Assembly: GCA_964416275.1 (NCBI GenBank)
Contig: CAYQDU010000003.1
Location: forward strand, 1 to 62,131
Length of the DNA: 62,131 nt
Direction of reading: 5' to 3'
Source of the DNA: an uncultured Anaerolinea sp.
Lineage (GTDB): Bacteria > Chloroflexota > Anaerolineae > Anaerolineales > UBA4823
The notes under the pieces are model-generated. The model was not told the origin of the DNA and did not search any database. It was given only the letters and a program-made list of their open reading frames with translations. The number at the start of each line of letters is the position of its first letter. Positions within the stretch are counted from its first letter, which is position 1. Both the position numbers and the translations under genes were made by a program. Positions 1 through 62,131 of this stretch are shown in pieces.

Positions 1-928
1 TGGTCAGCGAGCCGCCTTCTTCGATGTTGCGGGCGGCGCCGAAGAAGCGCTTGGGTGGGTACAGGGCCGAGGGGTCGATGCCGCCGGAGAGGGTGCGCCC
101 GGAGGGGGTGACCACCAGGTTATAAGCCCGGGCCAGGCGGGTGATCGAGTCCATCAGGATGACTACATCGCGCCCGATTTCGACCAGGCGCTTGGCGCGC
201 TCGAGGGCCATTTCGGCCACCCGCACGTGCGAAGTCACTGGCTCGTCGAAGGTTGACGAGATCACTTCGGCGTCTACCGAGCGATCCATATCGGTCACTT
301 CTTCCGGGCGCTCGCCGATCAGGGCCACCATCAGATGCACTTCGGGGTATTTCGTGGAGATGGCATTGGCGATTTGCTTGAGGATCGTGGTTTTACCGGC
401 CTTGGGCGGCGAGACGATCAGCCCGCGCTGGCCGCGCCCGATGGGCGTGACCAGGTTGATCAAGCGGGTCGCCAGGGTGTGGCGATCCATTTCCAGGTCG
501 AAGCGCTTATCCGGGAAGATCGGCACCAGCGACTCAAACGTGGGCCGGTACTTGGCCTCTTCCGGGTTGATGCCGTTGACCGACTCGACCTTGAGCAGGC
601 CGTAGTGGCGCTCGGATTCGCGCGGCGGGCGCACGTTGCCGATCACCAGGTCGCCGTTGCGCAGGTTGTAGCGCCTGATCTGCGATTGCGAGACGTAGAC
701 ATCATACGGGCCTGGCTGATAATGCCCGGAGCGCAGGAAACCGATGCCTTCGCTCATGATTTCCAGGATGCCGCCGCGCATTTCCAGGCCCTGCCGTTCG
801 GCTTCGGCCTGCTGAATGCGCAGGATCAAATCTTCTTTCTTGAGACGGTTGGCGTTGGCAACCTCGAGGTCGCGCGCCATTTGGCGGAGCGCCGCCAGGG
901 GGACATTTTCCAGTTCTAAGACTCTCAT
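1..928 (-). CDS. rho: Transcription termination factor Rho (3' end runs off the window)
   Basis: Not in the ORF track because it is open at the edge. Manual minus-strand translation from ATG at 928: MRVLELENVPLAALRQMARDL...GILEIMSEGIGFLRSGHYQPGPYDVYVSQSQIRRYNLRNGDLV...PIGRGQRGLIVSPPKAGKTT (Walker A)...LIGERPEEVTD...ILMDSITRLARAYN...SGRTLSGGIDP...KRFFGAARNIEEGGSLT. Confidence 0.96.
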   Translation of the reverse strand, partial: MRVLELENVPLAALRQMARDLEVANANRLKKEDLILRIQQAEAERQGLEMRGGILEIMSEGIGFLRSGHYQPGPYDVYVSQSQIRRYNLRNGDLVIGNVRPPRESERHYGLLKVESVNGINPEEAKYRPTFESLVPIFPDKRFDLEMDRHTLATRLINLVTPIGRGQRGLIVSPPKAGKTTILKQIANAISTKYPEVHLMVALIGERPEEVTDMDRSVDAEVISSTFDEPVTSHVRVAEMALERAKRLVEIGRDVVILMDSITRLARAYNLVVTPSGRTLSGGIDPSALYPPKRFFGAARNIEEGGSLT

Positions 929-1160
929 GTTGACCTGTTCTGTATGGGATCGTAGGTATTCACCTGAGTGAATGGCTGTTCGAATGGGGTATAGGATAAG
1001 CTGTCACTGGCTGTCGCCCAAATTTCAGGTGAGCCAGCGGTTTTTGGGTGAAGTTGTAAAGCTCAGGAACGGATCACGAATCAGGGAAGTAGTTGGGGTA
1101 CAAGGTATGGGTGAGAACATCGGAAGGATTCAAATATATCCGAGCGCTTCCCCTGGCAAA

Positions 1161-1169
1161 ATTATACCA
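1161..1169 (-). promoter_or_regulatory. Candidate extended -10 promoter (TGgTATAAT) for rho
   Basis: The minus strand reads TGGTATAAT in the AT-rich intergenic gap, about 230 nt upstream of the rho ATG. Confidence 0.55.
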
Positions 1170-1243
1170 CAGGGAAAACAGAATATCGGGGCCTATTTGA
1201 AGTTTATCCAGGTTGCGCCGGGCAAACTCCAAAGAATAGCGCC

Positions 1244-1828
1244 CTATTCTTCCGGGCGCGTGACCCAGCGCTCCAACCCGGCCGGCGGTTGGTAGGCGGC
1301 CAGTTGGTCGAGCAGGGTTTCCGGTTCCCCGGCGGCCTGGAACAGGGCCTGGTGTTCGGCGTAGATAAAGCCCTCGCTCCGGGCGCGCGCCACCAGGGCC
1401 AGCAGAGGGGCGTAGTAATCCAGGGTATTGAGCAGGCCCACCGGCTTGGCGTGCAGGCCGATCTGGGCCCAGGTGATGATTTCGAAGAACTCCTCGAACG
1501 TGCCATAGCCGCCGGGCAGGGCCACGAACGCGTCGGCGGCCTCGGCCAGGCGGGCTTTGCGCACGTGCATGGTGGCGGTCACCTCCAGGCGGGTCAGCCC
1601 GGTGTGGCACAACTGGGGGGTGTTGAACATTTCGGGGATCACCCCCACCACCTGCCCGCCGGCGTCCAGGGCGGCCTGGGCCACCGCGCCCATCAGGCCG
1701 GTGCTGCCCGCCCCATACCACAGCGTCCAGCCGCGGCGAGCCACGGCCTGGCCCATCTGGCGAGCGGCGGCCAGGTATTCGGGCCGGATTTTATCCGAAG
1801 AACCGCAGTAAATGCAGATCGAATTCAT
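1244..1828 (-). CDS. LOG-family nucleotide phosphoribohydrolase (TIGR00730-type Rossmann fold)
   Basis: ICIYCGSS, LWYGAGSTGLMGAVA, MHVRKA and the PGGYGTFEE signature (PGGxGTxEE). Confidence 0.9.
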   Translation of the reverse strand: MNSICIYCGSSDKIRPEYLAAARQMGQAVARRGWTLWYGAGSTGLMGAVAQAALDAGGQVVGVIPEMFNTPQLCHTGLTRLEVTATMHVRKARLAEAADAFVALPGGYGTFEEFFEIITWAQIGLHAKPVGLLNTLDYYAPLLALVARARSEGFIYAEHQALFQAAGEPETLLDQLAAYQPPAGLERWVTRPEE

Positions 1829-1829
1829 G

Positions 1830-2492
1830 TCATTTTCCAGAGGCCAGGTTGTGGGCCTGGCGGGTTGTTTCGGGCAGGCGATATTTGGGCGCGCAGGCCA
1901 GGACGATTTGCAGGGCGCTTTCCAGGCTCACCCGGTGGCCGGGCGACACGTACAGCGGCTTTACGCCGGGCCGGGTGCGCAGGGCCGCGCCGATGACCTG
2001 CCCGCCGTCCAGCAGCGGTTGCCAGTCGCCGCGCGCCTCGCCCAGGGTGGCGTGCCGCCCGCTCAGGCGCGACTTCGCCACGCCGATGCTGGGCAGGCCG
2101 GTGAGCAGCCCCAGGTGGCAGGCGATCCCCAGCCGGCGCGGGTGGGCCGTCCCCTGTCCGTCGCACAGCAGTATATCCGGCAGGGCCGAGAGCCGCTCGA
2201 TCGCTTCCAGCACGGCCGGAACCTCGCGGAACGAGAGCAGCCCCGGCACATAGGGAAAGCGAGTGGGCTGGCGGGCCAGGGCGGTCTCTGCCAGGGTCAG
2301 CTCGGGGTAGCGCAGTACGGCCACCGCGGCGCGGGTGGTCTGCCCGTTGTCCTCGAAGCCGACATCGACCCCGGCCACCGTGCGCAGCAGCCCGAATTCG
2401 TCGTGTACAATCACCCGGTCGCGCAGTTCGTTCTGGATGGCGATGGCCTGTCCGATAGAGACATCCCAGGAATGCAGGGCAGGGAAAGGCAT
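1830..2492 (-). CDS. nfi: Endonuclease V (deoxyinosine 3' endonuclease)
   Basis: [71 protein letters not shown]. Start moved to the ATG at 2492 because the upstream in-frame residues look non-homologous. Confidence 0.93.
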
Positions 2493-2531
2493 GGGGGTAA
2501 TTGTACCGCGATTGGGGGCCTTCGTCGTCCA

Positions 2532-2560
2532 TTGTCCAACCCTCCCACTTATGGTATCCT
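2532..2560 (+). promoter_or_regulatory. Possible sigma70 promoter for pgm (TTGTCC-N17-TATCCT, with TG extension)
   Basis: Hexamers at 2532-2537 and 2555-2560 with a 17-nt spacer, about 40 nt upstream of the pgm start. Confidence 0.35.
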
Positions 2561-2602
2561 TCAATCCAAATTGCATGATTGGCGAGGAGAGGAGGAAAAC
2601 CC

Positions 2603-4255
2603 ATGAGTCCCGATCCTTTGGCGGGCAAGCCCGCGCCGCAATCTCTGTTGGTTAACGTCCCACGCCTGGTGACGGAGTATTACGCTCTGCACCCTGATCT
2701 ATCGCAGCCGGGCAACCTGGTTTCGTTTGGCACGTCGGGCCACCGCGGCACGTCGGGCGATGGCAGCTTCAACGAGGATCATATTCTGGCGGTGTGCCAG
2801 GCGCTGTGCGATTATCGCCGCGCCCAGGGGGTGGACGGCCCGCTTTTCCTGGGTATGGATACCCATGCCCTGTCGGAGCCGGCCTGGGCCAGCGCGGTGG
2901 AGGTGCTGGCCGCCAATGGGGTGACGCTGATGGTGCAGCCCGGCCCCGACTATACCCCCACCCCGGCGGTTTCGCACGCCATCCTGACCTATAACCGCGG
3001 CCGCACCAGCGGGCTGGCGGATGGGGTGGTGATCACCCCCTCGCATAATCCGCCTACGGATGGCGGCTTCAAATATAACCCTCCCAACGGCGGTCCGGCT
3101 GATACCGGCACCACCAAAGTGGTGCAAGAGAACGCTAACCACCTGCTGCAAGACGGGCTGAAAGGCGTGCGGCGCATGCCACTGAACCGGGCGCTGCACT
3201 GCGATACCACCCACGCATACGATTTCGTGCTGCCCTATGTGCAGGACCTCAAGAACGTGGTGCAGATGGAAGCTATCGCCAGAGCCGGGGTCAAGATCGG
3301 GGTCGATCCGATGGGCGGGGCGGCGGTGCATTACTGGGACCCGATTGCCGAGACCTACGGCCTCGACCTGGAAGTGGTCAACCGGGCGGTAGACCCCACC
3401 TTCGCCTTTATGACTGTCGATCACGACGGCAAAATTCGCATGGACTGTTCTTCGCCCTATGCTATGGCCGGGCTGATCGGGCTGCGCGAGCGCTTCCGCA
3501 TTGCCTTTGGCAACGACCCCGACGTAGACCGGCACGGCATTGTCACGCCCGAAGGCGGGCTGTTGAATCCCAACCACTACCTGGCGGCGGTGATCTGGTA
3601 TCTGTTCCAGCACCGCCCCGGCTGGCGGCCCGACGCGGCGGTGGGCAAGACCCTGGTTTCGAGCGGGATCATCGACCGGGTGGCGCGCAAGTTGGGCCGC
3701 CGCCTGGCCGAAGTGCCGGTGGGCTTTAAGTGGTTTGTGGATGGGCTGATCGATGGCTCGTACGGCTTTGGCGGCGAGGAGAGCGCCGGGGCCTCCTTCC
3801 TGCGCATGGATGGCACGGTCTGGACGACCGACAAGGACGGGATCATCCTCGACCTGGCCGCGGCCGAGATGACCGCTGTGCTGGGCGAAGACCCCGGCCA
3901 GGTATATCGCAAGCTGGAGGCCGAGTTTGGGCGCACCTATTACGCCCGCTTTGAAGCCTACGCCTCGCTGGCCCAGAAAAAGGTGCTTAGCAACCTCTCG
4001 CCCGACCTGGTGCAGGCCAGAGAGCTGGCCGGATCGCCCATCACCGCCCGCCTGGTGCGGGCCCCCGGCAATGACGCCCCGATTGGCGGGCTGAAGGTCG
4101 TCACCGAGGCGGGGTGGTTCGCCGCCCGCCCCTCGGGGACGGAGGAAATTTACAAAATCTACGCCGAAAGCTACGCGTCGGAAGAACACCTGCGCCGCTT
4201 ACAATCCGAAGCGGCCGCCCTGGTGAGCGACGTATTCAAAGCGGCCGGGGTGTAA
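2603..4255 (+). CDS. pgm: Phosphoglucomutase (alpha-D-glucose-1,6-bisphosphate-dependent)
   Basis: FGTSGHRG, catalytic TPSHNPP, metal loop [26 protein letters not shown] ribosome-binding site ahead of the ATG at 2603. Confidence 0.95.
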
Positions 4256-4338
4256 TCGCCCGACAGGGGGATGTCCTTTCGTTTTCTTGATCGCAGGCCG
4301 GCGGCGCATACAATGCGCCGCCGGCCTGCAAAAATATA

Positions 4339-4502
4339 GTTCTTCCGGCCTCGCCGGGAAAGAAGTTCACTTGTGGGGTTTGCAGATGGCGTAGCCATCT
4401 GCAAACCCCACAAGTTATCCTGCAGAAAGAAAATTCCCGCCTTTGGCGGAAGGGTATCACCGCTTGCCAGTCACACCCACCCCGGTTGCGTGGGGGGCTG
4501 CC
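4339..4502. repeat. Mosaic of intergenic palindromic modules (R3 4339-4367 minus, 22-bp perfect hairpin 4369-4415, R5 4430-4452, R1 4466-4502)
   Basis: Each module has recognisable copies elsewhere in the window (see findings). Confidence 0.75.
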
Positions 4503-4728
4503 GCCCAAGGATCCCCGTTTTATGGCGCAAAACACGCCAAACAAGGTCATCCTTGCACAGTTGTTAAGCATAAAAAGAGTGATTTTGTGTCATAAACCCA
4601 ATTTTGCCTCTTATCAATCTAGAAAAAAGCATGATAATTAGGCAATCCTACAATCAGCTTCATCCTACACATAATAATAGGTTTGCTTCCCGAGTTTCGG
4701 TCGGGCCTGTAGGTTAATACGACTGAGA

Positions 4729-5940
4729 ATGTCTGATAACAATCATTCTGATGGTTTCGCGCGGCGCGGCGCCAGGCTGTCGATCCTGGCGCTGGTCATC
4801 ATCGCCGGGGTTGGCTTGATCGCGTTGTTCGTCTACGCCCTCTCGCCTGGCCCGGCTGTTCCCGCGCCGGTGGGCAGCGATTTTCCCGGCGCTGCGTCTC
4901 CACCCACCCAGGCCCCGGTCGCCTCAGAGACGGTCCCCATCACCCAGGTGGTGGCCGACATTAACGGCCGCATTGTGACCCTGGAGACGGTGCAGACAAT
5001 GGCCCATGTCGACCAGGCCATGAGCGACCTGTTCGGCGCGCCATCTACCCCCGATTTGCTCGACCGGGCAGTGAACGGCGAGCTGGTCTGGCAGGCCGCC
5101 CAGGCGGCCGGAGAGCCGGCCGCCGCCCCGGTTTCGGATGCCGATCTGGCAGCCTGGCTGAACCAGGCCGGGCGCAGCCAGGCCGAACTGGCCGCCGCTC
5201 TTGATGCGCATGGGATCGATCTGGACGCCTTCCGGGTTTATTTTGCTCGCTTGCAGTTGGTAGAACGTTTTTCAGCCCGGCAGGCCGCTGGGCTGGGGAT
5301 CGGCCCGGAGGAATACGTGCGCCGGCTTCAGCGCCAGGCGCAGATCAGCTTTGGCCCGGCTGCAGCCGGGCTGGCAAACCAGGCCCAGGCGGTTTCTACC
5401 GCCGCTCCCAGCGGCGATCCTGGCGCGCAGACCGTTGCCGCGCCGCAGGTCAGCGTGACGACCAGCGGCGCGCCGGCCGCGCCGCCCGTCGAAGTTGGCC
5501 CGCACGAGGGTCTGCTGGCCCCGCCGTTTGAACTACCGGCCCTGGGCTCCGCTGGCCCCAGCCTGTCGCTGGCGGCGTTGAACGGTAAGCCCGCCGCGCT
5601 GACCTTCTTTGCCACCTGGTGCCCCTACTGCCGCCGCCAGACCCCGCTGTTGGTGGAGGCGGCCCGCAAATACGCCGGCTCGGTGCAGTTCGTGGGGATC
5701 GATGTGGGTGAGAATGAGGCCCAGGCCCAGGGTTACATCAAAGAGATGGGCATCTCCTACCCGGTGGCGCTGGACGACGCCAGCCAGGTGGGCGGGCTGT
5801 ACGCCGTGACCGGCTTTCCGACCACGTTTTTCATCGACGCCCAGGGGGAAATCGTCCGGGTGCAGGTGGGGTTGATGTCGGCTGAGGATTTAGAGGCGCA
5901 GTTGCAGCAATTGTTGACTTCATCCGACATAGAAAACTGA
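4729..5940 (+). CDS. Membrane-anchored SurA N-terminal-like chaperone domain fused to a TlpA/redoxin thiol-disulfide oxidoreductase
   Basis: N-terminal TM helix (LSILALVIIAGVGLIALFVYAL) and Pro-rich linker; VVADINGRIVT...LLDRAVNGELVWQAAQAAG...LRRQAQISF resembles SurA_N; the C-terminal domain has APPFEL, FFATWCPYCRRQTP (CxxC), FVGIDVGE, YPVALD and GFPTTFFID. Confidence 0.75.
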   Translation: MSDNNHSDGFARRGARLSILALVIIAGVGLIALFVYALSPGPAVPAPVGSDFPGAASPPTQAPVASETVPITQVVADINGRIVTLETVQTMAHVDQAMSDLFGAPSTPDLLDRAVNGELVWQAAQAAGEPAAAPVSDADLAAWLNQAGRSQAELAAALDAHGIDLDAFRVYFARLQLVERFSARQAAGLGIGPEEYVRRLQRQAQISFGPAAAGLANQAQAVSTAAPSGDPGAQTVAAPQVSVTTSGAPAAPPVEVGPHEGLLAPPFELPALGSAGPSLSLAALNGKPAALTFFATWCPYCRRQTPLLVEAARKYAGSVQFVGIDVGENEAQAQGYIKEMGISYPVALDDASQVGGLYAVTGFPTTFFIDAQGEIVRVQVGLMSAEDLEAQLQQLLTSSDIEN

Positions 5941-5954
5941 TGATCGATGGGGCT

Positions 5955-5988
5955 GGCCGGCATGCAGCGCGGCTGCATGCCGGCCTTT
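5955..5988 (+). terminator. Perfect 14-bp hairpin with a short T tract; possible weak terminator or processing stem
   Basis: GGCCGGCATGCAGC-GCG-GCTGCATGCCGGCC-TTT immediately after the stop at 5940. Confidence 0.35.
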
Positions 5989-6084
5989 CGATAACAATCT
6001 TTGCCGAATTCAGAAACGACCAAATATTCAGCCGGTCCGGGGGAATCGGCTCCACAATAGAAATGCGCGGCGCGGAGGTAGGGT

Positions 6085-9000
6085 ATGGATTCAAAATATA
6101 GCATTCGGTTTGTTTTGGGGCGTCTGCAGAAAGCAGCCCGGCGCACATCGGGCCGTGCGCTGCGCTTGTTCAACCTGGTGGTGGCCTGGACGATGCTGTT
6201 GAGCCAGGTCTTCCCGCTTTCGGTGGCCCTGGCGGCCGGGCTGGACGCCCCGGTTGGGCCGGCGGCGCGTCCGAACGACCCGTTCGCCTCGCTCCAGGGT
6301 GCGGCCGGAGAGTGGGAAGCCTCGCCTGCGCCCACGCTGAGCGCCCGCAGCCTGCCGGGCTGGTGGCAGCCCGCCGCCGCGCCGGTGGAAGGGCTGAATC
6401 AAAACCTGGCCCCTGCCTGGTTGAAACCAGAGTCTCCGGCGGCCCAGGCCCCGGCCGCGGCCGCCCTGGGCGGCGGTCTGACGCCCGGCTGGTTGAACGC
6501 CGCTGAAACGGCCGCGGTCGAGACGGCCAACAGTTCCCTGGGGTCTACGCTGACGCCTGGCTGGCTGGGCGCCGCTCCCGGCGGCCCGCAGGCCAGCGGC
6601 GCGCGCGGCCCGCTGAAAGCGCCCGGCGTTTGCCCGGCGGCGGCTAACCTGGCTTTGAACCTGATCCTGCCGGACTACACCATCAGCCGGGGCAACGCTG
6701 CCGGCGATGTGTATACCCTCACGGTGCGCAACACCAGCGCCATCAGCGTCCCCGAAGTCAGCCTGCTGATCGACCCGAACGCAGGCTTTTACTATCTGGC
6801 GGGCAGCGCCACGGCCAGCAGCTCGGTTTCTGGCACGCTGACCCTATCGGCCCCTCCGGCCAACACCGCCCCCGACGCGGCTTTTACCCTGACCCCGCTG
6901 GGCGCGCCCATCCCGCCTCAAAAGACCCTCCAGCCGGGCGAAATCATTACCCTGACCTTCCGCCTGGCGACTGACGCCAACGCCGCCTCTGGCCAGCAGT
7001 TGTTCGCCAGCCTGCAAAGCGGCTCGCCGGCGTCCACGTTCTGTAAAAGCACGGTCAGGAACGTGCCGACGGCGCGCGGCAACCTGGTGGTCGAGAAATC
7101 GCCCACCGTCCAGAACGGCAGTTACGGCGAGATCAAAACCTGGAACGTGACGTTGAAGAACACCGGCCTGGGCATGGTTTACGGCGGCCAGTTCGCCGAT
7201 GTAGCCGGGCCGGGGTATATCGGCCTGAATGTGGCCCCGGCGATTACGCCGGTCGATCTGGCCCCCAGCCAGATGGCCCTGTACACCGTCACCGCCCAGA
7301 TCAACGCCTGCACCAACTTGACCAATACCGTCAGCGCCTGGTGGTCGATTGGCAATTCGGACGGCACGGCCACCCTGGCGAACCCGTTGGAAGATGGGGT
7401 AGACATTTTGTATCTGCTCAGCGAGCCGGGCGTGAAGGTGGAAATGGGCGGGCTGCCCGCCCAGACCTACTGCGGCGCGTTGAGCGCCGATATTCCGATC
7501 ACCGTCACCAGCCTGGGGCCTGGCCCGGCCCGTAATCTGTCGCTGATCGCCCAGACCGGCGGGGTGAGCATTTCCACCAGCGACCCCCATTGGAGCCAGG
7601 CCGGCGACACCTTTACCTACCTGGGCGGGTCGCCGGTGGGGTCGCTGCTGGCTCATCAGGTGGTCACATTCACGCTGCATGTGACCTCGCCGCGCCTGTG
7701 CAATTCACAGACCCTGGCGGTGGACTTTACCCCTCACTTCCAGGATGCCTGCCAGCTTTTGGATTACAGCGGCGTGACGGGCAGCGCCTCCGTCTTGACC
7801 GCCAACGACGCCCCCAGCCTGGAACTGATCAAGAGCGGCCCGTCGGGGACGGTGTTGGCTGGAGACATATTTACCTACGAAGTCCACATCTCTGGTAATA
7901 ATCGGGAGATGATCGTGGCCCCCGGTGTGGTTGTGACCGACGTGGTCCCGGCCAACCTGGTGATCCAGAATGTTTCGACCACCGGCGGGCCGTTCGTGCA
8001 GGCCGGGCAGGCTATCACCTGGACGCTGCCCGCTACGGCCACGCCCGGCCCGTATAGCGAAACGCTGTATATCAAGGTACGCGTGCCGAACCAGGGCGAG
8101 CTGAGCTGCGCTGCGCCGCTGGGCATCACCAACATCGCTTATGCCCGGGCCCAGGGCTGCGCGCAGTGCGCGCCCATGGTCGTCTCGGATACGCTCACCA
8201 ATCGCCTGAACGATTACCAGCCCGGTTTGGGAGCCAGCATTACCCGCGTCACCCCGCCGGTGGAACTGTGCGCCCCGCCGACCACCTTCTCGAACCTGAT
8301 CGACATCACCAACGGCATCACCTGGGCGAACACCATTTTCAGCGACACGTTGGGCCTGGGCTTGCTCAGCCAACCGCTGCACGTGGTGGCCGGGAGCGTG
8401 AAGGTGCTGGTGAATGGCGCAGACCGCACCGCCGATGTGGCGACGACCCTGGGGCCGCCGCTGCGCATCGACTTAAGCGCCATCGGAACTTACAGTAATA
8501 CCGCCCAAATCGCCATTACCTATCAGGTGACGGCTTCTTTGGGGACGATTCCGTTCAATTCCTCCGAACAGACCATCTATTACCCAGCCGAGTTCCGGCT
8601 GGGCGGTAGCCCGCGCAGCGGCTGCCCCGGCGGCGACCTGGCCTACGCCGGTACGGAGGTGCGCCTGGTGCAGGGCGTGCTGGACTTCACCGTCACCCCC
8701 GGCGATGTATTGGCCTGTCACGTGAACAACGTGCTGCTCACGGTCAGCGGCATGAACAACAACACCCTGACCAACCACATGCAGGTCACCTTCCAGGCCG
8801 ACCCGAACGATATTTTCACGCCTACCCATTACACCCTGGGCGGTTCGTTTGCCGGGCTGACTCCAACGGTGCTGAAAGTGGGCAATGTAGTCACCTTCAC
8901 CTTCCCCACCGGGCAAGATTACGATGGGGTGGGAACTATCGTCTTCCCCCTGTTCCGCCCCTGCGGGGTGGAGACCACCCTCCAGGCGGGGGTGGTCTAT

Positions 9001-12000
9001 CAAGACCGCTGCCAGGTGACCCGCACCGGCGTCGGCACGGGCGGCAGCACCACCCTGGTCTCAAAGGTGGACCTGTTCGTTACGCCCAATAAATACACCG
9101 TCAACACCCGCGATACGGTCTGGCGCTTCTACGTGGGCAACTTCAGCAGTGTGACCGCCGAAGATGTGATCGTAACCAACACCCTGCCGCTCGGCCATAA
9201 GCTGCAGACGTATGACCTTTCCAGCACCTCGGCTCCCACCAACACGGTCTCGATGATTACCGGCACGCTGCCTTCCGGGCAAGAGGTGGTCACGTTCACC
9301 CTGTCCAGCCTGCCGCCGTATGGCCGCATTCGTTTCGACGTGTACGGTAAGATCGACAGCATCTGCAACCTGCCGACGCGGATCAACATCGCGTTGCTCG
9401 ATCAGTGTGGGATGGTAGGCGAAGGATCGGGCGTATGCCAGGGGCGTAAAGACGCCTTTGTAGACCTGCTGCCCGGCCCGGCTTTCCTGGTGACCAGCAA
9501 CGACCAGACCGCCCACCTGCCGCTGTGCGAAACCGGCTACGTGCGCCTGACGGTCAAAAACTCGTCGGCCAGCGCCGATGAGTTTAATTTCAAGATTACC
9601 GATGTGTTGACCAACGTCACTGTTACCGGGCCGGTGACGGCCACGGTAGTGGACGAAAACGGGCAGATCATCGTCGGCGAGACCTCTGGCCTGCCGCTGC
9701 AGGGGGTGGCGTTTAGTCCCAACATCGTTACCACTGGAAATCAGCAAAACCTGACCTGGGAGCAGAGCATGTTCGCCCCCGGCACGCCCGGCTATGACAT
9801 CTTGCAGCGCCGCCAGGCCAGCGATGTGATTACGATCTTCATGCGGGTGCGCACCGGCTGCACCGGCACCGATGCCCGCGTCCAGTCGTTTGTCGACGCG
9901 CGGGATGTATGCGCTCGCCCGTTGGCAAGCGCCGAAAACGCCAAGACCCTGCTGACCGACGCGCCAGCGTTGAACGCTGTCAAGCGCGGCTATAACGTCA
10001 CCCGCGGCTATCCGCTGACCAACCCGGTCTATGCCTATCCCGGCGACACCCTGCGCTGGGAAGTGGATGTGACCAACGTGGGCGACCAGCACGTGCTGAA
10101 CCTGTGGGTGACCGACACGCTGCCCGCCAACTTCACCTATGCCAACGCCAACCTGGGCGGCGCATACGCCGCCGGGCAGGTGGTCTGGAACCTGACCGGT
10201 ACGCCGGTGCTGAATATCGGCGAAACCAAGACCTTTGTCGTCACCGGCACGGTGACCAACCTGGTGTGCAGCGATACGCAGAACCGGGTTCTGGCGGTGT
10301 TTGGCTGCACCGCCGGCGACCGCTGTTCAGGCTTACCGGCCAACACCGACTTCACCCTGCAAACCCGGCCCAATGCCTTCAGCCTGACCTCCTCCGGCGA
10401 CCTCAGCACCTGCGGCGGACTGGTGACGGTCAACATCAACAACGACGGCGCGCCAGCCGCTAACGTGACCCTGACCGACACGCTGCCCACCGGCTACGTG
10501 TACGAAGCGTTTGTTTCGGCCACCGCCGCGCCGAACGTGCTGCCGGCGGCCGGGGCCGCCAAGCCGGTCTTTGGCTGGACCGGGGCTAACCTGCTGCCGC
10601 GCGGCCTGACCACCCTGGTCTTCCGGGTGCGTAATGCCGCCGCCTCCGGGGCCTGCGCTGCGCCCGGCCTGCCGCTGACCAACCAGACCGACCTGAACAT
10701 GCAGGACGGCTGCGGCAATAACTACGGCGCTGCTAACACTACCTCCAGCGGCTTCAACCTGACCACGCCCAACCTGAGTGTGACCAAGACGCCTGTCACC
10801 CAGTTCCGCAACGTAGGCGACGTAGCCAATTGGACCCTGACGGTGCGCAACACCGGCGCCGCCCCGGCCCCCAACGTGGTCATTACCGACCGGGTGGGCA
10901 GCAACTTCGGTTCGCTGAGCGCCTCGGCTGGTTCGTTTGGCGGCACCTCGGCGGTCATCGTGGGCAACACCATCCACTGGACGCCGGCCATCACGCTGCC
11001 GGTGGGCGGCCAGTGGACGGCTACCGTCAATGGCACGCTCTTGAGCGTCGGCGATAACACCAACCAGGTCACTGCCACCGCTGCCTGCGCCAGCGGCTGC
11101 CAGTACGCCGCGGTCAACACTACCGCTTACGTCACGCTGATCTCGCAGTTCGATAAAGGCCCCAATTCGATTATGACCGGTACGATTGGCGACGTGAAGG
11201 TGTTTACCTTCACGGTGGGCCTGCCGGACGTGGACGGCGTGTATCAAAACCTATCGCTGGTGGATACCCTGCCAGCCGGGTTGGGCTACGTTGGCTCGCG
11301 GGTGGTGTATCAGCAGGATATGGATAACCCCACCCCGCCCGCGCCGGTGATCGTCACCACGCCCAGTTCGGCCCCGGCCTATCTGAGCAGCGGGGTGATC
11401 CAATGGAACCTGGGGACGCTGAACGGCGTGGCTGTGGCTACCGGCGTGATTACCACCGTCATTCGCGACATTCCCACCAACTATGGCAGCCCGCAGGCGG
11501 GGTACGTGCGCCTGACCAACAACCTGAACCTGAGCTACACCGAAGACGGCCAGCCGTATACCTATAACGATACCGCCAGCGCCGATGTATACGAACCGCT
11601 GCTGCACCTGAGCAAGAATTACCGCACCGCGCAGGGCTGCGCCTCGGCCTTGCTGATCGACAACTTCAACGACGGCAACACCCTGGGCTGGACGGTGAGC
11701 GGCGGCGCGCTGGCGCTGAACGGCTACACCTTGCAGATGCCCACCGGGGCCAACCGGCGCGCCCTCGCAGGATCGACCACCTGGGGTGATGCCAGCTTCT
11801 CGGCCTTCGCCCTTTCCACCGGCGTGACCCACGCCACCGACAACGACCTGGGCCTGATCTTGCGCGCCAACAGCGTAAATACCTACTATCGCCTGTACTG
11901 GCGGCGCAACCTGGCCGGAACCACCGGCGCTTACCGCCTGGATCGGGTGGTGGGCGGCACGGCCACGAACCTGGTGAACACGGCCGCCCCGGCCGCCTAC

Positions 12001-15000
12001 GGCCTGAACCGTTGGTATCACCTGGAAGCGCGGGTGCAGGATTACGCCTTGCAGTTCTATATCGACGGGGCGCTGGTTTTGAGCTATACCGACGCCAATG
12101 CCGCCCATCTGGCCGCCGGGCAGAGCGGGTTGTTCACCCAGAACCAGACCACCGCTTACTTCGACGATGTGCTGGCCTCGCGCTATGGGCGCAGCGGCTG
12201 CCTGGTGGGGGCAGGCGATCTGGTCACCTATACCCTGACCATCTCCAACCAGCAGGTCATCACGGCCTACAACCCGCGCCTGGTGGACGTCATCCCGGCC
12301 GGGCTGAGCCTGCAATCCTATAGTTGGAAGAGCGACGACGCCGGAACCAGCCTGAGCGCCGGGCCGACCCCGGTTCCGGGCGCTGCTGGCAGCCTGACCT
12401 GGGACTTCAACCGCCTGGCGCCGCGCGTCCCGTTTGCGGCCAACCGTCACACCGCCATCACCATGACGGTAACGCTGGCGGTTTCCCCGGCTATCACCGT
12501 CAGCCAGCGCCTGGCGAACCAGGCCCACCTGACCTACGACGGCCAGGCCGGGGCGGGGCCGGTGGGCATCCAGCGCGCCTACGATGGCGGCACGCACTCT
12601 AACGGCGTGCGCACGATTGATCCCTACATTCTTAAGTCCAGTTCGCCGGCCAACGCCACGATTGGCGAGCCGGTCTACTTCACCATCACCGTGCCGTCGC
12701 ATCCCATTACGGCCACGCTGTATAACATCACCATCACCGATAATGTACCGGCCAACCTGCTGGTGCTGCCCGGTACGGTGCAGATCGTGGGTGGTACGGG
12801 AGTGGTCAACCAGACCCTGGGCAACAACCTGCGGGTGCTGTTTGGCAGCATCCCGGCTGGGACGGTGGCGTACATTCGCTACACGGCGGTGGTGCGCGAC
12901 GTCCTGGCAAACCAGGAAGGCGTGGTGGTTCCCAACACGGCCACGCTGGCCTGGGGGACGCAGACCACCACCACCCTGCCAGTCAACGTGACCCTGATCG
13001 AACCCAGCCTGGGGATCAGTAAGGTGGTTTCGCCGACCAACGCCGCCCCCGGCCAGATGGTGTTCTACACCGTCTCAGCCTATCACCTGGCGGGCGACAC
13101 CGAGACGGCCTACAACGTGACCATCAGCGATGTAGTTCCGGCCTCCCTGGCCTACCTTCCTGGCTCATGGCACATCGTCAACGGCCCGGCTGGGACGGCC
13201 AGCGACGCCGCCGACCCGACCCTGAGGGCCATCTTCCCGGTCGTTGGTCCGACCTGGACAGCGGCCAACCCGCTGCGCCTGGTGTATGCCGCCCAGGTTC
13301 GCGCCTGGGCCGCCCCCGGAGCGTTGATTACCAACACCGCCCGCCTGACTTACACCAGCACGCCCACCGACACCTACGGCGAGACCCGCGACGGCTCTGG
13401 CGGGGTGGACGATTACTTTGCCAGCCAGACGGCCGACCTGGCCCTGCCTGAAATCAGCGTGACCAAGACCGGGCCGATCACCGTCACTGCTGGCAACCTG
13501 ATTACTTACCTGGTGACGGTGCGCAACGAGGGCCCGTTCGCCGCCCCGGCCATCGTGACCGACACCCTGCCCTTCCAGGTTAGCTTTGTGAGCGCCACGC
13601 CCAGCCAGGGCAGCTGCGTCCATACGTACAATCCCACCGGCGGCCAGTTGGTCTGCAACCTCGGCTCGCTGGCCCCCGGCCAGGCTACCATCCAGGTGGT
13701 AGGGCGGGTGGACCCCAACACGCCGCTGGCCGCCGACCTGACCAACCGGGTGCGGGTGACCACCACCTCCCCAGACGGCGCGACCACCAACAACACCGCC
13801 GAAGTGGATACCGAAGTGTACACCTCGTCGGATGTGGGCCTGAATAAGTCTGGCCCAACTACCGCCATTGCCGGGCAGACCATTACCTATACCATCGCGG
13901 TCAGCAATACCGGCCCCTCCACCGCCCATACGGTAGACATCAAAGACTTGCTGCCGCCGGGCGTGTCTTACGTGGGCGCCAGCGCCAGCCAGGGCCTGTG
14001 CGTGGCCGGAATCTGCCAGTTAGGCGACCTGCCCACCGGGCAGACGGTTCACATTGTGGTGACGGCCACCGTGGGCGCTAACGTGAGCGGCACGCTGGTC
14101 AACACCGCCCAGGCTTTCTCGGTCAGCAGCGACCCGAACCCGGCCAATAACGTCGACACTCAGATCACGACGGTCAGCTCGCTGACCCGCCTGATGATTA
14201 GCAAGGTCGATCTGACCGACCCGGTGTACGCCGGCGACACCTACTTCTACGAGGTGGTCATCACCAACACCGGGCCGAGCGCGGCCCAAAACGTAGTTAT
14301 CTCTGACACGCTGCCGCCTTACGTGCATTACGAAGGCGCCAGCCCAGAGTGCTTCCACGATGGCAGCCCGGTGGGCGGACAAATCACCTGCAACCTGGGG
14401 ACGATGGCTCCCCTGGAAGTGCGCGACTACCTGATCAATGTGCGTGTGTTGAGCGATGTCATCAGCGGCACGGTGGGAATCAACCGGGTTTCGGCCACTA
14501 CCACTACCCCGCTGGCAGCCGGCAGCGTGCTGTCCGACCAGGAACCGACCACTTACCTGCAAAAGCTGGGCAACCCCATCGACTTGAGCTTGCTCAAGAG
14601 CGTGAACCCGGCCAGCGCGGTGGCAGGCAACGGTTTCTTTACCTATCACCTGACGGCCACCAATCACGGCCCGGCTCCGGCCAGCGACGTGATCCTGGTG
14701 GACGCTTACCCGCGTGAATTCAGCTTTATCTCGGCCGTCGCCAGCAATGGGGCGGTGTGTAATCAAGGCATGAGCTGCGCCCTGGGCGCGTTGGCGGTCA
14801 ACGAGACGGTATATATCACCCTGGTAGTGGCTGTGCCTTCGGACGTGCTGGCCGGGGTATATACCAACACCGCCCGCCTGACCAGCCCGGCCCCGGAAAC
14901 CGACCTGACCAATAACGACGCCCAGGCCGCCTCGACGGTAACGACCCTGGCAAACCTGGGCCTGGGCAAGCTGGCGCTTCCCAACCCGGCCACCCCCGGC

Positions 15001-18000
15001 GGCGACCTGACCTATGTCATCACCGTCACTAACACCGGCCCGTCGGATGCGGCCAACGTGACCGTGAGCGACGCCCTGCCGGTGGGCTTCATCCCCACGG
15101 CGATCTACTCCAGCCAGGGCAACTGCGCCGCTTTCCCCTGCAACCTGGGGACGCTCACACCGGGAGCTTCTGCCCTGGTGTGGGTGGTGGGTAAAGTCAG
15201 CCCCAACGCCGCGCCGGGACAGGTGGATAACACCGCCAACGCTGCCAGCAGCACGCCCGGCAGCGGCGCCAGCGACACGGTGATCGTGGGCCTGGCTGGC
15301 CTGGCCGATCTGGCCCTGGTCAAGACCGGTACGCCCACCAGCCTGCCGGGCGGCACGGTCTTCTATACCCTCACCCTGCGCAACCTGGGCCCATCCGACG
15401 CAACCGGGGTGGTCCTGACCGACACCCTGCCGGTCGGGCTGAGTTACGTGAGTATCACCCCGCCGGCTGGCTGCGGCTATCTGCTGGGGCGGATTGTGTG
15501 TACCGTTGGAACCCTGGCGGCTAACGCCCAACGCCAGTTTGTGGTGCAGGCGGTGGTGGACGGCAGCGTGCCGCCCGGCGCCAGCCTGGAAAACCAGGCC
15601 GCGGTGACGGCAACCTCGCCCGACCCCAACCCGTTGAATAACCTCGCCAACGCCGATACCTCCATCCTGGGGCAGGCGGATCTGGTGATTGCCAAGACGC
15701 AGCTCACGGCCAATCCGATCCTGGCCGGGACGCTGGTGACCTATACGATTGTGGTGACCAACACCGGGCCAGGGCTGGCGCGGCAGGTGGACGTGAAAGA
15801 CCAACTGCCGGCCGGGCTGAGCCTGGAACACATCGCGGCCTCGAGCGGTGGGGTGTGCGGTGGGACGGTGTGCCAGTTTGGAGCGCTGCTGCCGGGCGAG
15901 ACGCGCACAATCACGGTGACGGCGCGGGTGGACGAAGACGCCCCGGCCGGGACGGTAACCAACGTGGGTGCGGTGTACTCGGTGGACGAGAGTAACCCGG
16001 GCAACAACACCGCCACCACGACGACGACCCTCGTCACGAGCGCCGACCTGAGCGTGGCGAAGGTGGATTTGAGCGACCCGGTGGAACCGCTGGGTGGGTT
16101 GATCTACCAGTTGGTGGCCAGCAACGCCGGGCCGAGCGCCGCCCAGGGTGTGATCGTGACCGACACGCTGGACGCCAACGTGGTGTTCGTCAACGCCACA
16201 CCGGGCTGTGTCTATGCCGCCGGGCAGGTGGTATGCACGGTGGGAACGCTGGCGGGAGGGGCAAGCGCCTCGTTCCTGGTGGCGGTGACGGCCGGGGATG
16301 TGCCATCTGGGACGCTGCTGCACAATGCAGCGCTGGTGGCCGGGACGACGCCCGACGGCAACCCGACCAACAATCAAACGACGATCACCACGACAGTGCA
16401 AGCCCCCAATGGGCCGAGCGCCGAGGTGGGGATTGCCAAGACCGGCCTTCCGGCGAGCGTGGCGGCTGGCGACGTGGTGACCTACACGCTGACGGTGACC
16501 AACGCCGGGCCGCAGGCGGCCACTAACGTGCGGGTGCTGGAACTGATCCCGGCCGGGACGACGGCGCTGAGCCTGACGGCGGACAACCCGGATGCGGGCG
16601 ACGAACACTGCTCGCTGGGCGGGGCGTGCTACCTGGGGACGGTGTACTCGACCACTGTGGCGACGATCCAGGTGGTGCTGCGGGTGAACCCAGACTATGC
16701 CGGGAACCAGGTGGTGAACACGGCTTCGGTCTCGGCCGACCAGTTCGACCCGCTGCCGGGGAACAACATCGCTTCGGCCGCCACCGATGTGACGCAGGCC
16801 GCCGACCTGCTGCTGGCAAAGAGCGACCTGATGGACCCGGTGCTGGCGGGCGACCTGATCCTGTACCAGGTGTGGGTGACCAACACCGGGCCGTCGCTGG
16901 CCCAGGCGGTGGTGGTGACCGACGCCATCCCGGTTGGGACGGTCTTTGCCGGGGCTTCGCCGGTGTGCGCCGAGAGCAGCGGGATCGTGACCTGCGCCCT
17001 GGGCGACCTGCCGGCCGGCGCGGCGACCTCGGTGTGGGTGCAGGTGCGGGCGGATCAAAGCCTGCCCGACCCGACCGTGGTGACCAACACCGCCCGGGTC
17101 CACAGCAGCACGCCGGATAGCGACCCGAACAACAACGTCGACAGTGAGCCGACGACGGTACATCAATCGACCCTCAACCCGACCGACCTGGCGATTGTCA
17201 AGGGCGATGCGCCCGATCCGGTGATTGCCGGGAACCTGCTGACCTATACCTTAGTGGTAACCAACTACGGCCCGGCCCCCGCCAGCGGGGTGCAGGTGGC
17301 CGACGCGCTGCCGTCTGGAACCAGCCTGGTGAGCGCAATCGCTTCGCAGGGCGTGGGCTGCTATGGCAGCGTGGTGTGCCTGTTGGGCGACCTGGCGGTG
17401 AACGCTACGGCTCACATCACAATTGTGGTGCGCGTCGATCCCAACCAGCAGGTGGCGCTGAACAACCTGGCCCAGGTGTCCAGCACCAGCGTGGATAATA
17501 ATCCCAATAACAACCAGGCTTTTGCCGCCACCCAGGTGGAAACCTCGGCCGACCTGCAGCTAACCAAGACCGGCCCGGTTGCGGCTCAACCGGGCGGCAA
17601 TATCGCCTACCAGATCATCGTCCAAAACCTGGGGCCAAGCGACGCCCAGGCGGTGGTGGTGAGCGATACCCTGCCGCTGGAACTGCAATCGGCGGTCGCC
17701 AGCGCCTCGCAAGGCGCGTGCGCCATTGCGGCCGGCGTGGTGACCTGCAACCTGGGTTCGCTGCCCGCTGGCGGCCAGGCGGTGATCGACATCGCTGGCT
17801 TGCTCGACCCGCACGCCACGGCGGCCTTCGCCAACGCGGCCGAAGTGGAGAGCGCCACCCCCGACCCGAACACGGGCAATAACTGGGACGACGCCCTGAC
17901 CACCCCCACCCCGGGGGCCGATCTGGAACTGCAAAAGACCGCCACCCCCACCGCCCCGGCCGGCGGCGCGATCCTGTACAACCTGCGGGTCTACAATCAC

Positions 18001-21000
18001 GGCATTTCGCAGGCCCAGAACATCGTGGTGACCGACACGCTGCCGGCCGGCATGACCTACGCCAGCGCCAGCCCGGCCTGCGCGTTTACGGCGGGGCAGG
18101 TGATCTGCACCCTGGCCGCGCTGGATGTGAACGCCTCCGTCACCTTTACCATCCTGGTGACGGCCGCCTCCGACATCATCCCCGGCACTAGCCTGGAGAA
18201 CCGGGCCGTGGTTGGCTCCAGCACGCCGGACAGCAACCCAGAGAACAACCATGATAACGCCGATACCAGCATCATCGCCCTGGCAGACCTGGGGATCGAC
18301 AAGCGTACCGTAGCCGACCCGGTGGTGGCGGGCGACCTCGTCACCTACACCATCGTGGTGACCAACTACGGGCCGTCGTTGGCCCAGGCCGTGCAGGTGT
18401 GGGACTTCCTGCCCGCCGGGGTGACCCTGGCAAGCGTCACGCCCAGCCAGGGCATCTGCTCGCTGACGGTGTGTCTGCTGGGCGATCTGGACGTGGGCGC
18501 AACCGCTACCCTGACCCTGACCGGGCGCATCAACCCCAACCTGGCTGCTGGAACGATCCTGCGCAACCGGGCCCAGACCACCAGCGCCACGCCCGACCCC
18601 GGCCCGTATTCCAATACCGACACGGTGACTAACACCACCACCCGCCTGGCCGACCTGAGTCTCGTCAAGACCCACACCGGCCTGATGACCCCCGGCCTGC
18701 CGTTCACCTATCGACTGACCGTCTCGAACCTGGGGCCGTCGCTGGCCTCGGCGGTGGTCGTCACCGACAGTTTGCCGCTGAGCGTAACCTTCGTCTCCAG
18801 CACGGCTTCCTGCCTGCGCACGGCCAGCAACCCCGACATGGTAGCGTGCAGCCTGGGCAACCTGGCCGCCGGCGCCTCTGCCAGCTTCGACCTGCTGGTG
18901 CTGCCCGATGCTCGCCTGACCGCCGGCACGCTGACCAACCTGGCCCAAACCGCCAGCGTCACGCCCGACCCGGAGCCCACCAACAACCAGACCGGCGATC
19001 TGACCACCGTGCAACCGGCGGCCGACCTGCGCCTGTCGAAGAGCGATAACCCCGATCCGGTGGTGGCGGGCCAACTGCTGACCTACACCCTGATCGCCGC
19101 CAACCTGGGGCCGTCGTTGGCCCAGGCGGTGATCGTCACCGACACCCTGCCGCTCTCGCTGACCTACCTGAGCAGCAGCCTGCCGTGTAGCCTGATCGGG
19201 AGCCACCCGCAGGTGATTGCCTGTGCGTTGGGCGATCTGCTGCCAGGGGCCACCCAAACCTTCCAGGTGGTGACGCGGGTTGATCCAGGCGTGCCGCCGG
19301 GCGCCAGCCTGCATAACTACGCCCTGGTGGGCAGCCTCACGCCAGACACCAACCCCACCAATAACGTCGGCAGCGCCGTGACCACCGTCATCGCCCAAAG
19401 CGACCTGGCGGTGGACAAGACCTGTCCGCCCGACCCGCTGATCGCTGGCGGCATCGTCACCTACACGGTGGTGATCTCGAACAGCGGCCCCTCCACCGCC
19501 CAGGATGTGGATGTCAAGGACTTCCTGCCCATTGGGTTGATCCCGTTGGGCGCGCACACCACTGACGGGCAGCCCTGCCTGCCGAACCTGTGCCAGTTGG
19601 GCGATCTGCAGCCGGGCGAAGTGGTCACAATGGTGGTCACCGCCCAGGTAGACCCCAGTCAGCCCATCGAATCGCATCTGGATAACCAGGCCACGGGCTT
19701 TACCGACACCAACGACCCCAACCCTGGCAATAACAGCGATTCGTGCAGCAATATGATCCTGTCGGAAGCTCGCCTGGTGATCGAAAAGCACGACCTGGTG
19801 GACCCGGTGGGCCAGGGCGGCCTGTTGATCTACGCCCTGAACGTGACCAATACCGGTCCCTCCAGCGCCCAAGATGTGACCGTGATCGATACCCTGCCCG
19901 CCCAGGTGACCTACCTGAGCAGCACCGATCACTGTGTGGAAGGCCCGGCCGGCAGCCTGACCTGCTCGCTGGGGACTATCCTGCCCAACACCACCCAGAG
20001 CTTCTTGGTGACGGTGCAGGTGCCGGTGGACGTATACAGCGGCACCATCCTGCACAACCTGGCCGAAGTCAGCAGTAGCACGCCGCTGACAGACACCTCG
20101 ATCCTGACCGATAGCGAAGATACCCTGGTGATCGAACCGCCCGTGCCGCCGGCCGACCTGTCGATCGTCAAGACCGAGAACCCGGCCGTGGCGGTAGCCG
20201 GACGGGATGACGTGACCTATCATCTGCAGGTGGTCAATCACGGCCCCGGCCGGGCCACTGACGTGGAAGTGCTCGACCCGCTGCCCGCCGGACTGACCTT
20301 CGTCAGCGCCCAGCCAAGCCAGGGCTTCTGCTGGAACGCCATCCAATGCTCGCTGGGTGTGTTGGAAGTCAACGCCTCGGCCATGATTACCGTGACGGCC
20401 CACGTCAACGCCGATGTGCTGACCGGGACGCTGATTGCCAATACGGCCATCGTACGCGGCTCGCAGCCCGACCCTGACCCAACCAACAATACCAGCACCA
20501 CCACGCTCCAGATCATTACGGCGGCCGATCTAACCATCGTCAAGCTCGATCAGCCCGACCCGGCCACGCCCGGCGAGCTGATGACTTACACCCTGGCGAT
20601 CACCAATCACGGGCCGTCGGACGCCCAGAACGTGTTGGTGACCGATCCCTTGCCGCCGCAGGTCAGCTTTGTGGGCGCCCTCCCGGCCAACAGCGCCGGG
20701 CCAAACCCACTGACCTGGAACCTGGGGGCGCTGGCCGCCGGACAGACCGTCCACATCTTGCTGTGGGCGCGGGTCGATCCGAGCGTAACAGCCCCGTTCA
20801 CCAACACGGCCCTGGTCGGCTCCAGCACGCCGGAGATCAACCCGACCGATAACAGCTCTTCGACTACCACCCAGGTCGAGCCGCAGGCCGATCTGTCGCT
20901 GGCGAAGGATGGACAGCCGCACCTGGCCCTGAATGGCAGCGTTGTGACCTACACCCTGACGGTGCATAACCTGGGGCCGTCCGACGTGCAGAACGCGGTA

Positions 21001-21936
21001 GTCACCGACTGGCTGCCGGGCGAGGTGATCTTCGTCTCGGCCCAGCCCGTCCAGGTCGGCGGGCCGAACCCGCTCACCTGGAACCTGGGGACTCTGCCGG
21101 TCAACGCCACCCGCCAGATCACGGTAGTGGTGCGAGTGACCGACTGGGCCACCCAGAACTTCACCAACCTTGCCCAGGTCGATAGCAGCACGCCCGACCC
21201 TGACCCGAACAACAATCAGGATGACGAGCTGACCTACATGAACGGCGTGGCCGACCTGTCGATTGTCAAGGAGGCCCTGCCCAACCCGGTGCTGCCCGAG
21301 TCGGAGATGTACTACCTGCTGACGGTGCATAACGCCGGGCCATCGCCGGCCCAGGATGTGGTGGTGAGCGATACGCTGCCGGCCGAGGTGCGCCTGATTT
21401 CGGCCTCGCCCACCGCCGCCAGCGGCCCGCGCCCGTTCGTCTGGAACCTGGGGACGCTGCAGGTGGGCGAAACCCGCCAGATCACCCTGACGGTCTTCGT
21501 CGAGGGCTGGGCCAACGGAGCCTTTACCAACACGGCCGTAGTCGGCTCGTCTACGCCCGACCCTGACCCGGAGGATAATACCTCCACCTCGACCGTGGTG
21601 GTTGGCACGCCCACCGGGCTGACCCTGGCCGGTGTGAGCGCCGTCCCGGCCGGGCCGGGCCAGGTGCGGCTGGAATGGACGACCCTCGCCGAGGGCAACG
21701 CCCAGGGCTTCCAGGTTTACCGCTCGGCCAGCCGCGACTTCGCCTCGGCCGAACTGGTGCAGGTCGTCTCGCTGCAAGGGGCCGGGGCGCACTACCAGGC
21801 CCTGGATGTCCCGCCGGCCGCCGGGGTGTGGTACTACTGGCTGGCAACGGTGGACGCCTCCGGGCGCATAACCCAACCGGCTGTTTTGATGGTTTCGGTC
21901 TACTGGCAGTACCTGCCGGTATTGAGAAAGGAGTAG
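6085..21936 (+). CDS. Giant (5283 aa) secreted DUF11/'conserved repeat domain' surface protein with an inserted lectin-like domain, a C-terminal Fn3/Ig-like domain and a terminal YLPVLRK motif
   Basis: Long Sec-type signal (basic N-region, LFNLVVAWTMLLSQVFPLSVALA). 22 clear tandem ~120-aa repeats (DLxxxK...G..vTYtl.vtN.GPs.A..V.v.D.LP...C...C.lG.L...N.A) between ~13440 and 21600, plus about eight divergent repeats upstream. Consistent GC3-rich codon usage; GGAGG ribosome-binding site at the start. Confidence 0.9.
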   Translation: MDSKYSIRFVLGRLQKAARRTSGRALRLFNLVVAWTMLLSQVFPLSVALAAGLDAPVGPAARPNDPFASLQGAAGEWEASPAPTLSARSLPGWWQPAAAPVEGLNQNLAPAWLKPESPAAQAPAAAALGGGLTPGWLNAAETAAVETANSSLGSTLTPGWLGAAPGGPQASGARGPLKAPGVCPAAANLALNLILPDYTISRGNAAGDVYTLTVRNTSAISVPEVSLLIDPNAGFYYLAGSATASSSVSGTLTLSAPPANTAPDAAFTLTPLGAPIPPQKTLQPGEIITLTFRLATDANAASGQQLFASLQSGSPASTFCKSTVRNVPTARGNLVVEKSPTVQNGSYGEIKTWNVTLKNTGLGMVYGGQFADVAGPGYIGLNVAPAITPVDLAPSQMALYTVTAQINACTNLTNTVSAWWSIGNSDGTATLANPLEDGVDILYLLSEPGVKVEMGGLPAQTYCGALSADIPITVTSLGPGPARNLSLIAQTGGVSISTSDPHWSQAGDTFTYLGGSPVGSLLAHQVVTFTLHVTSPRLCNSQTLAVDFTPHFQDACQLLDYSGVTGSASVLTANDAPSLELIKSGPSGTVLAGDIFTYEVHISGNNREMIVAPGVVVTDVVPANLVIQNVSTTGGPFVQAGQAITWTLPATATPGPYSETLYIKVRVPNQGELSCAAPLGITNIAYARAQGCAQCAPMVVSDTLTNRLNDYQPGLGASITRVTPPVELCAPPTTFSNLIDITNGITWANTIFSDTLGLGLLSQPLHVVAGSVKVLVNGADRTADVATTLGPPLRIDLSAIGTYSNTAQIAITYQVTASLGTIPFNSSEQTIYYPAEFRLGGSPRSGCPGGDLAYAGTEVRLVQGVLDFTVTPGDVLACHVNNVLLTVSGMNNNTLTNHMQVTFQADPNDIFTPTHYTLGGSFAGLTPTVLKVGNVVTFTFPTGQDYDGVGTIVFPLFRPCGVETTLQAGVVYQDRCQVTRTGVGTGGSTTLVSKVDLFVTPNKYTVNTRDTVWRFYVGNFSSVTAEDVIVTNTLPLGHKLQTYDLSSTSAPTNTVSMITGTLPSGQEVVTFTLSSLPPYGRIRFDVYGKIDSICNLPTRINIALLDQCGMVGEGSGVCQGRKDAFVDLLPGPAFLVTSNDQTAHLPLCETGYVRLTVKNSSASADEFNFKITDVLTNVTVTGPVTATVVDENGQIIVGETSGLPLQGVAFSPNIVTTGNQQNLTWEQSMFAPGTPGYDILQRRQASDVITIFMRVRTGCTGTDARVQSFVDARDVCARPLASAENAKTLLTDAPALNAVKRGYNVTRGYPLTNPVYAYPGDTLRWEVDVTNVGDQHVLNLWVTDTLPANFTYANANLGGAYAAGQVVWNLTGTPVLNIGETKTFVVTGTVTNLVCSDTQNRVLAVFGCTAGDRCSGLPANTDFTLQTRPNAFSLTSSGDLSTCGGLVTVNINNDGAPAANVTLTDTLPTGYVYEAFVSATAAPNVLPAAGAAKPVFGWTGANLLPRGLTTLVFRVRNAAASGACAAPGLPLTNQTDLNMQDGCGNNYGAANTTSSGFNLTTPNLSVTKTPVTQFRNVGDVANWTLTVRNTGAAPAPNVVITDRVGSNFGSLSASAGSFGGTSAVIVGNTIHWTPAITLPVGGQWTATVNGTLLSVGDNTNQVTATAACASGCQYAAVNTTAYVTLISQFDKGPNSIMTGTIGDVKVFTFTVGLPDVDGVYQNLSLVDTLPAGLGYVGSRVVYQQDMDNPTPPAPVIVTTPSSAPAYLSSGVIQWNLGTLNGVAVATGVITTVIRDIPTNYGSPQAGYVRLTNNLNLSYTEDGQPYTYNDTASADVYEPLLHLSKNYRTAQGCASALLIDNFNDGNTLGWTVSGGALALNGYTLQMPTGANRRALAGSTTWGDASFSAFALSTGVTHATDNDLGLILRANSVNTYYRLYWRRNLAGTTGAYRLDRVVGGTATNLVNTAAPAAYGLNRWYHLEARVQDYALQFYIDGALVLSYTDANAAHLAAGQSGLFTQNQTTAYFDDVLASRYGRSGCLVGAGDLVTYTLTISNQQVITAYNPRLVDVIPAGLSLQSYSWKSDDAGTSLSAGPTPVPGAAGSLTWDFNRLAPRVPFAANRHTAITMTVTLAVSPAITVSQRLANQAHLTYDGQAGAGPVGIQRAYDGGTHSNGVRTIDPYILKSSSPANATIGEPVYFTITVPSHPITATLYNITITDNVPANLLVLPGTVQIVGGTGVVNQTLGNNLRVLFGSIPAGTVAYIRYTAVVRDVLANQEGVVVPNTATLAWGTQTTTTLPVNVTLIEPSLGISKVVSPTNAAPGQMVFYTVSAYHLAGDTETAYNVTISDVVPASLAYLPGSWHIVNGPAGTASDAADPTLRAIFPVVGPTWTAANPLRLVYAAQVRAWAAPGALITNTARLTYTSTPTDTYGETRDGSGGVDDYFASQTADLALPEISVTKTGPITVTAGNLITYLVTVRNEGPFAAPAIVTDTLPFQVSFVSATPSQGSCVHTYNPTGGQLVCNLGSLAPGQATIQVVGRVDPNTPLAADLTNRVRVTTTSPDGATTNNTAEVDTEVYTSSDVGLNKSGPTTAIAGQTITYTIAVSNTGPSTAHTVDIKDLLPPGVSYVGASASQGLCVAGICQLGDLPTGQTVHIVVTATVGANVSGTLVNTAQAFSVSSDPNPANNVDTQITTVSSLTRLMISKVDLTDPVYAGDTYFYEVVITNTGPSAAQNVVISDTLPPYVHYEGASPECFHDGSPVGGQITCNLGTMAPLEVRDYLINVRVLSDVISGTVGINRVSATTTTPLAAGSVLSDQEPTTYLQKLGNPIDLSLLKSVNPASAVAGNGFFTYHLTATNHGPAPASDVILVDAYPREFSFISAVASNGAVCNQGMSCALGALAVNETVYITLVVAVPSDVLAGVYTNTARLTSPAPETDLTNNDAQAASTVTTLANLGLGKLALPNPATPGGDLTYVITVTNTGPSDAANVTVSDALPVGFIPTAIYSSQGNCAAFPCNLGTLTPGASALVWVVGKVSPNAAPGQVDNTANAASSTPGSGASDTVIVGLAGLADLALVKTGTPTSLPGGTVFYTLTLRNLGPSDATGVVLTDTLPVGLSYVSITPPAGCGYLLGRIVCTVGTLAANAQRQFVVQAVVDGSVPPGASLENQAAVTATSPDPNPLNNLANADTSILGQADLVIAKTQLTANPILAGTLVTYTIVVTNTGPGLARQVDVKDQLPAGLSLEHIAASSGGVCGGTVCQFGALLPGETRTITVTARVDEDAPAGTVTNVGAVYSVDESNPGNNTATTTTTLVTSADLSVAKVDLSDPVEPLGGLIYQLVASNAGPSAAQGVIVTDTLDANVVFVNATPGCVYAAGQVVCTVGTLAGGASASFLVAVTAGDVPSGTLLHNAALVAGTTPDGNPTNNQTTITTTVQAPNGPSAEVGIAKTGLPASVAAGDVVTYTLTVTNAGPQAATNVRVLELIPAGTTALSLTADNPDAGDEHCSLGGACYLGTVYSTTVATIQVVLRVNPDYAGNQVVNTASVSADQFDPLPGNNIASAATDVTQAADLLLAKSDLMDPVLAGDLILYQVWVTNTGPSLAQAVVVTDAIPVGTVFAGASPVCAESSGIVTCALGDLPAGAATSVWVQVRADQSLPDPTVVTNTARVHSSTPDSDPNNNVDSEPTTVHQSTLNPTDLAIVKGDAPDPVIAGNLLTYTLVVTNYGPAPASGVQVADALPSGTSLVSAIASQGVGCYGSVVCLLGDLAVNATAHITIVVRVDPNQQVALNNLAQVSSTSVDNNPNNNQAFAATQVETSADLQLTKTGPVAAQPGGNIAYQIIVQNLGPSDAQAVVVSDTLPLELQSAVASASQGACAIAAGVVTCNLGSLPAGGQAVIDIAGLLDPHATAAFANAAEVESATPDPNTGNNWDDALTTPTPGADLELQKTATPTAPAGGAILYNLRVYNHGISQAQNIVVTDTLPAGMTYASASPACAFTAGQVICTLAALDVNASVTFTILVTAASDIIPGTSLENRAVVGSSTPDSNPENNHDNADTSIIALADLGIDKRTVADPVVAGDLVTYTIVVTNYGPSLAQAVQVWDFLPAGVTLASVTPSQGICSLTVCLLGDLDVGATATLTLTGRINPNLAAGTILRNRAQTTSATPDPGPYSNTDTVTNTTTRLADLSLVKTHTGLMTPGLPFTYRLTVSNLGPSLASAVVVTDSLPLSVTFVSSTASCLRTASNPDMVACSLGNLAAGASASFDLLVLPDARLTAGTLTNLAQTASVTPDPEPTNNQTGDLTTVQPAADLRLSKSDNPDPVVAGQLLTYTLIAANLGPSLAQAVIVTDTLPLSLTYLSSSLPCSLIGSHPQVIACALGDLLPGATQTFQVVTRVDPGVPPGASLHNYALVGSLTPDTNPTNNVGSAVTTVIAQSDLAVDKTCPPDPLIAGGIVTYTVVISNSGPSTAQDVDVKDFLPIGLIPLGAHTTDGQPCLPNLCQLGDLQPGEVVTMVVTAQVDPSQPIESHLDNQATGFTDTNDPNPGNNSDSCSNMILSEARLVIEKHDLVDPVGQGGLLIYALNVTNTGPSSAQDVTVIDTLPAQVTYLSSTDHCVEGPAGSLTCSLGTILPNTTQSFLVTVQVPVDVYSGTILHNLAEVSSSTPLTDTSILTDSEDTLVIEPPVPPADLSIVKTENPAVAVAGRDDVTYHLQVVNHGPGRATDVEVLDPLPAGLTFVSAQPSQGFCWNAIQCSLGVLEVNASAMITVTAHVNADVLTGTLIANTAIVRGSQPDPDPTNNTSTTTLQIITAADLTIVKLDQPDPATPGELMTYTLAITNHGPSDAQNVLVTDPLPPQVSFVGALPANSAGPNPLTWNLGALAAGQTVHILLWARVDPSVTAPFTNTALVGSSTPEINPTDNSSSTTTQVEPQADLSLAKDGQPHLALNGSVVTYTLTVHNLGPSDVQNAVVTDWLPGEVIFVSAQPVQVGGPNPLTWNLGTLPVNATRQITVVVRVTDWATQNFTNLAQVDSSTPDPDPNNNQDDELTYMNGVADLSIVKEALPNPVLPESEMYYLLTVHNAGPSPAQDVVVSDTLPAEVRLISASPTAASGPRPFVWNLGTLQVGETRQITLTVFVEGWANGAFTNTAVVGSSTPDPDPEDNTSTSTVVVGTPTGLTLAGVSAVPAGPGQVRLEWTTLAEGNAQGFQVYRSASRDFASAELVQVVSLQGAGAHYQALDVPPAAGVWYYWLATVDASGRITQPAVLMVSVYWQYLPVLRKE

Positions 21937-21938
21937 CC

Positions 21939-24866
21939 ATGCCCGTCAAATCGATCCAATCTCGATTAAGCGGCGGTGTTTTGTGGCGAGGCGTGCGCCT
22001 GGCGTTGATGGCGGCTGCGTTGATCTTGCCCCCCGGCCTGGGGCTGGCCTCGGGCCGGGCGGCGGCGGTTGAGCCGCCCGCCGCGCCGCTGGCGCAGGTC
22101 GCCGCCGATGCTTCGGGTGTGACCCTGACCTGGGAAGCGCCCGATCTGCAGATCGAAACCCTGGCCGGCGGCGACCTGCGCCTGAGCGTGGCCGGTTTCT
22201 CGAACCAGGAGACTCCCGGCCAGCCGCGCCTGCCGCTGGCAAGCGCCCTGGTGGCCCTGCCGCCCGGCGCAGCCCCGCGCCTGGATATACTGGACGAGCC
22301 GGAGACCTTTCAACCTGCCGCCGCTCCGCTGGAACTGGCCCCCTACCCGGCCGGCGTGACGCTCGACGCAGCGGGCGCGCCCCTGGCTGCTCGCACAGGG
22401 CCGGGCGCAAGCGATCTGAGCGCCGCTCGCCCGGCCCTTGACCACGCCGTGGTATGGGAGCCGCTGGGCGTGCTGCGCGGGGTGCGCCTGGCGCGGGTCA
22501 GCTTCTACCCCGTCCGGCCGGCTGCCGGCGGGCTGCTGCGGGTCAGGCGAGTCACCGCCCGCCTGGACTTTGGCCTGCCGCCCACCGCCGCCCCGGCCGC
22601 CGCTCGCCTGGCGGGCGACCCGCTGATCGAGGCGGTGCGCCAGATGGTGGTCAACCCGCAGCAGGTTCAGCCGGCGGCGCGGCTGGCCGAAGCCCGGCCG
22701 GCGGCTGGCAGCCCGGTCGTCTGGTATATCGAAGTCGTCCAGACCGGACTGACTGCCCTGGATTACGCCGACCTGCTGGCCGCCGGATACCCGGTAGATT
22801 CGGTTAACCCCGCTCACCTGCACCTCCTGCACGATGGGAGCGAAGTAGACGCCGAATGGGACGGCGACGCCGATGGCCGCTTCGAGGCCGGCGAGCGCCT
22901 GCTGTTCTACGCCGACCCGCACTCCAACCGGTGGGCCAACTTTGACACCTACGCCCTGGTAGAAACCGACACGGTCGGAGCGCGCCTGGCTTCTCGTCCG
23001 GCCAACCCGGCCGGGGCGCTGCCCGGACGCATCTTCGTCACGCAAACTTTTGAACAGAACCGCATCTACACCCCCAAGTGTTATTGCGGCTCGCTGCCTC
23101 TGGGCCGGGATGGCGAACGCTGGGCCTGGCTGGACCTGTCGCTGGGAGGCGCTAACCCGGTCAAGGCCCAGGCCGCCCTGGCCGACGTAGACATTACGCA
23201 ACCGGCCCGGCTGACCGTGTATCTGCTCAGCTATACCGAGGCGATCCAGAATCCCGATCACAAAGTGCAGATTTTCTGGAACGCCACCCTGTTGGGCGAG
23301 GAGAGCTGGAACGGTAAGCAGGCCAAAGCCTTTACCTATGACCTGCACGCCGGGCAGGTGGTGAACGGCCAGAACGAACTGGCCCTCAACTTGCCCGGCC
23401 TGAACGGGGTGAGCCGGGAGGGCGCCTGGCTGGACGCTTTCAGCGTGCAGTATGCTCTGAATACCGCCCTGGCCGCGCCCGGCGCGGCGCTGGGTTTCAC
23501 CGGCGAGGCGGTGCAGCGGGCATACAGCTTGAAGCTCGGCGCAACAGCCGGCCTGCGCGCCTATCAGGTGACCGACCCGCTTCACCCCCTGCGCCTGACC
23601 GACGTGCAGGCGACTGGGAACAACGTGGCATTCAAAGACCCCGATCCGATCGGCGCCCAGCGCTACCTGGTGACCAACGCCGATGGCGTGCTAAAGCCTC
23701 GGGGACTGAGGGCCGCCCAACCGCTGCCCGTGGTGGGCCAGGGCGGTTTCAATGGCGCGGCTTATCTGATCCTCACCCGGCCAGAGTTTGCCGCCCCGCT
23801 GCAAGAGCTGGTTGCCGTGCGCTCCGGGCAGGCTGGCAGCGCTTACCTGCAAACCCTCCAGCCGATCTACGATACCTATGCCTATGGCCGCCCAGACCCG
23901 CAGGCTATTCGCGATTACCTGGACGCCGCCTATCATACCTGGCCCACCCCGCCGCTGTATGTTGTATTAGGCGGAGATGGCACCTATGACCCCAAGCAAT
24001 ATCTGCCCACCAGCCACGCCAGCTATCTGCCGCCCTACCTGGGCGTGGTTGATCCCTGGGCAGGCGAGACGGCCGCTGATAACCGCTTCGTAACCGTGGA
24101 CGGCGACGACAAACTGCCGGATATGCTCATCGGGCGGCTGCCGATCAACTCGCTGGCCGAAGCCCGCACCCTGGTAGACAAAATCCTGGCCTACGAGGGC
24201 CAGTCGGCCGGAGCCGACTGGACTCGCCGCCTGACCCTGGTGGGCGACGACGCCGACACATCGGGCAACTTCATTTCCTACCTGGAACAGATCGCCAACG
24301 GGCTGATTGCCCCGCCCTACATCGCTGATAAGCTGTATTACCAGCCGCCGGTTACGCCAGAGCAAATGCACGCCAATACCGTGCAGCGCTTCCAGGATGG
24401 CTCGCTGCTGACCCTGTTCTTTGGCCACTCGTCGTATCATCAATGGGCCATTGAATACTTCTTCCATGTCACCGACGTGACCTCGCTGACCAACGGCGCT
24501 CGCCTGCCGGTGGTGCTGGAGATGACCTGCTTTACCAGCGAGTTCCAACTGCCCGACCTGACCGCCCTGGACGAGGCCCTGCTGCGCCAGCCAGGCGGCG
24601 GGGCCGTGGCGACCTGGGGCATGAGCGGGCTGGGCCTTTCGCAGGGCCACGCGGCCCTGGCCCAGGGCTTTGTCCAGGATGTGGATGCCGCCACTCTGCC
24701 GCTGGTGGGCAAACTGGCCCTGCAGGGCAAGCTGAACCTGGCGACCCACCTGCCCGCCTACGACTATATGCTCGATACGTTCACGTTGCTGGGCGACCCG
24801 GCTTTGCAGCTTCACGTCTCGACCCTGCCGCTGCGCAGCATCTACCTGCCGGTGGTGGCGCGCTAG
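21939..24866 (+). CDS. Secreted C25-family (gingipain/PorU-like) cysteine peptidase with C25 propeptide-like N-terminus and terminal IYLPVVAR motif
   Basis: The AAGGAG ribosome-binding site overlaps the giant gene's stop; ATG at 21939. Signal peptide ending AAA. PGQPRLP...ALPPG (propeptide-like), YLILTRPEF, PQAIRDYL..AY..W..PPLYVVLGGDG, DGDDKLPDMLIGRLP, FFGHSS (catalytic His), EMTCFTSEF (catalytic Cys), GGGAVATWG, FTLLGDPAL. Confidence 0.85.
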   Translation: MPVKSIQSRLSGGVLWRGVRLALMAAALILPPGLGLASGRAAAVEPPAAPLAQVAADASGVTLTWEAPDLQIETLAGGDLRLSVAGFSNQETPGQPRLPLASALVALPPGAAPRLDILDEPETFQPAAAPLELAPYPAGVTLDAAGAPLAARTGPGASDLSAARPALDHAVVWEPLGVLRGVRLARVSFYPVRPAAGGLLRVRRVTARLDFGLPPTAAPAAARLAGDPLIEAVRQMVVNPQQVQPAARLAEARPAAGSPVVWYIEVVQTGLTALDYADLLAAGYPVDSVNPAHLHLLHDGSEVDAEWDGDADGRFEAGERLLFYADPHSNRWANFDTYALVETDTVGARLASRPANPAGALPGRIFVTQTFEQNRIYTPKCYCGSLPLGRDGERWAWLDLSLGGANPVKAQAALADVDITQPARLTVYLLSYTEAIQNPDHKVQIFWNATLLGEESWNGKQAKAFTYDLHAGQVVNGQNELALNLPGLNGVSREGAWLDAFSVQYALNTALAAPGAALGFTGEAVQRAYSLKLGATAGLRAYQVTDPLHPLRLTDVQATGNNVAFKDPDPIGAQRYLVTNADGVLKPRGLRAAQPLPVVGQGGFNGAAYLILTRPEFAAPLQELVAVRSGQAGSAYLQTLQPIYDTYAYGRPDPQAIRDYLDAAYHTWPTPPLYVVLGGDGTYDPKQYLPTSHASYLPPYLGVVDPWAGETAADNRFVTVDGDDKLPDMLIGRLPINSLAEARTLVDKILAYEGQSAGADWTRRLTLVGDDADTSGNFISYLEQIANGLIAPPYIADKLYYQPPVTPEQMHANTVQRFQDGSLLTLFFGHSSYHQWAIEYFFHVTDVTSLTNGARLPVVLEMTCFTSEFQLPDLTALDEALLRQPGGGAVATWGMSGLGLSQGHAALAQGFVQDVDAATLPLVGKLALQGKLNLATHLPAYDYMLDTFTLLGDPALQLHVSTLPLRSIYLPVVAR

Positions 24867-24891
24867 AAAGCTGATGATAAGGAGGCTACGG

Positions 24892-25758
24892 ATGAAAAAA
24901 TTGCGATTTTGGGCTATGGCGCTGGTGATTGCCCTGTTCGCCCTGGGGCTGCTCAGCGCGATGAACAGCGTGGTGCAGGCTTCGACCGACGTGCGCCCGT
25001 TGGGGTTCACCCCCACCGAGCCGAAGGAGACCAAAGAACCGCCGCTGCCTACGGAGCCGCCTGCCACCGAGCCGCCCGAACCGACCGAGCCGCCCGAGCC
25101 AACCGAGCCGCCGGTCAAGCCCACCCGCATCAAGGAAACCGCCGTCGAGCCGCCCGAACGAGCTACGGCTACGCGCCTCCCCGGCGGATCGGGAATTTCC
25201 CCCACGCTGGGGCCGGGAACGCCGGGCGCTGGCCTGCCCACTGGCGCCCCTACTGGCGCGCCTACCGGGCTGCTTACCCCCGCCCCGCTGCCCACGCTGC
25301 CGCCTGTGCAGGTGAACAGCTGCACCGCCGGGGTGCGCTATATGGTCAAGTTTGTGTGCGGTCTGCAAGAGGAGCAGACTACCGGCGGCGAGCCGCCGGT
25401 CAAGCCGGGCAATTATGCCACCGCCCTGAACCTGCATAACTACACCGACGCGGCGGCTTGCGCCGCGGTGCGCCCGGCCCTGCACTACCTGCCCGGCGAG
25501 AACGCTCCCGCGCCGGCCAGGTGGCAAAGCCTCTCGTTGGCCCCGGCCAGCGACCTGGAAGTGGATTGCAACTACCTGTGGAAGATCACCGGAACCCGGC
25601 CCGGTTCGTTCCTCAAGGGTATGCTCGATGTGGCCCTGAGCCAGAAGCTGCCCCTGGCTGTGGTCTATACCGCCGAGATCACCGACCGCATGGGCCTGAC
25701 CGATAGCGGGGCGGGCATCAGCATTGACGTGGAGTATCTTACGCCCTTCCTGCCGTGA
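24892..25758 (+). CDS. Secreted protein: signal peptide, Pro/Thr/Glu-rich stalk and an uncharacterised C-terminal 'KFVCG...PGNYATALNLHN' domain
   Basis: AAGGAGG ribosome-binding site, MKKLRFWAMALVIALFALGLLSA signal, repeated PTEP/TEPPEP units, globular C-terminus with three Cys. Confidence 0.75.
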   Translation: MKKLRFWAMALVIALFALGLLSAMNSVVQASTDVRPLGFTPTEPKETKEPPLPTEPPATEPPEPTEPPEPTEPPVKPTRIKETAVEPPERATATRLPGGSGISPTLGPGTPGAGLPTGAPTGAPTGLLTPAPLPTLPPVQVNSCTAGVRYMVKFVCGLQEEQTTGGEPPVKPGNYATALNLHNYTDAAACAAVRPALHYLPGENAPAPARWQSLSLAPASDLEVDCNYLWKITGTRPGSFLKGMLDVALSQKLPLAVVYTAEITDRMGLTDSGAGISIDVEYLTPFLP

Positions 25759-25770
25759 GAGACTCCCGCC

Positions 25771-25852
25771 GGTACTACCCCACTTAACCGTGGGATAGCC
25801 TATAACGCTTGAAGAGCGCCAGTCACCTCCACCCCGGTTGGGTGGGGGCTAC
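25771..25852. repeat. Inverted pair of R1-type REP-like hairpins between convergent genes
   Basis: GGTACTACCCCACTTAACCGTGGGATAG (25771-25798) faces GCCAGTCACCTCCACCCCGGTTGGGTGGGGGCTAC (25818-25852). Confidence 0.7.
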
Positions 25853-25898
25853 TATAGTTGAGGGAAGTTGGGCGGTGAAACCGCCCAACTTCCCTCAA

Positions 25899-27320
25899 CT
25901 ATTTTTTGATGAAGGCTTCGCCGCGGGCGAGCCATTGATCGTGGTCGGCGGGGGGGGCGGCGGAGGCCAGCAGGTCTTGGGTCTGCTGGCGCAGGCGGTC
26001 GTCCAGGCGCGGCTGGCCCTGGGCCTGCCATTTTTCCAGGCTCCAGCGCGGGGCCAGCTTGCTGTCGTAGGTGGCGGTTTTGTACAACTGCAGGGTCAGG
26101 TCGGCGTCGAGAAAATTGCCGCCGGGGCCGCGGCGAGCGATCTCGTCCAGCCCCAGGGATTCATCGTCGAGCGCAAAGCCCTGGGAAAAGCGCAGCGCCT
26201 GGGCGATGACCTCGTGCGAGTAGACCAGCAGGCTGGGCGAGAAGGCCTTGGAGCCTAAGGCCCCGCCTACAAAAGGCGCCAGCCCCGATTTTCCCAGCAG
26301 GCTGGTAAGGTGATTGATCCACAGCAGGCCTCCGGCGGCCAGGTCAGCGCCCCAGCCGCTGCCGCTGCCGCTGCCCGATGTTCCGGCGTGGGGCAGGTGG
26401 TAATAAGCCATCATCTCGGCGCAGGCCAGGTTAATCAGCAGGGTATAGGGGTCATAAAAATCCTGCATCGTGCGCATATCGAAGAAAGCCGGCAGGCTGC
26501 CCAGAACTACCGGCGTGCCGGGGCGGGCCAGTTGGGCCAGGGTCAGCCCGGCCAGTAGTTCGGCGTTCATCAAGGCCAGCGTGCCGGCGGCGGTGATGGG
26601 GGTAGACATGCCCGCCAGGCTGTAATTCGAGTAGATGAACGGCAGGCCGCGCTCGATGGTTTCCAGCATCTTATCGGCCGTGCCTTCATTGATAATCAGC
26701 GGGGTAATGGGGTTGAAATAGGGCAGGCAGAAGGGGCGGGCGGCCAGCTCGTCGCCCTGGCCGTATTCGAGCAAATCCAGCGCCCGGCCAAACAGCTTCT
26801 CGTTCGAGATCAGCAGCACCAGCGGCTTGGTGGTGTTGGCCGCCATCTCCAGCACGGCGTACAGGTCGGCGGTTTCGGGCGGGTAATCCTGGATCACGCC
26901 GATGGTCGAAACCACGTCGAAGTGGGGCAGGGCATGGGCCAGGCGCACCGAGTCGGCCATGTGCTGGCGGGCGAAGGGAACGAGGCTGTCGTCGGCCGGG
27001 TTTTGATAATACAGGTTGGTCACTCCGGCTCCAAAGCGAGTGCGGTCGTAGCCCAGGCGGAAGGCCAGCTCGCCAGTGCGGGCGTATAGATCCACCGCTT
27101 GCGGCGCGCTCTGGATCGCCCATTCTACCAGCCGGGGGTCAAGGGCAATGCGATCTTCCGACAGGAAGCTGGCCCCATCGGCGTCGGCGAAAATCTGGCG
27201 GGCGCGAGCCGAATCGACCCGCACCCCGGCCCGCACCAGGATTTCGAGCGATCTTTCATGCACGTAGCGAACCTGTTCGCCGGTTAGAAAGGTTAGATTG
27301 GGAATGGCTAAGCGATTCAT
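25899..27320 (-). CDS. MttB/MtgB-superfamily (trimethylamine methyltransferase family) corrinoid methyltransferase, pyrrolysine-free, paralog 1
   Basis: FLTGEQVRYVHERSLEILVRAGV, YFNPITPL, AGMSTPITAAGTLALMNAELLAGL..AQLARPGTPVV, IARRGPGGNFL. GAGGT ribosome-binding site before the ATG at 27320; no internal TAG. Confidence 0.88.
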   Translation of the reverse strand: MNRLAIPNLTFLTGEQVRYVHERSLEILVRAGVRVDSARARQIFADADGASFLSEDRIALDPRLVEWAIQSAPQAVDLYARTGELAFRLGYDRTRFGAGVTNLYYQNPADDSLVPFARQHMADSVRLAHALPHFDVVSTIGVIQDYPPETADLYAVLEMAANTTKPLVLLISNEKLFGRALDLLEYGQGDELAARPFCLPYFNPITPLIINEGTADKMLETIERGLPFIYSNYSLAGMSTPITAAGTLALMNAELLAGLTLAQLARPGTPVVLGSLPAFFDMRTMQDFYDPYTLLINLACAEMMAYYHLPHAGTSGSGSGSGWGADLAAGGLLWINHLTSLLGKSGLAPFVGGALGSKAFSPSLLVYSHEVIAQALRFSQGFALDDESLGLDEIARRGPGGNFLDADLTLQLYKTATYDSKLAPRWSLEKWQAQGQPRLDDRLRQQTQDLLASAAPPADHDQWLARGEAFIKK

Positions 27321-27411
27321 CGGACCTCGTTTCGTAGTTACGGGATGCGGATTTTCACGGATGGGCATGGATAGAGATTCTTGCACAGATCACAAAGGCC
27401 CCTAAGAACCA

Positions 27412-27448
27412 GGCAGCTCCCCACCTAAGCGGGGTGAAGTTGGCTGGC
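27412..27448 (-). repeat. R1 REP-like module
   Basis: Reverse complement GCCAGCCAACTTCACCCCGCTTAGGTGGGGAGCTGCC matches the copies at 4466, 25818, 33748 and 47113. Confidence 0.7.
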
Positions 27449-27517
27449 GAGCGAAGAAGGGAGCCGTACCTCAAGAATCACAAAGAGAAGAAAAGGCAAG
27501 AAATCTTCACCCGTGGC

Positions 27518-28699
27518 CTACCTTAATAATCTCAGGGCAGTTTCTGCGAGGAGGGCCGCGCCGATGGGCAGGCAGCGCTCGTCCAGGTCGAAATACGGGT
27601 TATGCAGGTGGCGCTCGTCGCCTTCGATGCGGCAGCCCAGGCTGAACATAGCGCCCGGCACGATCTCCGAGAAGCAGCCAAAGTCCTCGGCCCCCAGGCC
27701 GTTTTCGGGCGCTACCAGATGATCTGGCCCCAGCAGGTCGCTGACGGCCTGGCGGATGACCGCGCACACCCCGGCGTCGTTAATCATCGGTGGAGTGCCG
27801 ATCTCGATCTTGAGCTGGTAATCCCCGCCAAGAGTCTTGGCGATTTGCAGCGCCCGTTCGATCTCTTCATGGATGCGGGTCTGGACTTTGGGGTCCATGA
27901 ACCGGATCGTGCCGCTCAGTTCCACCCGGTCGGGAATGACGTTTTCGGTTTGCCCGCCGTGCAGGCTGCCGATCGTGACCACCGCCGGGGCGAACGGGTC
28001 CAGCCGGCGCGAGACGATGCCGTGCAAGGCCAGGATCACATGCCCGGCGATGTAGATCGGGTCGATGCCGACGTGCGGGCTGGCCCCGTGGCAGCCAGAG
28101 CCGTAGATGGTGGCAAAGAACGAATCGACCCCGCCGGAGGCCGGGCCGGATTCAATCTCAATATCACCCACCGCAATATGGGCGGCCACGTGCAGGGCAA
28201 TGATGCTGCGCACGCCCTCCAGCGCCCCGTCTTCGATCATGCGCGGCGCGCCGCTCACGCCTTCGGCGTCGGCCACTTCCTCCGATGGTTGGATCAGGAT
28301 GCGCACCACGCCGGGCAGAGGCTGGCCGCTGGCGCGCGGGTACTGGGCCAGCAGGGCCGCCGCCCCGCAGGCCATCGCCACGTGCGAATCGTGGCCGCAG
28401 GCGTGCATCAGGCCCGGCGTCTCGGAAGCATAGGGTACGTTGGCGGCCTCCAGGATCGGCAGGGCATCCATATCGGCCCGGATGGCGACGATGGGTACCC
28501 CCGGACCCGGCTCTGGCCCGATTTCAGCCACTACACCGGTACGCCCCACCCCGGTGCGCACCCGGCAGCCCAGGCTGCGTAAAATTTCGGCCGCCCGGGC
28601 CGCAGTTTTGATCTCTTGAAAGCCCAGCTCTGGGTGGCGGTGGATTTCGCGCCGCCAGGCGCTCAGTTGTTCGGATAGCAGTTTGGCCTGCGCTAACAT
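27518..28699 (-). CDS. M20D-family amidohydrolase (N-acyl-amino-acid hydrolase-like)
   Basis: WRREIHRHPELGFQE, AIRADMDALP, MHACGHDSH, QPSEE, ALHV, NVIPD, GAEDF, LHNPYFDLDE. GGAGG ribosome-binding site before the ATG at 28699. Confidence 0.9.
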   Translation of the reverse strand: MLAQAKLLSEQLSAWRREIHRHPELGFQEIKTAARAAEILRSLGCRVRTGVGRTGVVAEIGPEPGPGVPIVAIRADMDALPILEAANVPYASETPGLMHACGHDSHVAMACGAAALLAQYPRASGQPLPGVVRILIQPSEEVADAEGVSGAPRMIEDGALEGVRSIIALHVAAHIAVGDIEIESGPASGGVDSFFATIYGSGCHGASPHVGIDPIYIAGHVILALHGIVSRRLDPFAPAVVTIGSLHGGQTENVIPDRVELSGTIRFMDPKVQTRIHEEIERALQIAKTLGGDYQLKIEIGTPPMINDAGVCAVIRQAVSDLLGPDHLVAPENGLGAEDFGCFSEIVPGAMFSLGCRIEGDERHLHNPYFDLDERCLPIGAALLAETALRLLR

Positions 28700-28701
28700 G
28701 G

Positions 28702-30147
28702 TTAGACCTCCAATTCTCGCCTGGCGGCTGCCAGAATTTCGTCCAGGGCCTGCTCTTGGGCCGGCTCCAGCGGGGGAACCCGATGCTGGGCCAGGATGCG
28801 CTCGGCCTCGGCCTGGGCTTTCTCGGCCATGCCCTGCCGCCCGCCCAGCTCCCAACCGTCCCACCCGCTGCGCTCAGCCAGTTTGGTCAGGTTGATCTCG
28901 CCGGCCCGCAAGAAGCGGCTGGTATGGCGCTGGGTGAGGAAGTTGCGGTCGGTCTGCATGGCTGCGGCGATGACCTCCACCGCCAGGCTCTCGGCGTTGG
29001 CGGCGAAACCGCGCTGCAAGCGGCGCACGCTGGCGGCGATTTCATTATCGCACACCATCTGGGCGTAAGAACCCATCACCCCGGCCTCCATCTCGCCGAT
29101 GCCAGATAGCTCGTCGGCCCCAGCCAGGGCGGGGATGGCGGCGTTTAAGGCCCGCTCGAAGCCGTTCTGGATGTCCAGGGTGTGGGCGTTGGTAGAAAAT
29201 CCGTAGACGTTGACCGGCAGGCCGTAGCGATGGGCGATCTGCACCGTGCCGGCCGAGGCCAGGCCCAGCTCGACCCCGCCCCACACCGAATAGCCGGTGC
29301 GGGGTTCCATCATCGCCAGCCGCCCGCAGTAGACGATGGGCAGCCCAGGCCGGGCCAGTTCGGCCAGGACGATGGCGGCCAGCACCTCGGCGTTTTGTTG
29401 GGCGATGGCCCCGGCGATGGACAGCGGCGCAGTGGTTCCGGCGGTGGGGCAGGGCAGGGGGGTGAAGGCCACCCCGGCGCGGGCAATCGCCAGGATGGCC
29501 GCCGCGCCGTCGTCGGGGAATGTCAGTGGGCTGACCGGCGAGACGGCCAGGGTTAACACCTCCGGCGGCGGGCCGATCACCTCAGCCATGCGCAGGACAT
29601 AACCCACCTCAGCGGCGGTCTGCACCCCCGGCCCCTGGAGCGGTTTGGTGGTATTGGATAGGGCGTGGCGGTACATCGCCAGCGACATCAACGGCCCCGG
29701 CGCATCGATGGGGGTGAAGAAGGGCGTGATGGTGGTGGCCGCCTCCAGGGCGTCGAGCAGGCGGGTGCTGTCGCGCACATCTTGCACGGTGGCCCGGCGC
29801 TGCTGGCCCAGCCGATGATCGTAGATGTTGGGCGCGCCGCCCAGGTTGTGCCAATGCTGGCTGCCGTCGCCCAGGGTTTTGGTTTGCCCGCCGCGGCCGC
29901 GCAGGCAGGTCTGTTTGCCAGCCTTTTGCAGGCAGGCCTCCACCAGTTCCGGGGGCAGGAGCAGGCGCTCGCTCTGGCTGCGGTTGGCGGCTTCGGCCGC
30001 CCCTGTACGCAGCTTGCCCCCGGCCTCCAGGATCAGCGCCCGCCCCTCCGGGTGGCTCAAGATCACGCCGGTTTCGGCCAGGATGCGCAAGCTGGCCTGG
30101 TGCAGGGCTTCGACTTCTTCGGGGGTCAGCACGGTCAGGTGAGTCAT
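28702..30147 (-). CDS. MttB-superfamily corrinoid methyltransferase, pyrrolysine-free, paralog 2
   Basis: VLTPEEVEALHQASLRILAETGV, SPVSPL, AGTTAPLSIAGAIAQQNAEVLA, ARPGLPIVY, DIQNGFE, LAGADELSGIG, QMVCDNE. Confidence 0.9.
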   Translation of the reverse strand: MTHLTVLTPEEVEALHQASLRILAETGVILSHPEGRALILEAGGKLRTGAAEAANRSQSERLLLPPELVEACLQKAGKQTCLRGRGGQTKTLGDGSQHWHNLGGAPNIYDHRLGQQRRATVQDVRDSTRLLDALEAATTITPFFTPIDAPGPLMSLAMYRHALSNTTKPLQGPGVQTAAEVGYVLRMAEVIGPPPEVLTLAVSPVSPLTFPDDGAAAILAIARAGVAFTPLPCPTAGTTAPLSIAGAIAQQNAEVLAAIVLAELARPGLPIVYCGRLAMMEPRTGYSVWGGVELGLASAGTVQIAHRYGLPVNVYGFSTNAHTLDIQNGFERALNAAIPALAGADELSGIGEMEAGVMGSYAQMVCDNEIAASVRRLQRGFAANAESLAVEVIAAAMQTDRNFLTQRHTSRFLRAGEINLTKLAERSGWDGWELGGRQGMAEKAQAEAERILAQHRVPPLEPAQEQALDEILAAARRELEV

Positions 30148-30162
30148 AGCGGGTTCCTCCTT

Positions 30163-32007
30163 CTATCGTTCAGTCTTTTTCACTGAAGGCGGGAAATCTT
30201 CCAGGACGCGCCCCAGGTAGGCTGCCCGGCGCAGTTCGTGATCGACCACATTTTCGATCTTCAGAAAGCTATGCCCCTCGTCTTCATATACGATCAGTTC
30301 GACCGGTTTGCCCAGGTGTTCCAGGATTTCTTTGGCGGCGATGGACTCGCTCGCCGGGCAGCGCGGGTCGTTGGCCCCGCCGATGAGCTGCACCGGGGCC
30401 TGGATGCGATCCAGGAAGAAGAACGGCGAGCGCTCGCGCCACCGGTCGGCGTTTTCAACCGGGTCGCCCATGTTTTCGAGGTCCCAGTGGCGCAAGTCCT
30501 GGCGCGAAGCGGCGTGCGAAGTGAACCAGTTGATGAACGGCACGACGGCCGATCCGACCGCAAATTTTTCCGGGTATTGGGTCAGGCAGCTCAGGGTGAG
30601 AAAGCCGCCGTGGCTGCGCCCGGTGACGCCGATGCGCTGCGGGTCGGCCAGGCCGTTTTGCGCCAGGTAATCGGCCCCGGCGGCCACGTCCAGGGTATCG
30701 CCGCGGCCCATCTCATAGCGGTTGGCGTACTGCCAGGCCCGCCCATAGCCGGTGGAGCCGCGATAGTTGGGAGCCAGCACCACCCAGCCCCGGCTGGCGC
30801 AGTGGGCCATGAAAGGATACCACAGGTATTGGAACAGCCAGTTCGGCCCGCCGTGGATGACGATCACCGCAGCGGGGGAAGGGGAGAGGGTGCGAGGCAG
30901 GTAGAGCAGGGCTGGAACCTGGCTGCCGTCGGGCGCATCGTACCAGATATGCCGCGGCAGGATGAAATCTGCGGGCGAGAGGCCGGGCGGCAGCGAGTGG
31001 GTCAGGGGGATGAACTGCCCGCTTGCCAGGTCAAGCTGCCACAGGTCGTCGGGGCGGCATGGGCTGTCGAAGATCAACACAATCCGCCGCCCGTCGGGGG
31101 TGAAGCGCGGGGTGAAGTGCAGCCCCGGCTCTACCTGGAAGCGCTGCCAACCGGGCGCGCCCAGGCGGTGCAGCCCCAGCCAGGTATCTGGCCCCTGGCT
31201 TACAACGCACACCAGGCTGCCCCCATCCGGCGACCAATCTGGCTGGCCCAGGTCGCAGCCTTCGATCTCCAGCCATTCGATTGGCCCGCTTGCTGCCTCC
31301 AGCAGGCCAATCTGGTAGCGCCCGGTGCGGTCAGACGAGAACGCCAGGCGCGCCCCGTCTGGCGACCAGGCTGCTTCTTTAGCGTTGAGCGGCTGCCCAT
31401 CTTGCTGGAGGGCGCAAACTGAACCGGCCGCCTGGCCGGCGGTGGTTAGCGGAATCAGATAGGTGACGTAATCCTGGCCACGGCTTTCGGCGGTTACGGC
31501 CAGCCGGGTGCCATCCGGCGACCAGGTTAGCATCGAGTGCGGGCCGCCCAGATCGCAGACCTTGCGCAGCGCGCCGCCCTCGGCCGGGAGCAGGTAGGTC
31601 TCGAATTTACCATCCCGGTCGGCCAGAATCGCCAGATGTTTGCCATCGGGCGACCAGCTTGTATTGGGTTGGAGGGCGAAAGGGGTAGCGGGGGTCAGGT
31701 TGGTATGGGCCTGAGCGGCAAAGTCCAGCCGCCACAGGTCGAACGACTCGCTCCCATCTAGGTCTACCAGGTACGTCAGGCGAGACCCATCGGGGCTGTA
31801 GCGCGGCCCGAATTTGCCGCCTGGTCCCCCGGTGAGCTGGCAGATTTGCTGCGGGTCGGCCAGCCGTAATTCGTAGATTTCCCACTGGCCGCTGCGGTTC
31901 CACGCAAAGGCGGCTTTCTGCCCATCGGGCGAGAGATCGAAGCCGGTATAGGCTTCGACATAGGGGACGCGCAGCAGGCTTTCCAGGTCTAGAACGCGGT
32001 TTTCCAT
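30163..32007 (-). CDS. S9-family serine peptidase (acylaminoacyl/dipeptidyl peptidase-like) with beta-propeller
   Basis: Repeated WSPDG blades; IHGGP, NYRGSTGYG, nucleophile GRSHGG, NDPRCP (Asp), DEGH (His). No signal peptide. Confidence 0.92.
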   Translation of the reverse strand: MENRVLDLESLLRVPYVEAYTGFDLSPDGQKAAFAWNRSGQWEIYELRLADPQQICQLTGGPGGKFGPRYSPDGSRLTYLVDLDGSESFDLWRLDFAAQAHTNLTPATPFALQPNTSWSPDGKHLAILADRDGKFETYLLPAEGGALRKVCDLGGPHSMLTWSPDGTRLAVTAESRGQDYVTYLIPLTTAGQAAGSVCALQQDGQPLNAKEAAWSPDGARLAFSSDRTGRYQIGLLEAASGPIEWLEIEGCDLGQPDWSPDGGSLVCVVSQGPDTWLGLHRLGAPGWQRFQVEPGLHFTPRFTPDGRRIVLIFDSPCRPDDLWQLDLASGQFIPLTHSLPPGLSPADFILPRHIWYDAPDGSQVPALLYLPRTLSPSPAAVIVIHGGPNWLFQYLWYPFMAHCASRGWVVLAPNYRGSTGYGRAWQYANRYEMGRGDTLDVAAGADYLAQNGLADPQRIGVTGRSHGGFLTLSCLTQYPEKFAVGSAVVPFINWFTSHAASRQDLRHWDLENMGDPVENADRWRERSPFFFLDRIQAPVQLIGGANDPRCPASESIAAKEILEHLGKPVELIVYEDEGHSFLKIENVVDHELRRAAYLGRVLEDFPPSVKKTER

Positions 32008-32097
32008 GGTTGTTTTCTCTGCGCCTGAAATGCGGCGCGAGAGCGTTGGGCCGGCGCAGCCGGCCCAACGCCCATGTGCATCATCGTTGCCCGGGGC

Positions 32098-33558
32098 CTA
32101 CGGCCCGGTTTCCGGCAGGCGATCCATTCCGGCGGCCTGGGCCAGCCGTTCGACCATGCTCACCAGCTCGGCCCGCTGGGCGGCGGGCATCTGGGGCGGC
32201 TGGTAGGCCTGCAGCAGAGCTGCCACGCGGTCCCTGGCGCGGGCAAAGGTGTCGGTGCAGCCTTCTTCCTGCCAGGCGCGCACCGAGCCGCGATCCAGCA
32301 CCGGCGAGGGCAGGTACTGCTCTTGAGAGAACAACTGGCGGGTGAGCTTCTGCTTGAGAAATTCGCCTTTGAAGGCAATGCCGCTGAACATTTCCAGGGC
32401 CAGGGTGGGTGTAGGGGTGCGCATGCCGGCCAGCAGACGTTTGGTCATGGCGATGGCTTCGGCGTCGATCACCAGCTTTTCGACGCTGAAGCAGGCCAGG
32501 AAGTCGAGCATGCCGGGGCCAGAAATCATGTTGATCCCGGCCAGGGCGCCCACCAGGGCGGTCATGCCACTTTCCAGGCCGGCCTGGGCGTCCACCAGTT
32601 TGGCGTCGGACGCGCCCAGGTAGGTGTGGGTGGGCAGGCCCAGGGCTTTGCCCACCTGGGCGTAGGCGGCGTCGATCATGGCTGTCTCGATGGCGCCCAT
32701 GGGGGTGGTGCCTTTGCGCATGTCGAAGATGGCCGGCGCGCCGCCCCACACGATGGGCGCGCCGGGGTTGGCAAGCTGGTGGATCACCACACCGCTCATA
32801 CACTCAGCGGCGTGCTGCACTACTGAGCCGACCAGCGTCACCGGGGCGGCGGCCCCGGCCAGCGGCATCGACACCATCTGAGCCGGTACGCCGGCCCGGG
32901 CCAGTTCGATCAGGTTATCGGCCCCGAAATCGCTCCAGATCAGCGGTGGGGAAGGGCAGACGTCGAACACCGCCTGGGGTTTTTCGGCCAGCGCCCGCCG
33001 CCCGCCGGCGAAGATCGCCAGCATGTCGATCATGGTTTGCAGGGTGCGGATCGAGAAGGCCCCGGTGATGATGGGCTTGTTCGAATACAGCAGCGTCAGG
33101 TACAGGCGATACAGGTCGCCGATGGCCTTGGGAATTTCATTGCACACCACCGCCGTGGATTGAGCGTCCAACTGCGGCAGCATCTCGGTGACTTTGATGA
33201 TCTTGACCAGGTCTTGGGTGTAGGCGGGGTGATGCTCCAGCGTATCAGGGTCCAGCACATGCACGCCCGATGAGCCGGGGTCGAAGGCCACCGCGTCGCC
33301 GCCATAATGGACTACCGCCTCGCCGGCGCGGTTATAGAGATCGAACTGGCCCGGCGCGGTGGACATGGCCTGGCGGGCCATACCCTCGGGGATATAGGCG
33401 ATCTCGTTGGTTTCGTCAATTCTGGCCCCGGCCTCGGCCAGCAAAGCCCGCGCGCTGGGCGACTGAACTTTTATGCCGTGTTCGTCCATCAACTGGAAGG
33501 CTTCTTCCAGAATGCGCTGCACCAGTTCGGGTTCGAGCAATCGAATTTGCGGTTGCAT
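32098..33558 (-). CDS. MttB-superfamily corrinoid methyltransferase, pyrrolysine-free, paralog 3
   Basis: SPPL, AGAAAPVTLVGSVVQHAAE, NPGAPIVWGG, GASDAKLVDAQAGLESGM, AGINMISGPGML, EKLVIDAE. Confidence 0.92.
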   Translation of the reverse strand: MQPQIRLLEPELVQRILEEAFQLMDEHGIKVQSPSARALLAEAGARIDETNEIAYIPEGMARQAMSTAPGQFDLYNRAGEAVVHYGGDAVAFDPGSSGVHVLDPDTLEHHPAYTQDLVKIIKVTEMLPQLDAQSTAVVCNEIPKAIGDLYRLYLTLLYSNKPIITGAFSIRTLQTMIDMLAIFAGGRRALAEKPQAVFDVCPSPPLIWSDFGADNLIELARAGVPAQMVSMPLAGAAAPVTLVGSVVQHAAECMSGVVIHQLANPGAPIVWGGAPAIFDMRKGTTPMGAIETAMIDAAYAQVGKALGLPTHTYLGASDAKLVDAQAGLESGMTALVGALAGINMISGPGMLDFLACFSVEKLVIDAEAIAMTKRLLAGMRTPTPTLALEMFSGIAFKGEFLKQKLTRQLFSQEQYLPSPVLDRGSVRAWQEEGCTDTFARARDRVAALLQAYQPPQMPAAQRAELVSMVERLAQAAGMDRLPETGP

Positions 33559-33607
33559 AAGTTTTCTCTTTCTGTTTTTGCTGCTTGCAGCGGCGAAGCC
33601 GGCGTCG

Positions 33608-33784
33608 CTCCATTAAACCGTGGAACAGGCATGGCGCTTTTCGAGCGCCTTCCAAAGGAGATGTTATGTGGGTTTTGGCGCCCTTTGTGCGACAAAACCC
33701 ACGCTTAACGCTCTTTCCAGGCGAACGAAGCTCGCCAAGCGCAGCTTGCCAGTCACCTCCGCCACGATTGCGTGGGGAGCTGCC
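33608..33784 (+). repeat. R2 element (copy A) followed by an R1 module, inside the MttB cluster
   Basis: CTCCATTAAACCGTGGAACAGGCATGGCGC...GCGCC...GGGTTTTGGCGC-CCTTTGT-GCGACAAAACCC...CTCTTTCCAGGCG is near-identical to 46987-47115. Confidence 0.85.
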
Positions 33785-33814
33785 GCGAAGCCAGCTGCAA
33801 GCAGCAAAAGATTT

Positions 33815-35266
33815 TTACGCGCCTTCGGCGGCGGCGATGATGCGGGCTAACTCGGCCGAAACGGCCGGGTCCAGCAGGTCGGGCTGGTGGGTTTCCATGA
33901 TCTGACGGGCTTTGGCGGTGGCCCACTCGACGGCCCCATCCTGTTTTTCTTCCCATTCATTGTAGGGGCGGCGATCCATGTACTGCGGCAGGAACATCTC
34001 GCGCATGTGGCGCAGAGTGTGCTTCTGCTTGAGGAAGTTGCCGCCGGGGCCAACGGTGTTGATCACGTCCAGGGCCAGGGTTTCGTCATCTACCACAATG
34101 CCTTGCAGCATTTTGTGGACGATGCTATAGATTTCGCAGTCCATCAGCATCTCGGCATACGACCAGATGCGGCTGCCGTGCAGGAACCCGGCCCCCAGCA
34201 GCATGTCCGACATGACGATGCAGGCCATGAAGGTGGATAGGCTGTTATCGACGCCGGCCTGCCAGTTGGGCTGTTTGGCCCCGGTGGCAAACGAGCCCAT
34301 CGAAAGCGGGATGTTGTAGTAGTCGGACAGTACGTTGGTGGCGGCCCCAAACAGGAAATCTTCCGGGCCGCCGCCGGTGTAGGCCCCGCTGCGCGGGTCG
34401 GAGGCGGTCTGGGCGGCGGCGTAGAACACCGGCGCGCCAGGGTAAGCCATCTGGATCAGGGCGGTAGCGGCCACCACCTCGGCGTTGCCCACCACCAGGT
34501 TGCCTGCCAGGGTGGCCGGGCCGGTGGTGAGCATGGAGGCCATGGTCATAAAGCCCACCGGCACGCCGGCCTCGGCCCCGATCAGGGCCGCCTCCAGGCT
34601 GCCGCCATCGTGGCCCAGGGGCGGGGCGGTGCATTGCATCAGCGACAGCACCGGGCGTTTGCGAAGCTGCTCGCGCCCGCCAGCCACGGCGGCTGCCATC
34701 TCGATGGCGGCCAGCGCTTCGGCCTCCGAGTACACGCTTTCGGTCTGGACGTGCTTGGTGGAGTGATCCCACACGGCTTTCAGCTCGTGCAGGCCGCGGG
34801 TGTGGGCGGGCTTATCCTGGGCCGAAACGGCCACCCAGTGAAAGCCGATCTCTTCCTGATAATCGGCCACTTTGGCGATGTCGGCCACGTCCTGCAGTTT
34901 GGTGCGCCGCCGCTCGCCGCTGTACAGGTCGATCACTTCCACGCCGCAGCCGTCGGTGCCGAGGAAAACATGGTTGCCGTCCAGCGGCAAGTCTTGGGAT
35001 GGGTCGCGCGCCGCCAGGGTGTAGGCGGGCGGAGCTTTCTTCAGGGCGGCTTCGATCAGGTGGCCGGGGGCTTTGACGATGGAGGTATCCCAATCGACGT
35101 TGGCGCCGTTGGCGGCCCAGATTTCCAGCGCCCGTTTGGAAGGGAAGCGCACGCCGGTCTTTTCGATCACCGCCAGGGTGGCGGTATGCAGGCGCTCGAC
35201 CTCGGCGTGGGTCAGGATGTTCAGACCCAGCTTGGGGTTGGTGATGGATTTGATTTTGCGCGCCAT
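33815..35266 (-). CDS. MttB-superfamily corrinoid methyltransferase, pyrrolysine-free, paralog 4
   Basis: ILTHAEVERLHTATLAVIEKTGV, APPL, TGPATLAGNLVVGNAEV, QMAYPGAPVFY, AKQPNWQAGVD, EMLMDCE, VGPGGNFL. Confidence 0.92.
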   Translation of the reverse strand: MARKIKSITNPKLGLNILTHAEVERLHTATLAVIEKTGVRFPSKRALEIWAANGANVDWDTSIVKAPGHLIEAALKKAPPAYTLAARDPSQDLPLDGNHVFLGTDGCGVEVIDLYSGERRRTKLQDVADIAKVADYQEEIGFHWVAVSAQDKPAHTRGLHELKAVWDHSTKHVQTESVYSEAEALAAIEMAAAVAGGREQLRKRPVLSLMQCTAPPLGHDGGSLEAALIGAEAGVPVGFMTMASMLTTGPATLAGNLVVGNAEVVAATALIQMAYPGAPVFYAAAQTASDPRSGAYTGGGPEDFLFGAATNVLSDYYNIPLSMGSFATGAKQPNWQAGVDNSLSTFMACIVMSDMLLGAGFLHGSRIWSYAEMLMDCEIYSIVHKMLQGIVVDDETLALDVINTVGPGGNFLKQKHTLRHMREMFLPQYMDRRPYNEWEEKQDGAVEWATAKARQIMETHQPDLLDPAVSAELARIIAAAEGA

Positions 35267-35278
35267 GCGTTTGTCCTT

Positions 35279-35926
35279 CTATTTGCCCAGAAGTTGTTTG
35301 GCCACCGCCACGGCGCCGATGGCGTCTTCGCTGTAGCCGTCGGCGCCGATCTCTTTGACCCAGTCGCGGGTCACCGGCGCGCCGCCCACCATCACCTTCA
35401 CCCGCTGGCGCAGGCCCATGTCTTCCAGGGCTTCCACCACGTCGCGCTGGCGCACCATGGTGGTGGTCAGCAGGGCGCTCACGCCGATGATATCGGCGTC
35501 TACCTCGCGGGCTTTTTCGACCAGCTTTTCCACCGGCACGTCTACGCCCAGGTCGTAGACCTGGAAGCCGGCCGCCGAGAGCATGGTGCCGACCAGGGTC
35601 TTGCCGATGTCGTGGATGTCGCCGTGGATTGTGCCGATCACCACCCGGCCCAACATCTCGCGGGCTGTTCCCAGGCGGGCCATCTCTGGCTCAAGGGCGC
35701 TGACGGCGGTCTTCATGGCTTCGCCGGCCATGACCAATTCAGGCAGGAAGGCGTTGCCGCACGAGAACTCGTTGCCCACGTGGTTTACGCCCACCACGAA
35801 GCCCTGGTTGATGGCCTCCAGCGGGTCGATGCCCTGGGCGATGGCCTGTTGGGCCAGGCTTTCGGCGGCTTCCGAGTCGCCGTCGATGATGCTTTGGGCC
35901 ATGGCTTGGAAAAGTTCAGCGGTCAT
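35279..35926 (-). CDS. Corrinoid (cobalamin)-binding protein, MttC/MtgC-like
   Basis: B12-binding_2 cap (GFVVGVNHVGNEF...FLPELVMAGEAMK) plus the DxHxxG motif GDIHDIGKTLV, SALLTTT and KVMVGGAPV. AAGGAG ribosome-binding site before the ATG at 35926. Confidence 0.93.
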   Translation of the reverse strand: MTAELFQAMAQSIIDGDSEAAESLAQQAIAQGIDPLEAINQGFVVGVNHVGNEFSCGNAFLPELVMAGEAMKTAVSALEPEMARLGTAREMLGRVVIGTIHGDIHDIGKTLVGTMLSAAGFQVYDLGVDVPVEKLVEKAREVDADIIGVSALLTTTMVRQRDVVEALEDMGLRQRVKVMVGGAPVTRDWVKEIGADGYSEDAIGAVAVAKQLLGK

Positions 35927-35970
35927 AGATGATCTCCTTAACAAGATTGGGATGGTGCGGTCGGTTGTAA

Positions 35971-36720
35971 TCACAGGACGGATGAAATCTGGGCTTCGCG
36001 CTCGGCCAGTTGCCTGGCCGGGATGTTGAGGAAGTCCACCAGTTCGTGGGCCAGGTTGTGGATGTGTTCGATCACGCCCAGGGCGGCCCGGCGGCTGTTA
36101 TGGGCGGCCAGGGCGTCGACGATGGCCTGGTGTTCGTCGTATTCGCGGTTCAGGCTGGTCTCCAGCAGTTCGGGATGGCGGAACATATACTCATACAGAC
36201 GCCAGTCGGGAAACTGATTGGAGGCCATCTCATAATGTTTGCTCAACAGGGCGTTGCCGCTGGCTTCGGCGATCAGCAGATGGAAGCGCTTGTTGAGCAG
36301 GCGCTGGCGCGACATATCGGCCAGGGTCATCAGGTCGCGGGTCTGCCAGACCAGGCTTTGCAGGGTTTCCAGTTGGGCGGGGCTGGCGTTGAGGGCCGCC
36401 AGGCGGGCAGCGGCGCTTTCCAGCACCAGGCGCAGGGTGTAGGCGTCGATAATCTCTTCTGGGCTTGGCTCTGGCACGCGCACGCCGCGATAGGGGACGC
36501 GCTCGGCCAGCCCGGCCGATACCAGCAGATCGAGGGCTTCGCGCACCGGGGTCTGGCTGACGCCGAGCTGAGAGGAGATGTCTTCCTGGCGCAGCCATGC
36601 GCCAGGGGCGTATTGCCCGGCTACGATGCGCTGGTGCAGGAAGTCGAACACGCTGTCTTTGAGTGACTTCTTGGGGACGAAGTCGGCCGGGGGGCTGGAG
36701 TCTGCGGGCAGGTTGGACAT
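35971..36720 (-). CDS. GntR/FadR-family transcriptional regulator (FCD domain)
   Basis: YAPGAWLRQEDISSQLGVSQTPVREALDLLVSAGL wHTH; LNKRFHLLIAEASGN and EHQAIVDAL of the FCD domain. Confidence 0.92.
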   Translation of the reverse strand: MSNLPADSSPPADFVPKKSLKDSVFDFLHQRIVAGQYAPGAWLRQEDISSQLGVSQTPVREALDLLVSAGLAERVPYRGVRVPEPSPEEIIDAYTLRLVLESAAARLAALNASPAQLETLQSLVWQTRDLMTLADMSRQRLLNKRFHLLIAEASGNALLSKHYEMASNQFPDWRLYEYMFRHPELLETSLNREYDEHQAIVDALAAHNSRRAALGVIEHIHNLAHELVDFLNIPARQLAEREAQISSVL

Positions 36721-36736
36721 ACCGGCTCCATTGATT

Positions 36737-36749
36737 ATGTATTATACAT
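36737..36749. promoter_or_regulatory. Candidate GntR/FadR operator (ATGTAT-T-ATACAT palindrome)
   Basis: Perfect 6-1-6 inverted repeat in an AT-rich patch between the divergent gntR and MFS genes. Confidence 0.55.
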
Positions 36750-36848
36750 TATATATAATCTGGCGAGGTGATTATATCATAAGCCGCAGGACTCAAACCC
36801 CCAATTGCCATTCGTTTAGTACAATACACTACCATAGGAGACCCTCTC

Positions 36849-38078
36849 ATGAGCCAACCCCAACCCATATCTCCCCTGCCCGGCGGCGAAGCGCCGAAAA
36901 AGGACGCTGTTCCAGGCTACGCCTGGGTGATCCTGGCGGTGGCGTTTATCGCCAGCGTGGCCGCGCCGCTCAACCAGTTCAAAGTATCGCCGGTGATGCC
37001 GGTTTTGATGCAAGTGTTTAACCTGAGCCTGAGCAGCGCCGGGATGTTGATGTCGGTGTTTGCCGTCACCGGGTTCGTCCTGGCCCTGCCGGCCGGGCTG
37101 ATCTTGCAGCGCCTGGGGTTGAAGATCACCGGGCTGCTGGCGATGGGCTGCCTGGTGATTGGGTCGCTGGTGGGCGGGCTGTCGGCTTCGGCCGGGCTGA
37201 TGTTGTTCAGCCGGATCATCGAGGGGGTCGGGATGGGGTTGATCGCAGTCGTTGCCCCGGCGGCCATTGCCATGTGGTTCCCGCCCCACAAACAGGGTGC
37301 GCCGATGGGCCTGTGGGCCACCTGGGTGCCGGTGGGGGCCATCCTCATGTTCGTCCTGGCCCCGGCGATGGCCGACGCGTTTGGCTGGCAGTCGATCTGG
37401 TGGTTTGGGGCGGGGTTTGCCGCCCTGGCCTTCGGGCTGGTGCTGGTCTTCATGCGCACGCCCCCGGCCCTGGAAGCCGGGCGGTCGGCTGGCCTGCCGG
37501 TGGAGCCGCCGGATATGAAGCAAGCCCTGAGGAACCGGAATATGTGGCTGTTGGCTGCCCTGTTTGGGCTGTTCAACCTGGGCACCATGCCCATGAGCAC
37601 CTATTACCCCACCTTCCTCAACACAGTCCGCAATTATGACATGGCAAGCGCTTCCTTCGTCGCCAGCCTTACGATGATGACCATCCTCCTTTCGGCCCCC
37701 CTGGCGGGGGCGCTGCTGGATCGCCTGGGGTCGCGCCGGGCGCTGCTCACCTGGCCGTTCCTGGGGGCGGCCGTGATGATGCTGCTGCCGTTCACCGTCA
37801 CCGGGGCGCTGATCCCGCTGCTGCTGATCCTGATGGGAATCAACTCTGGCGCGGTCCCCACAGCCACGTTCTCGGCCGTGCCGGAAATCATGCGCAAACC
37901 GGAGCTGGCCGGGCTGGGCATGGGGGCGGTGAGCCTGGGGCAGAATTTGGGGATGTTCCTGGGGCCGATCCTGTTTGGGGCGCTGGCCGAGCGCCTGGGC
38001 TGGGCCGCAGCCGGGTTTGCCATGGCGCCGATTCTGCTGGCCGGGCTGTTTATCGGGCGCATGATCCGGGTGCGCTGA
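36849..38078 (+). CDS. MFS transporter (CynX/NimT-like)
   Basis: About 12 hydrophobic helices; ILQRLGLK and LLDRLGSRR loop motifs; WFPPHKQGAPMGLW. Confidence 0.88.
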   Translation: MSQPQPISPLPGGEAPKKDAVPGYAWVILAVAFIASVAAPLNQFKVSPVMPVLMQVFNLSLSSAGMLMSVFAVTGFVLALPAGLILQRLGLKITGLLAMGCLVIGSLVGGLSASAGLMLFSRIIEGVGMGLIAVVAPAAIAMWFPPHKQGAPMGLWATWVPVGAILMFVLAPAMADAFGWQSIWWFGAGFAALAFGLVLVFMRTPPALEAGRSAGLPVEPPDMKQALRNRNMWLLAALFGLFNLGTMPMSTYYPTFLNTVRNYDMASASFVASLTMMTILLSAPLAGALLDRLGSRRALLTWPFLGAAVMMLLPFTVTGALIPLLLILMGINSGAVPTATFSAVPEIMRKPELAGLGMGAVSLGQNLGMFLGPILFGALAERLGWAAAGFAMAPILLAGLFIGRMIRVR

Positions 38079-38147
38079 AAGCCGGTCGATCGCCGGGGGC
38101 CTGGCTTTGCCGCGCCAGGCAGGCCGAAGGCGGAAGAGTCGCCATTC

Positions 38148-39275
38148 TCAAATGTACTGCCGGGCGGCGGGGACGACCTGCGCGTACAGGTGCAGCAACT
38201 CATCACGCCAGCGCTCGCGGCTGTAGCAGCGCCGCACGCGGTCCAGGGCGGCCTGGCCGTATTGCTGGCGCTCGGTGGGCGATTGCAGCAGGCGCAGCAG
38301 GGCGGCGGCCAGCTCGGCCGGCTGGTGGGGGGCCACCAGCAAACCGGCGTTTTCTTCCAATAAGAAGGGGCTTTCGCCCACCCGGGTGGCTACGACCGGC
38401 AGGCCGCTTGCCATGGCTTCCAGCACCGTCACCGGCGTGCCTTCGATGTTCGATGAATTGGCGTATACATCGGCGCAAGCCATCAACCGGCGGGCATCGT
38501 CGCGGTGGCCCAGCAGGAAGATGTGATCGTGCATTTGCAGCCCATCGATCTGGGCTTGCAGCGTGGGCTGCAAATCGCCGCGCCCGGCGATGACCAGGGC
38601 GCTGGGGGGTGCTTTCGACTGGATGCGGGCGTAGGCTTCGATCAGGTCGTGAAAGCTTTTTTGTTCTACCAGCCGGCCAACCGATAAGACCATCAGCCGG
38701 GCAGGATCGCCCATTAACTGGCGGCGCAGGGCCTGGCGCTCGCCGGCCTCCAGGATGGGCAGCGGTTCGATGGCGTTGGGAATGACCACCAGGGGCGCTT
38801 TTGGCCCCAACCGGGCGCGGGCAAACTCTCCGACCATGCGGCCGTTTGCCATGATCACATTTGCCAGATAGCGCATGCTCAGCCGTTCCAGCAGCTCGCG
38901 CCGGCGGGTGTAGGTCTTGTACTCGAAATCGGCGTTGCGCAGTGAGGCGATGACTGGCGTGCCGCTCAAGACCCCGGCGGCCGGGCCAATGATGTTGGCA
39001 TAGGTCAGGTAAGTGTGCAGCAGGTCGAACTTTTCGGCCCGCAGAAAGCGGGTCAGCCGGGCAAAGCTGCCTGGGCTAAACAGGACGTCGAACGGGAAGG
39101 AGACCACCGGCGCACCCAGTTCGTTCAACCGGGCCGGGACGGTCGAATCGGATGAATCGCTCAGGTCGATTACGGTGATCTCGATGCCCAGCGGGCGCAG
39201 AGTCTCCACCAGGAAGATCTGCATCCGCTGGGCGCCGCCCCAATACAGGGTGTCAAGCATCTGGGCAATTCGCAT
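38148..39275 (-). CDS. GT4 (GT-B fold) glycosyltransferase
   Basis: LYWGGAQR, DLLHTYL, VIPNAI, SVGRLVEQKS, DVYANSSNIEGTPVTVLEAMASGLPVVAT (E-x7-E). Confidence 0.92.
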   Translation of the reverse strand: MRIAQMLDTLYWGGAQRMQIFLVETLRPLGIEITVIDLSDSSDSTVPARLNELGAPVVSFPFDVLFSPGSFARLTRFLRAEKFDLLHTYLTYANIIGPAAGVLSGTPVIASLRNADFEYKTYTRRRELLERLSMRYLANVIMANGRMVGEFARARLGPKAPLVVIPNAIEPLPILEAGERQALRRQLMGDPARLMVLSVGRLVEQKSFHDLIEAYARIQSKAPPSALVIAGRGDLQPTLQAQIDGLQMHDHIFLLGHRDDARRLMACADVYANSSNIEGTPVTVLEAMASGLPVVATRVGESPFLLEENAGLLVAPHQPAELAAALLRLLQSPTERQQYGQAALDRVRRCYSRERWRDELLHLYAQVVPAARQYI

Positions 39276-39288
39276 AGGTTTACCTGGC

Positions 39289-45090
<5,802 letters not shown>

Positions 45091-45144
45091 GTTAACTCCT
45101 CATCAACAATCAAACCGGTATAGTTTAGCCGCCTGGACCCGCTT

Positions 45145-46614
45145 TTATTGCTCCTGAAACGCGCCGCGTAACTGCCGCCAGCCAAAAGCAAGCGCCTCAG
45201 GTTTGAGGATCAACAAGGCCGCCAGATAAAGAATACCACCCGTGAGGATGCTCACGGTCATTTGCAGCCAGGGGTTCAATGCCTGGCTGAAGCTCAAAAC
45301 GATTTGGGTTCCCAGGGCCATCAGCCCGCCGGCCGCAAAGGCCGGCCAGAGCGCTTCGAACAGCCGGGCCAGGCTGATCCGAATCAGGCGGGTGGCGACG
45401 TACAGGCTGAGGACAGCCCCCACCAGGGCCGCCGCAGCCTGCATCTGCCCGACGGCGGTGATGGAGCGAGCCACGCTCACGGCCCACCATAGGGCCGGGA
45501 AGAGGATCCCCAGCCGCGCCAGCCCCACCCAGGTGAGGATCTGCGGCCGGCCTTCGGCCTTGTAGATGCTCCCGGCCGGGTAGGCCAGCGAGATAAACAG
45601 GGTGTACAGGGCCAACATCTGAATAACCGGCGCGGCCGGCGCCCATTTTTCGGAGAAGATCGCCACAGTGAGCGGGTGGGCGATGATCGCCAATCCAAAG
45701 GCCAGCGGAACGGTGACCAGGGCCAGATAGCGGCTGGTGAGATAGAAGCCCCGCCCCAGGCTGTCTGGCTCGGAGCGCATGTGGGTATAGATGGGGAACA
45801 GCACATAGCCCAGGATGCGGGCGAATTGCAAGATCAGCAGGTCGGGCAGGCGGAAGGCAATCGTATACACGCCCAGGGCCGCCGAACCCAGATAGCGCCC
45901 TACCAGCAGGTAATCCAGATTGACCAGCAAGATGGCAACGATATCGACCCCCAGGATTTTGACCCCATAGCGGAGCAGCTCGCGCGCCATACGCCGGTCG
46001 AACTCGAAAGCCGGCTGCCAGGGGGTGATGATCCAGTAGGCCAGGGCTGCAACCAGGGTGCCGCTCAGGTAGCCCCAGATCAGGCTCCAGGCCCCATACC
46101 CCAGCCAGGCGAACAACATGGAAGCCAGGCCCTTGACCAACCCTTGCAGGGCGTCGGGCAGGAAAATACGCCCGAACATCAGCCGCTTGGTCAAAACGGC
46201 ATCGTGCGTGTCGCCCAGCGAGCGCAGCGGATAAACGAAGCCCAATATGCGCAGCACGGGCGTCACGCGCGGGTCATTGAAATACAGGCTTGCCAGCGGC
46301 GCCACCAGCCAGGTGAGGCCAAACACCAGCAGGCCGATCAGCAGGTTGAGCCAGAAGCCCGTAGAAGCGGTGCGCTTGTTTTCGGGGTAGTAGATCAGGG
46401 CCGGGCCTACGCCCAGGTCGCTGACCACGTCGAGAAACGAGATGGCGGTTAGCGCATAGCCTACTACCCCGAAGTCATCCTGGCTGAGCAGGCGCGCCAG
46501 AAAAGCTGTGCTGATTAGCACCATCAGCTTCCCGGAAAAGAAAGTGAGATAGTGCCAGGCAGCCCCCTGGAGGGTGGATTTCCCTAAATTGGCGCGCCGC
46601 TCTGCTTCAGCCAT
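45145..46614 (-). CDS. Wzx/PST-family polysaccharide flippase
   Basis: LARLLSQDDFGVVG, SDLGVGPALI, GYGAWSLIWG, LVNLDYLLVGRYLGSAALGVYTIAFRL, IFSEKWAPAAP; many TM helices. Start set at ATG 46614 (GGAG ribosome-binding site). Confidence 0.9.
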   Translation of the reverse strand: MAEAERRANLGKSTLQGAAWHYLTFFSGKLMVLISTAFLARLLSQDDFGVVGYALTAISFLDVVSDLGVGPALIYYPENKRTASTGFWLNLLIGLLVFGLTWLVAPLASLYFNDPRVTPVLRILGFVYPLRSLGDTHDAVLTKRLMFGRIFLPDALQGLVKGLASMLFAWLGYGAWSLIWGYLSGTLVAALAYWIITPWQPAFEFDRRMARELLRYGVKILGVDIVAILLVNLDYLLVGRYLGSAALGVYTIAFRLPDLLILQFARILGYVLFPIYTHMRSEPDSLGRGFYLTSRYLALVTVPLAFGLAIIAHPLTVAIFSEKWAPAAPVIQMLALYTLFISLAYPAGSIYKAEGRPQILTWVGLARLGILFPALWWAVSVARSITAVGQMQAAAALVGAVLSLYVATRLIRISLARLFEALWPAFAAGGLMALGTQIVLSFSQALNPWLQMTVSILTGGILYLAALLILKPEALAFGWRQLRGAFQEQ

Positions 46615-46689
46615 AGTCTCCCTGGCAAGATGCCCCATGCAAATAGATTGAAGCGCCTGGAACCGCTAAAATCTGGCGAAGTCTGACCG

Positions 46690-47204
46690 GTAGTTGGGAG
46701 TTTGCAGATGGCTGCGCCGCCCGCAAACTCCCAACTACAGAAATTTTCCCGGCGAAGCCGGAACAACCTTTATTCGATAGCCGAGGGATGCCAACCGCGA
46801 CCCTCCAGAGAAAAAACTTTCTTCGGGTCAAACCGAAAAGATTGCACTATTTTCCGGTATGGAAACGAACGGGCCTGAATTGCCCCGCTTCAGGCCGCCC
46901 GGCTGCGAAACCAATTTGGGCTCTTCCGCTGAAGGCGGAGTTGACCTATCTTTTGGGGGTTGCGGTTGGCTACACCAACGGTACCACTCCATTAAACCGT
47001 GGAACAGGCATGGCGCTCTGCGAGCGCCTTCAAAAAGAGTTGTTTCGTGAATTTTGTCGCCCGAAGTGCGACAAAATCCACGATTCATCCTCTTTCCAGG
47101 CGAGCTTCGCTCGCCAGTCCTCTCCACCCCGGTTAAGTGGGGAGCTACCACATCAACTGCAACCCCAAAAAGATAGAAATTTTCCCGGCCAAGCCGGAAG
47201 AACC
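46690..47204. repeat. Large intergenic mosaic: GTAG-initiated 16-bp hairpin (46690-46738), R3 (46741-46768), R5 minus (46923-46942), R2 copy B (46987-47115), R1 (47113-47149), R3 (47177-47204)
   Basis: Direct sequence matches to modules at 4339-4502, 33608-33784, 55656-55804 and 60012-60036. Confidence 0.85.
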
Positions 47205-47209
47205 CCAAT

Positions 47210-48190
47210 TTACTTCTCGAAAGGCATTTCCATCCAAATCAGAGTCTGGTGAGCCCAGAAGCCGGCCTGGCGGATAGCCTCATCGAAGTGACGCGCCGGG
47301 TAGTCGATCATCAGAGCGCGCCGGGAAGCCAGGTCGGTGCGGGCTTTCACCAACAGGGCCTGCACCACGCGCTCGTCGATTATCGCCGGGGCGGCCAGCC
47401 ACAAGGCGTTGGCGTAGCCGGCGGTGGTTTGCCAGGCCAGGGCGGCCTGCAGCTTGCCATCCCGCAGCGCCGCCCACTGGCGGGTGGTGATGGCATACAA
47501 AAATCGGTACACGCCCCCCACCAGGCCGGGCCGCAAGGCGGCGATTTTGATCGGCATATGCCAGGAGAGCCGGTCTGGGTAGCTGCGCTCCAGCCAGGCT
47601 CGCTGGTAGTTCCACGCTTTGCCGGGCGGGGCGCCAAAGCTGTAGCCAGGCGGCAGCGCGGCGGGCGGTATTTCGGGCTGGCTGAACCAGGTCGTGCGCC
47701 GGGCGCGCTCTAAAAAGCCTAATCCCTGGTACAGCCGGATCGCTCCGGGGTTATCTTCGCGCACGTGCAGCCAGACTGCCGGGCAGCTCCGCAGGCGGGC
47801 ATGTTCGGCCGCTTTGGCGGTCAGTTCTTTTGCAATTCCACGCCGCCGATATTCAGGATGCACAGCCACGTTGGCGATCAGAAAATAGCGCCGGCCCTTG
47901 AGAAAATAAGGGATCAGACTGACATTGCCCACCAGCCGCCCATCCTCCAGCCATACATACCCCTGCATGGCCGGCGCGGCCCACTCGGCTGAATTGATCC
48001 AGCTCGTCCAGGAGGCGTTGTTGGCCGCGCTGCGCATGCGGCCCAAATAATCCCGCCCGTCGGGGTCGAGCGTATCGGAGAAACAAATCTCGACCAGGTC
48101 GGCCACAGCGCCTAAATCTCGCCGCACATCGAATGGGCGGATGTGGGTCTCGGCCGCAGCAGAAGGATGAACATCGGCGATTGCAGTCAT
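47210..48190 (-). CDS. GNAT-family N-acetyltransferase
   Basis: GRLVGNVSL, IANVAVHPEYRRRGIAKEL (acetyl-CoA motif A), LHVREDNPGAIRLYQGLGF; a second degenerate GNAT-like half follows. Confidence 0.88.
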   Translation of the reverse strand: MTAIADVHPSAAAETHIRPFDVRRDLGAVADLVEICFSDTLDPDGRDYLGRMRSAANNASWTSWINSAEWAAPAMQGYVWLEDGRLVGNVSLIPYFLKGRRYFLIANVAVHPEYRRRGIAKELTAKAAEHARLRSCPAVWLHVREDNPGAIRLYQGLGFLERARRTTWFSQPEIPPAALPPGYSFGAPPGKAWNYQRAWLERSYPDRLSWHMPIKIAALRPGLVGGVYRFLYAITTRQWAALRDGKLQAALAWQTTAGYANALWLAAPAIIDERVVQALLVKARTDLASRRALMIDYPARHFDEAIRQAGFWAHQTLIWMEMPFEK

Positions 48191-48253
48191 GCGCTACTCT
48201 CTCCACCATTTTACCGCATTTTGCTCTGAATTCTCTTTCTCACCCCCGGCTAA

Positions 48254-48262
48254 TGATATAAT
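48254..48262 (+). promoter_or_regulatory. Candidate extended -10 promoter (TGaTATAAT) for the nurA operon
   Basis: TGATATAAT about 100 nt upstream of the nurA start. Confidence 0.5.
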
Positions 48263-48360
48263 GTCAAACGCTTGTGCTAAAAAAGCAGTAGCTTGGTGGG
48301 GTGGTGCTTCGTGGGCGCGGCTCACGAAAGACCGGCGCATCAATGACGATACGGACCCCT

Positions 48361-49557
48361 ATGTCAATTGATTTTCAGCAAGTACGCCAGCAAATCAAGA
48401 CCCTGGGAGAAGGGGCCAGGCTGCGCGCTGCGCGCCTGATCGAACTGCGCCAGCAGGCCGAGGCCTTGCTGGCCCAACATGCCGACAACCCGGCGTTCTT
48501 AGAGCAGCGCGCCGTGCGCATCATGCGCCTGTATGACCCTAACCTGCGCTGCGCTTTGCCCGCCCGCCAGAACCCCGAACCGCTCAACGCCCATTTTCCT
48601 CAGCCCAATCTGCCGGTGGAGGCGACCCTGTTGGCCGCCGATGGCTCGCAGATTGCGCCCGACCGCAACGTCGAGGTCAACTATGGCCTGATTAACGTCG
48701 GCGCAATCCAGATGCGTTTGCAGACCCCCCACGCGCCCCAGGTGAGCATCCAGAGCCGCCTGCTGTACGATGAGCTGATCCAGGGGCCGGGCGGCGGGCT
48801 GATGGCCGAAGACCGCCTGGCCCTGGAGCGCGACCTGAGCGAGCGCATCCGCCTGGCCGAGTTGGCCGAGCAGGCCCCTCCGCCGATAGTCAGCCTCACC
48901 GATGGCCCGCTGGAGCTGTGGGGAGCTAAGGAGACGCAAGACGGCGAGTTCCTCAACAGCCTGGAGCAGTACCAGGCTGCCCTGCTGCGCCTGTGTCGCA
49001 TTGGCGCGACCACCGCCGGATATGTGGATAAGCCGGCCGCCAACCTGCTGGTGCGCCTGTTAGAAATCGCCTCGCTGAGCGAAGAAGAGCTTCCCGAAGT
49101 CAAAAAAAGCTACCCCCTGCAAGGGGTGACCGATCGCTATTTGTTCAACCGGCTGCTTGCGCCGGGCGAGCGTTCGGCCGTGTTTGCCATGCAGTCGCGC
49201 TCGGCCCAGCGCTACCAGGATGAGCTGGCGCTGCATTTCTTCTATTTGAATGTGGGCCGCCAGCAGCATCCCTGGGTGGCGCGGGTCGAGATCCCGGCCT
49301 GGGTAGCCCAAGACTGCGCCCTGCTGGACGGGCTGCACGCCGTGTTGATGGCTCAAAGCCGGGCCTTAGGCGCGCATCCCTATCCCTATATTCTGCACCG
49401 CGCGCATGAAGCCGCCGTGGTGACGTTTGAGGAAAAAGCCGAAGTCACCCAGATGATCGTTCTGGAGCTGCGCAACCGGGGGGTCGAGGTGGACGAAGGC
49501 TCGCAAAAGCAGGCCAACAAGAACGTCAGTGGTGGGCGCACTTCATTTCCAAACTAG
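48361..49557 (+). CDS. nurA: NurA-family 5'-3' nuclease
   Basis: LLAADGSQI (first catalytic Asp), LTDGPL (second Asp), AGYVDKP, FFYLNVG, RVEIPAW, YPYILHRAHEAAVV. Confidence 0.88.
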   Translation: MSIDFQQVRQQIKTLGEGARLRAARLIELRQQAEALLAQHADNPAFLEQRAVRIMRLYDPNLRCALPARQNPEPLNAHFPQPNLPVEATLLAADGSQIAPDRNVEVNYGLINVGAIQMRLQTPHAPQVSIQSRLLYDELIQGPGGGLMAEDRLALERDLSERIRLAELAEQAPPPIVSLTDGPLELWGAKETQDGEFLNSLEQYQAALLRLCRIGATTAGYVDKPAANLLVRLLEIASLSEEELPEVKKSYPLQGVTDRYLFNRLLAPGERSAVFAMQSRSAQRYQDELALHFFYLNVGRQQHPWVARVEIPAWVAQDCALLDGLHAVLMAQSRALGAHPYPYILHRAHEAAVVTFEEKAEVTQMIVLELRNRGVEVDEGSQKQANKNVSGGRTSFPN

Positions 49558-49573
49558 TCATGAGGAAACTGCA

Positions 49574-50179
49574 ATGACGCATACCATTCCCATCGGCCGC
49601 TTGCTGCGGGCAGGTACGGCCGGCTTTGTGGTTGGCTGCCGGGTGTCTCAGTTGGATGATCCATCCTTTGGCGCGCTGGTAATCGCGCCGGTCAGCCGCA
49701 GTTACCAGATTTATGGCCTCATTTACGATATTCATATCGACGACGATGGGCTTGTGCGCCAGTTGGTGACCGCCGACCGGGTGGACGACGACATCATCAA
49801 CGATAATCGCCAGAACCGCAACGTGCCGTTGGAGATCAGCGTGCTTTCGGTGGGCTACCGCTTGGATGGGCGCGTCTATCACCTGCTGCCGCCCCGCCCG
49901 CCCCTCAGCCTGGATGTGATCTGCCTGTGCAGCGACGATGAAATGTGTGAATTTACTGGCGCGGGGCGCTTTGGCTATTTTCGCCACCTGCTGCGTGCCG
50001 CCGACCTGCCCCTGGGCGAGCTGCTGGCCGCCCACATCCAGCAGGTGCAGGATTGCCAGGCTCAACACGGCCGCCCCGCCTGGACTCAGGCTGCTGTGCA
50101 AGAGCTGATTACCTTGCTGCGCGACGATTACCCCCGCCTGATGGACGTGCTGCGAGGCATCGGAGAAGTTTCCGATTGA
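49574..50179 (+). CDS. Stand-alone HAS-barrel-like protein (no ATPase domain)
   Basis: IGRLLRAGTAGFVVGC...PSFGALV...IYGLIYDI resembles the N-terminal barrel of the adjacent HerA (IGYIVGGS...QEGGFVVV...FYGLITDL); no Walker motifs. Confidence 0.6.
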   Translation: MTHTIPIGRLLRAGTAGFVVGCRVSQLDDPSFGALVIAPVSRSYQIYGLIYDIHIDDDGLVRQLVTADRVDDDIINDNRQNRNVPLEISVLSVGYRLDGRVYHLLPPRPPLSLDVICLCSDDEMCEFTGAGRFGYFRHLLRAADLPLGELLAAHIQQVQDCQAQHGRPAWTQAAVQELITLLRDDYPRLMDVLRGIGEVSD

Positions 50180-50302
50180 GGCGGATGAGGGCGCCGCCGC
50201 GCCGCGGCTGCACCCTCATCCGCCTCAATCCGGTGGGGAGTTGCCGGCCGCGGGGCGGCCGGTAAAACCTTCGCCGGCCAATCACACCAATCGGAGGCCG
50301 CT

Positions 50303-52036
50303 GTGTTTCCCAATCCTAAATCAGCAATCGACAATCATCAATCTGAGATCGGCTACATCGTAGGCGGCAGCCTCAAAGATAACCTGTACGCCCGGCTGGT
50401 AGCGCCGTCGCAGACGGTGCAGGAGGGCGGGTTTGTGGTGGTGGAGAGCGGCGAGTGGCTGTTCTATGGCCTGATTACCGACTTGCAGCTTGGCGCAACC
50501 GACCCGCGCTTTGCCGACGAGCAGAGCGAGCTGCGCCTGCCCGCCAACCTGGCCCACCTGCTGCACGGGCAGACCCTCTATACGAACCTGGTGATCCTGC
50601 CGGCCCTGATGCTGGAGCGCGGGCCAGAGCCGGGCGGCCCGGAATACGCCGCCTGGCTGGAACGCCTGCGCCTGAACCTGCAGGACACGCCCCGCCCCAT
50701 CCCTATCAAGACTATCCCACCCCACCATGCCAGGGTGCGCTTGGCTGGGCCGGGCGACATTGCCGAAATCTTCGGCCAGGCCGATAGCAAATCGAACTTC
50801 GTCATCGGCTATACCCGTGAGCAGGGTCACCCGGTGTGCCTGAACCTGGAGAAGTTCGTCCAGCGCTCGTCGGGCATCTTTGGGGCCACCGGCACGGGCA
50901 AATCCTTCCTTACCCGCATCATCCTGGCCGGGCTGATCCATTACAACCGGGCCTCGGTGCTGGTGTACGATATGCACAACGAATACGGCCTGGACGATAC
51001 CGCCTCCGATACAGGGAAAAAGGTGGTCGGGCTGCGCACCAAGTTCCCCGGCAAGCTGCAGGTGGTGGGCCTGGGGCGCGGGGCGCGCATCCGCGGCCAG
51101 GCCCCCGATTTCAACCTGGAAATCGCCCAGCGCGATATTCAACCGGGCGATATTGAGATGCTCAGCCGCGAACTGAACCTGAAAGAAACCACCCCCACCA
51201 CCCTGGATGCCCTGTGGCACGACTTCGGCCCCAACTGGTTTGCCGAGTTCCGGGCGATGAAGGTGGGATCGGTGATCGAAGACCCGGAGACGGGCAAGAA
51301 AATTCCCGCCCCCGACAGCGTTGCCTTCTGGTGCAACCGGACCGGGGTGAACCAGATGGCCGCCGAGGGGCTGCACAGCAAGCTGAGTCGGGTGTTCAAC
51401 CTGCAATACATCGTCGAGCAACCGGCCGCCGACAGCGTGGGCCAGGTCATCCAGGCCCTGGAGGCCGGGCGGCACGTGGTGCTGTCGTTTGGCGAGCATG
51501 AGAGCGACCTGGACTATCTGCTGGTGAGCAACCTGCTCACCCGGCGCATCCGAGAAGCCTGGGAGAAACGCACCAACGAGTTTCGCACCCACGGCGAGAA
51601 GGAACCCCGCCCGCTGGTGATTGTGGTGGAGGAGGCGCACAAGCTGCTCAACCGCGAGCTGGCCGCCCAGACCACTTTCAGCACCATCGCGCGCGAGCTG
51701 CGCAAATATTACGTCACCCTGCTGGTGGTCGATCAGCGCCCGTCACAAATCTACGACGAGGTGATGTCGCAGTTGGGGACGCGCGTCTCCGGCTGGCTGG
51801 GCGACGAAGACGACATCCGGGCGGTGCTTTCGGGGCTGGCCGGGCGGGAGGCGCTGCGCGGTATGCTGGCCCGTCTACAGCCCAAGGAAGAAGTGCTGCT
51901 GTTGGGGTGGGGCATGCCGATGCCCCTGCCGGTGCGCTCGCGCCGCTACGATGACCTGTTTTGGGCTGAACTGCTGGGCGGCAAGCCGGAGGGCAAAGTG
52001 ACCGAGGCGGATTTGTTAAAGGATTTAGGCTTCTAA
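50303..52036 (+). CDS. herA: HerA-family (DUF87) ATPase/DNA translocase
   Basis: N-terminal HAS barrel; Walker A GATGTGKS; VYDMHNEYG; Walker B VVEEAH; IARELRKYYVTLLVVDQRPS. GTG start with GGAGG ribosome-binding site. Confidence 0.88.
   Translation: MFPNPKSAIDNHQSEIGYIVGGSLKDNLYARLVAPSQTVQEGGFVVVESGEWLFYGLITDLQLGATDPRFADEQSELRLPANLAHLLHGQTLYTNLVILPALMLERGPEPGGPEYAAWLERLRLNLQDTPRPIPIKTIPPHHARVRLAGPGDIAEIFGQADSKSNFVIGYTREQGHPVCLNLEKFVQRSSGIFGATGTGKSFLTRIILAGLIHYNRASVLVYDMHNEYGLDDTASDTGKKVVGLRTKFPGKLQVVGLGRGARIRGQAPDFNLEIAQRDIQPGDIEMLSRELNLKETTPTTLDALWHDFGPNWFAEFRAMKVGSVIEDPETGKKIPAPDSVAFWCNRTGVNQMAAEGLHSKLSRVFNLQYIVEQPAADSVGQVIQALEAGRHVVLSFGEHESDLDYLLVSNLLTRRIREAWEKRTNEFRTHGEKEPRPLVIVVEEAHKLLNRELAAQTTFSTIARELRKYYVTLLVVDQRPSQIYDEVMSQLGTRVSGWLGDEDDIRAVLSGLAGREALRGMLARLQPKEEVLLLGWGMPMPLPVRSRRYDDLFWAELLGGKPEGKVTEADLLKDLGF
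50312..50350 (+). repeat. Heptamer-period AATCnnn tandem repeat in the 5' end of herA
   Basis: AATC at 50312, 50319, 50326, 50333 and 50340, and GATC at 50347 (exact 7-nt period). Confidence 0.7.
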
Positions 52037-52078
52037 GCCTTTGGGTTGGGCAGCCTCACTCAATCGGGGAGAAAGACT

Positions 52079-52128
52079 AGATTGGGGGATCGTGGTGTGG
52101 CTTAGCTAACACCACGATCCCCCAATCT
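52079..52128. repeat. Perfect 20-bp inverted repeat downstream of herA
   Basis: AGATTGGGGGATCGTGGTGT-GGCTTAGCTA-ACACCACGATCCCCCAATCT; no U tract. Confidence 0.75.
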
Positions 52129-52286
52129 GGGCCCCCCCGCCATCGGCGGAATAGCCGCAGCTATAGAAAGATTCCCGCCGGCAGAAGACCTATCAAGGAG
52201 AAGATGAGACGATTCTATAAATATTTTGCCGGGCGGTTAATCCTGGTAAAATAATGATGTATTTCAAGTCAACTAAGGAGGTTTAC

Positions 52287-52778
52287 GTGATTAGCAATTC
52301 CCTGATGGAAGCCATCAACGAACAAATCAACGCCGAGTTGTACTCGGCCTACCTGTACCTGGCGATGTCGGCCCACTTCGAGGCGGCCAACCTGCCCGGT
52401 TTCGCCAAGTGGACCCGCATGCAGGCCCAGGAAGAAACCGAGCATGCCATGAAGTTCTTTGACTTCATCAACGATCGCGGCGGGCGGGTTCACCTGCACG
52501 TCATCCAGGCGCCGCCGACCAGCTTTGGCACGACCCTGGAAGTCTACGAGCAGATCCTGGAACATGAAATGAAAGTCACCGGCCTGATCAACGCCCTGTA
52601 CGAGAAGGCCCTGGCCGAAAAGGACTACGCTGCCCAGGTGCTGCTGCACTGGTACATCGCGGAGCAGGTCGAAGAAGAAAAGAATGCCAGCGCAATTGTC
52701 GAACAACTGCGCATGGCGGGCGACCGGCCAGGCAACCTCATGTATTTGGATCGCCACGTAGGCAAGCGCGAAGACTGA
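52287..52778 (+). CDS. ftn: Non-heme ferritin
   Basis: AINEQINAELYSAYLYLAMS, QAQEETEHAMKF, EHEMKVT, WYIAEQVEEE ferroxidase residues. AAGGAGG ribosome-binding site before the GTG at 52287. Confidence 0.94.
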   Translation: MISNSLMEAINEQINAELYSAYLYLAMSAHFEAANLPGFAKWTRMQAQEETEHAMKFFDFINDRGGRVHLHVIQAPPTSFGTTLEVYEQILEHEMKVTGLINALYEKALAEKDYAAQVLLHWYIAEQVEEEKNASAIVEQLRMAGDRPGNLMYLDRHVGKRED

Positions 52779-52803
52779 TCTTGATGACCAGCCGCGGCAG
52801 GCT

Positions 52804-52915
52804 GGCCTGAAAAAGTATCGACCAGGGGATTTTTGTCGCGCAGAGTGCGACGAGATCCCCTGGCCCTCTCTTTTCTGGGGCGCTTCTCAAGCGCCCCTGC
52901 CTCCCCACAATGGAG
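52804..52915 (-). repeat. R2 element (copy D, divergent, reverse orientation)
   Basis: Reverse complement CTCCATT-GTGGGGAGGCAGGGGCGC..GCGCCCCAGAAAAGAG...GGGGATCTCGTCGC-ACTCTGC-GCGACAAAAATCCCC...TTTTTCAGGC keeps the same modules as copies A-C. Confidence 0.65.
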
Positions 52916-52966
52916 CGGAACGATAGTGCGTAGGGTTGCCGTTTTGGATGAACAGGGGAGATGCCC

Positions 52967-53857
52967 ATGGATCTACAGCAGGCGATCGATGCTTTTGCCC
53001 TGGCGACCGTCAACCTGACCGAGGCCGACCTGGAACGCCCCTGGGACTGGGAAGAGTACGACGAAGGAGTGCGCTTCGCTTTCTTCCGCACCTATGAAGA
53101 ACTGCGCGATTTATCGTCGCGCCTGTTTGCTCAGCGCTTGCAGATGGGCCGCCCGCGCACTCTGGCCCAACACTGCCTGGCGCAGTACCACGCCGCTTAT
53201 CAAGACCTGCGGGCAGTGACCCAGGGCGTGGACGACGCGTTGGCGTCTCGCGCCCCTGCCGAGGGCGAATGGTCGCTGCGCGAAACCCTGGTGCATATGC
53301 TGCGCGCCGAGCGTTCTTTCTTCGCCATCTGCCATTACGCCGTCGAGCGCGAGCGGGCCATCGGGCGGGGCGAGCCGGAACGCCCCCCTGCCTTGACCGA
53401 CGAAGACTGGGATGCGTTTTGGGCTGCGTCTAACGATCCTTTCAGTGGTTTGCGCGACCAGGCCCCCTTTTCGATCCTGATGGATTATTTCGCCGGGCTG
53501 CACCAACGCGTCCTCTCTTACTTTGCCGACCTGAGCGAGGCCGAATTGGAAACGCCTTCGATTTATTGGGAAAGCACTCCCATGCCGCTGATCTTCCGCC
53601 TGCACCGTTTCGATTCGCACCTGCGCCAGCATACAATCCAGATGGAGAAGTGCCTGCAAACCCTGGTCGGGCCGCCCGGCGAGGCCCGCCGCTTGCTGCG
53701 CCTGATCTATACCGCCCTGGCCGAATTGCAAGGGACACAGATCGTGGCCGCGGCTTCCGGCATCGCCGGATACGGCGACGCAGCCTGTGAGCGCCTGGCG
53801 GCCGAGATCGAGCGCCGCACAGCCGAGGTCCTGGCCGCACTAGAAGATAAAGCTTGA
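52967..53857 (+). CDS. DinB/YfiT-like putative metalloenzyme
   Basis: PAEGEWSLRETLVHML and FRLHRFDSHLRQHTIQ carry the DinB His ligands. Confidence 0.75.
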   Translation: MDLQQAIDAFALATVNLTEADLERPWDWEEYDEGVRFAFFRTYEELRDLSSRLFAQRLQMGRPRTLAQHCLAQYHAAYQDLRAVTQGVDDALASRAPAEGEWSLRETLVHMLRAERSFFAICHYAVERERAIGRGEPERPPALTDEDWDAFWAASNDPFSGLRDQAPFSILMDYFAGLHQRVLSYFADLSEAELETPSIYWESTPMPLIFRLHRFDSHLRQHTIQMEKCLQTLVGPPGEARRLLRLIYTALAELQGTQIVAAASGIAGYGDAACERLAAEIERRTAEVLAALEDKA

Positions 53858-53867
53858 AAGCCTGTTT

Positions 53868-54812
53868 ATGACTCTGGATACCCCTCCCCAGTCCCCTGCC
53901 TATTGCTCCGATCTATCGCTGGCGGCCGGCGAGCCGTTGATCGGCAGCGCCACCCAGACCGCTGGCTATATCTTGATCGAATATCCAGACGCCTGGGGAG
54001 AGAAGGCCCTGGACGAGTCGACCATCCCGCCGGCGGTCAAAAATCACCTCAAGGCGTTTGGCCGGGCCTATCCGTTGGTCAAGACCCTGCTGGTGCGCCC
54101 GGCTTCGCTGGCCCAGGCTGGCGAGCGGCGCTGTTTTTTGGTCGTGACGCACGAGCGTCAACCGGCTATCTACGCCTTCCCTCTACCAACCTATGAAAGC
54201 CTGCTCGACCTGGACCTGGCCGATATTTTGAGCGGCGACGTCGATGGCGTGGACCCTTACCATGCTTATCGCCGCAGCCAGCCGCTCTTCCTGGTCTGCA
54301 CCAATGGCCGGCGCGATATCTGCTGCGCTCGCCACGGCGCGCCGGTAGTGAGCGCCCTGCTCTCGTTGGCCCAGGACAGCCCCGAACCGCTGGTCTGGCA
54401 TTCGACCCACCTGGGAGGGCATCGTTTTGCGGCCAATCTGTTGTGTCTGCCGCATGGCCTGCTGTATGGCCGGGTGCGAGCAGAATTGGCCGGGCCTATT
54501 TTCGAAGCCTACCGCGCCGGGCAGATTTTTCTGCCTAACCTGCGCGGGCGCACGGCTTACCCCCCGCCGGTGCAGGCTGGCGAGCATTTTCTGCGCCTGG
54601 AGACGGGTCTGTCCTCGCTGGAAGCCCTCTACCTGCACGAAGCCCATGCGGTGGAACCCGATCATTGGACGGCGCAGTTCTTCTCTGAAGTGAGCGGCGA
54701 GACCTACCGGCTGGATATTCGCCTTATTTCTTCAGGCGAAGAGCGGGTTTTCGAAAGCTGTCGCCTGGATAAGACTACGCCCGTGCTGCGCTATCAGGTG
54801 TCGTTGATATGA
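53868..54812 (+). CDS. Sucrase/ferredoxin-like (thioredoxin-like [2Fe-2S], Apd1/Aim32-type 2Cys-2His) protein
   Basis: LVCTNGRRDICC (C-x8-C), STHLGGHRFAANL (HxGGH), YGRV. Confidence 0.88.
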   Translation: MTLDTPPQSPAYCSDLSLAAGEPLIGSATQTAGYILIEYPDAWGEKALDESTIPPAVKNHLKAFGRAYPLVKTLLVRPASLAQAGERRCFLVVTHERQPAIYAFPLPTYESLLDLDLADILSGDVDGVDPYHAYRRSQPLFLVCTNGRRDICCARHGAPVVSALLSLAQDSPEPLVWHSTHLGGHRFAANLLCLPHGLLYGRVRAELAGPIFEAYRAGQIFLPNLRGRTAYPPPVQAGEHFLRLETGLSSLEALYLHEAHAVEPDHWTAQFFSEVSGETYRLDIRLISSGEERVFESCRLDKTTPVLRYQVSLI

Positions 54813-55282
54813 AACTGGCCACCCTGTGCTACGTTCGTAAAGATCATCAAACCCTGATGGTGCATCGGAATAAGAAAGCTAACGACATGCACCTGGGGAA
54901 ATGGAACGGCCTGGGCGGCAAACTGGAGCCTGGCGAGACCCCCGAAGAGTGCGTCATCCGCGAGCTGTACGAAGAAACGGGTTTGAGCGTCCGCAGCCCG
55001 CAGCTCAAGGGCGTGCTGACCTTCCCCGGCTTTGCTAACGACGAAGACTGGTACGCCTTTGTGTTTATCGTGACCGATTTCAGCGGCGAATTGATCGATT
55101 CGCCCGAAGGCGCCCTGGCCTGGGTAGAGGATGCTCGCCTGTTAGACCTCAACCTGTGGGAAGGCGACCGCATCTTCATCCCCTGGCTTGACCAGCCCGG
55201 CTTCTTTTCCGGCAAGTTCACCTATCGGGATGGGCGGTTGGTCGATCACACTGGGGTCTTCTATGCTTCTGAGGCGGTTTAG
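54809..55282 (+). CDS. Nudix hydrolase, 8-oxo-dGTP diphosphatase (MTH1/MutT-like)
   Basis: WNGLGGKLEPGETPEECVIRELYEETGL Nudix box; SPEGALAW; LWEGDR. ATGA overlap with the upstream gene. Confidence 0.9.
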   Translation: MKLATLCYVRKDHQTLMVHRNKKANDMHLGKWNGLGGKLEPGETPEECVIRELYEETGLSVRSPQLKGVLTFPGFANDEDWYAFVFIVTDFSGELIDSPEGALAWVEDARLLDLNLWEGDRIFIPWLDQPGFFSGKFTYRDGRLVDHTGVFYASEAV

Positions 55283-55630
55283 GTGCTGGCCCTGGCCCGC
55301 TCTCGCCTGGGAGGGCGCCTGGCAGCCTGGGCGTTTGCCCGGATGAGCTTTGCCATCCCCGTTCATCGTCTGTACGATACGCCCACCCTGCTGGCCTTTG
55401 AACACCCCCGGCCCAGCTACCGGGTGCATATCTTGCTGACGCCGAAGCGAGCCATTTCCAGCCTGGAGGCTTTAGGTCCCCAGGACGCCGACTTCCTGGC
55501 CGATCTGTTTGCTGTGGTGCAGAGCCTGGTTGCCGAGCGCGGCTTATCCGCATCGGGCTATCGCCTGATTGCCAACGGCGGCGCTTACCAGGACTTTCCT
55601 CTCTTGCATTTCCACCTGATCGCCGATTAA
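55283..55630 (+). CDS. HIT-family protein (first triad His replaced)
   Basis: AFEHPRPSYRVHILLTPK; YRLIANGGAYQDFPLLHFHL. GTG start abuts the Nudix stop. Confidence 0.75.
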   Translation: MLALARSRLGGRLAAWAFARMSFAIPVHRLYDTPTLLAFEHPRPSYRVHILLTPKRAISSLEALGPQDADFLADLFAVVQSLVAERGLSASGYRLIANGGAYQDFPLLHFHLIAD

Positions 55631-55655
55631 ACCTCCTTTGTCCGTGGGCAAAATT

Positions 55656-55804
55656 GTAGGGCGCCACCCCATTAAACCGTGAAACAGGCAGGGCGTTCTT
55701 CAAGCGCCTTCAAGAAAGAGATGCTGGATGGAGTTTGTCGCACTTCGGGCGATAAACTCCACGATTACCCCGATAACTTTTCCCTGGGCGAAGCCGGAAG
55801 AACC
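55656..55804 (+). repeat. GTAG-initiated R2 element (copy C) plus R3 module between convergent genes
   Basis: GTAGGGCGCCACCCCATTAAACCGTGAAACAGGCAGGGCG...GCGCC...AAAGAG...GGAGTTTGTCGC-ACTTCGG-GCGATAAACTCC...AACTTTTCCCTGGGCGAAGCCGGAAGAACC. Confidence 0.8.
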
Positions 55805-55887
55805 TGAAATAACTTGGGCTGAAGAAAGCGACAGCGGGCTTTGGAGCAATCTCCAAAGCCCGCTGTCGTCTAAGCGGCCGGTCATTC

Positions 55888-56781
55888 TCAGCGAGGAAAC
55901 TGACGCGGGTTGTTATTGTTGTTGCGGGCGTAACTGGTGCGGTTGGGCGTCATCGGCCCGGTGTTACCCGGGCGGCTGCCGCCGGGGTGACTGCTGCTCG
56001 CTACATCCACATAAGTGGCCTCTTCGGGTTCGGGCGGGTCGATGTGGATCGTCTCGGCGCGCGGCGATTCGAACTTGACCTGCTGGCCGGGGCGATTGTT
56101 CCCGGCGGTGTGCATCGAGCGGTAGCCGCCGTTCTTGGGCTGGGTGGCGGCGATGGGCATTGGCGCCTGGCTGCGCTGCCCGGCGGCGGTCGATGGGATC
56201 GTCGGGCGGGGCTGCGGAGCGGCCTGGACGCGCTGTGTAGAAGCGGCGCGTGCCGGAACGACGGCCTGGGGCGCATCCTGGCCGAACAGCCGGTCGCCCG
56301 AAACCGAGAACGTGCCGATAATCAGCACCCGGATGAGCCAGACCAGCACGGCCACAAAGACGGGGACAACGTGCAGCAGCGTCTCGCGGCCCACCACTTC
56401 GTTGCCCAGGGTCTGGTGGCCCATCACCGCCAGGGCCACGCCCCACCAGGTGAGCATGGCGTTCATGGTGGCGGCCAGCAGCCAGGCCCCAAACAGGTAC
56501 CAGTTTTCATTGTGCGCCACCGGCGTGCCAGGCTCATGCTCGCCGGGTGAGAACAGGCGGGCGATGCCGGCAAAGTCGATGCCGCAGAAGGCGATTGCCA
56601 GGATGGTGGACCAGCGCAGGCCCATGAATTTGAGATCACCCAACAGGTCCGACAGGGCGTAATCGGTGGTGCTGTAGTTGAAAATCTCAAATGCCAGCAA
56701 TGCTGTCACGATGATAACGCCGAAGACAAGCCCGCGGCGAATACGAAGATCACGCACAAATTGCGATTGGTTGGTAGTCAT
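55888..56781 (-). CDS. Uncharacterised membrane protein (about 4 TM helices and a long Pro/Gln/Arg-rich disordered C-tail)
   Basis: GAGGAGG ribosome-binding site before the ATG at 56781; hydrophobic segments GLVFGVIIVTALLAF, WSTILAIAFCGIDFAGIA, WYLFGAWLLAATMNAMLTWWGVALA and VVPVFVAVLVWLIRVLIIGTF. Confidence 0.75.
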   Translation of the reverse strand: MTTNQSQFVRDLRIRRGLVFGVIIVTALLAFEIFNYSTTDYALSDLLGDLKFMGLRWSTILAIAFCGIDFAGIARLFSPGEHEPGTPVAHNENWYLFGAWLLAATMNAMLTWWGVALAVMGHQTLGNEVVGRETLLHVVPVFVAVLVWLIRVLIIGTFSVSGDRLFGQDAPQAVVPARAASTQRVQAAPQPRPTIPSTAAGQRSQAPMPIAATQPKNGGYRSMHTAGNNRPGQQVKFESPRAETIHIDPPEPEEATYVDVASSSHPGGSRPGNTGPMTPNRTSYARNNNNNPRQFPR

Positions 56782-56857
56782 ACGTTTAGCCTCCTCAAGA
56801 CCGATCCGAACTTGCTTCCGCACTGTGTCTGAGAGGCAGGTACCTGAGGCAAGTCTG

Positions 56858-56886
56858 TTGACAATGCATTGAACTGTCGTTATAAT
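56858..56886 (+). promoter_or_regulatory. Consensus sigma70 promoter TTGACA-N17-TATAAT for the lytic transglycosylase gene
   Basis: TTGACA at 56858-56863, 17-nt spacer, TATAAT at 56881-56886. Confidence 0.85.
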
Positions 56887-56887
56887 A

Positions 56888-56916
56888 ATCATAGAACATA
56901 AATTCTATTATGTCAA
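56888..56916 (-). promoter_or_regulatory. Near-consensus sigma70 promoter TTGACA-N17-TATGAT for the membrane-protein gene
   Basis: Minus-strand TTGACA at 56916-56911, 17-nt spacer, TATGAT at 56893-56888. Confidence 0.8.
56893..56906. promoter_or_regulatory. LexA (SOS)-like box 1, AGAAC-ATAA-ATTCT
   Basis: One mismatch to the AGAAC-N4-GTTCT box of Gram-positive/Chloroflexota LexA; it overlaps both promoters. Confidence 0.6.
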
Positions 56917-56925
56917 GAGCCAATT

Positions 56926-56939
56926 AGAACGTTTATTCT
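56926..56939. promoter_or_regulatory. LexA (SOS)-like box 2, AGAAC-GTTT-ATTCT
   Basis: Same AGAAC-N4-ATTCT variant, 33 nt (about 3 helical turns) from box 1. Confidence 0.6.
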
Positions 56940-56965
56940 GTTTTTGTGCGACTTGTGAACCCGAT

Positions 56966-57775
56966 ATGACCAGAAGACTCCGCTGCCCAGACGAATATTT
57001 CTCTGCGCCAGACTCGGCCCCCGAACCAGACGTTTATGAAGACGTCGACTTGGACGATGACGCTTTCCTGGAGGACGAAAACATCTACCTGCCGGCGGCT
57101 TACGACCAGCCAGCCGAAGTCGGGCCAGGGATAACGCTCTCGCTGTCCAATGGGCCGGGGCCGGGGTTGATTGCGACGGTAACGGTGGTGGTGTGTATGC
57201 TGATGGGGTTGGGCCTGTTTGCGCTTTCCGGCGGGGCCAGGGCGGCCATGTTGGCCGCCAGCGAGGCCTCGGCGGCAATCGCTACCCAGGCGGCGCAGCC
57301 GGCTGCGCCGCCCGCGGCCCAGGCTGCCGCGCCCGCCGTCCCGGTTGTATCGGCCGATTGCTCGGTGAGCGACCTGTTTCCTGGCCAGGTACGCCGGTGG
57401 TGTGGGTTGATTACCCCATATGCCCACAAGCACGGCCTGGCGCCCGACCTGGTGGCGGCCCTGATCTGGCTGGAAAGTGGGGGGGATGAAGTGGCCTACT
57501 CAAAGAGCGGCGCGGTGGGGCTGATGCAGGTCATGCCCAGCGATGGGCTGTCGGCGTCTTTCATGTGCATCAATGGGCCCTGTTTTAGCGACCGGCCGAC
57601 CACGGCGCAACTGCAAGACCCAGAGTTCAACATCGCCTACGGCACGCGCATGCTGGCCGGCCTGCTGCGCAAGAACGGCGACCTGCGCGAAGCGCTCAAA
57701 TCCTATGGCCCCATGAACGCCGGGTATAGCTATGCCGATAAAGTCCTGGGCATCTTCCAACGCTATGGCAAATAG
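56966..57775 (+). CDS. Membrane-anchored lytic transglycosylase (SLT domain)
   Basis: Acidic N-terminus, TM helix (LIATVTVVVCMLMGLGLFAL), Ala/Pro linker, then LVAALIWLESGG (catalytic Glu), SGAVGLMQVMP, DPEFNIAYGTRML and ALKSYG. Confidence 0.88.
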   Translation: MTRRLRCPDEYFSAPDSAPEPDVYEDVDLDDDAFLEDENIYLPAAYDQPAEVGPGITLSLSNGPGPGLIATVTVVVCMLMGLGLFALSGGARAAMLAASEASAAIATQAAQPAAPPAAQAAAPAVPVVSADCSVSDLFPGQVRRWCGLITPYAHKHGLAPDLVAALIWLESGGDEVAYSKSGAVGLMQVMPSDGLSASFMCINGPCFSDRPTTAQLQDPEFNIAYGTRMLAGLLRKNGDLREALKSYGPMNAGYSYADKVLGIFQRYGK

Positions 57776-57779
57776 CGGG

Positions 57780-59162
57780 TCAGTTTTTTTCGCAGCTTTG
57801 CGGGGCCAGCGGCAGCCAGACGCAGAAGGTAGCGCCGTGTTCCGATGAAGAGACTTCTACCTGCCCACCGTGATTGCGCACGATCCAGTAGGCAATCGAC
57901 AGTCCCAGGCCGAAGCCTTTGCCTTCACGCGTGCGGGTGCGCGATTTTTCGCCCCGGTAGAAGCGCTCGAAGATATGGGGCAGGTCCTCGGCCGGGATGC
58001 CCGGCCCGTTATCGCTGACGGTCACCCGGCCGCGCTCATTCTCTTTCCCCACGCTTACGATCACTTCACCGCCCAGCGGGGTGTATTTGATGGCATTGCC
58101 GATCAGGTTGACCAGCACCTGTTTGAGGCGATCTTTGTCGCCGCATACCTGCACTTGGTCGAAGTCGCCCAGTTTGAGCGTCAGGCGGTCTTTTGCCAGG
58201 ACGCGCATTTGCTTCAATACTTCCAGAACGATTGAATCCAGCTCGACCACTTCATTCGCCAGGGGCAGCTTGCCCGATTCGGCCTGCGCCAGCAGCAGCA
58301 GATCGCCCACCAGGCGGGTGAGGCGGTCGGTCTCGCTTTCGATGCTGTCCATCGACTCTACGTCGGCGCAGTTCATGCGCCGCATCAGGTCGACGTTGCC
58401 TTTGATGACGGTGAGCGGTGTGCGCAGTTCGTGGCCCACGTCGGTCAGGAAGCGGCGCTGGGTGTTGAACAGGTTTTCCAGGCGGCCCAGGGTCTGGTTG
58501 AATGCGGTAATCAACTGGCCCACTTCATCGTCAGGCGGGCCGCTGTAGGGGATGCGCCGCGATAGGTCGTCGGCATGGGTAATTTGCAGGGCGGTCTGGG
58601 TTACGGCCTCCAATGGGGAGAGCGCCTGGTAGGTGCTGTACCAGCCGGCTACCCCGGCGATTAACATCGAGACCGCCGCGCCGATGAACAGGACAATCAG
58701 CAGCACGCTCTGCGTCGTCTTGAGGCTCGACAGGCCGATTCCGATTTGCAAAATGCCCACTACCCGGCGGGTATTGCTGTAGACCATCGGCACCGTCAGG
58801 ACGCGCATGGGGATGTCTCCCACCACCACATCGCGATAGACAGTGCGCCCCAGGCGCAGGCCCAGGGTGTCGAGCGGGGCGGTGTAGCCGGTCATGTTTT
58901 GGGAGTTGGATACGATGCGCTGGTCGCGGCTCCAGACCTGGATGAAAACGTCGCTGAACTGATCTAATTCGGGGATGCTGGTCACGCCCATATCGCCGGC
59001 GCGCACCCGGCTGAGGATCAGGCCGGCGGTCCATTCCAGCCTGGCGTCAACCTGGTTGGTTAGCGTAACGCTGACCGCCACGTAGACGGCCATGCCAAAC
59101 AAGAACAGGATGCCACCGACAATGGAAGTGTAGAGCAACGCCAGGCGGGCGCGCAAGGACAT
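57780..59162 (-). CDS. HAMP-domain sensor histidine kinase
   Basis: Two TM helices, HAMP (DEVGQLITAFNQTL), H-box DVGHELRTPL, N-box NLIGNAIKY, G1 DNGPGI, FERFYR, G2 GFGLGL. Confidence 0.95.
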   Translation of the reverse strand: MSLRARLALLYTSIVGGILFLFGMAVYVAVSVTLTNQVDARLEWTAGLILSRVRAGDMGVTSIPELDQFSDVFIQVWSRDQRIVSNSQNMTGYTAPLDTLGLRLGRTVYRDVVVGDIPMRVLTVPMVYSNTRRVVGILQIGIGLSSLKTTQSVLLIVLFIGAAVSMLIAGVAGWYSTYQALSPLEAVTQTALQITHADDLSRRIPYSGPPDDEVGQLITAFNQTLGRLENLFNTQRRFLTDVGHELRTPLTVIKGNVDLMRRMNCADVESMDSIESETDRLTRLVGDLLLLAQAESGKLPLANEVVELDSIVLEVLKQMRVLAKDRLTLKLGDFDQVQVCGDKDRLKQVLVNLIGNAIKYTPLGGEVIVSVGKENERGRVTVSDNGPGIPAEDLPHIFERFYRGEKSRTRTREGKGFGLGLSIAYWIVRNHGGQVEVSSSEHGATFCVWLPLAPQSCEKN

Positions 59163-59180
59163 ACGGGTTTCCTGGCCGGG

Positions 59181-59858
59181 CTAGGCGGCTTCGCGCAGCA
59201 CGTAGCCCATCCCGCGTACGGTATGGATCAGCCGCTGCTCGTTCTCCGACTCCAGCTTCTGGCGTAAATAGCGGATATAGACTTCAATGATGTTGCTCTC
59301 GCCGCCGAAATCATAGCCCCACACCCGGTCGAAGATCATGTCGCGGGTCAATACCTGGCGGGGATGACGCAGGAACAACTCCAGCAGTTCGTATTCTTTG
59401 GCGGTCAGCGAGATCATGCGCTCGCCGCGCGAGGCCATGCGGGTGCCGGTGTCGAGGGTCAGGTCGGCAAAACGCAAGACCTGGGGGCGGCTAGGTTGCG
59501 CCCGGCGCAGCAAGGCCCGGATGCGGGCCAGCAGCTCATCCAGGTTGAAGGGTTTGACCATGTAGTCGTCGGCGCCCATATCCAGGCCTTGGATGCGGTC
59601 GTTCACGGTGTCTTTGGCGGTCAGGATCAGGATTGGAACCGGTCCGCCGGCGCGCAGGCGGCGGCAGACTTCCAGGCCATCCATGCCGGGCAGCATCAGA
59701 TCCAGCACCACCAGATCGGGCGGGTTATCGCGAGCCAGGGTCAGCCCCGACGGGCCATCAACGGCGGTATCGACCTGATAGCCGTCATAAGCCAGCCCCC
59801 GGCGCAGAAACTTGAGAATTGCCTCATCGTCTTCAATGATCAAGATCCTCGCGCTCAT
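59181..59858 (-). CDS. OmpR/MprA-family response regulator
   Basis: [61 protein letters not shown]. Confidence 0.95.
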
Positions 59859-60011
59859 AAGCCCTCCAGAATTGTTTTTAATATACCACAGGCTTAGAAA
59901 AAATTAAGAGAAGTTTTTGTCGGCCAGAACTTGCCTCTTGCGCAGCCTCTCTTATTTGATCTTTCCATCCTTAACATCGGTAGGGGCGGGTTTCACGAAC
60001 TTCAAAAATAG

Positions 60012-60036
60012 AAAAAATTCCCGCCTTCGGCGGAAG
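60012..60036 (+). repeat. R5 module (AAATTCCCGCCTTCGGCGGAAG)
   Basis: Matches 4430-4452 and, in reverse, 46923-46942. A GTAGGGGCGGGTTT half-REP lies just upstream at ~59980. Confidence 0.65.
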
Positions 60037-60045
60037 AGCCTTAAA

Positions 60046-60080
60046 TAAAAAACGGGCCGGTTACACCGGCCCGTTTTTTA
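60046..60080. terminator. Intrinsic terminator of the rplJL operon (symmetric A/T tracts)
   Basis: TAAAAAACGGGCCGGT-TAC-ACCGGCCCGTTTTTTA, 10 nt past the rplL stop. Confidence 0.9.
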
Positions 60081-60090
60081 TCCTTAAAAA

Positions 60091-60474
60091 CTAGGCAACT
60101 TCGACCACGGCGCCAGCGGCTTCCAGCTTGCCCTTGGCGTCGGCGGCGGCTTCCTTGCTCACGGCCTCCAGCACTTTGCTGCCGGCGGTCTCGGCCACAT
60201 CCTTGGCCTCCTTCAGGCCCAGGTTGGTGAGCTGGCGGATGGTCTTGATGACCTCGATCTTCTTGGGGCCGGCGTCTTTGATGATGACGTCGAACTCGGT
60301 CTTCTCTTCGACCGGCTCAGCGGCGGCGGCGGGGCCGGCGGCGGGCATAGCGGCCATCGCCACCGGAGCGGCGGCGGAAACGCCCCAGGTCTCTTCCAGC
60401 TTCTTTACCAGTTGCGCAGCCTCGAGAACGGACAGCTTGCCCAGTTCCTCAACGAGTTTTTCCAGATCAGCCAT
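60091..60474 (-). CDS. rplL: 50S ribosomal protein L7/L12
   Basis: [57 protein letters not shown]. Confidence 0.98.
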
Positions 60475-60627
60475 TGTAATACTCCTTCTTTCTTCCTGAA
60501 ACCGCAGGGTTTCTGCGGGGGTTTTGTCTTCGGTCTAATCAACTTCATTCACGCAGCGGGCCAGGCGGTCGGCCTGCTCAATGCGCTCGAGACGCACTCC
60601 CAACTGCGCCACGGGGCCGAGGTTCGG

Positions 60628-61164
60628 CTAGGCGGCCGCGGGGGCGGCGTCTTTATCGGCAAAAGCCTGCAATACGGCCGCGATCTGGCGGCCCGGCTCG
60701 GCCAGGGTGCGGACGAGCTTGCTGGCCGGGGCGTTTAACACGCCCAGCAGCTGGGCTCGCATGACCGGCAGCGGCGGCAGATCGGCCAGGGCCTGTACGT
60801 CGCGCGCTTCGATCGGCCGGCGGTCGAGATAGCCGCCTTTGACCTTGACGAACTCGGACTTGTTCGAGTATTCCGAGATCACCTTTGCCATTTCGGCCGC
60901 GCTGCGGAATGCAAACACCACCGCGGTGCTGCCTTCGAGCTGCTTTTCGTTGATGGGCATGCCGGCCTGTTCCAGCGCAACCCGCCCCAGCGTATTCTTG
61001 ACGACGTGGAATTCGCCGCCCGCCTCGCGCACCTTTGCGCGCAGTTCATCAATCTGCTTCATCGACAGACCGGTGTACTGGGTCAGGAACATGGCTTGAC
61101 TGCGATTTGCCCAGTCGACATACTGCTGGACCAATTCGTTCTTGCGTTCTTTCGAGATTGCCAA
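60628..61164 (-). CDS. rplJ: 50S ribosomal protein L10
   Basis: YTGLSMKQIDELRAKVR, VVKNTL, VKGGYL, LADLP, RAQLLGVLNAP. TTG start at 61164 with AAGGAGGTG ribosome-binding site. Confidence 0.96.
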   Translation of the reverse strand: MAISKERKNELVQQYVDWANRSQAMFLTQYTGLSMKQIDELRAKVREAGGEFHVVKNTLGRVALEQAGMPINEKQLEGSTAVVFAFRSAAEMAKVISEYSNKSEFVKVKGGYLDRRPIEARDVQALADLPPLPVMRAQLLGVLNAPASKLVRTLAEPGRQIAAVLQAFADKDAAPAAA

Positions 61165-61185
61165 AGTAGTTTCACCTCCTTCCAA

Positions 61186-61325
61186 ATAAAAAGTCTTTGC
61201 CTCGCATCGTCGGCAAAGACCTTTCGCCTGTACAGGCGACTCAGGAGGAAACTCTCTGAGGATTGGGTCTTCACCTCGGCAGGGGATTAAGCATCTCTAG
61301 GAGTGCGCCTGCTGTCTCTGGCGAA
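61186..61325 (-). ncRNA. L10 (rplJ) leader, autogenous ribosomal-protein regulatory RNA, ending in a terminator-like hairpin
   Basis: Minus strand CCAGAGACAGCAGG...CTTAAT..CCTGCCGAGGT resembles the L10-leader core (CCGAAGACxGxAGG...UUAA...CCUxCxGAGG); then GTCTTTGCC-loop-GGCAAAGAC-TTTTT just before the rplJ ribosome-binding site. Confidence 0.8.
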
Positions 61326-61351
61326 GCGAGTTATTCACTTGTTTGGGCGAA

Positions 61352-61390
61352 CTTTACAAGCCGCGCCCGCGCCGGGCGCGGCTTGTAAAG
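61352..61390. terminator. Perfect 18-bp hairpin at the rplA 3' end
   Basis: CTTTACAAGCCGCGCCCG-CGC-CGGGCGCGGCTTGTAAAG, 4 nt from the rplA stop; no clear U tract. Confidence 0.5.
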
Positions 61391-61394
61391 GAGC

Positions 61395-62114
61395 TTACTC
61401 TTTGATTTCCATCGCCTGCGACAGGTTGGGGTCAACCCGTACACCGGGGCCCATCGTCGAGGTCAGGGTAACTTTCTTGATGTACGTACCCTTGGCGGCT
61501 GCGGGGCGGGCTTTCTTCACCGCTTCCATCAGGGCAGCCAGGTTTTCGTACAGCTTCTTGTGTTCGAACGATACCTTGCCAAGCGGCACGTGCAGGTTGG
61601 AGGTCTTGTCGACCCGGAATTCCACCCGGCCAGCCTTGGATTCGTTCACCACGCGGGCGATGTCTTCGGGGGGGATGACGGTACCGGCCTTGGGGCTGGG
61701 CATCAGGCCACGCGGGCCTAAGATGCGGCCCAGGCGACCGACCTTACCCATCATATCGGGGGTAGCGATGGCAACGTCGAAGTCGGTCCAACCACCCTGG
61801 ATGCGAGTGATGATCTCGTCATCGTCGGCCACGTAGTCGGCCCCGGCTTCGCGGGCTGCGGTCGCGCCAGCGCCCTGGGCAAATACCAGGACGCGCACCG
61901 TCTTGCCCAGGCCGTGCGGCAGCACGACTACATCGCGCACCTGCTGATCGGCGTGGCGGGGATCAACCCCCAGGCGCATGTGAACTTCAACCGTGCCATC
62001 GAACTTGGTGATGGATGTGTCTTTGACCAGCGCCAGCGCTTCGGCCGGATTGTAGCTGCGATTGCGATCTACTTTCGCCGCAGCGTCTGTATATTTCTTA
62101 CCGTGTTTCGGCAT
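61395..62114 (-). CDS. rplA: 50S ribosomal protein L1
   Basis: [68 protein letters not shown]. Confidence 0.98.
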
Positions 62115-62131
62115 CTTAACTCCTTTGTGGT

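Follow-up and report, generated by a model that had tools for sequence, protein, structure and literature searches.

A probable LexA operator across two face-to-face promoters for a conserved membrane protein and a lytic transglycosylase in the Anaerolineales

The window (the whole stretch of DNA analysed here, 62,131 nucleotides long) is an entire metagenome contig, and identical shorter contigs are present in two sequencing runs. It carries a pair of divergently transcribed genes, whose coordinates are given in table 1 with those of the sites that lie between them. The leftward gene encodes a 297-amino acid (AA) membrane protein for which four helices are predicted; the N-terminal 166 residues show extreme conservation, dozens of positions being invariant in the alignments, and its tail is disordered, rich in proline and glutamine, and ends in a PEPTYH-like motif. 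More than 7,900 homologues of this protein exist, and those that carry a name are hypothetical proteins of the Chloroflexota or Anaerolineales. No Pfam family matches it past the cut-off (DUF7536 reaches 19.6 bits against a cut-off of 27), NCBIfam and PHROGs gave no match, and a PDB profile search returned only two weak matches, both to ATP synthase subunit b (E values of 0.05 and 0.3). Its AlphaFold2 model is of low confidence (pLDDT 55, pTM 0.32). The rightward gene encodes a 269-AA protein whose N-terminus is acidic and which has a single hydrophobic anchor and, at residues 150–252, an SLT (lytic transglycosylase) domain with the ES and GLMQ motifs; its matches in NCBIfam and PHROGs are at the domain level only, and the PHROGs concerned are phage endolysin and lytic-tail families. 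The neighbours of the pair are two-component system, HIT, NUDIX and DinB_2 genes, which are housekeeping rather than phage genes.

Table 1. Genes and candidate regulatory features of the divergent locus (window coordinates)
Feature	Position	Strand	Details
Membrane-protein gene (297 AA), regulated gene 1	55888..56781	-	Shine-Dalgarno GAGGAGG at 56790-56796
Predicted promoter of the SLT gene	56858..56886	+	-35 TTGACA 56858-56863, 17-nt spacer, -10 TATAAT 56881-56886; 12/12 consensus
10-bp palindrome CAATGCATTG	56862..56871	.	within -35/spacer of plus promoter, which would be early leader of membrane-protein gene; conserved
Possible weak third site	56869..56884	.	TTGAACTGTCGTTATA (GAAC-N4-GTTA); 23 bp from box 1; overlaps plus -10
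Predicted promoter of the membrane-protein gene	56888..56916	-	-35 TTGACA 56916-56911, 17-nt spacer, -10 TATGAT 56893-56888; 11/12 consensus
LexA-type box 1	56892..56907	.	TAGAACATAAATTCTA; AGAAC-N4-ATTCT at 56893-56906 (AGAACATAAATTCT); core GAAC-N4-ATTC, 7/8
LexA-type box 2	56925..56940	.	TAGAACGTTTATTCTG; AGAAC-N4-ATTCT at 56926-56939 (AGAACGTTTATTCT); core GAAC-N4-ATTC, 7/8
Lytic transglycosylase gene (269 AA), regulated gene 2	56966..57775	+	Pfam SLT E = 1.5e-17

Direct reading of the segment between the two genes gives the layout TTGACA (56858-63), ATGCATTGAACTGTCGT, TATAAT (56881-86), a single A, ATCATA (56888-93), GAACATAAATTCTATTA and TGTCAA (56911-16), that is, two promoters that face one another with their -10 hexamers (56881-56886 and 56893-56888) separated by 1 bp. 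A promoter scan of both strands of the 62-kb window finds these two, one per strand, and no others that match the consensus at 11 or more of 12 positions. The initial annotation had described a plus-strand TTGACA-N17-TATAAT facing a minus-strand TTGACA-N17-TATGAT, and both the direct reading and the scan arrive at the same coordinates. When start sites are placed 7 nt downstream of each -10, they are predicted to fall near 56893 on the plus strand and near 56881 on the minus strand; they would thus be about 12 nt apart, the spacing originally proposed, with overlapping 5' ends. Counted from the latter predicted start, the leader of the membrane-protein gene would be about 100 nt long. The G+C content of the window is 56–73%, so this AT-rich, signal-dense promoter stretch is conspicuous. 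It also contains a 10-bp palindrome (table 1), which is present exactly, as CAATGCATTG or in the form CATTGCAATG, in 14 loci including the window, 14–22 nt beyond the LexA-type box; some of the loci that have it are without an opposing promoter. No Rfam family was found between 56600 and 57100 at E values up to 1, so a riboswitch or leader-RNA explanation finds no support there.

Lying over and beside these promoters are two copies of AGAAC-N4-ATTCT, which had been read as LexA-like boxes in the initial annotation; both are exact at the positions it gave, and no other exact copy occurs in the 62 kb. With one mismatch allowed, this motif has four matches in the window where 0.96 are expected, and the palindromic core AGAA-N6-TTCT has three where 0.25 are expected (three or more were seen in none of 100 shuffles). 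Each box agrees with the LexA core GAAC-N4-GTTC at seven of eight positions and has matching A/T flanks, the single mismatch being a C-to-T change that makes one half-site GAAT; to this extent the likeness to LexA boxes stands, but neither box is a perfect palindrome, and a perfect GAAC-N4-GTTC is found nowhere in the window. Counted from the predicted starts, box 1 falls at -12 to -25 relative to the minus promoter (its spacer and the edge of its -10) and at +1 to +14 relative to the plus promoter; box 2 falls at +34 to +47 in the SLT leader and at -45 to -58 relative to the minus promoter. The centres of the two boxes are 33 bp, or about three helical turns, apart. When the window is scored with a position weight matrix built from the orthologous sites described below, box 1 ranks first (22.8 bits) and box 2 second (22.4 bits). 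The third-best score, 5.8 bits, belongs to the possible third site of table 1 and is inside the range of the shuffle control (n = 20; mean maximum score 4.8, largest 16.4); the conservation of this site is inseparable from that of the plus -10 hexamer, and it is a weak candidate for a LexA-type box.

The orthologue set comprises 80 loci (L003–L082) from species-representative genomes, nearly all of which are labelled Anaerolineales, Anaerolineae or Chloroflexota. Conservation upstream of orthologues had been suggested at the outset as a check on the boxes, and it is found: a perfect GAAC-N4-GTTC is present within 300 bp upstream of the membrane-protein gene in 69 of the 79 usable Anaerolineales loci, and a version with at most one mismatch is present there in all 79, where the background per 300 bp is 0.001 for the perfect core and 0.10 for the core with at most one mismatch. 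In the 687 kb made up of the 80 loci, L001, L002 and the window, 81 of the 83 perfect GAAC-N4-GTTC sites sit directly upstream of the membrane-protein gene. The consensus of the orthologous sites is the 16-bp palindrome TAGAACAWWTGTTCTA (TAGAAC-N4-GTTCTA). When the upstream regions are anchored on the box, a recurrent design appears, cTTGACAaaa-TAGAACnnnnGTTC-TAtatt (also written ctcTTGACAaaa-TAGAACnnnnGTTC-TAtatt), in which the box mostly fills the 17-nt spacer of a TTGACA/TATATT promoter and runs into its -10. Box 1 is placed likewise, and the minus promoter of the window is this common design (TTGACAtaaTAGAATTTATGTTCTATGAT). Some orthologue loci have an extra box 20–27 bp downstream of the first, and some have a back-to-back divergent promoter with a box of its own (TAGAACnnnnGTGCTA). 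The arrangement seen in the window is also present in two loci from Anaerolinea thermophila metagenome-assembled genomes (L004 and L026). Two other kinds of site were considered for this stretch: Fur/PerR-like boxes within its AT-rich part, and an OmpR-type direct repeat that might serve the two-component system nearby. Both were dropped because the orthologue footprint is a strict GAAC-N4-GTTC palindrome.

The GAAT variant at the position of box 1 is also found in L014, L025 and L330, and a GAAT half-site occurs in the B. subtilis recA operator as well, so binding is to be expected at such sites, perhaps more weakly. The window boxes are, given this half-site, probably less tightly bound than consensus sites, and the presence of two of them might offset the weaker binding. 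The two boxes do not share the same history, however. In the nearest relative, L330 (83% identical), box 1 is unchanged but the position of box 2 reads CCGAATAAATGTCTTG, with at least two core mismatches, and there is nothing at that position in L004, L007, L019 and L006. Because box 2 is degraded or absent in relatives that keep box 1, the conserved switch appears to be a single operator, and the pair appears to be specific to this lineage. One could go further and suppose that only box 1 works, as a single-operator switch, and that box 2 is no more than a near-match that arose lately or is decaying. We regard this as possible but somewhat doubtful, since chance would very rarely put another exact AGAAC-N4-ATTCT no more than 33 bp away, and since second boxes are present at other spacings (-20 to -80) in many orthologue loci, which suggests that they have been selected repeatedly. 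In our view box 2 probably contributes, though only in this lineage, either through cooperative binding or by forming a roadblock in the leader of the SLT gene.

The connection of the motif with LexA comes from the other genes that it precedes. Metagenome contigs were scanned for TTGACA-N0-30-TAGAAC-N4-GTTCTA, and the gene directly downstream was classified at each of the 120 loci returned. The membrane-protein family is downstream at 17 of these and a LexA-family gene (Peptidase_S24 with or without LexA_DNA_bind) at 16, so the motif precedes the membrane-protein gene about as often as it precedes the lexA family. The binomial probability of finding 16 LexA-family genes is about 4e-33, on the assumption of two such genes per 3,500; six of them are full-length (LexA_DNA_bind plus Peptidase_S24), and the rest are mostly S24 paralogues of about 195 AAs. 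FtsK/SpoIIIE-like ATPases follow the motif at 12 of the 120 loci, Y-family or ImuB-like polymerases at four, IS91-like transposases at four and a uracil-DNA glycosylase at one, and small GerE/LuxR regulators and the SLT partner (identified by Pfam) are also among the downstream genes. One of the LexA proteins, L318, passes the NCBIfam equivalog TIGR00498 (189.9 bits against a cut-off of 110.95), is 41% identical to B. subtilis LexA (in a comparison with an approximate sequence of the latter) with the catalytic serine and lysine aligned, and has close homologues that carry the name "transcriptional repressor LexA [Chloroflexota bacterium]". Seven homologues of L318 were chosen by protein identity alone and not by the motif (they are labelled Chloroflexota only, not Anaerolineales), and all seven lexA genes have exactly one perfect box, 30–100 bp upstream. 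These boxes read (T/C/G)AGAAC-N4-GTTCT(A/G) and lie 4 nt past a promoter of the TTGACA-N17-TAGAAT type (TAnAAT); a box at the promoter of lexA itself is the classical signature of LexA autoregulation. In sequence, then, the box motif is identical with the motif found upstream of Chloroflexota lexA and of a few repair genes. A LexA study of Dehalococcoides ethenogenes, a member of the Chloroflexota, reportedly described the same motif (J Bacteriol, 2002). GAAC-N4-GTTC is also the established LexA motif of the Firmicutes and Actinobacteria (PMC3323433). On the other side, no box lies directly upstream of recA on three metagenome contigs, and tblastn with B. subtilis and E. coli LexA (approximate queries) and E. 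coli RecA found no lexA or recA in the window or the 80 orthologue loci. Viral contigs that match TAGAACAWWTGTTCTA are for the most part from phages of low G+C content and include no LexA or membrane-protein homologue, which bears on neither side. The orthologue footprint, the boxes at seven of seven lexA genes and the 16 LexA-family genes among 120 motif loci together strongly support the original proposal that LexA-like operators lie on the overlapping, opposed promoters.

The boxes could in theory be real and yet be bound by a non-canonical regulator, chiefly the LexA-like Peptidase_S24 paralogue of 195 AAs or else an unrelated dimeric repressor. The paralogue (for example L278, L221 and L302) has the S24 domain and no Pfam match to LexA_DNA_bind, and its own promoter has a box in the spacer, 1–3 nt after the -35, as does that of the membrane-protein gene, a placement that fits autoregulation by the paralogue. 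We nevertheless think such a regulator improbable, as the canonical lexA promoters bear the identical motif in all seven of the cases that were not chosen by motif, LexA of Gram-positive bacteria is known to have this same motif (PMC3323433), and a paralogue whose DNA-binding domain is of another kind ought to recognise some other sequence. Even with the paralogue as binder, its S24 domain would predict the same RecA-dependent induction that is predicted for LexA.

The two genes of the pair are themselves genetically coupled. Of the 80 loci (the window being counted among them), 36 have an SLT orthologue in divergent orientation, and in 19 others the membrane-protein gene is immediately followed, on the same strand, by a more distantly related SLT-domain gene; that the linkage takes two forms speaks for a shared function and for expression together. 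The opposing, face-to-face promoter follows the divergent gene closely, being present in 23 of the 36 loci that have a divergent SLT gene and in only two of the 43 that do not (Fisher p = 1e-8). In these orthologues the -10 hexamers of the facing promoters share 3 bp (TATATTATA) in some cases and in others are separated by 1 bp, as they are in the window, and the predicted opposed-promoter layout is conserved across many species.

These same facts bear on the idea that the plus promoter serves mainly for interference with, or antisense transcription against, the promoter of the membrane-protein gene, with the two genes expressed alternately. The full overlap of the promoters, which must make polymerase binding mutually exclusive, and the lack of a recognisable Shine-Dalgarno sequence for the SLT gene speak in its favour. 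It is nonetheless unlikely, in that the opposing promoter is almost restricted to the loci with a divergent SLT gene, the frequent placement of an SLT-domain gene after the membrane-protein gene, in the same direction, in non-divergent cases argues for co-expression, and the same operator covers both promoters. The last alternative, that chance alone has produced all of this in an intergenic region that is AT-rich while the genome is GC-rich, can be dismissed with very little hesitation: AT-rich DNA does easily give rise to TATAAT-like and AGAA/TTCT strings, but the shuffle controls speak against chance, the window has no comparable promoter or box elsewhere, and the near-universal conservation across 79 loci refutes it.

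We consider it very probable that the region 56858-56940 is an SOS-controlled regulatory region of an Anaerolineales chromosome, in which one LexA operator lies over two opposed, near-consensus promoters of the sigma-70 type. In the mechanism that we infer (start sites, LexA occupancy, damage induction and promoter competition alike, as well as the product functions considered below), the minus promoter would drive the four-helix membrane protein and the plus promoter the membrane-anchored SLT lytic transglycosylase, and the 5' ends of the two transcripts would have about 12 nt in common. With a single base pair between the -10 hexamers, RNA polymerase should be able to occupy only one of the promoters at a time. 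A LexA dimer on box 1 would cover the spacer and -10 edge of the minus promoter and positions +1 to +14 of the plus promoter, and because box 1 reaches both promoters in this way a single operator could shut off both genes. DNA damage would then lead to RecA-stimulated self-cleavage of LexA and free both strong promoters, which could not be occupied together and would compete for polymerase. The initial annotation had an operator pair co-repressing both genes; the co-repression is retained here as a prediction, with box 1 spanning both promoters and 23 of the 36 divergent-SLT loci keeping the facing layout, but the pair as such is not conserved, box 2 being degraded in L330.

Several known systems resemble parts of this arrangement. 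In the E. coli bioA/bioBFCD region, partly overlapping promoters face one another, and one BirA dimer on bioO represses both. The locus described here is similar, at the level of sequence, in having facing promoters with one predicted operator over both; it differs in that the signal would be DNA damage and not biotinyl-AMP, the repressor is another one, both promoters are near-perfect matches to consensus, and there is a second box in one of the leaders. The operator itself, judged by its bases, is a member of the known GAAC-N4-GTTC class of LexA operators (the Cheo or DinR box of B. subtilis, and the operators of Mycobacterium), with which it shares the core, the 4-nt spacer and the position over core promoter elements; in addition, that class is found upstream of lexA and translesion polymerases (PMC3323433), and the motif here precedes lexA and, at four of the 120 loci, Y-family or ImuB-like polymerases. 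The flanks here are T-A (TAGAAC...GTTCTA) where those of the known operators are C-G (CGAAC...GTTCG), and, unlike the known operators, both sites in the window have a GAAT half-site and their targets are not known SOS genes. Intergenic LexA sites that serve a divergent pair are likewise present at B. subtilis lexA-yneA, M. tuberculosis lexA-chiZ (Rv2719c) and E. coli uvrA-ssb. In the Gram-positive lexA-yneA and lexA-chiZ pairs one of the products is a division-blocking membrane protein with a cell-wall domain, and DNA damage induces YneA, ChiZ and DivS, each a membrane protein or a cell-wall hydrolase, which block division (PMC3989709, PMC13396833). The Anaerolineales pair differs from the lexA-yneA and lexA-chiZ pairs in that the partner is not lexA (there is no lexA within 4 kb in the 80 loci) and in that its cell-wall domain, an SLT transglycosylase, is on a separate protein. 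YneA, ChiZ and DivS, moreover, are small single-pass proteins that often have a LysM domain and are encoded beside lexA, whereas the membrane protein here has 297 AAs, four predicted helices and no LysM domain. The pair is also like a holin-endolysin cassette, such as those that lyse cells for SOS-induced prophages, tailocins or bacteriocins, in combining a small multi-pass membrane protein with a membrane-anchored murein transglycosylase under predicted SOS control; it is unlike such cassettes in that the membrane protein has no PHROG match, its neighbours are not phage genes, and the pair is chromosomal and conserved order-wide, the membrane protein having more than 7,900 homologues.

On the model of YneA, ChiZ and DivS, the products would most likely remodel the envelope or septum, or block division, during the SOS response. 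A holin-endolysin-like lysis function is a second possibility, against which the lack of a phage-family match and the chromosomal context argue. What is new is the predicted target pair: neither the conserved, uncharacterised membrane protein nor its cell-wall-cutting partner is known to have been linked to SOS before. We suggest, quite tentatively, that the membrane protein and its SLT partner are the envelope effector of the Chloroflexota SOS response, a new, order-wide module that would halt septation, remodel peptidoglycan or lyse damaged filament cells, with one LexA site and mutually exclusive promoters setting the timing and ratio of the two products.

The Anaerolineales are filamentous bacteria, a large group of which most members are uncultured and for which we found no experimental SOS data, and the loci described here offer a sequence-level picture of their SOS regulon. 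The clearest predicted non-repair target in it is a very conserved membrane protein that belongs to no described family and is genetically coupled to a lytic transglycosylase. The conserved facing promoters under one predicted operator would be a compact natural example on which to study promoter competition. As the comparable targets in Firmicutes and Actinobacteria (YneA, ChiZ and DivS) make up a division checkpoint, the pair could reveal a checkpoint, or a lysis function, of the Chloroflexota.

The neighbourhood of the LexA box (a GAAC-N4-GTTC-class palindrome) holds two further conserved palindromes. At 14 loci, including the window, a perfect palindrome of 10 bp, reading either CAATGCATTG or, in a permuted form, CATTGCAATG, is placed 14–22 nt beyond the box, and some of the loci that carry it have no opposing promoter; the background is 13 matches at ≤1 mismatch in 276 kb. 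This palindrome may be bound by a second regulator. The other palindrome, CAGGTACCTG, is within the leader of the membrane-protein gene, a short way upstream of the –35 element of the plus-strand promoter, and it is retained in the nearest relatives (table).

Features of the window and of related loci
Feature	Location	Strand	Domains or other loci
Open reading frame, 5,283 aa	window 6085-21936	+	many DUF11 repeats
Non-ribosomal peptide synthetase, 1,933 aa	window 39289-45090	-	domain order A-T-C-A-T-TE
Stress-type gene run	window 52254-55630	+	ferritin/Dps, DinB_2, sucrase/ferredoxin-like, NUDIX, HIT
Palindrome CAGGTACCTG (second)	window 56837-56846		L330, L331, L019
10-bp palindrome	window 56862-56871		L003-L005, L007, L009, L020, L024, L036-L039, L044, L062
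Two-copy MAGs (five pairs)			L011/L021, L004/L026, L006/L074, L058/L073, L027/L067
FtsK/SpoIIIE-like ATPase genes			L203, L218, L248, L273, L297, L298, L317, others

In several MAGs the membrane-protein gene is present in two copies on separate contigs, and in four of the five such MAGs a perfect box lies upstream of both; the L073 copy has only a box with one mismatch, AGAACATAATTTCT. The membrane-protein gene has a perfect GAGGAGG Shine-Dalgarno sequence, unlike the divergent lytic transglycosylase (SLT) gene, before whose ATG none is recognisable (window 56940-56966). The first 60 residues of the SLT protein form an acidic stretch that varies among its orthologues. Small stress-type genes form a run directly past the 3' end of the membrane-protein gene, and a search of this run for a LexA-type box found none. 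Elsewhere in the window, the DUF11 repeats of the 5,283-aa product suggest a giant surface protein.

Among the 120 metagenome loci with the promoter-plus-box pattern (TTGACA and TAGAAC-N4-GTTCTA), FtsK/SpoIIIE-like ATPases of 245–387 aa are the third commonest class of gene to follow it (12 loci); at one of these, L218, a recA gene of the same orientation follows after about another 0.9 kb. The pattern also stands in front of four near-identical IS91-like transposase genes (L233, L245, L270, L310), which are either SOS-controlled or preceded by an element end that mimics the box.

The lexA neighbourhood is itself conserved in the Chloroflexota (L323, L324, L325, L328): rpsT is found upstream of lexA, and the 3' end of lexA is overlapped or abutted by a gene for the DNA polymerase III delta subunit that runs convergently. 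Several of the metagenome loci (L221, L278, L302, L215, L220, L314 and others among L203-L322) encode a 195-aa LexA-like protein with a Peptidase_S24 domain, for which a domain search gave no match to LexA_DNA_bind. Its gene has the same box in the spacer of its promoter, and the protein may be a second damage-cleavable repressor of these bacteria.
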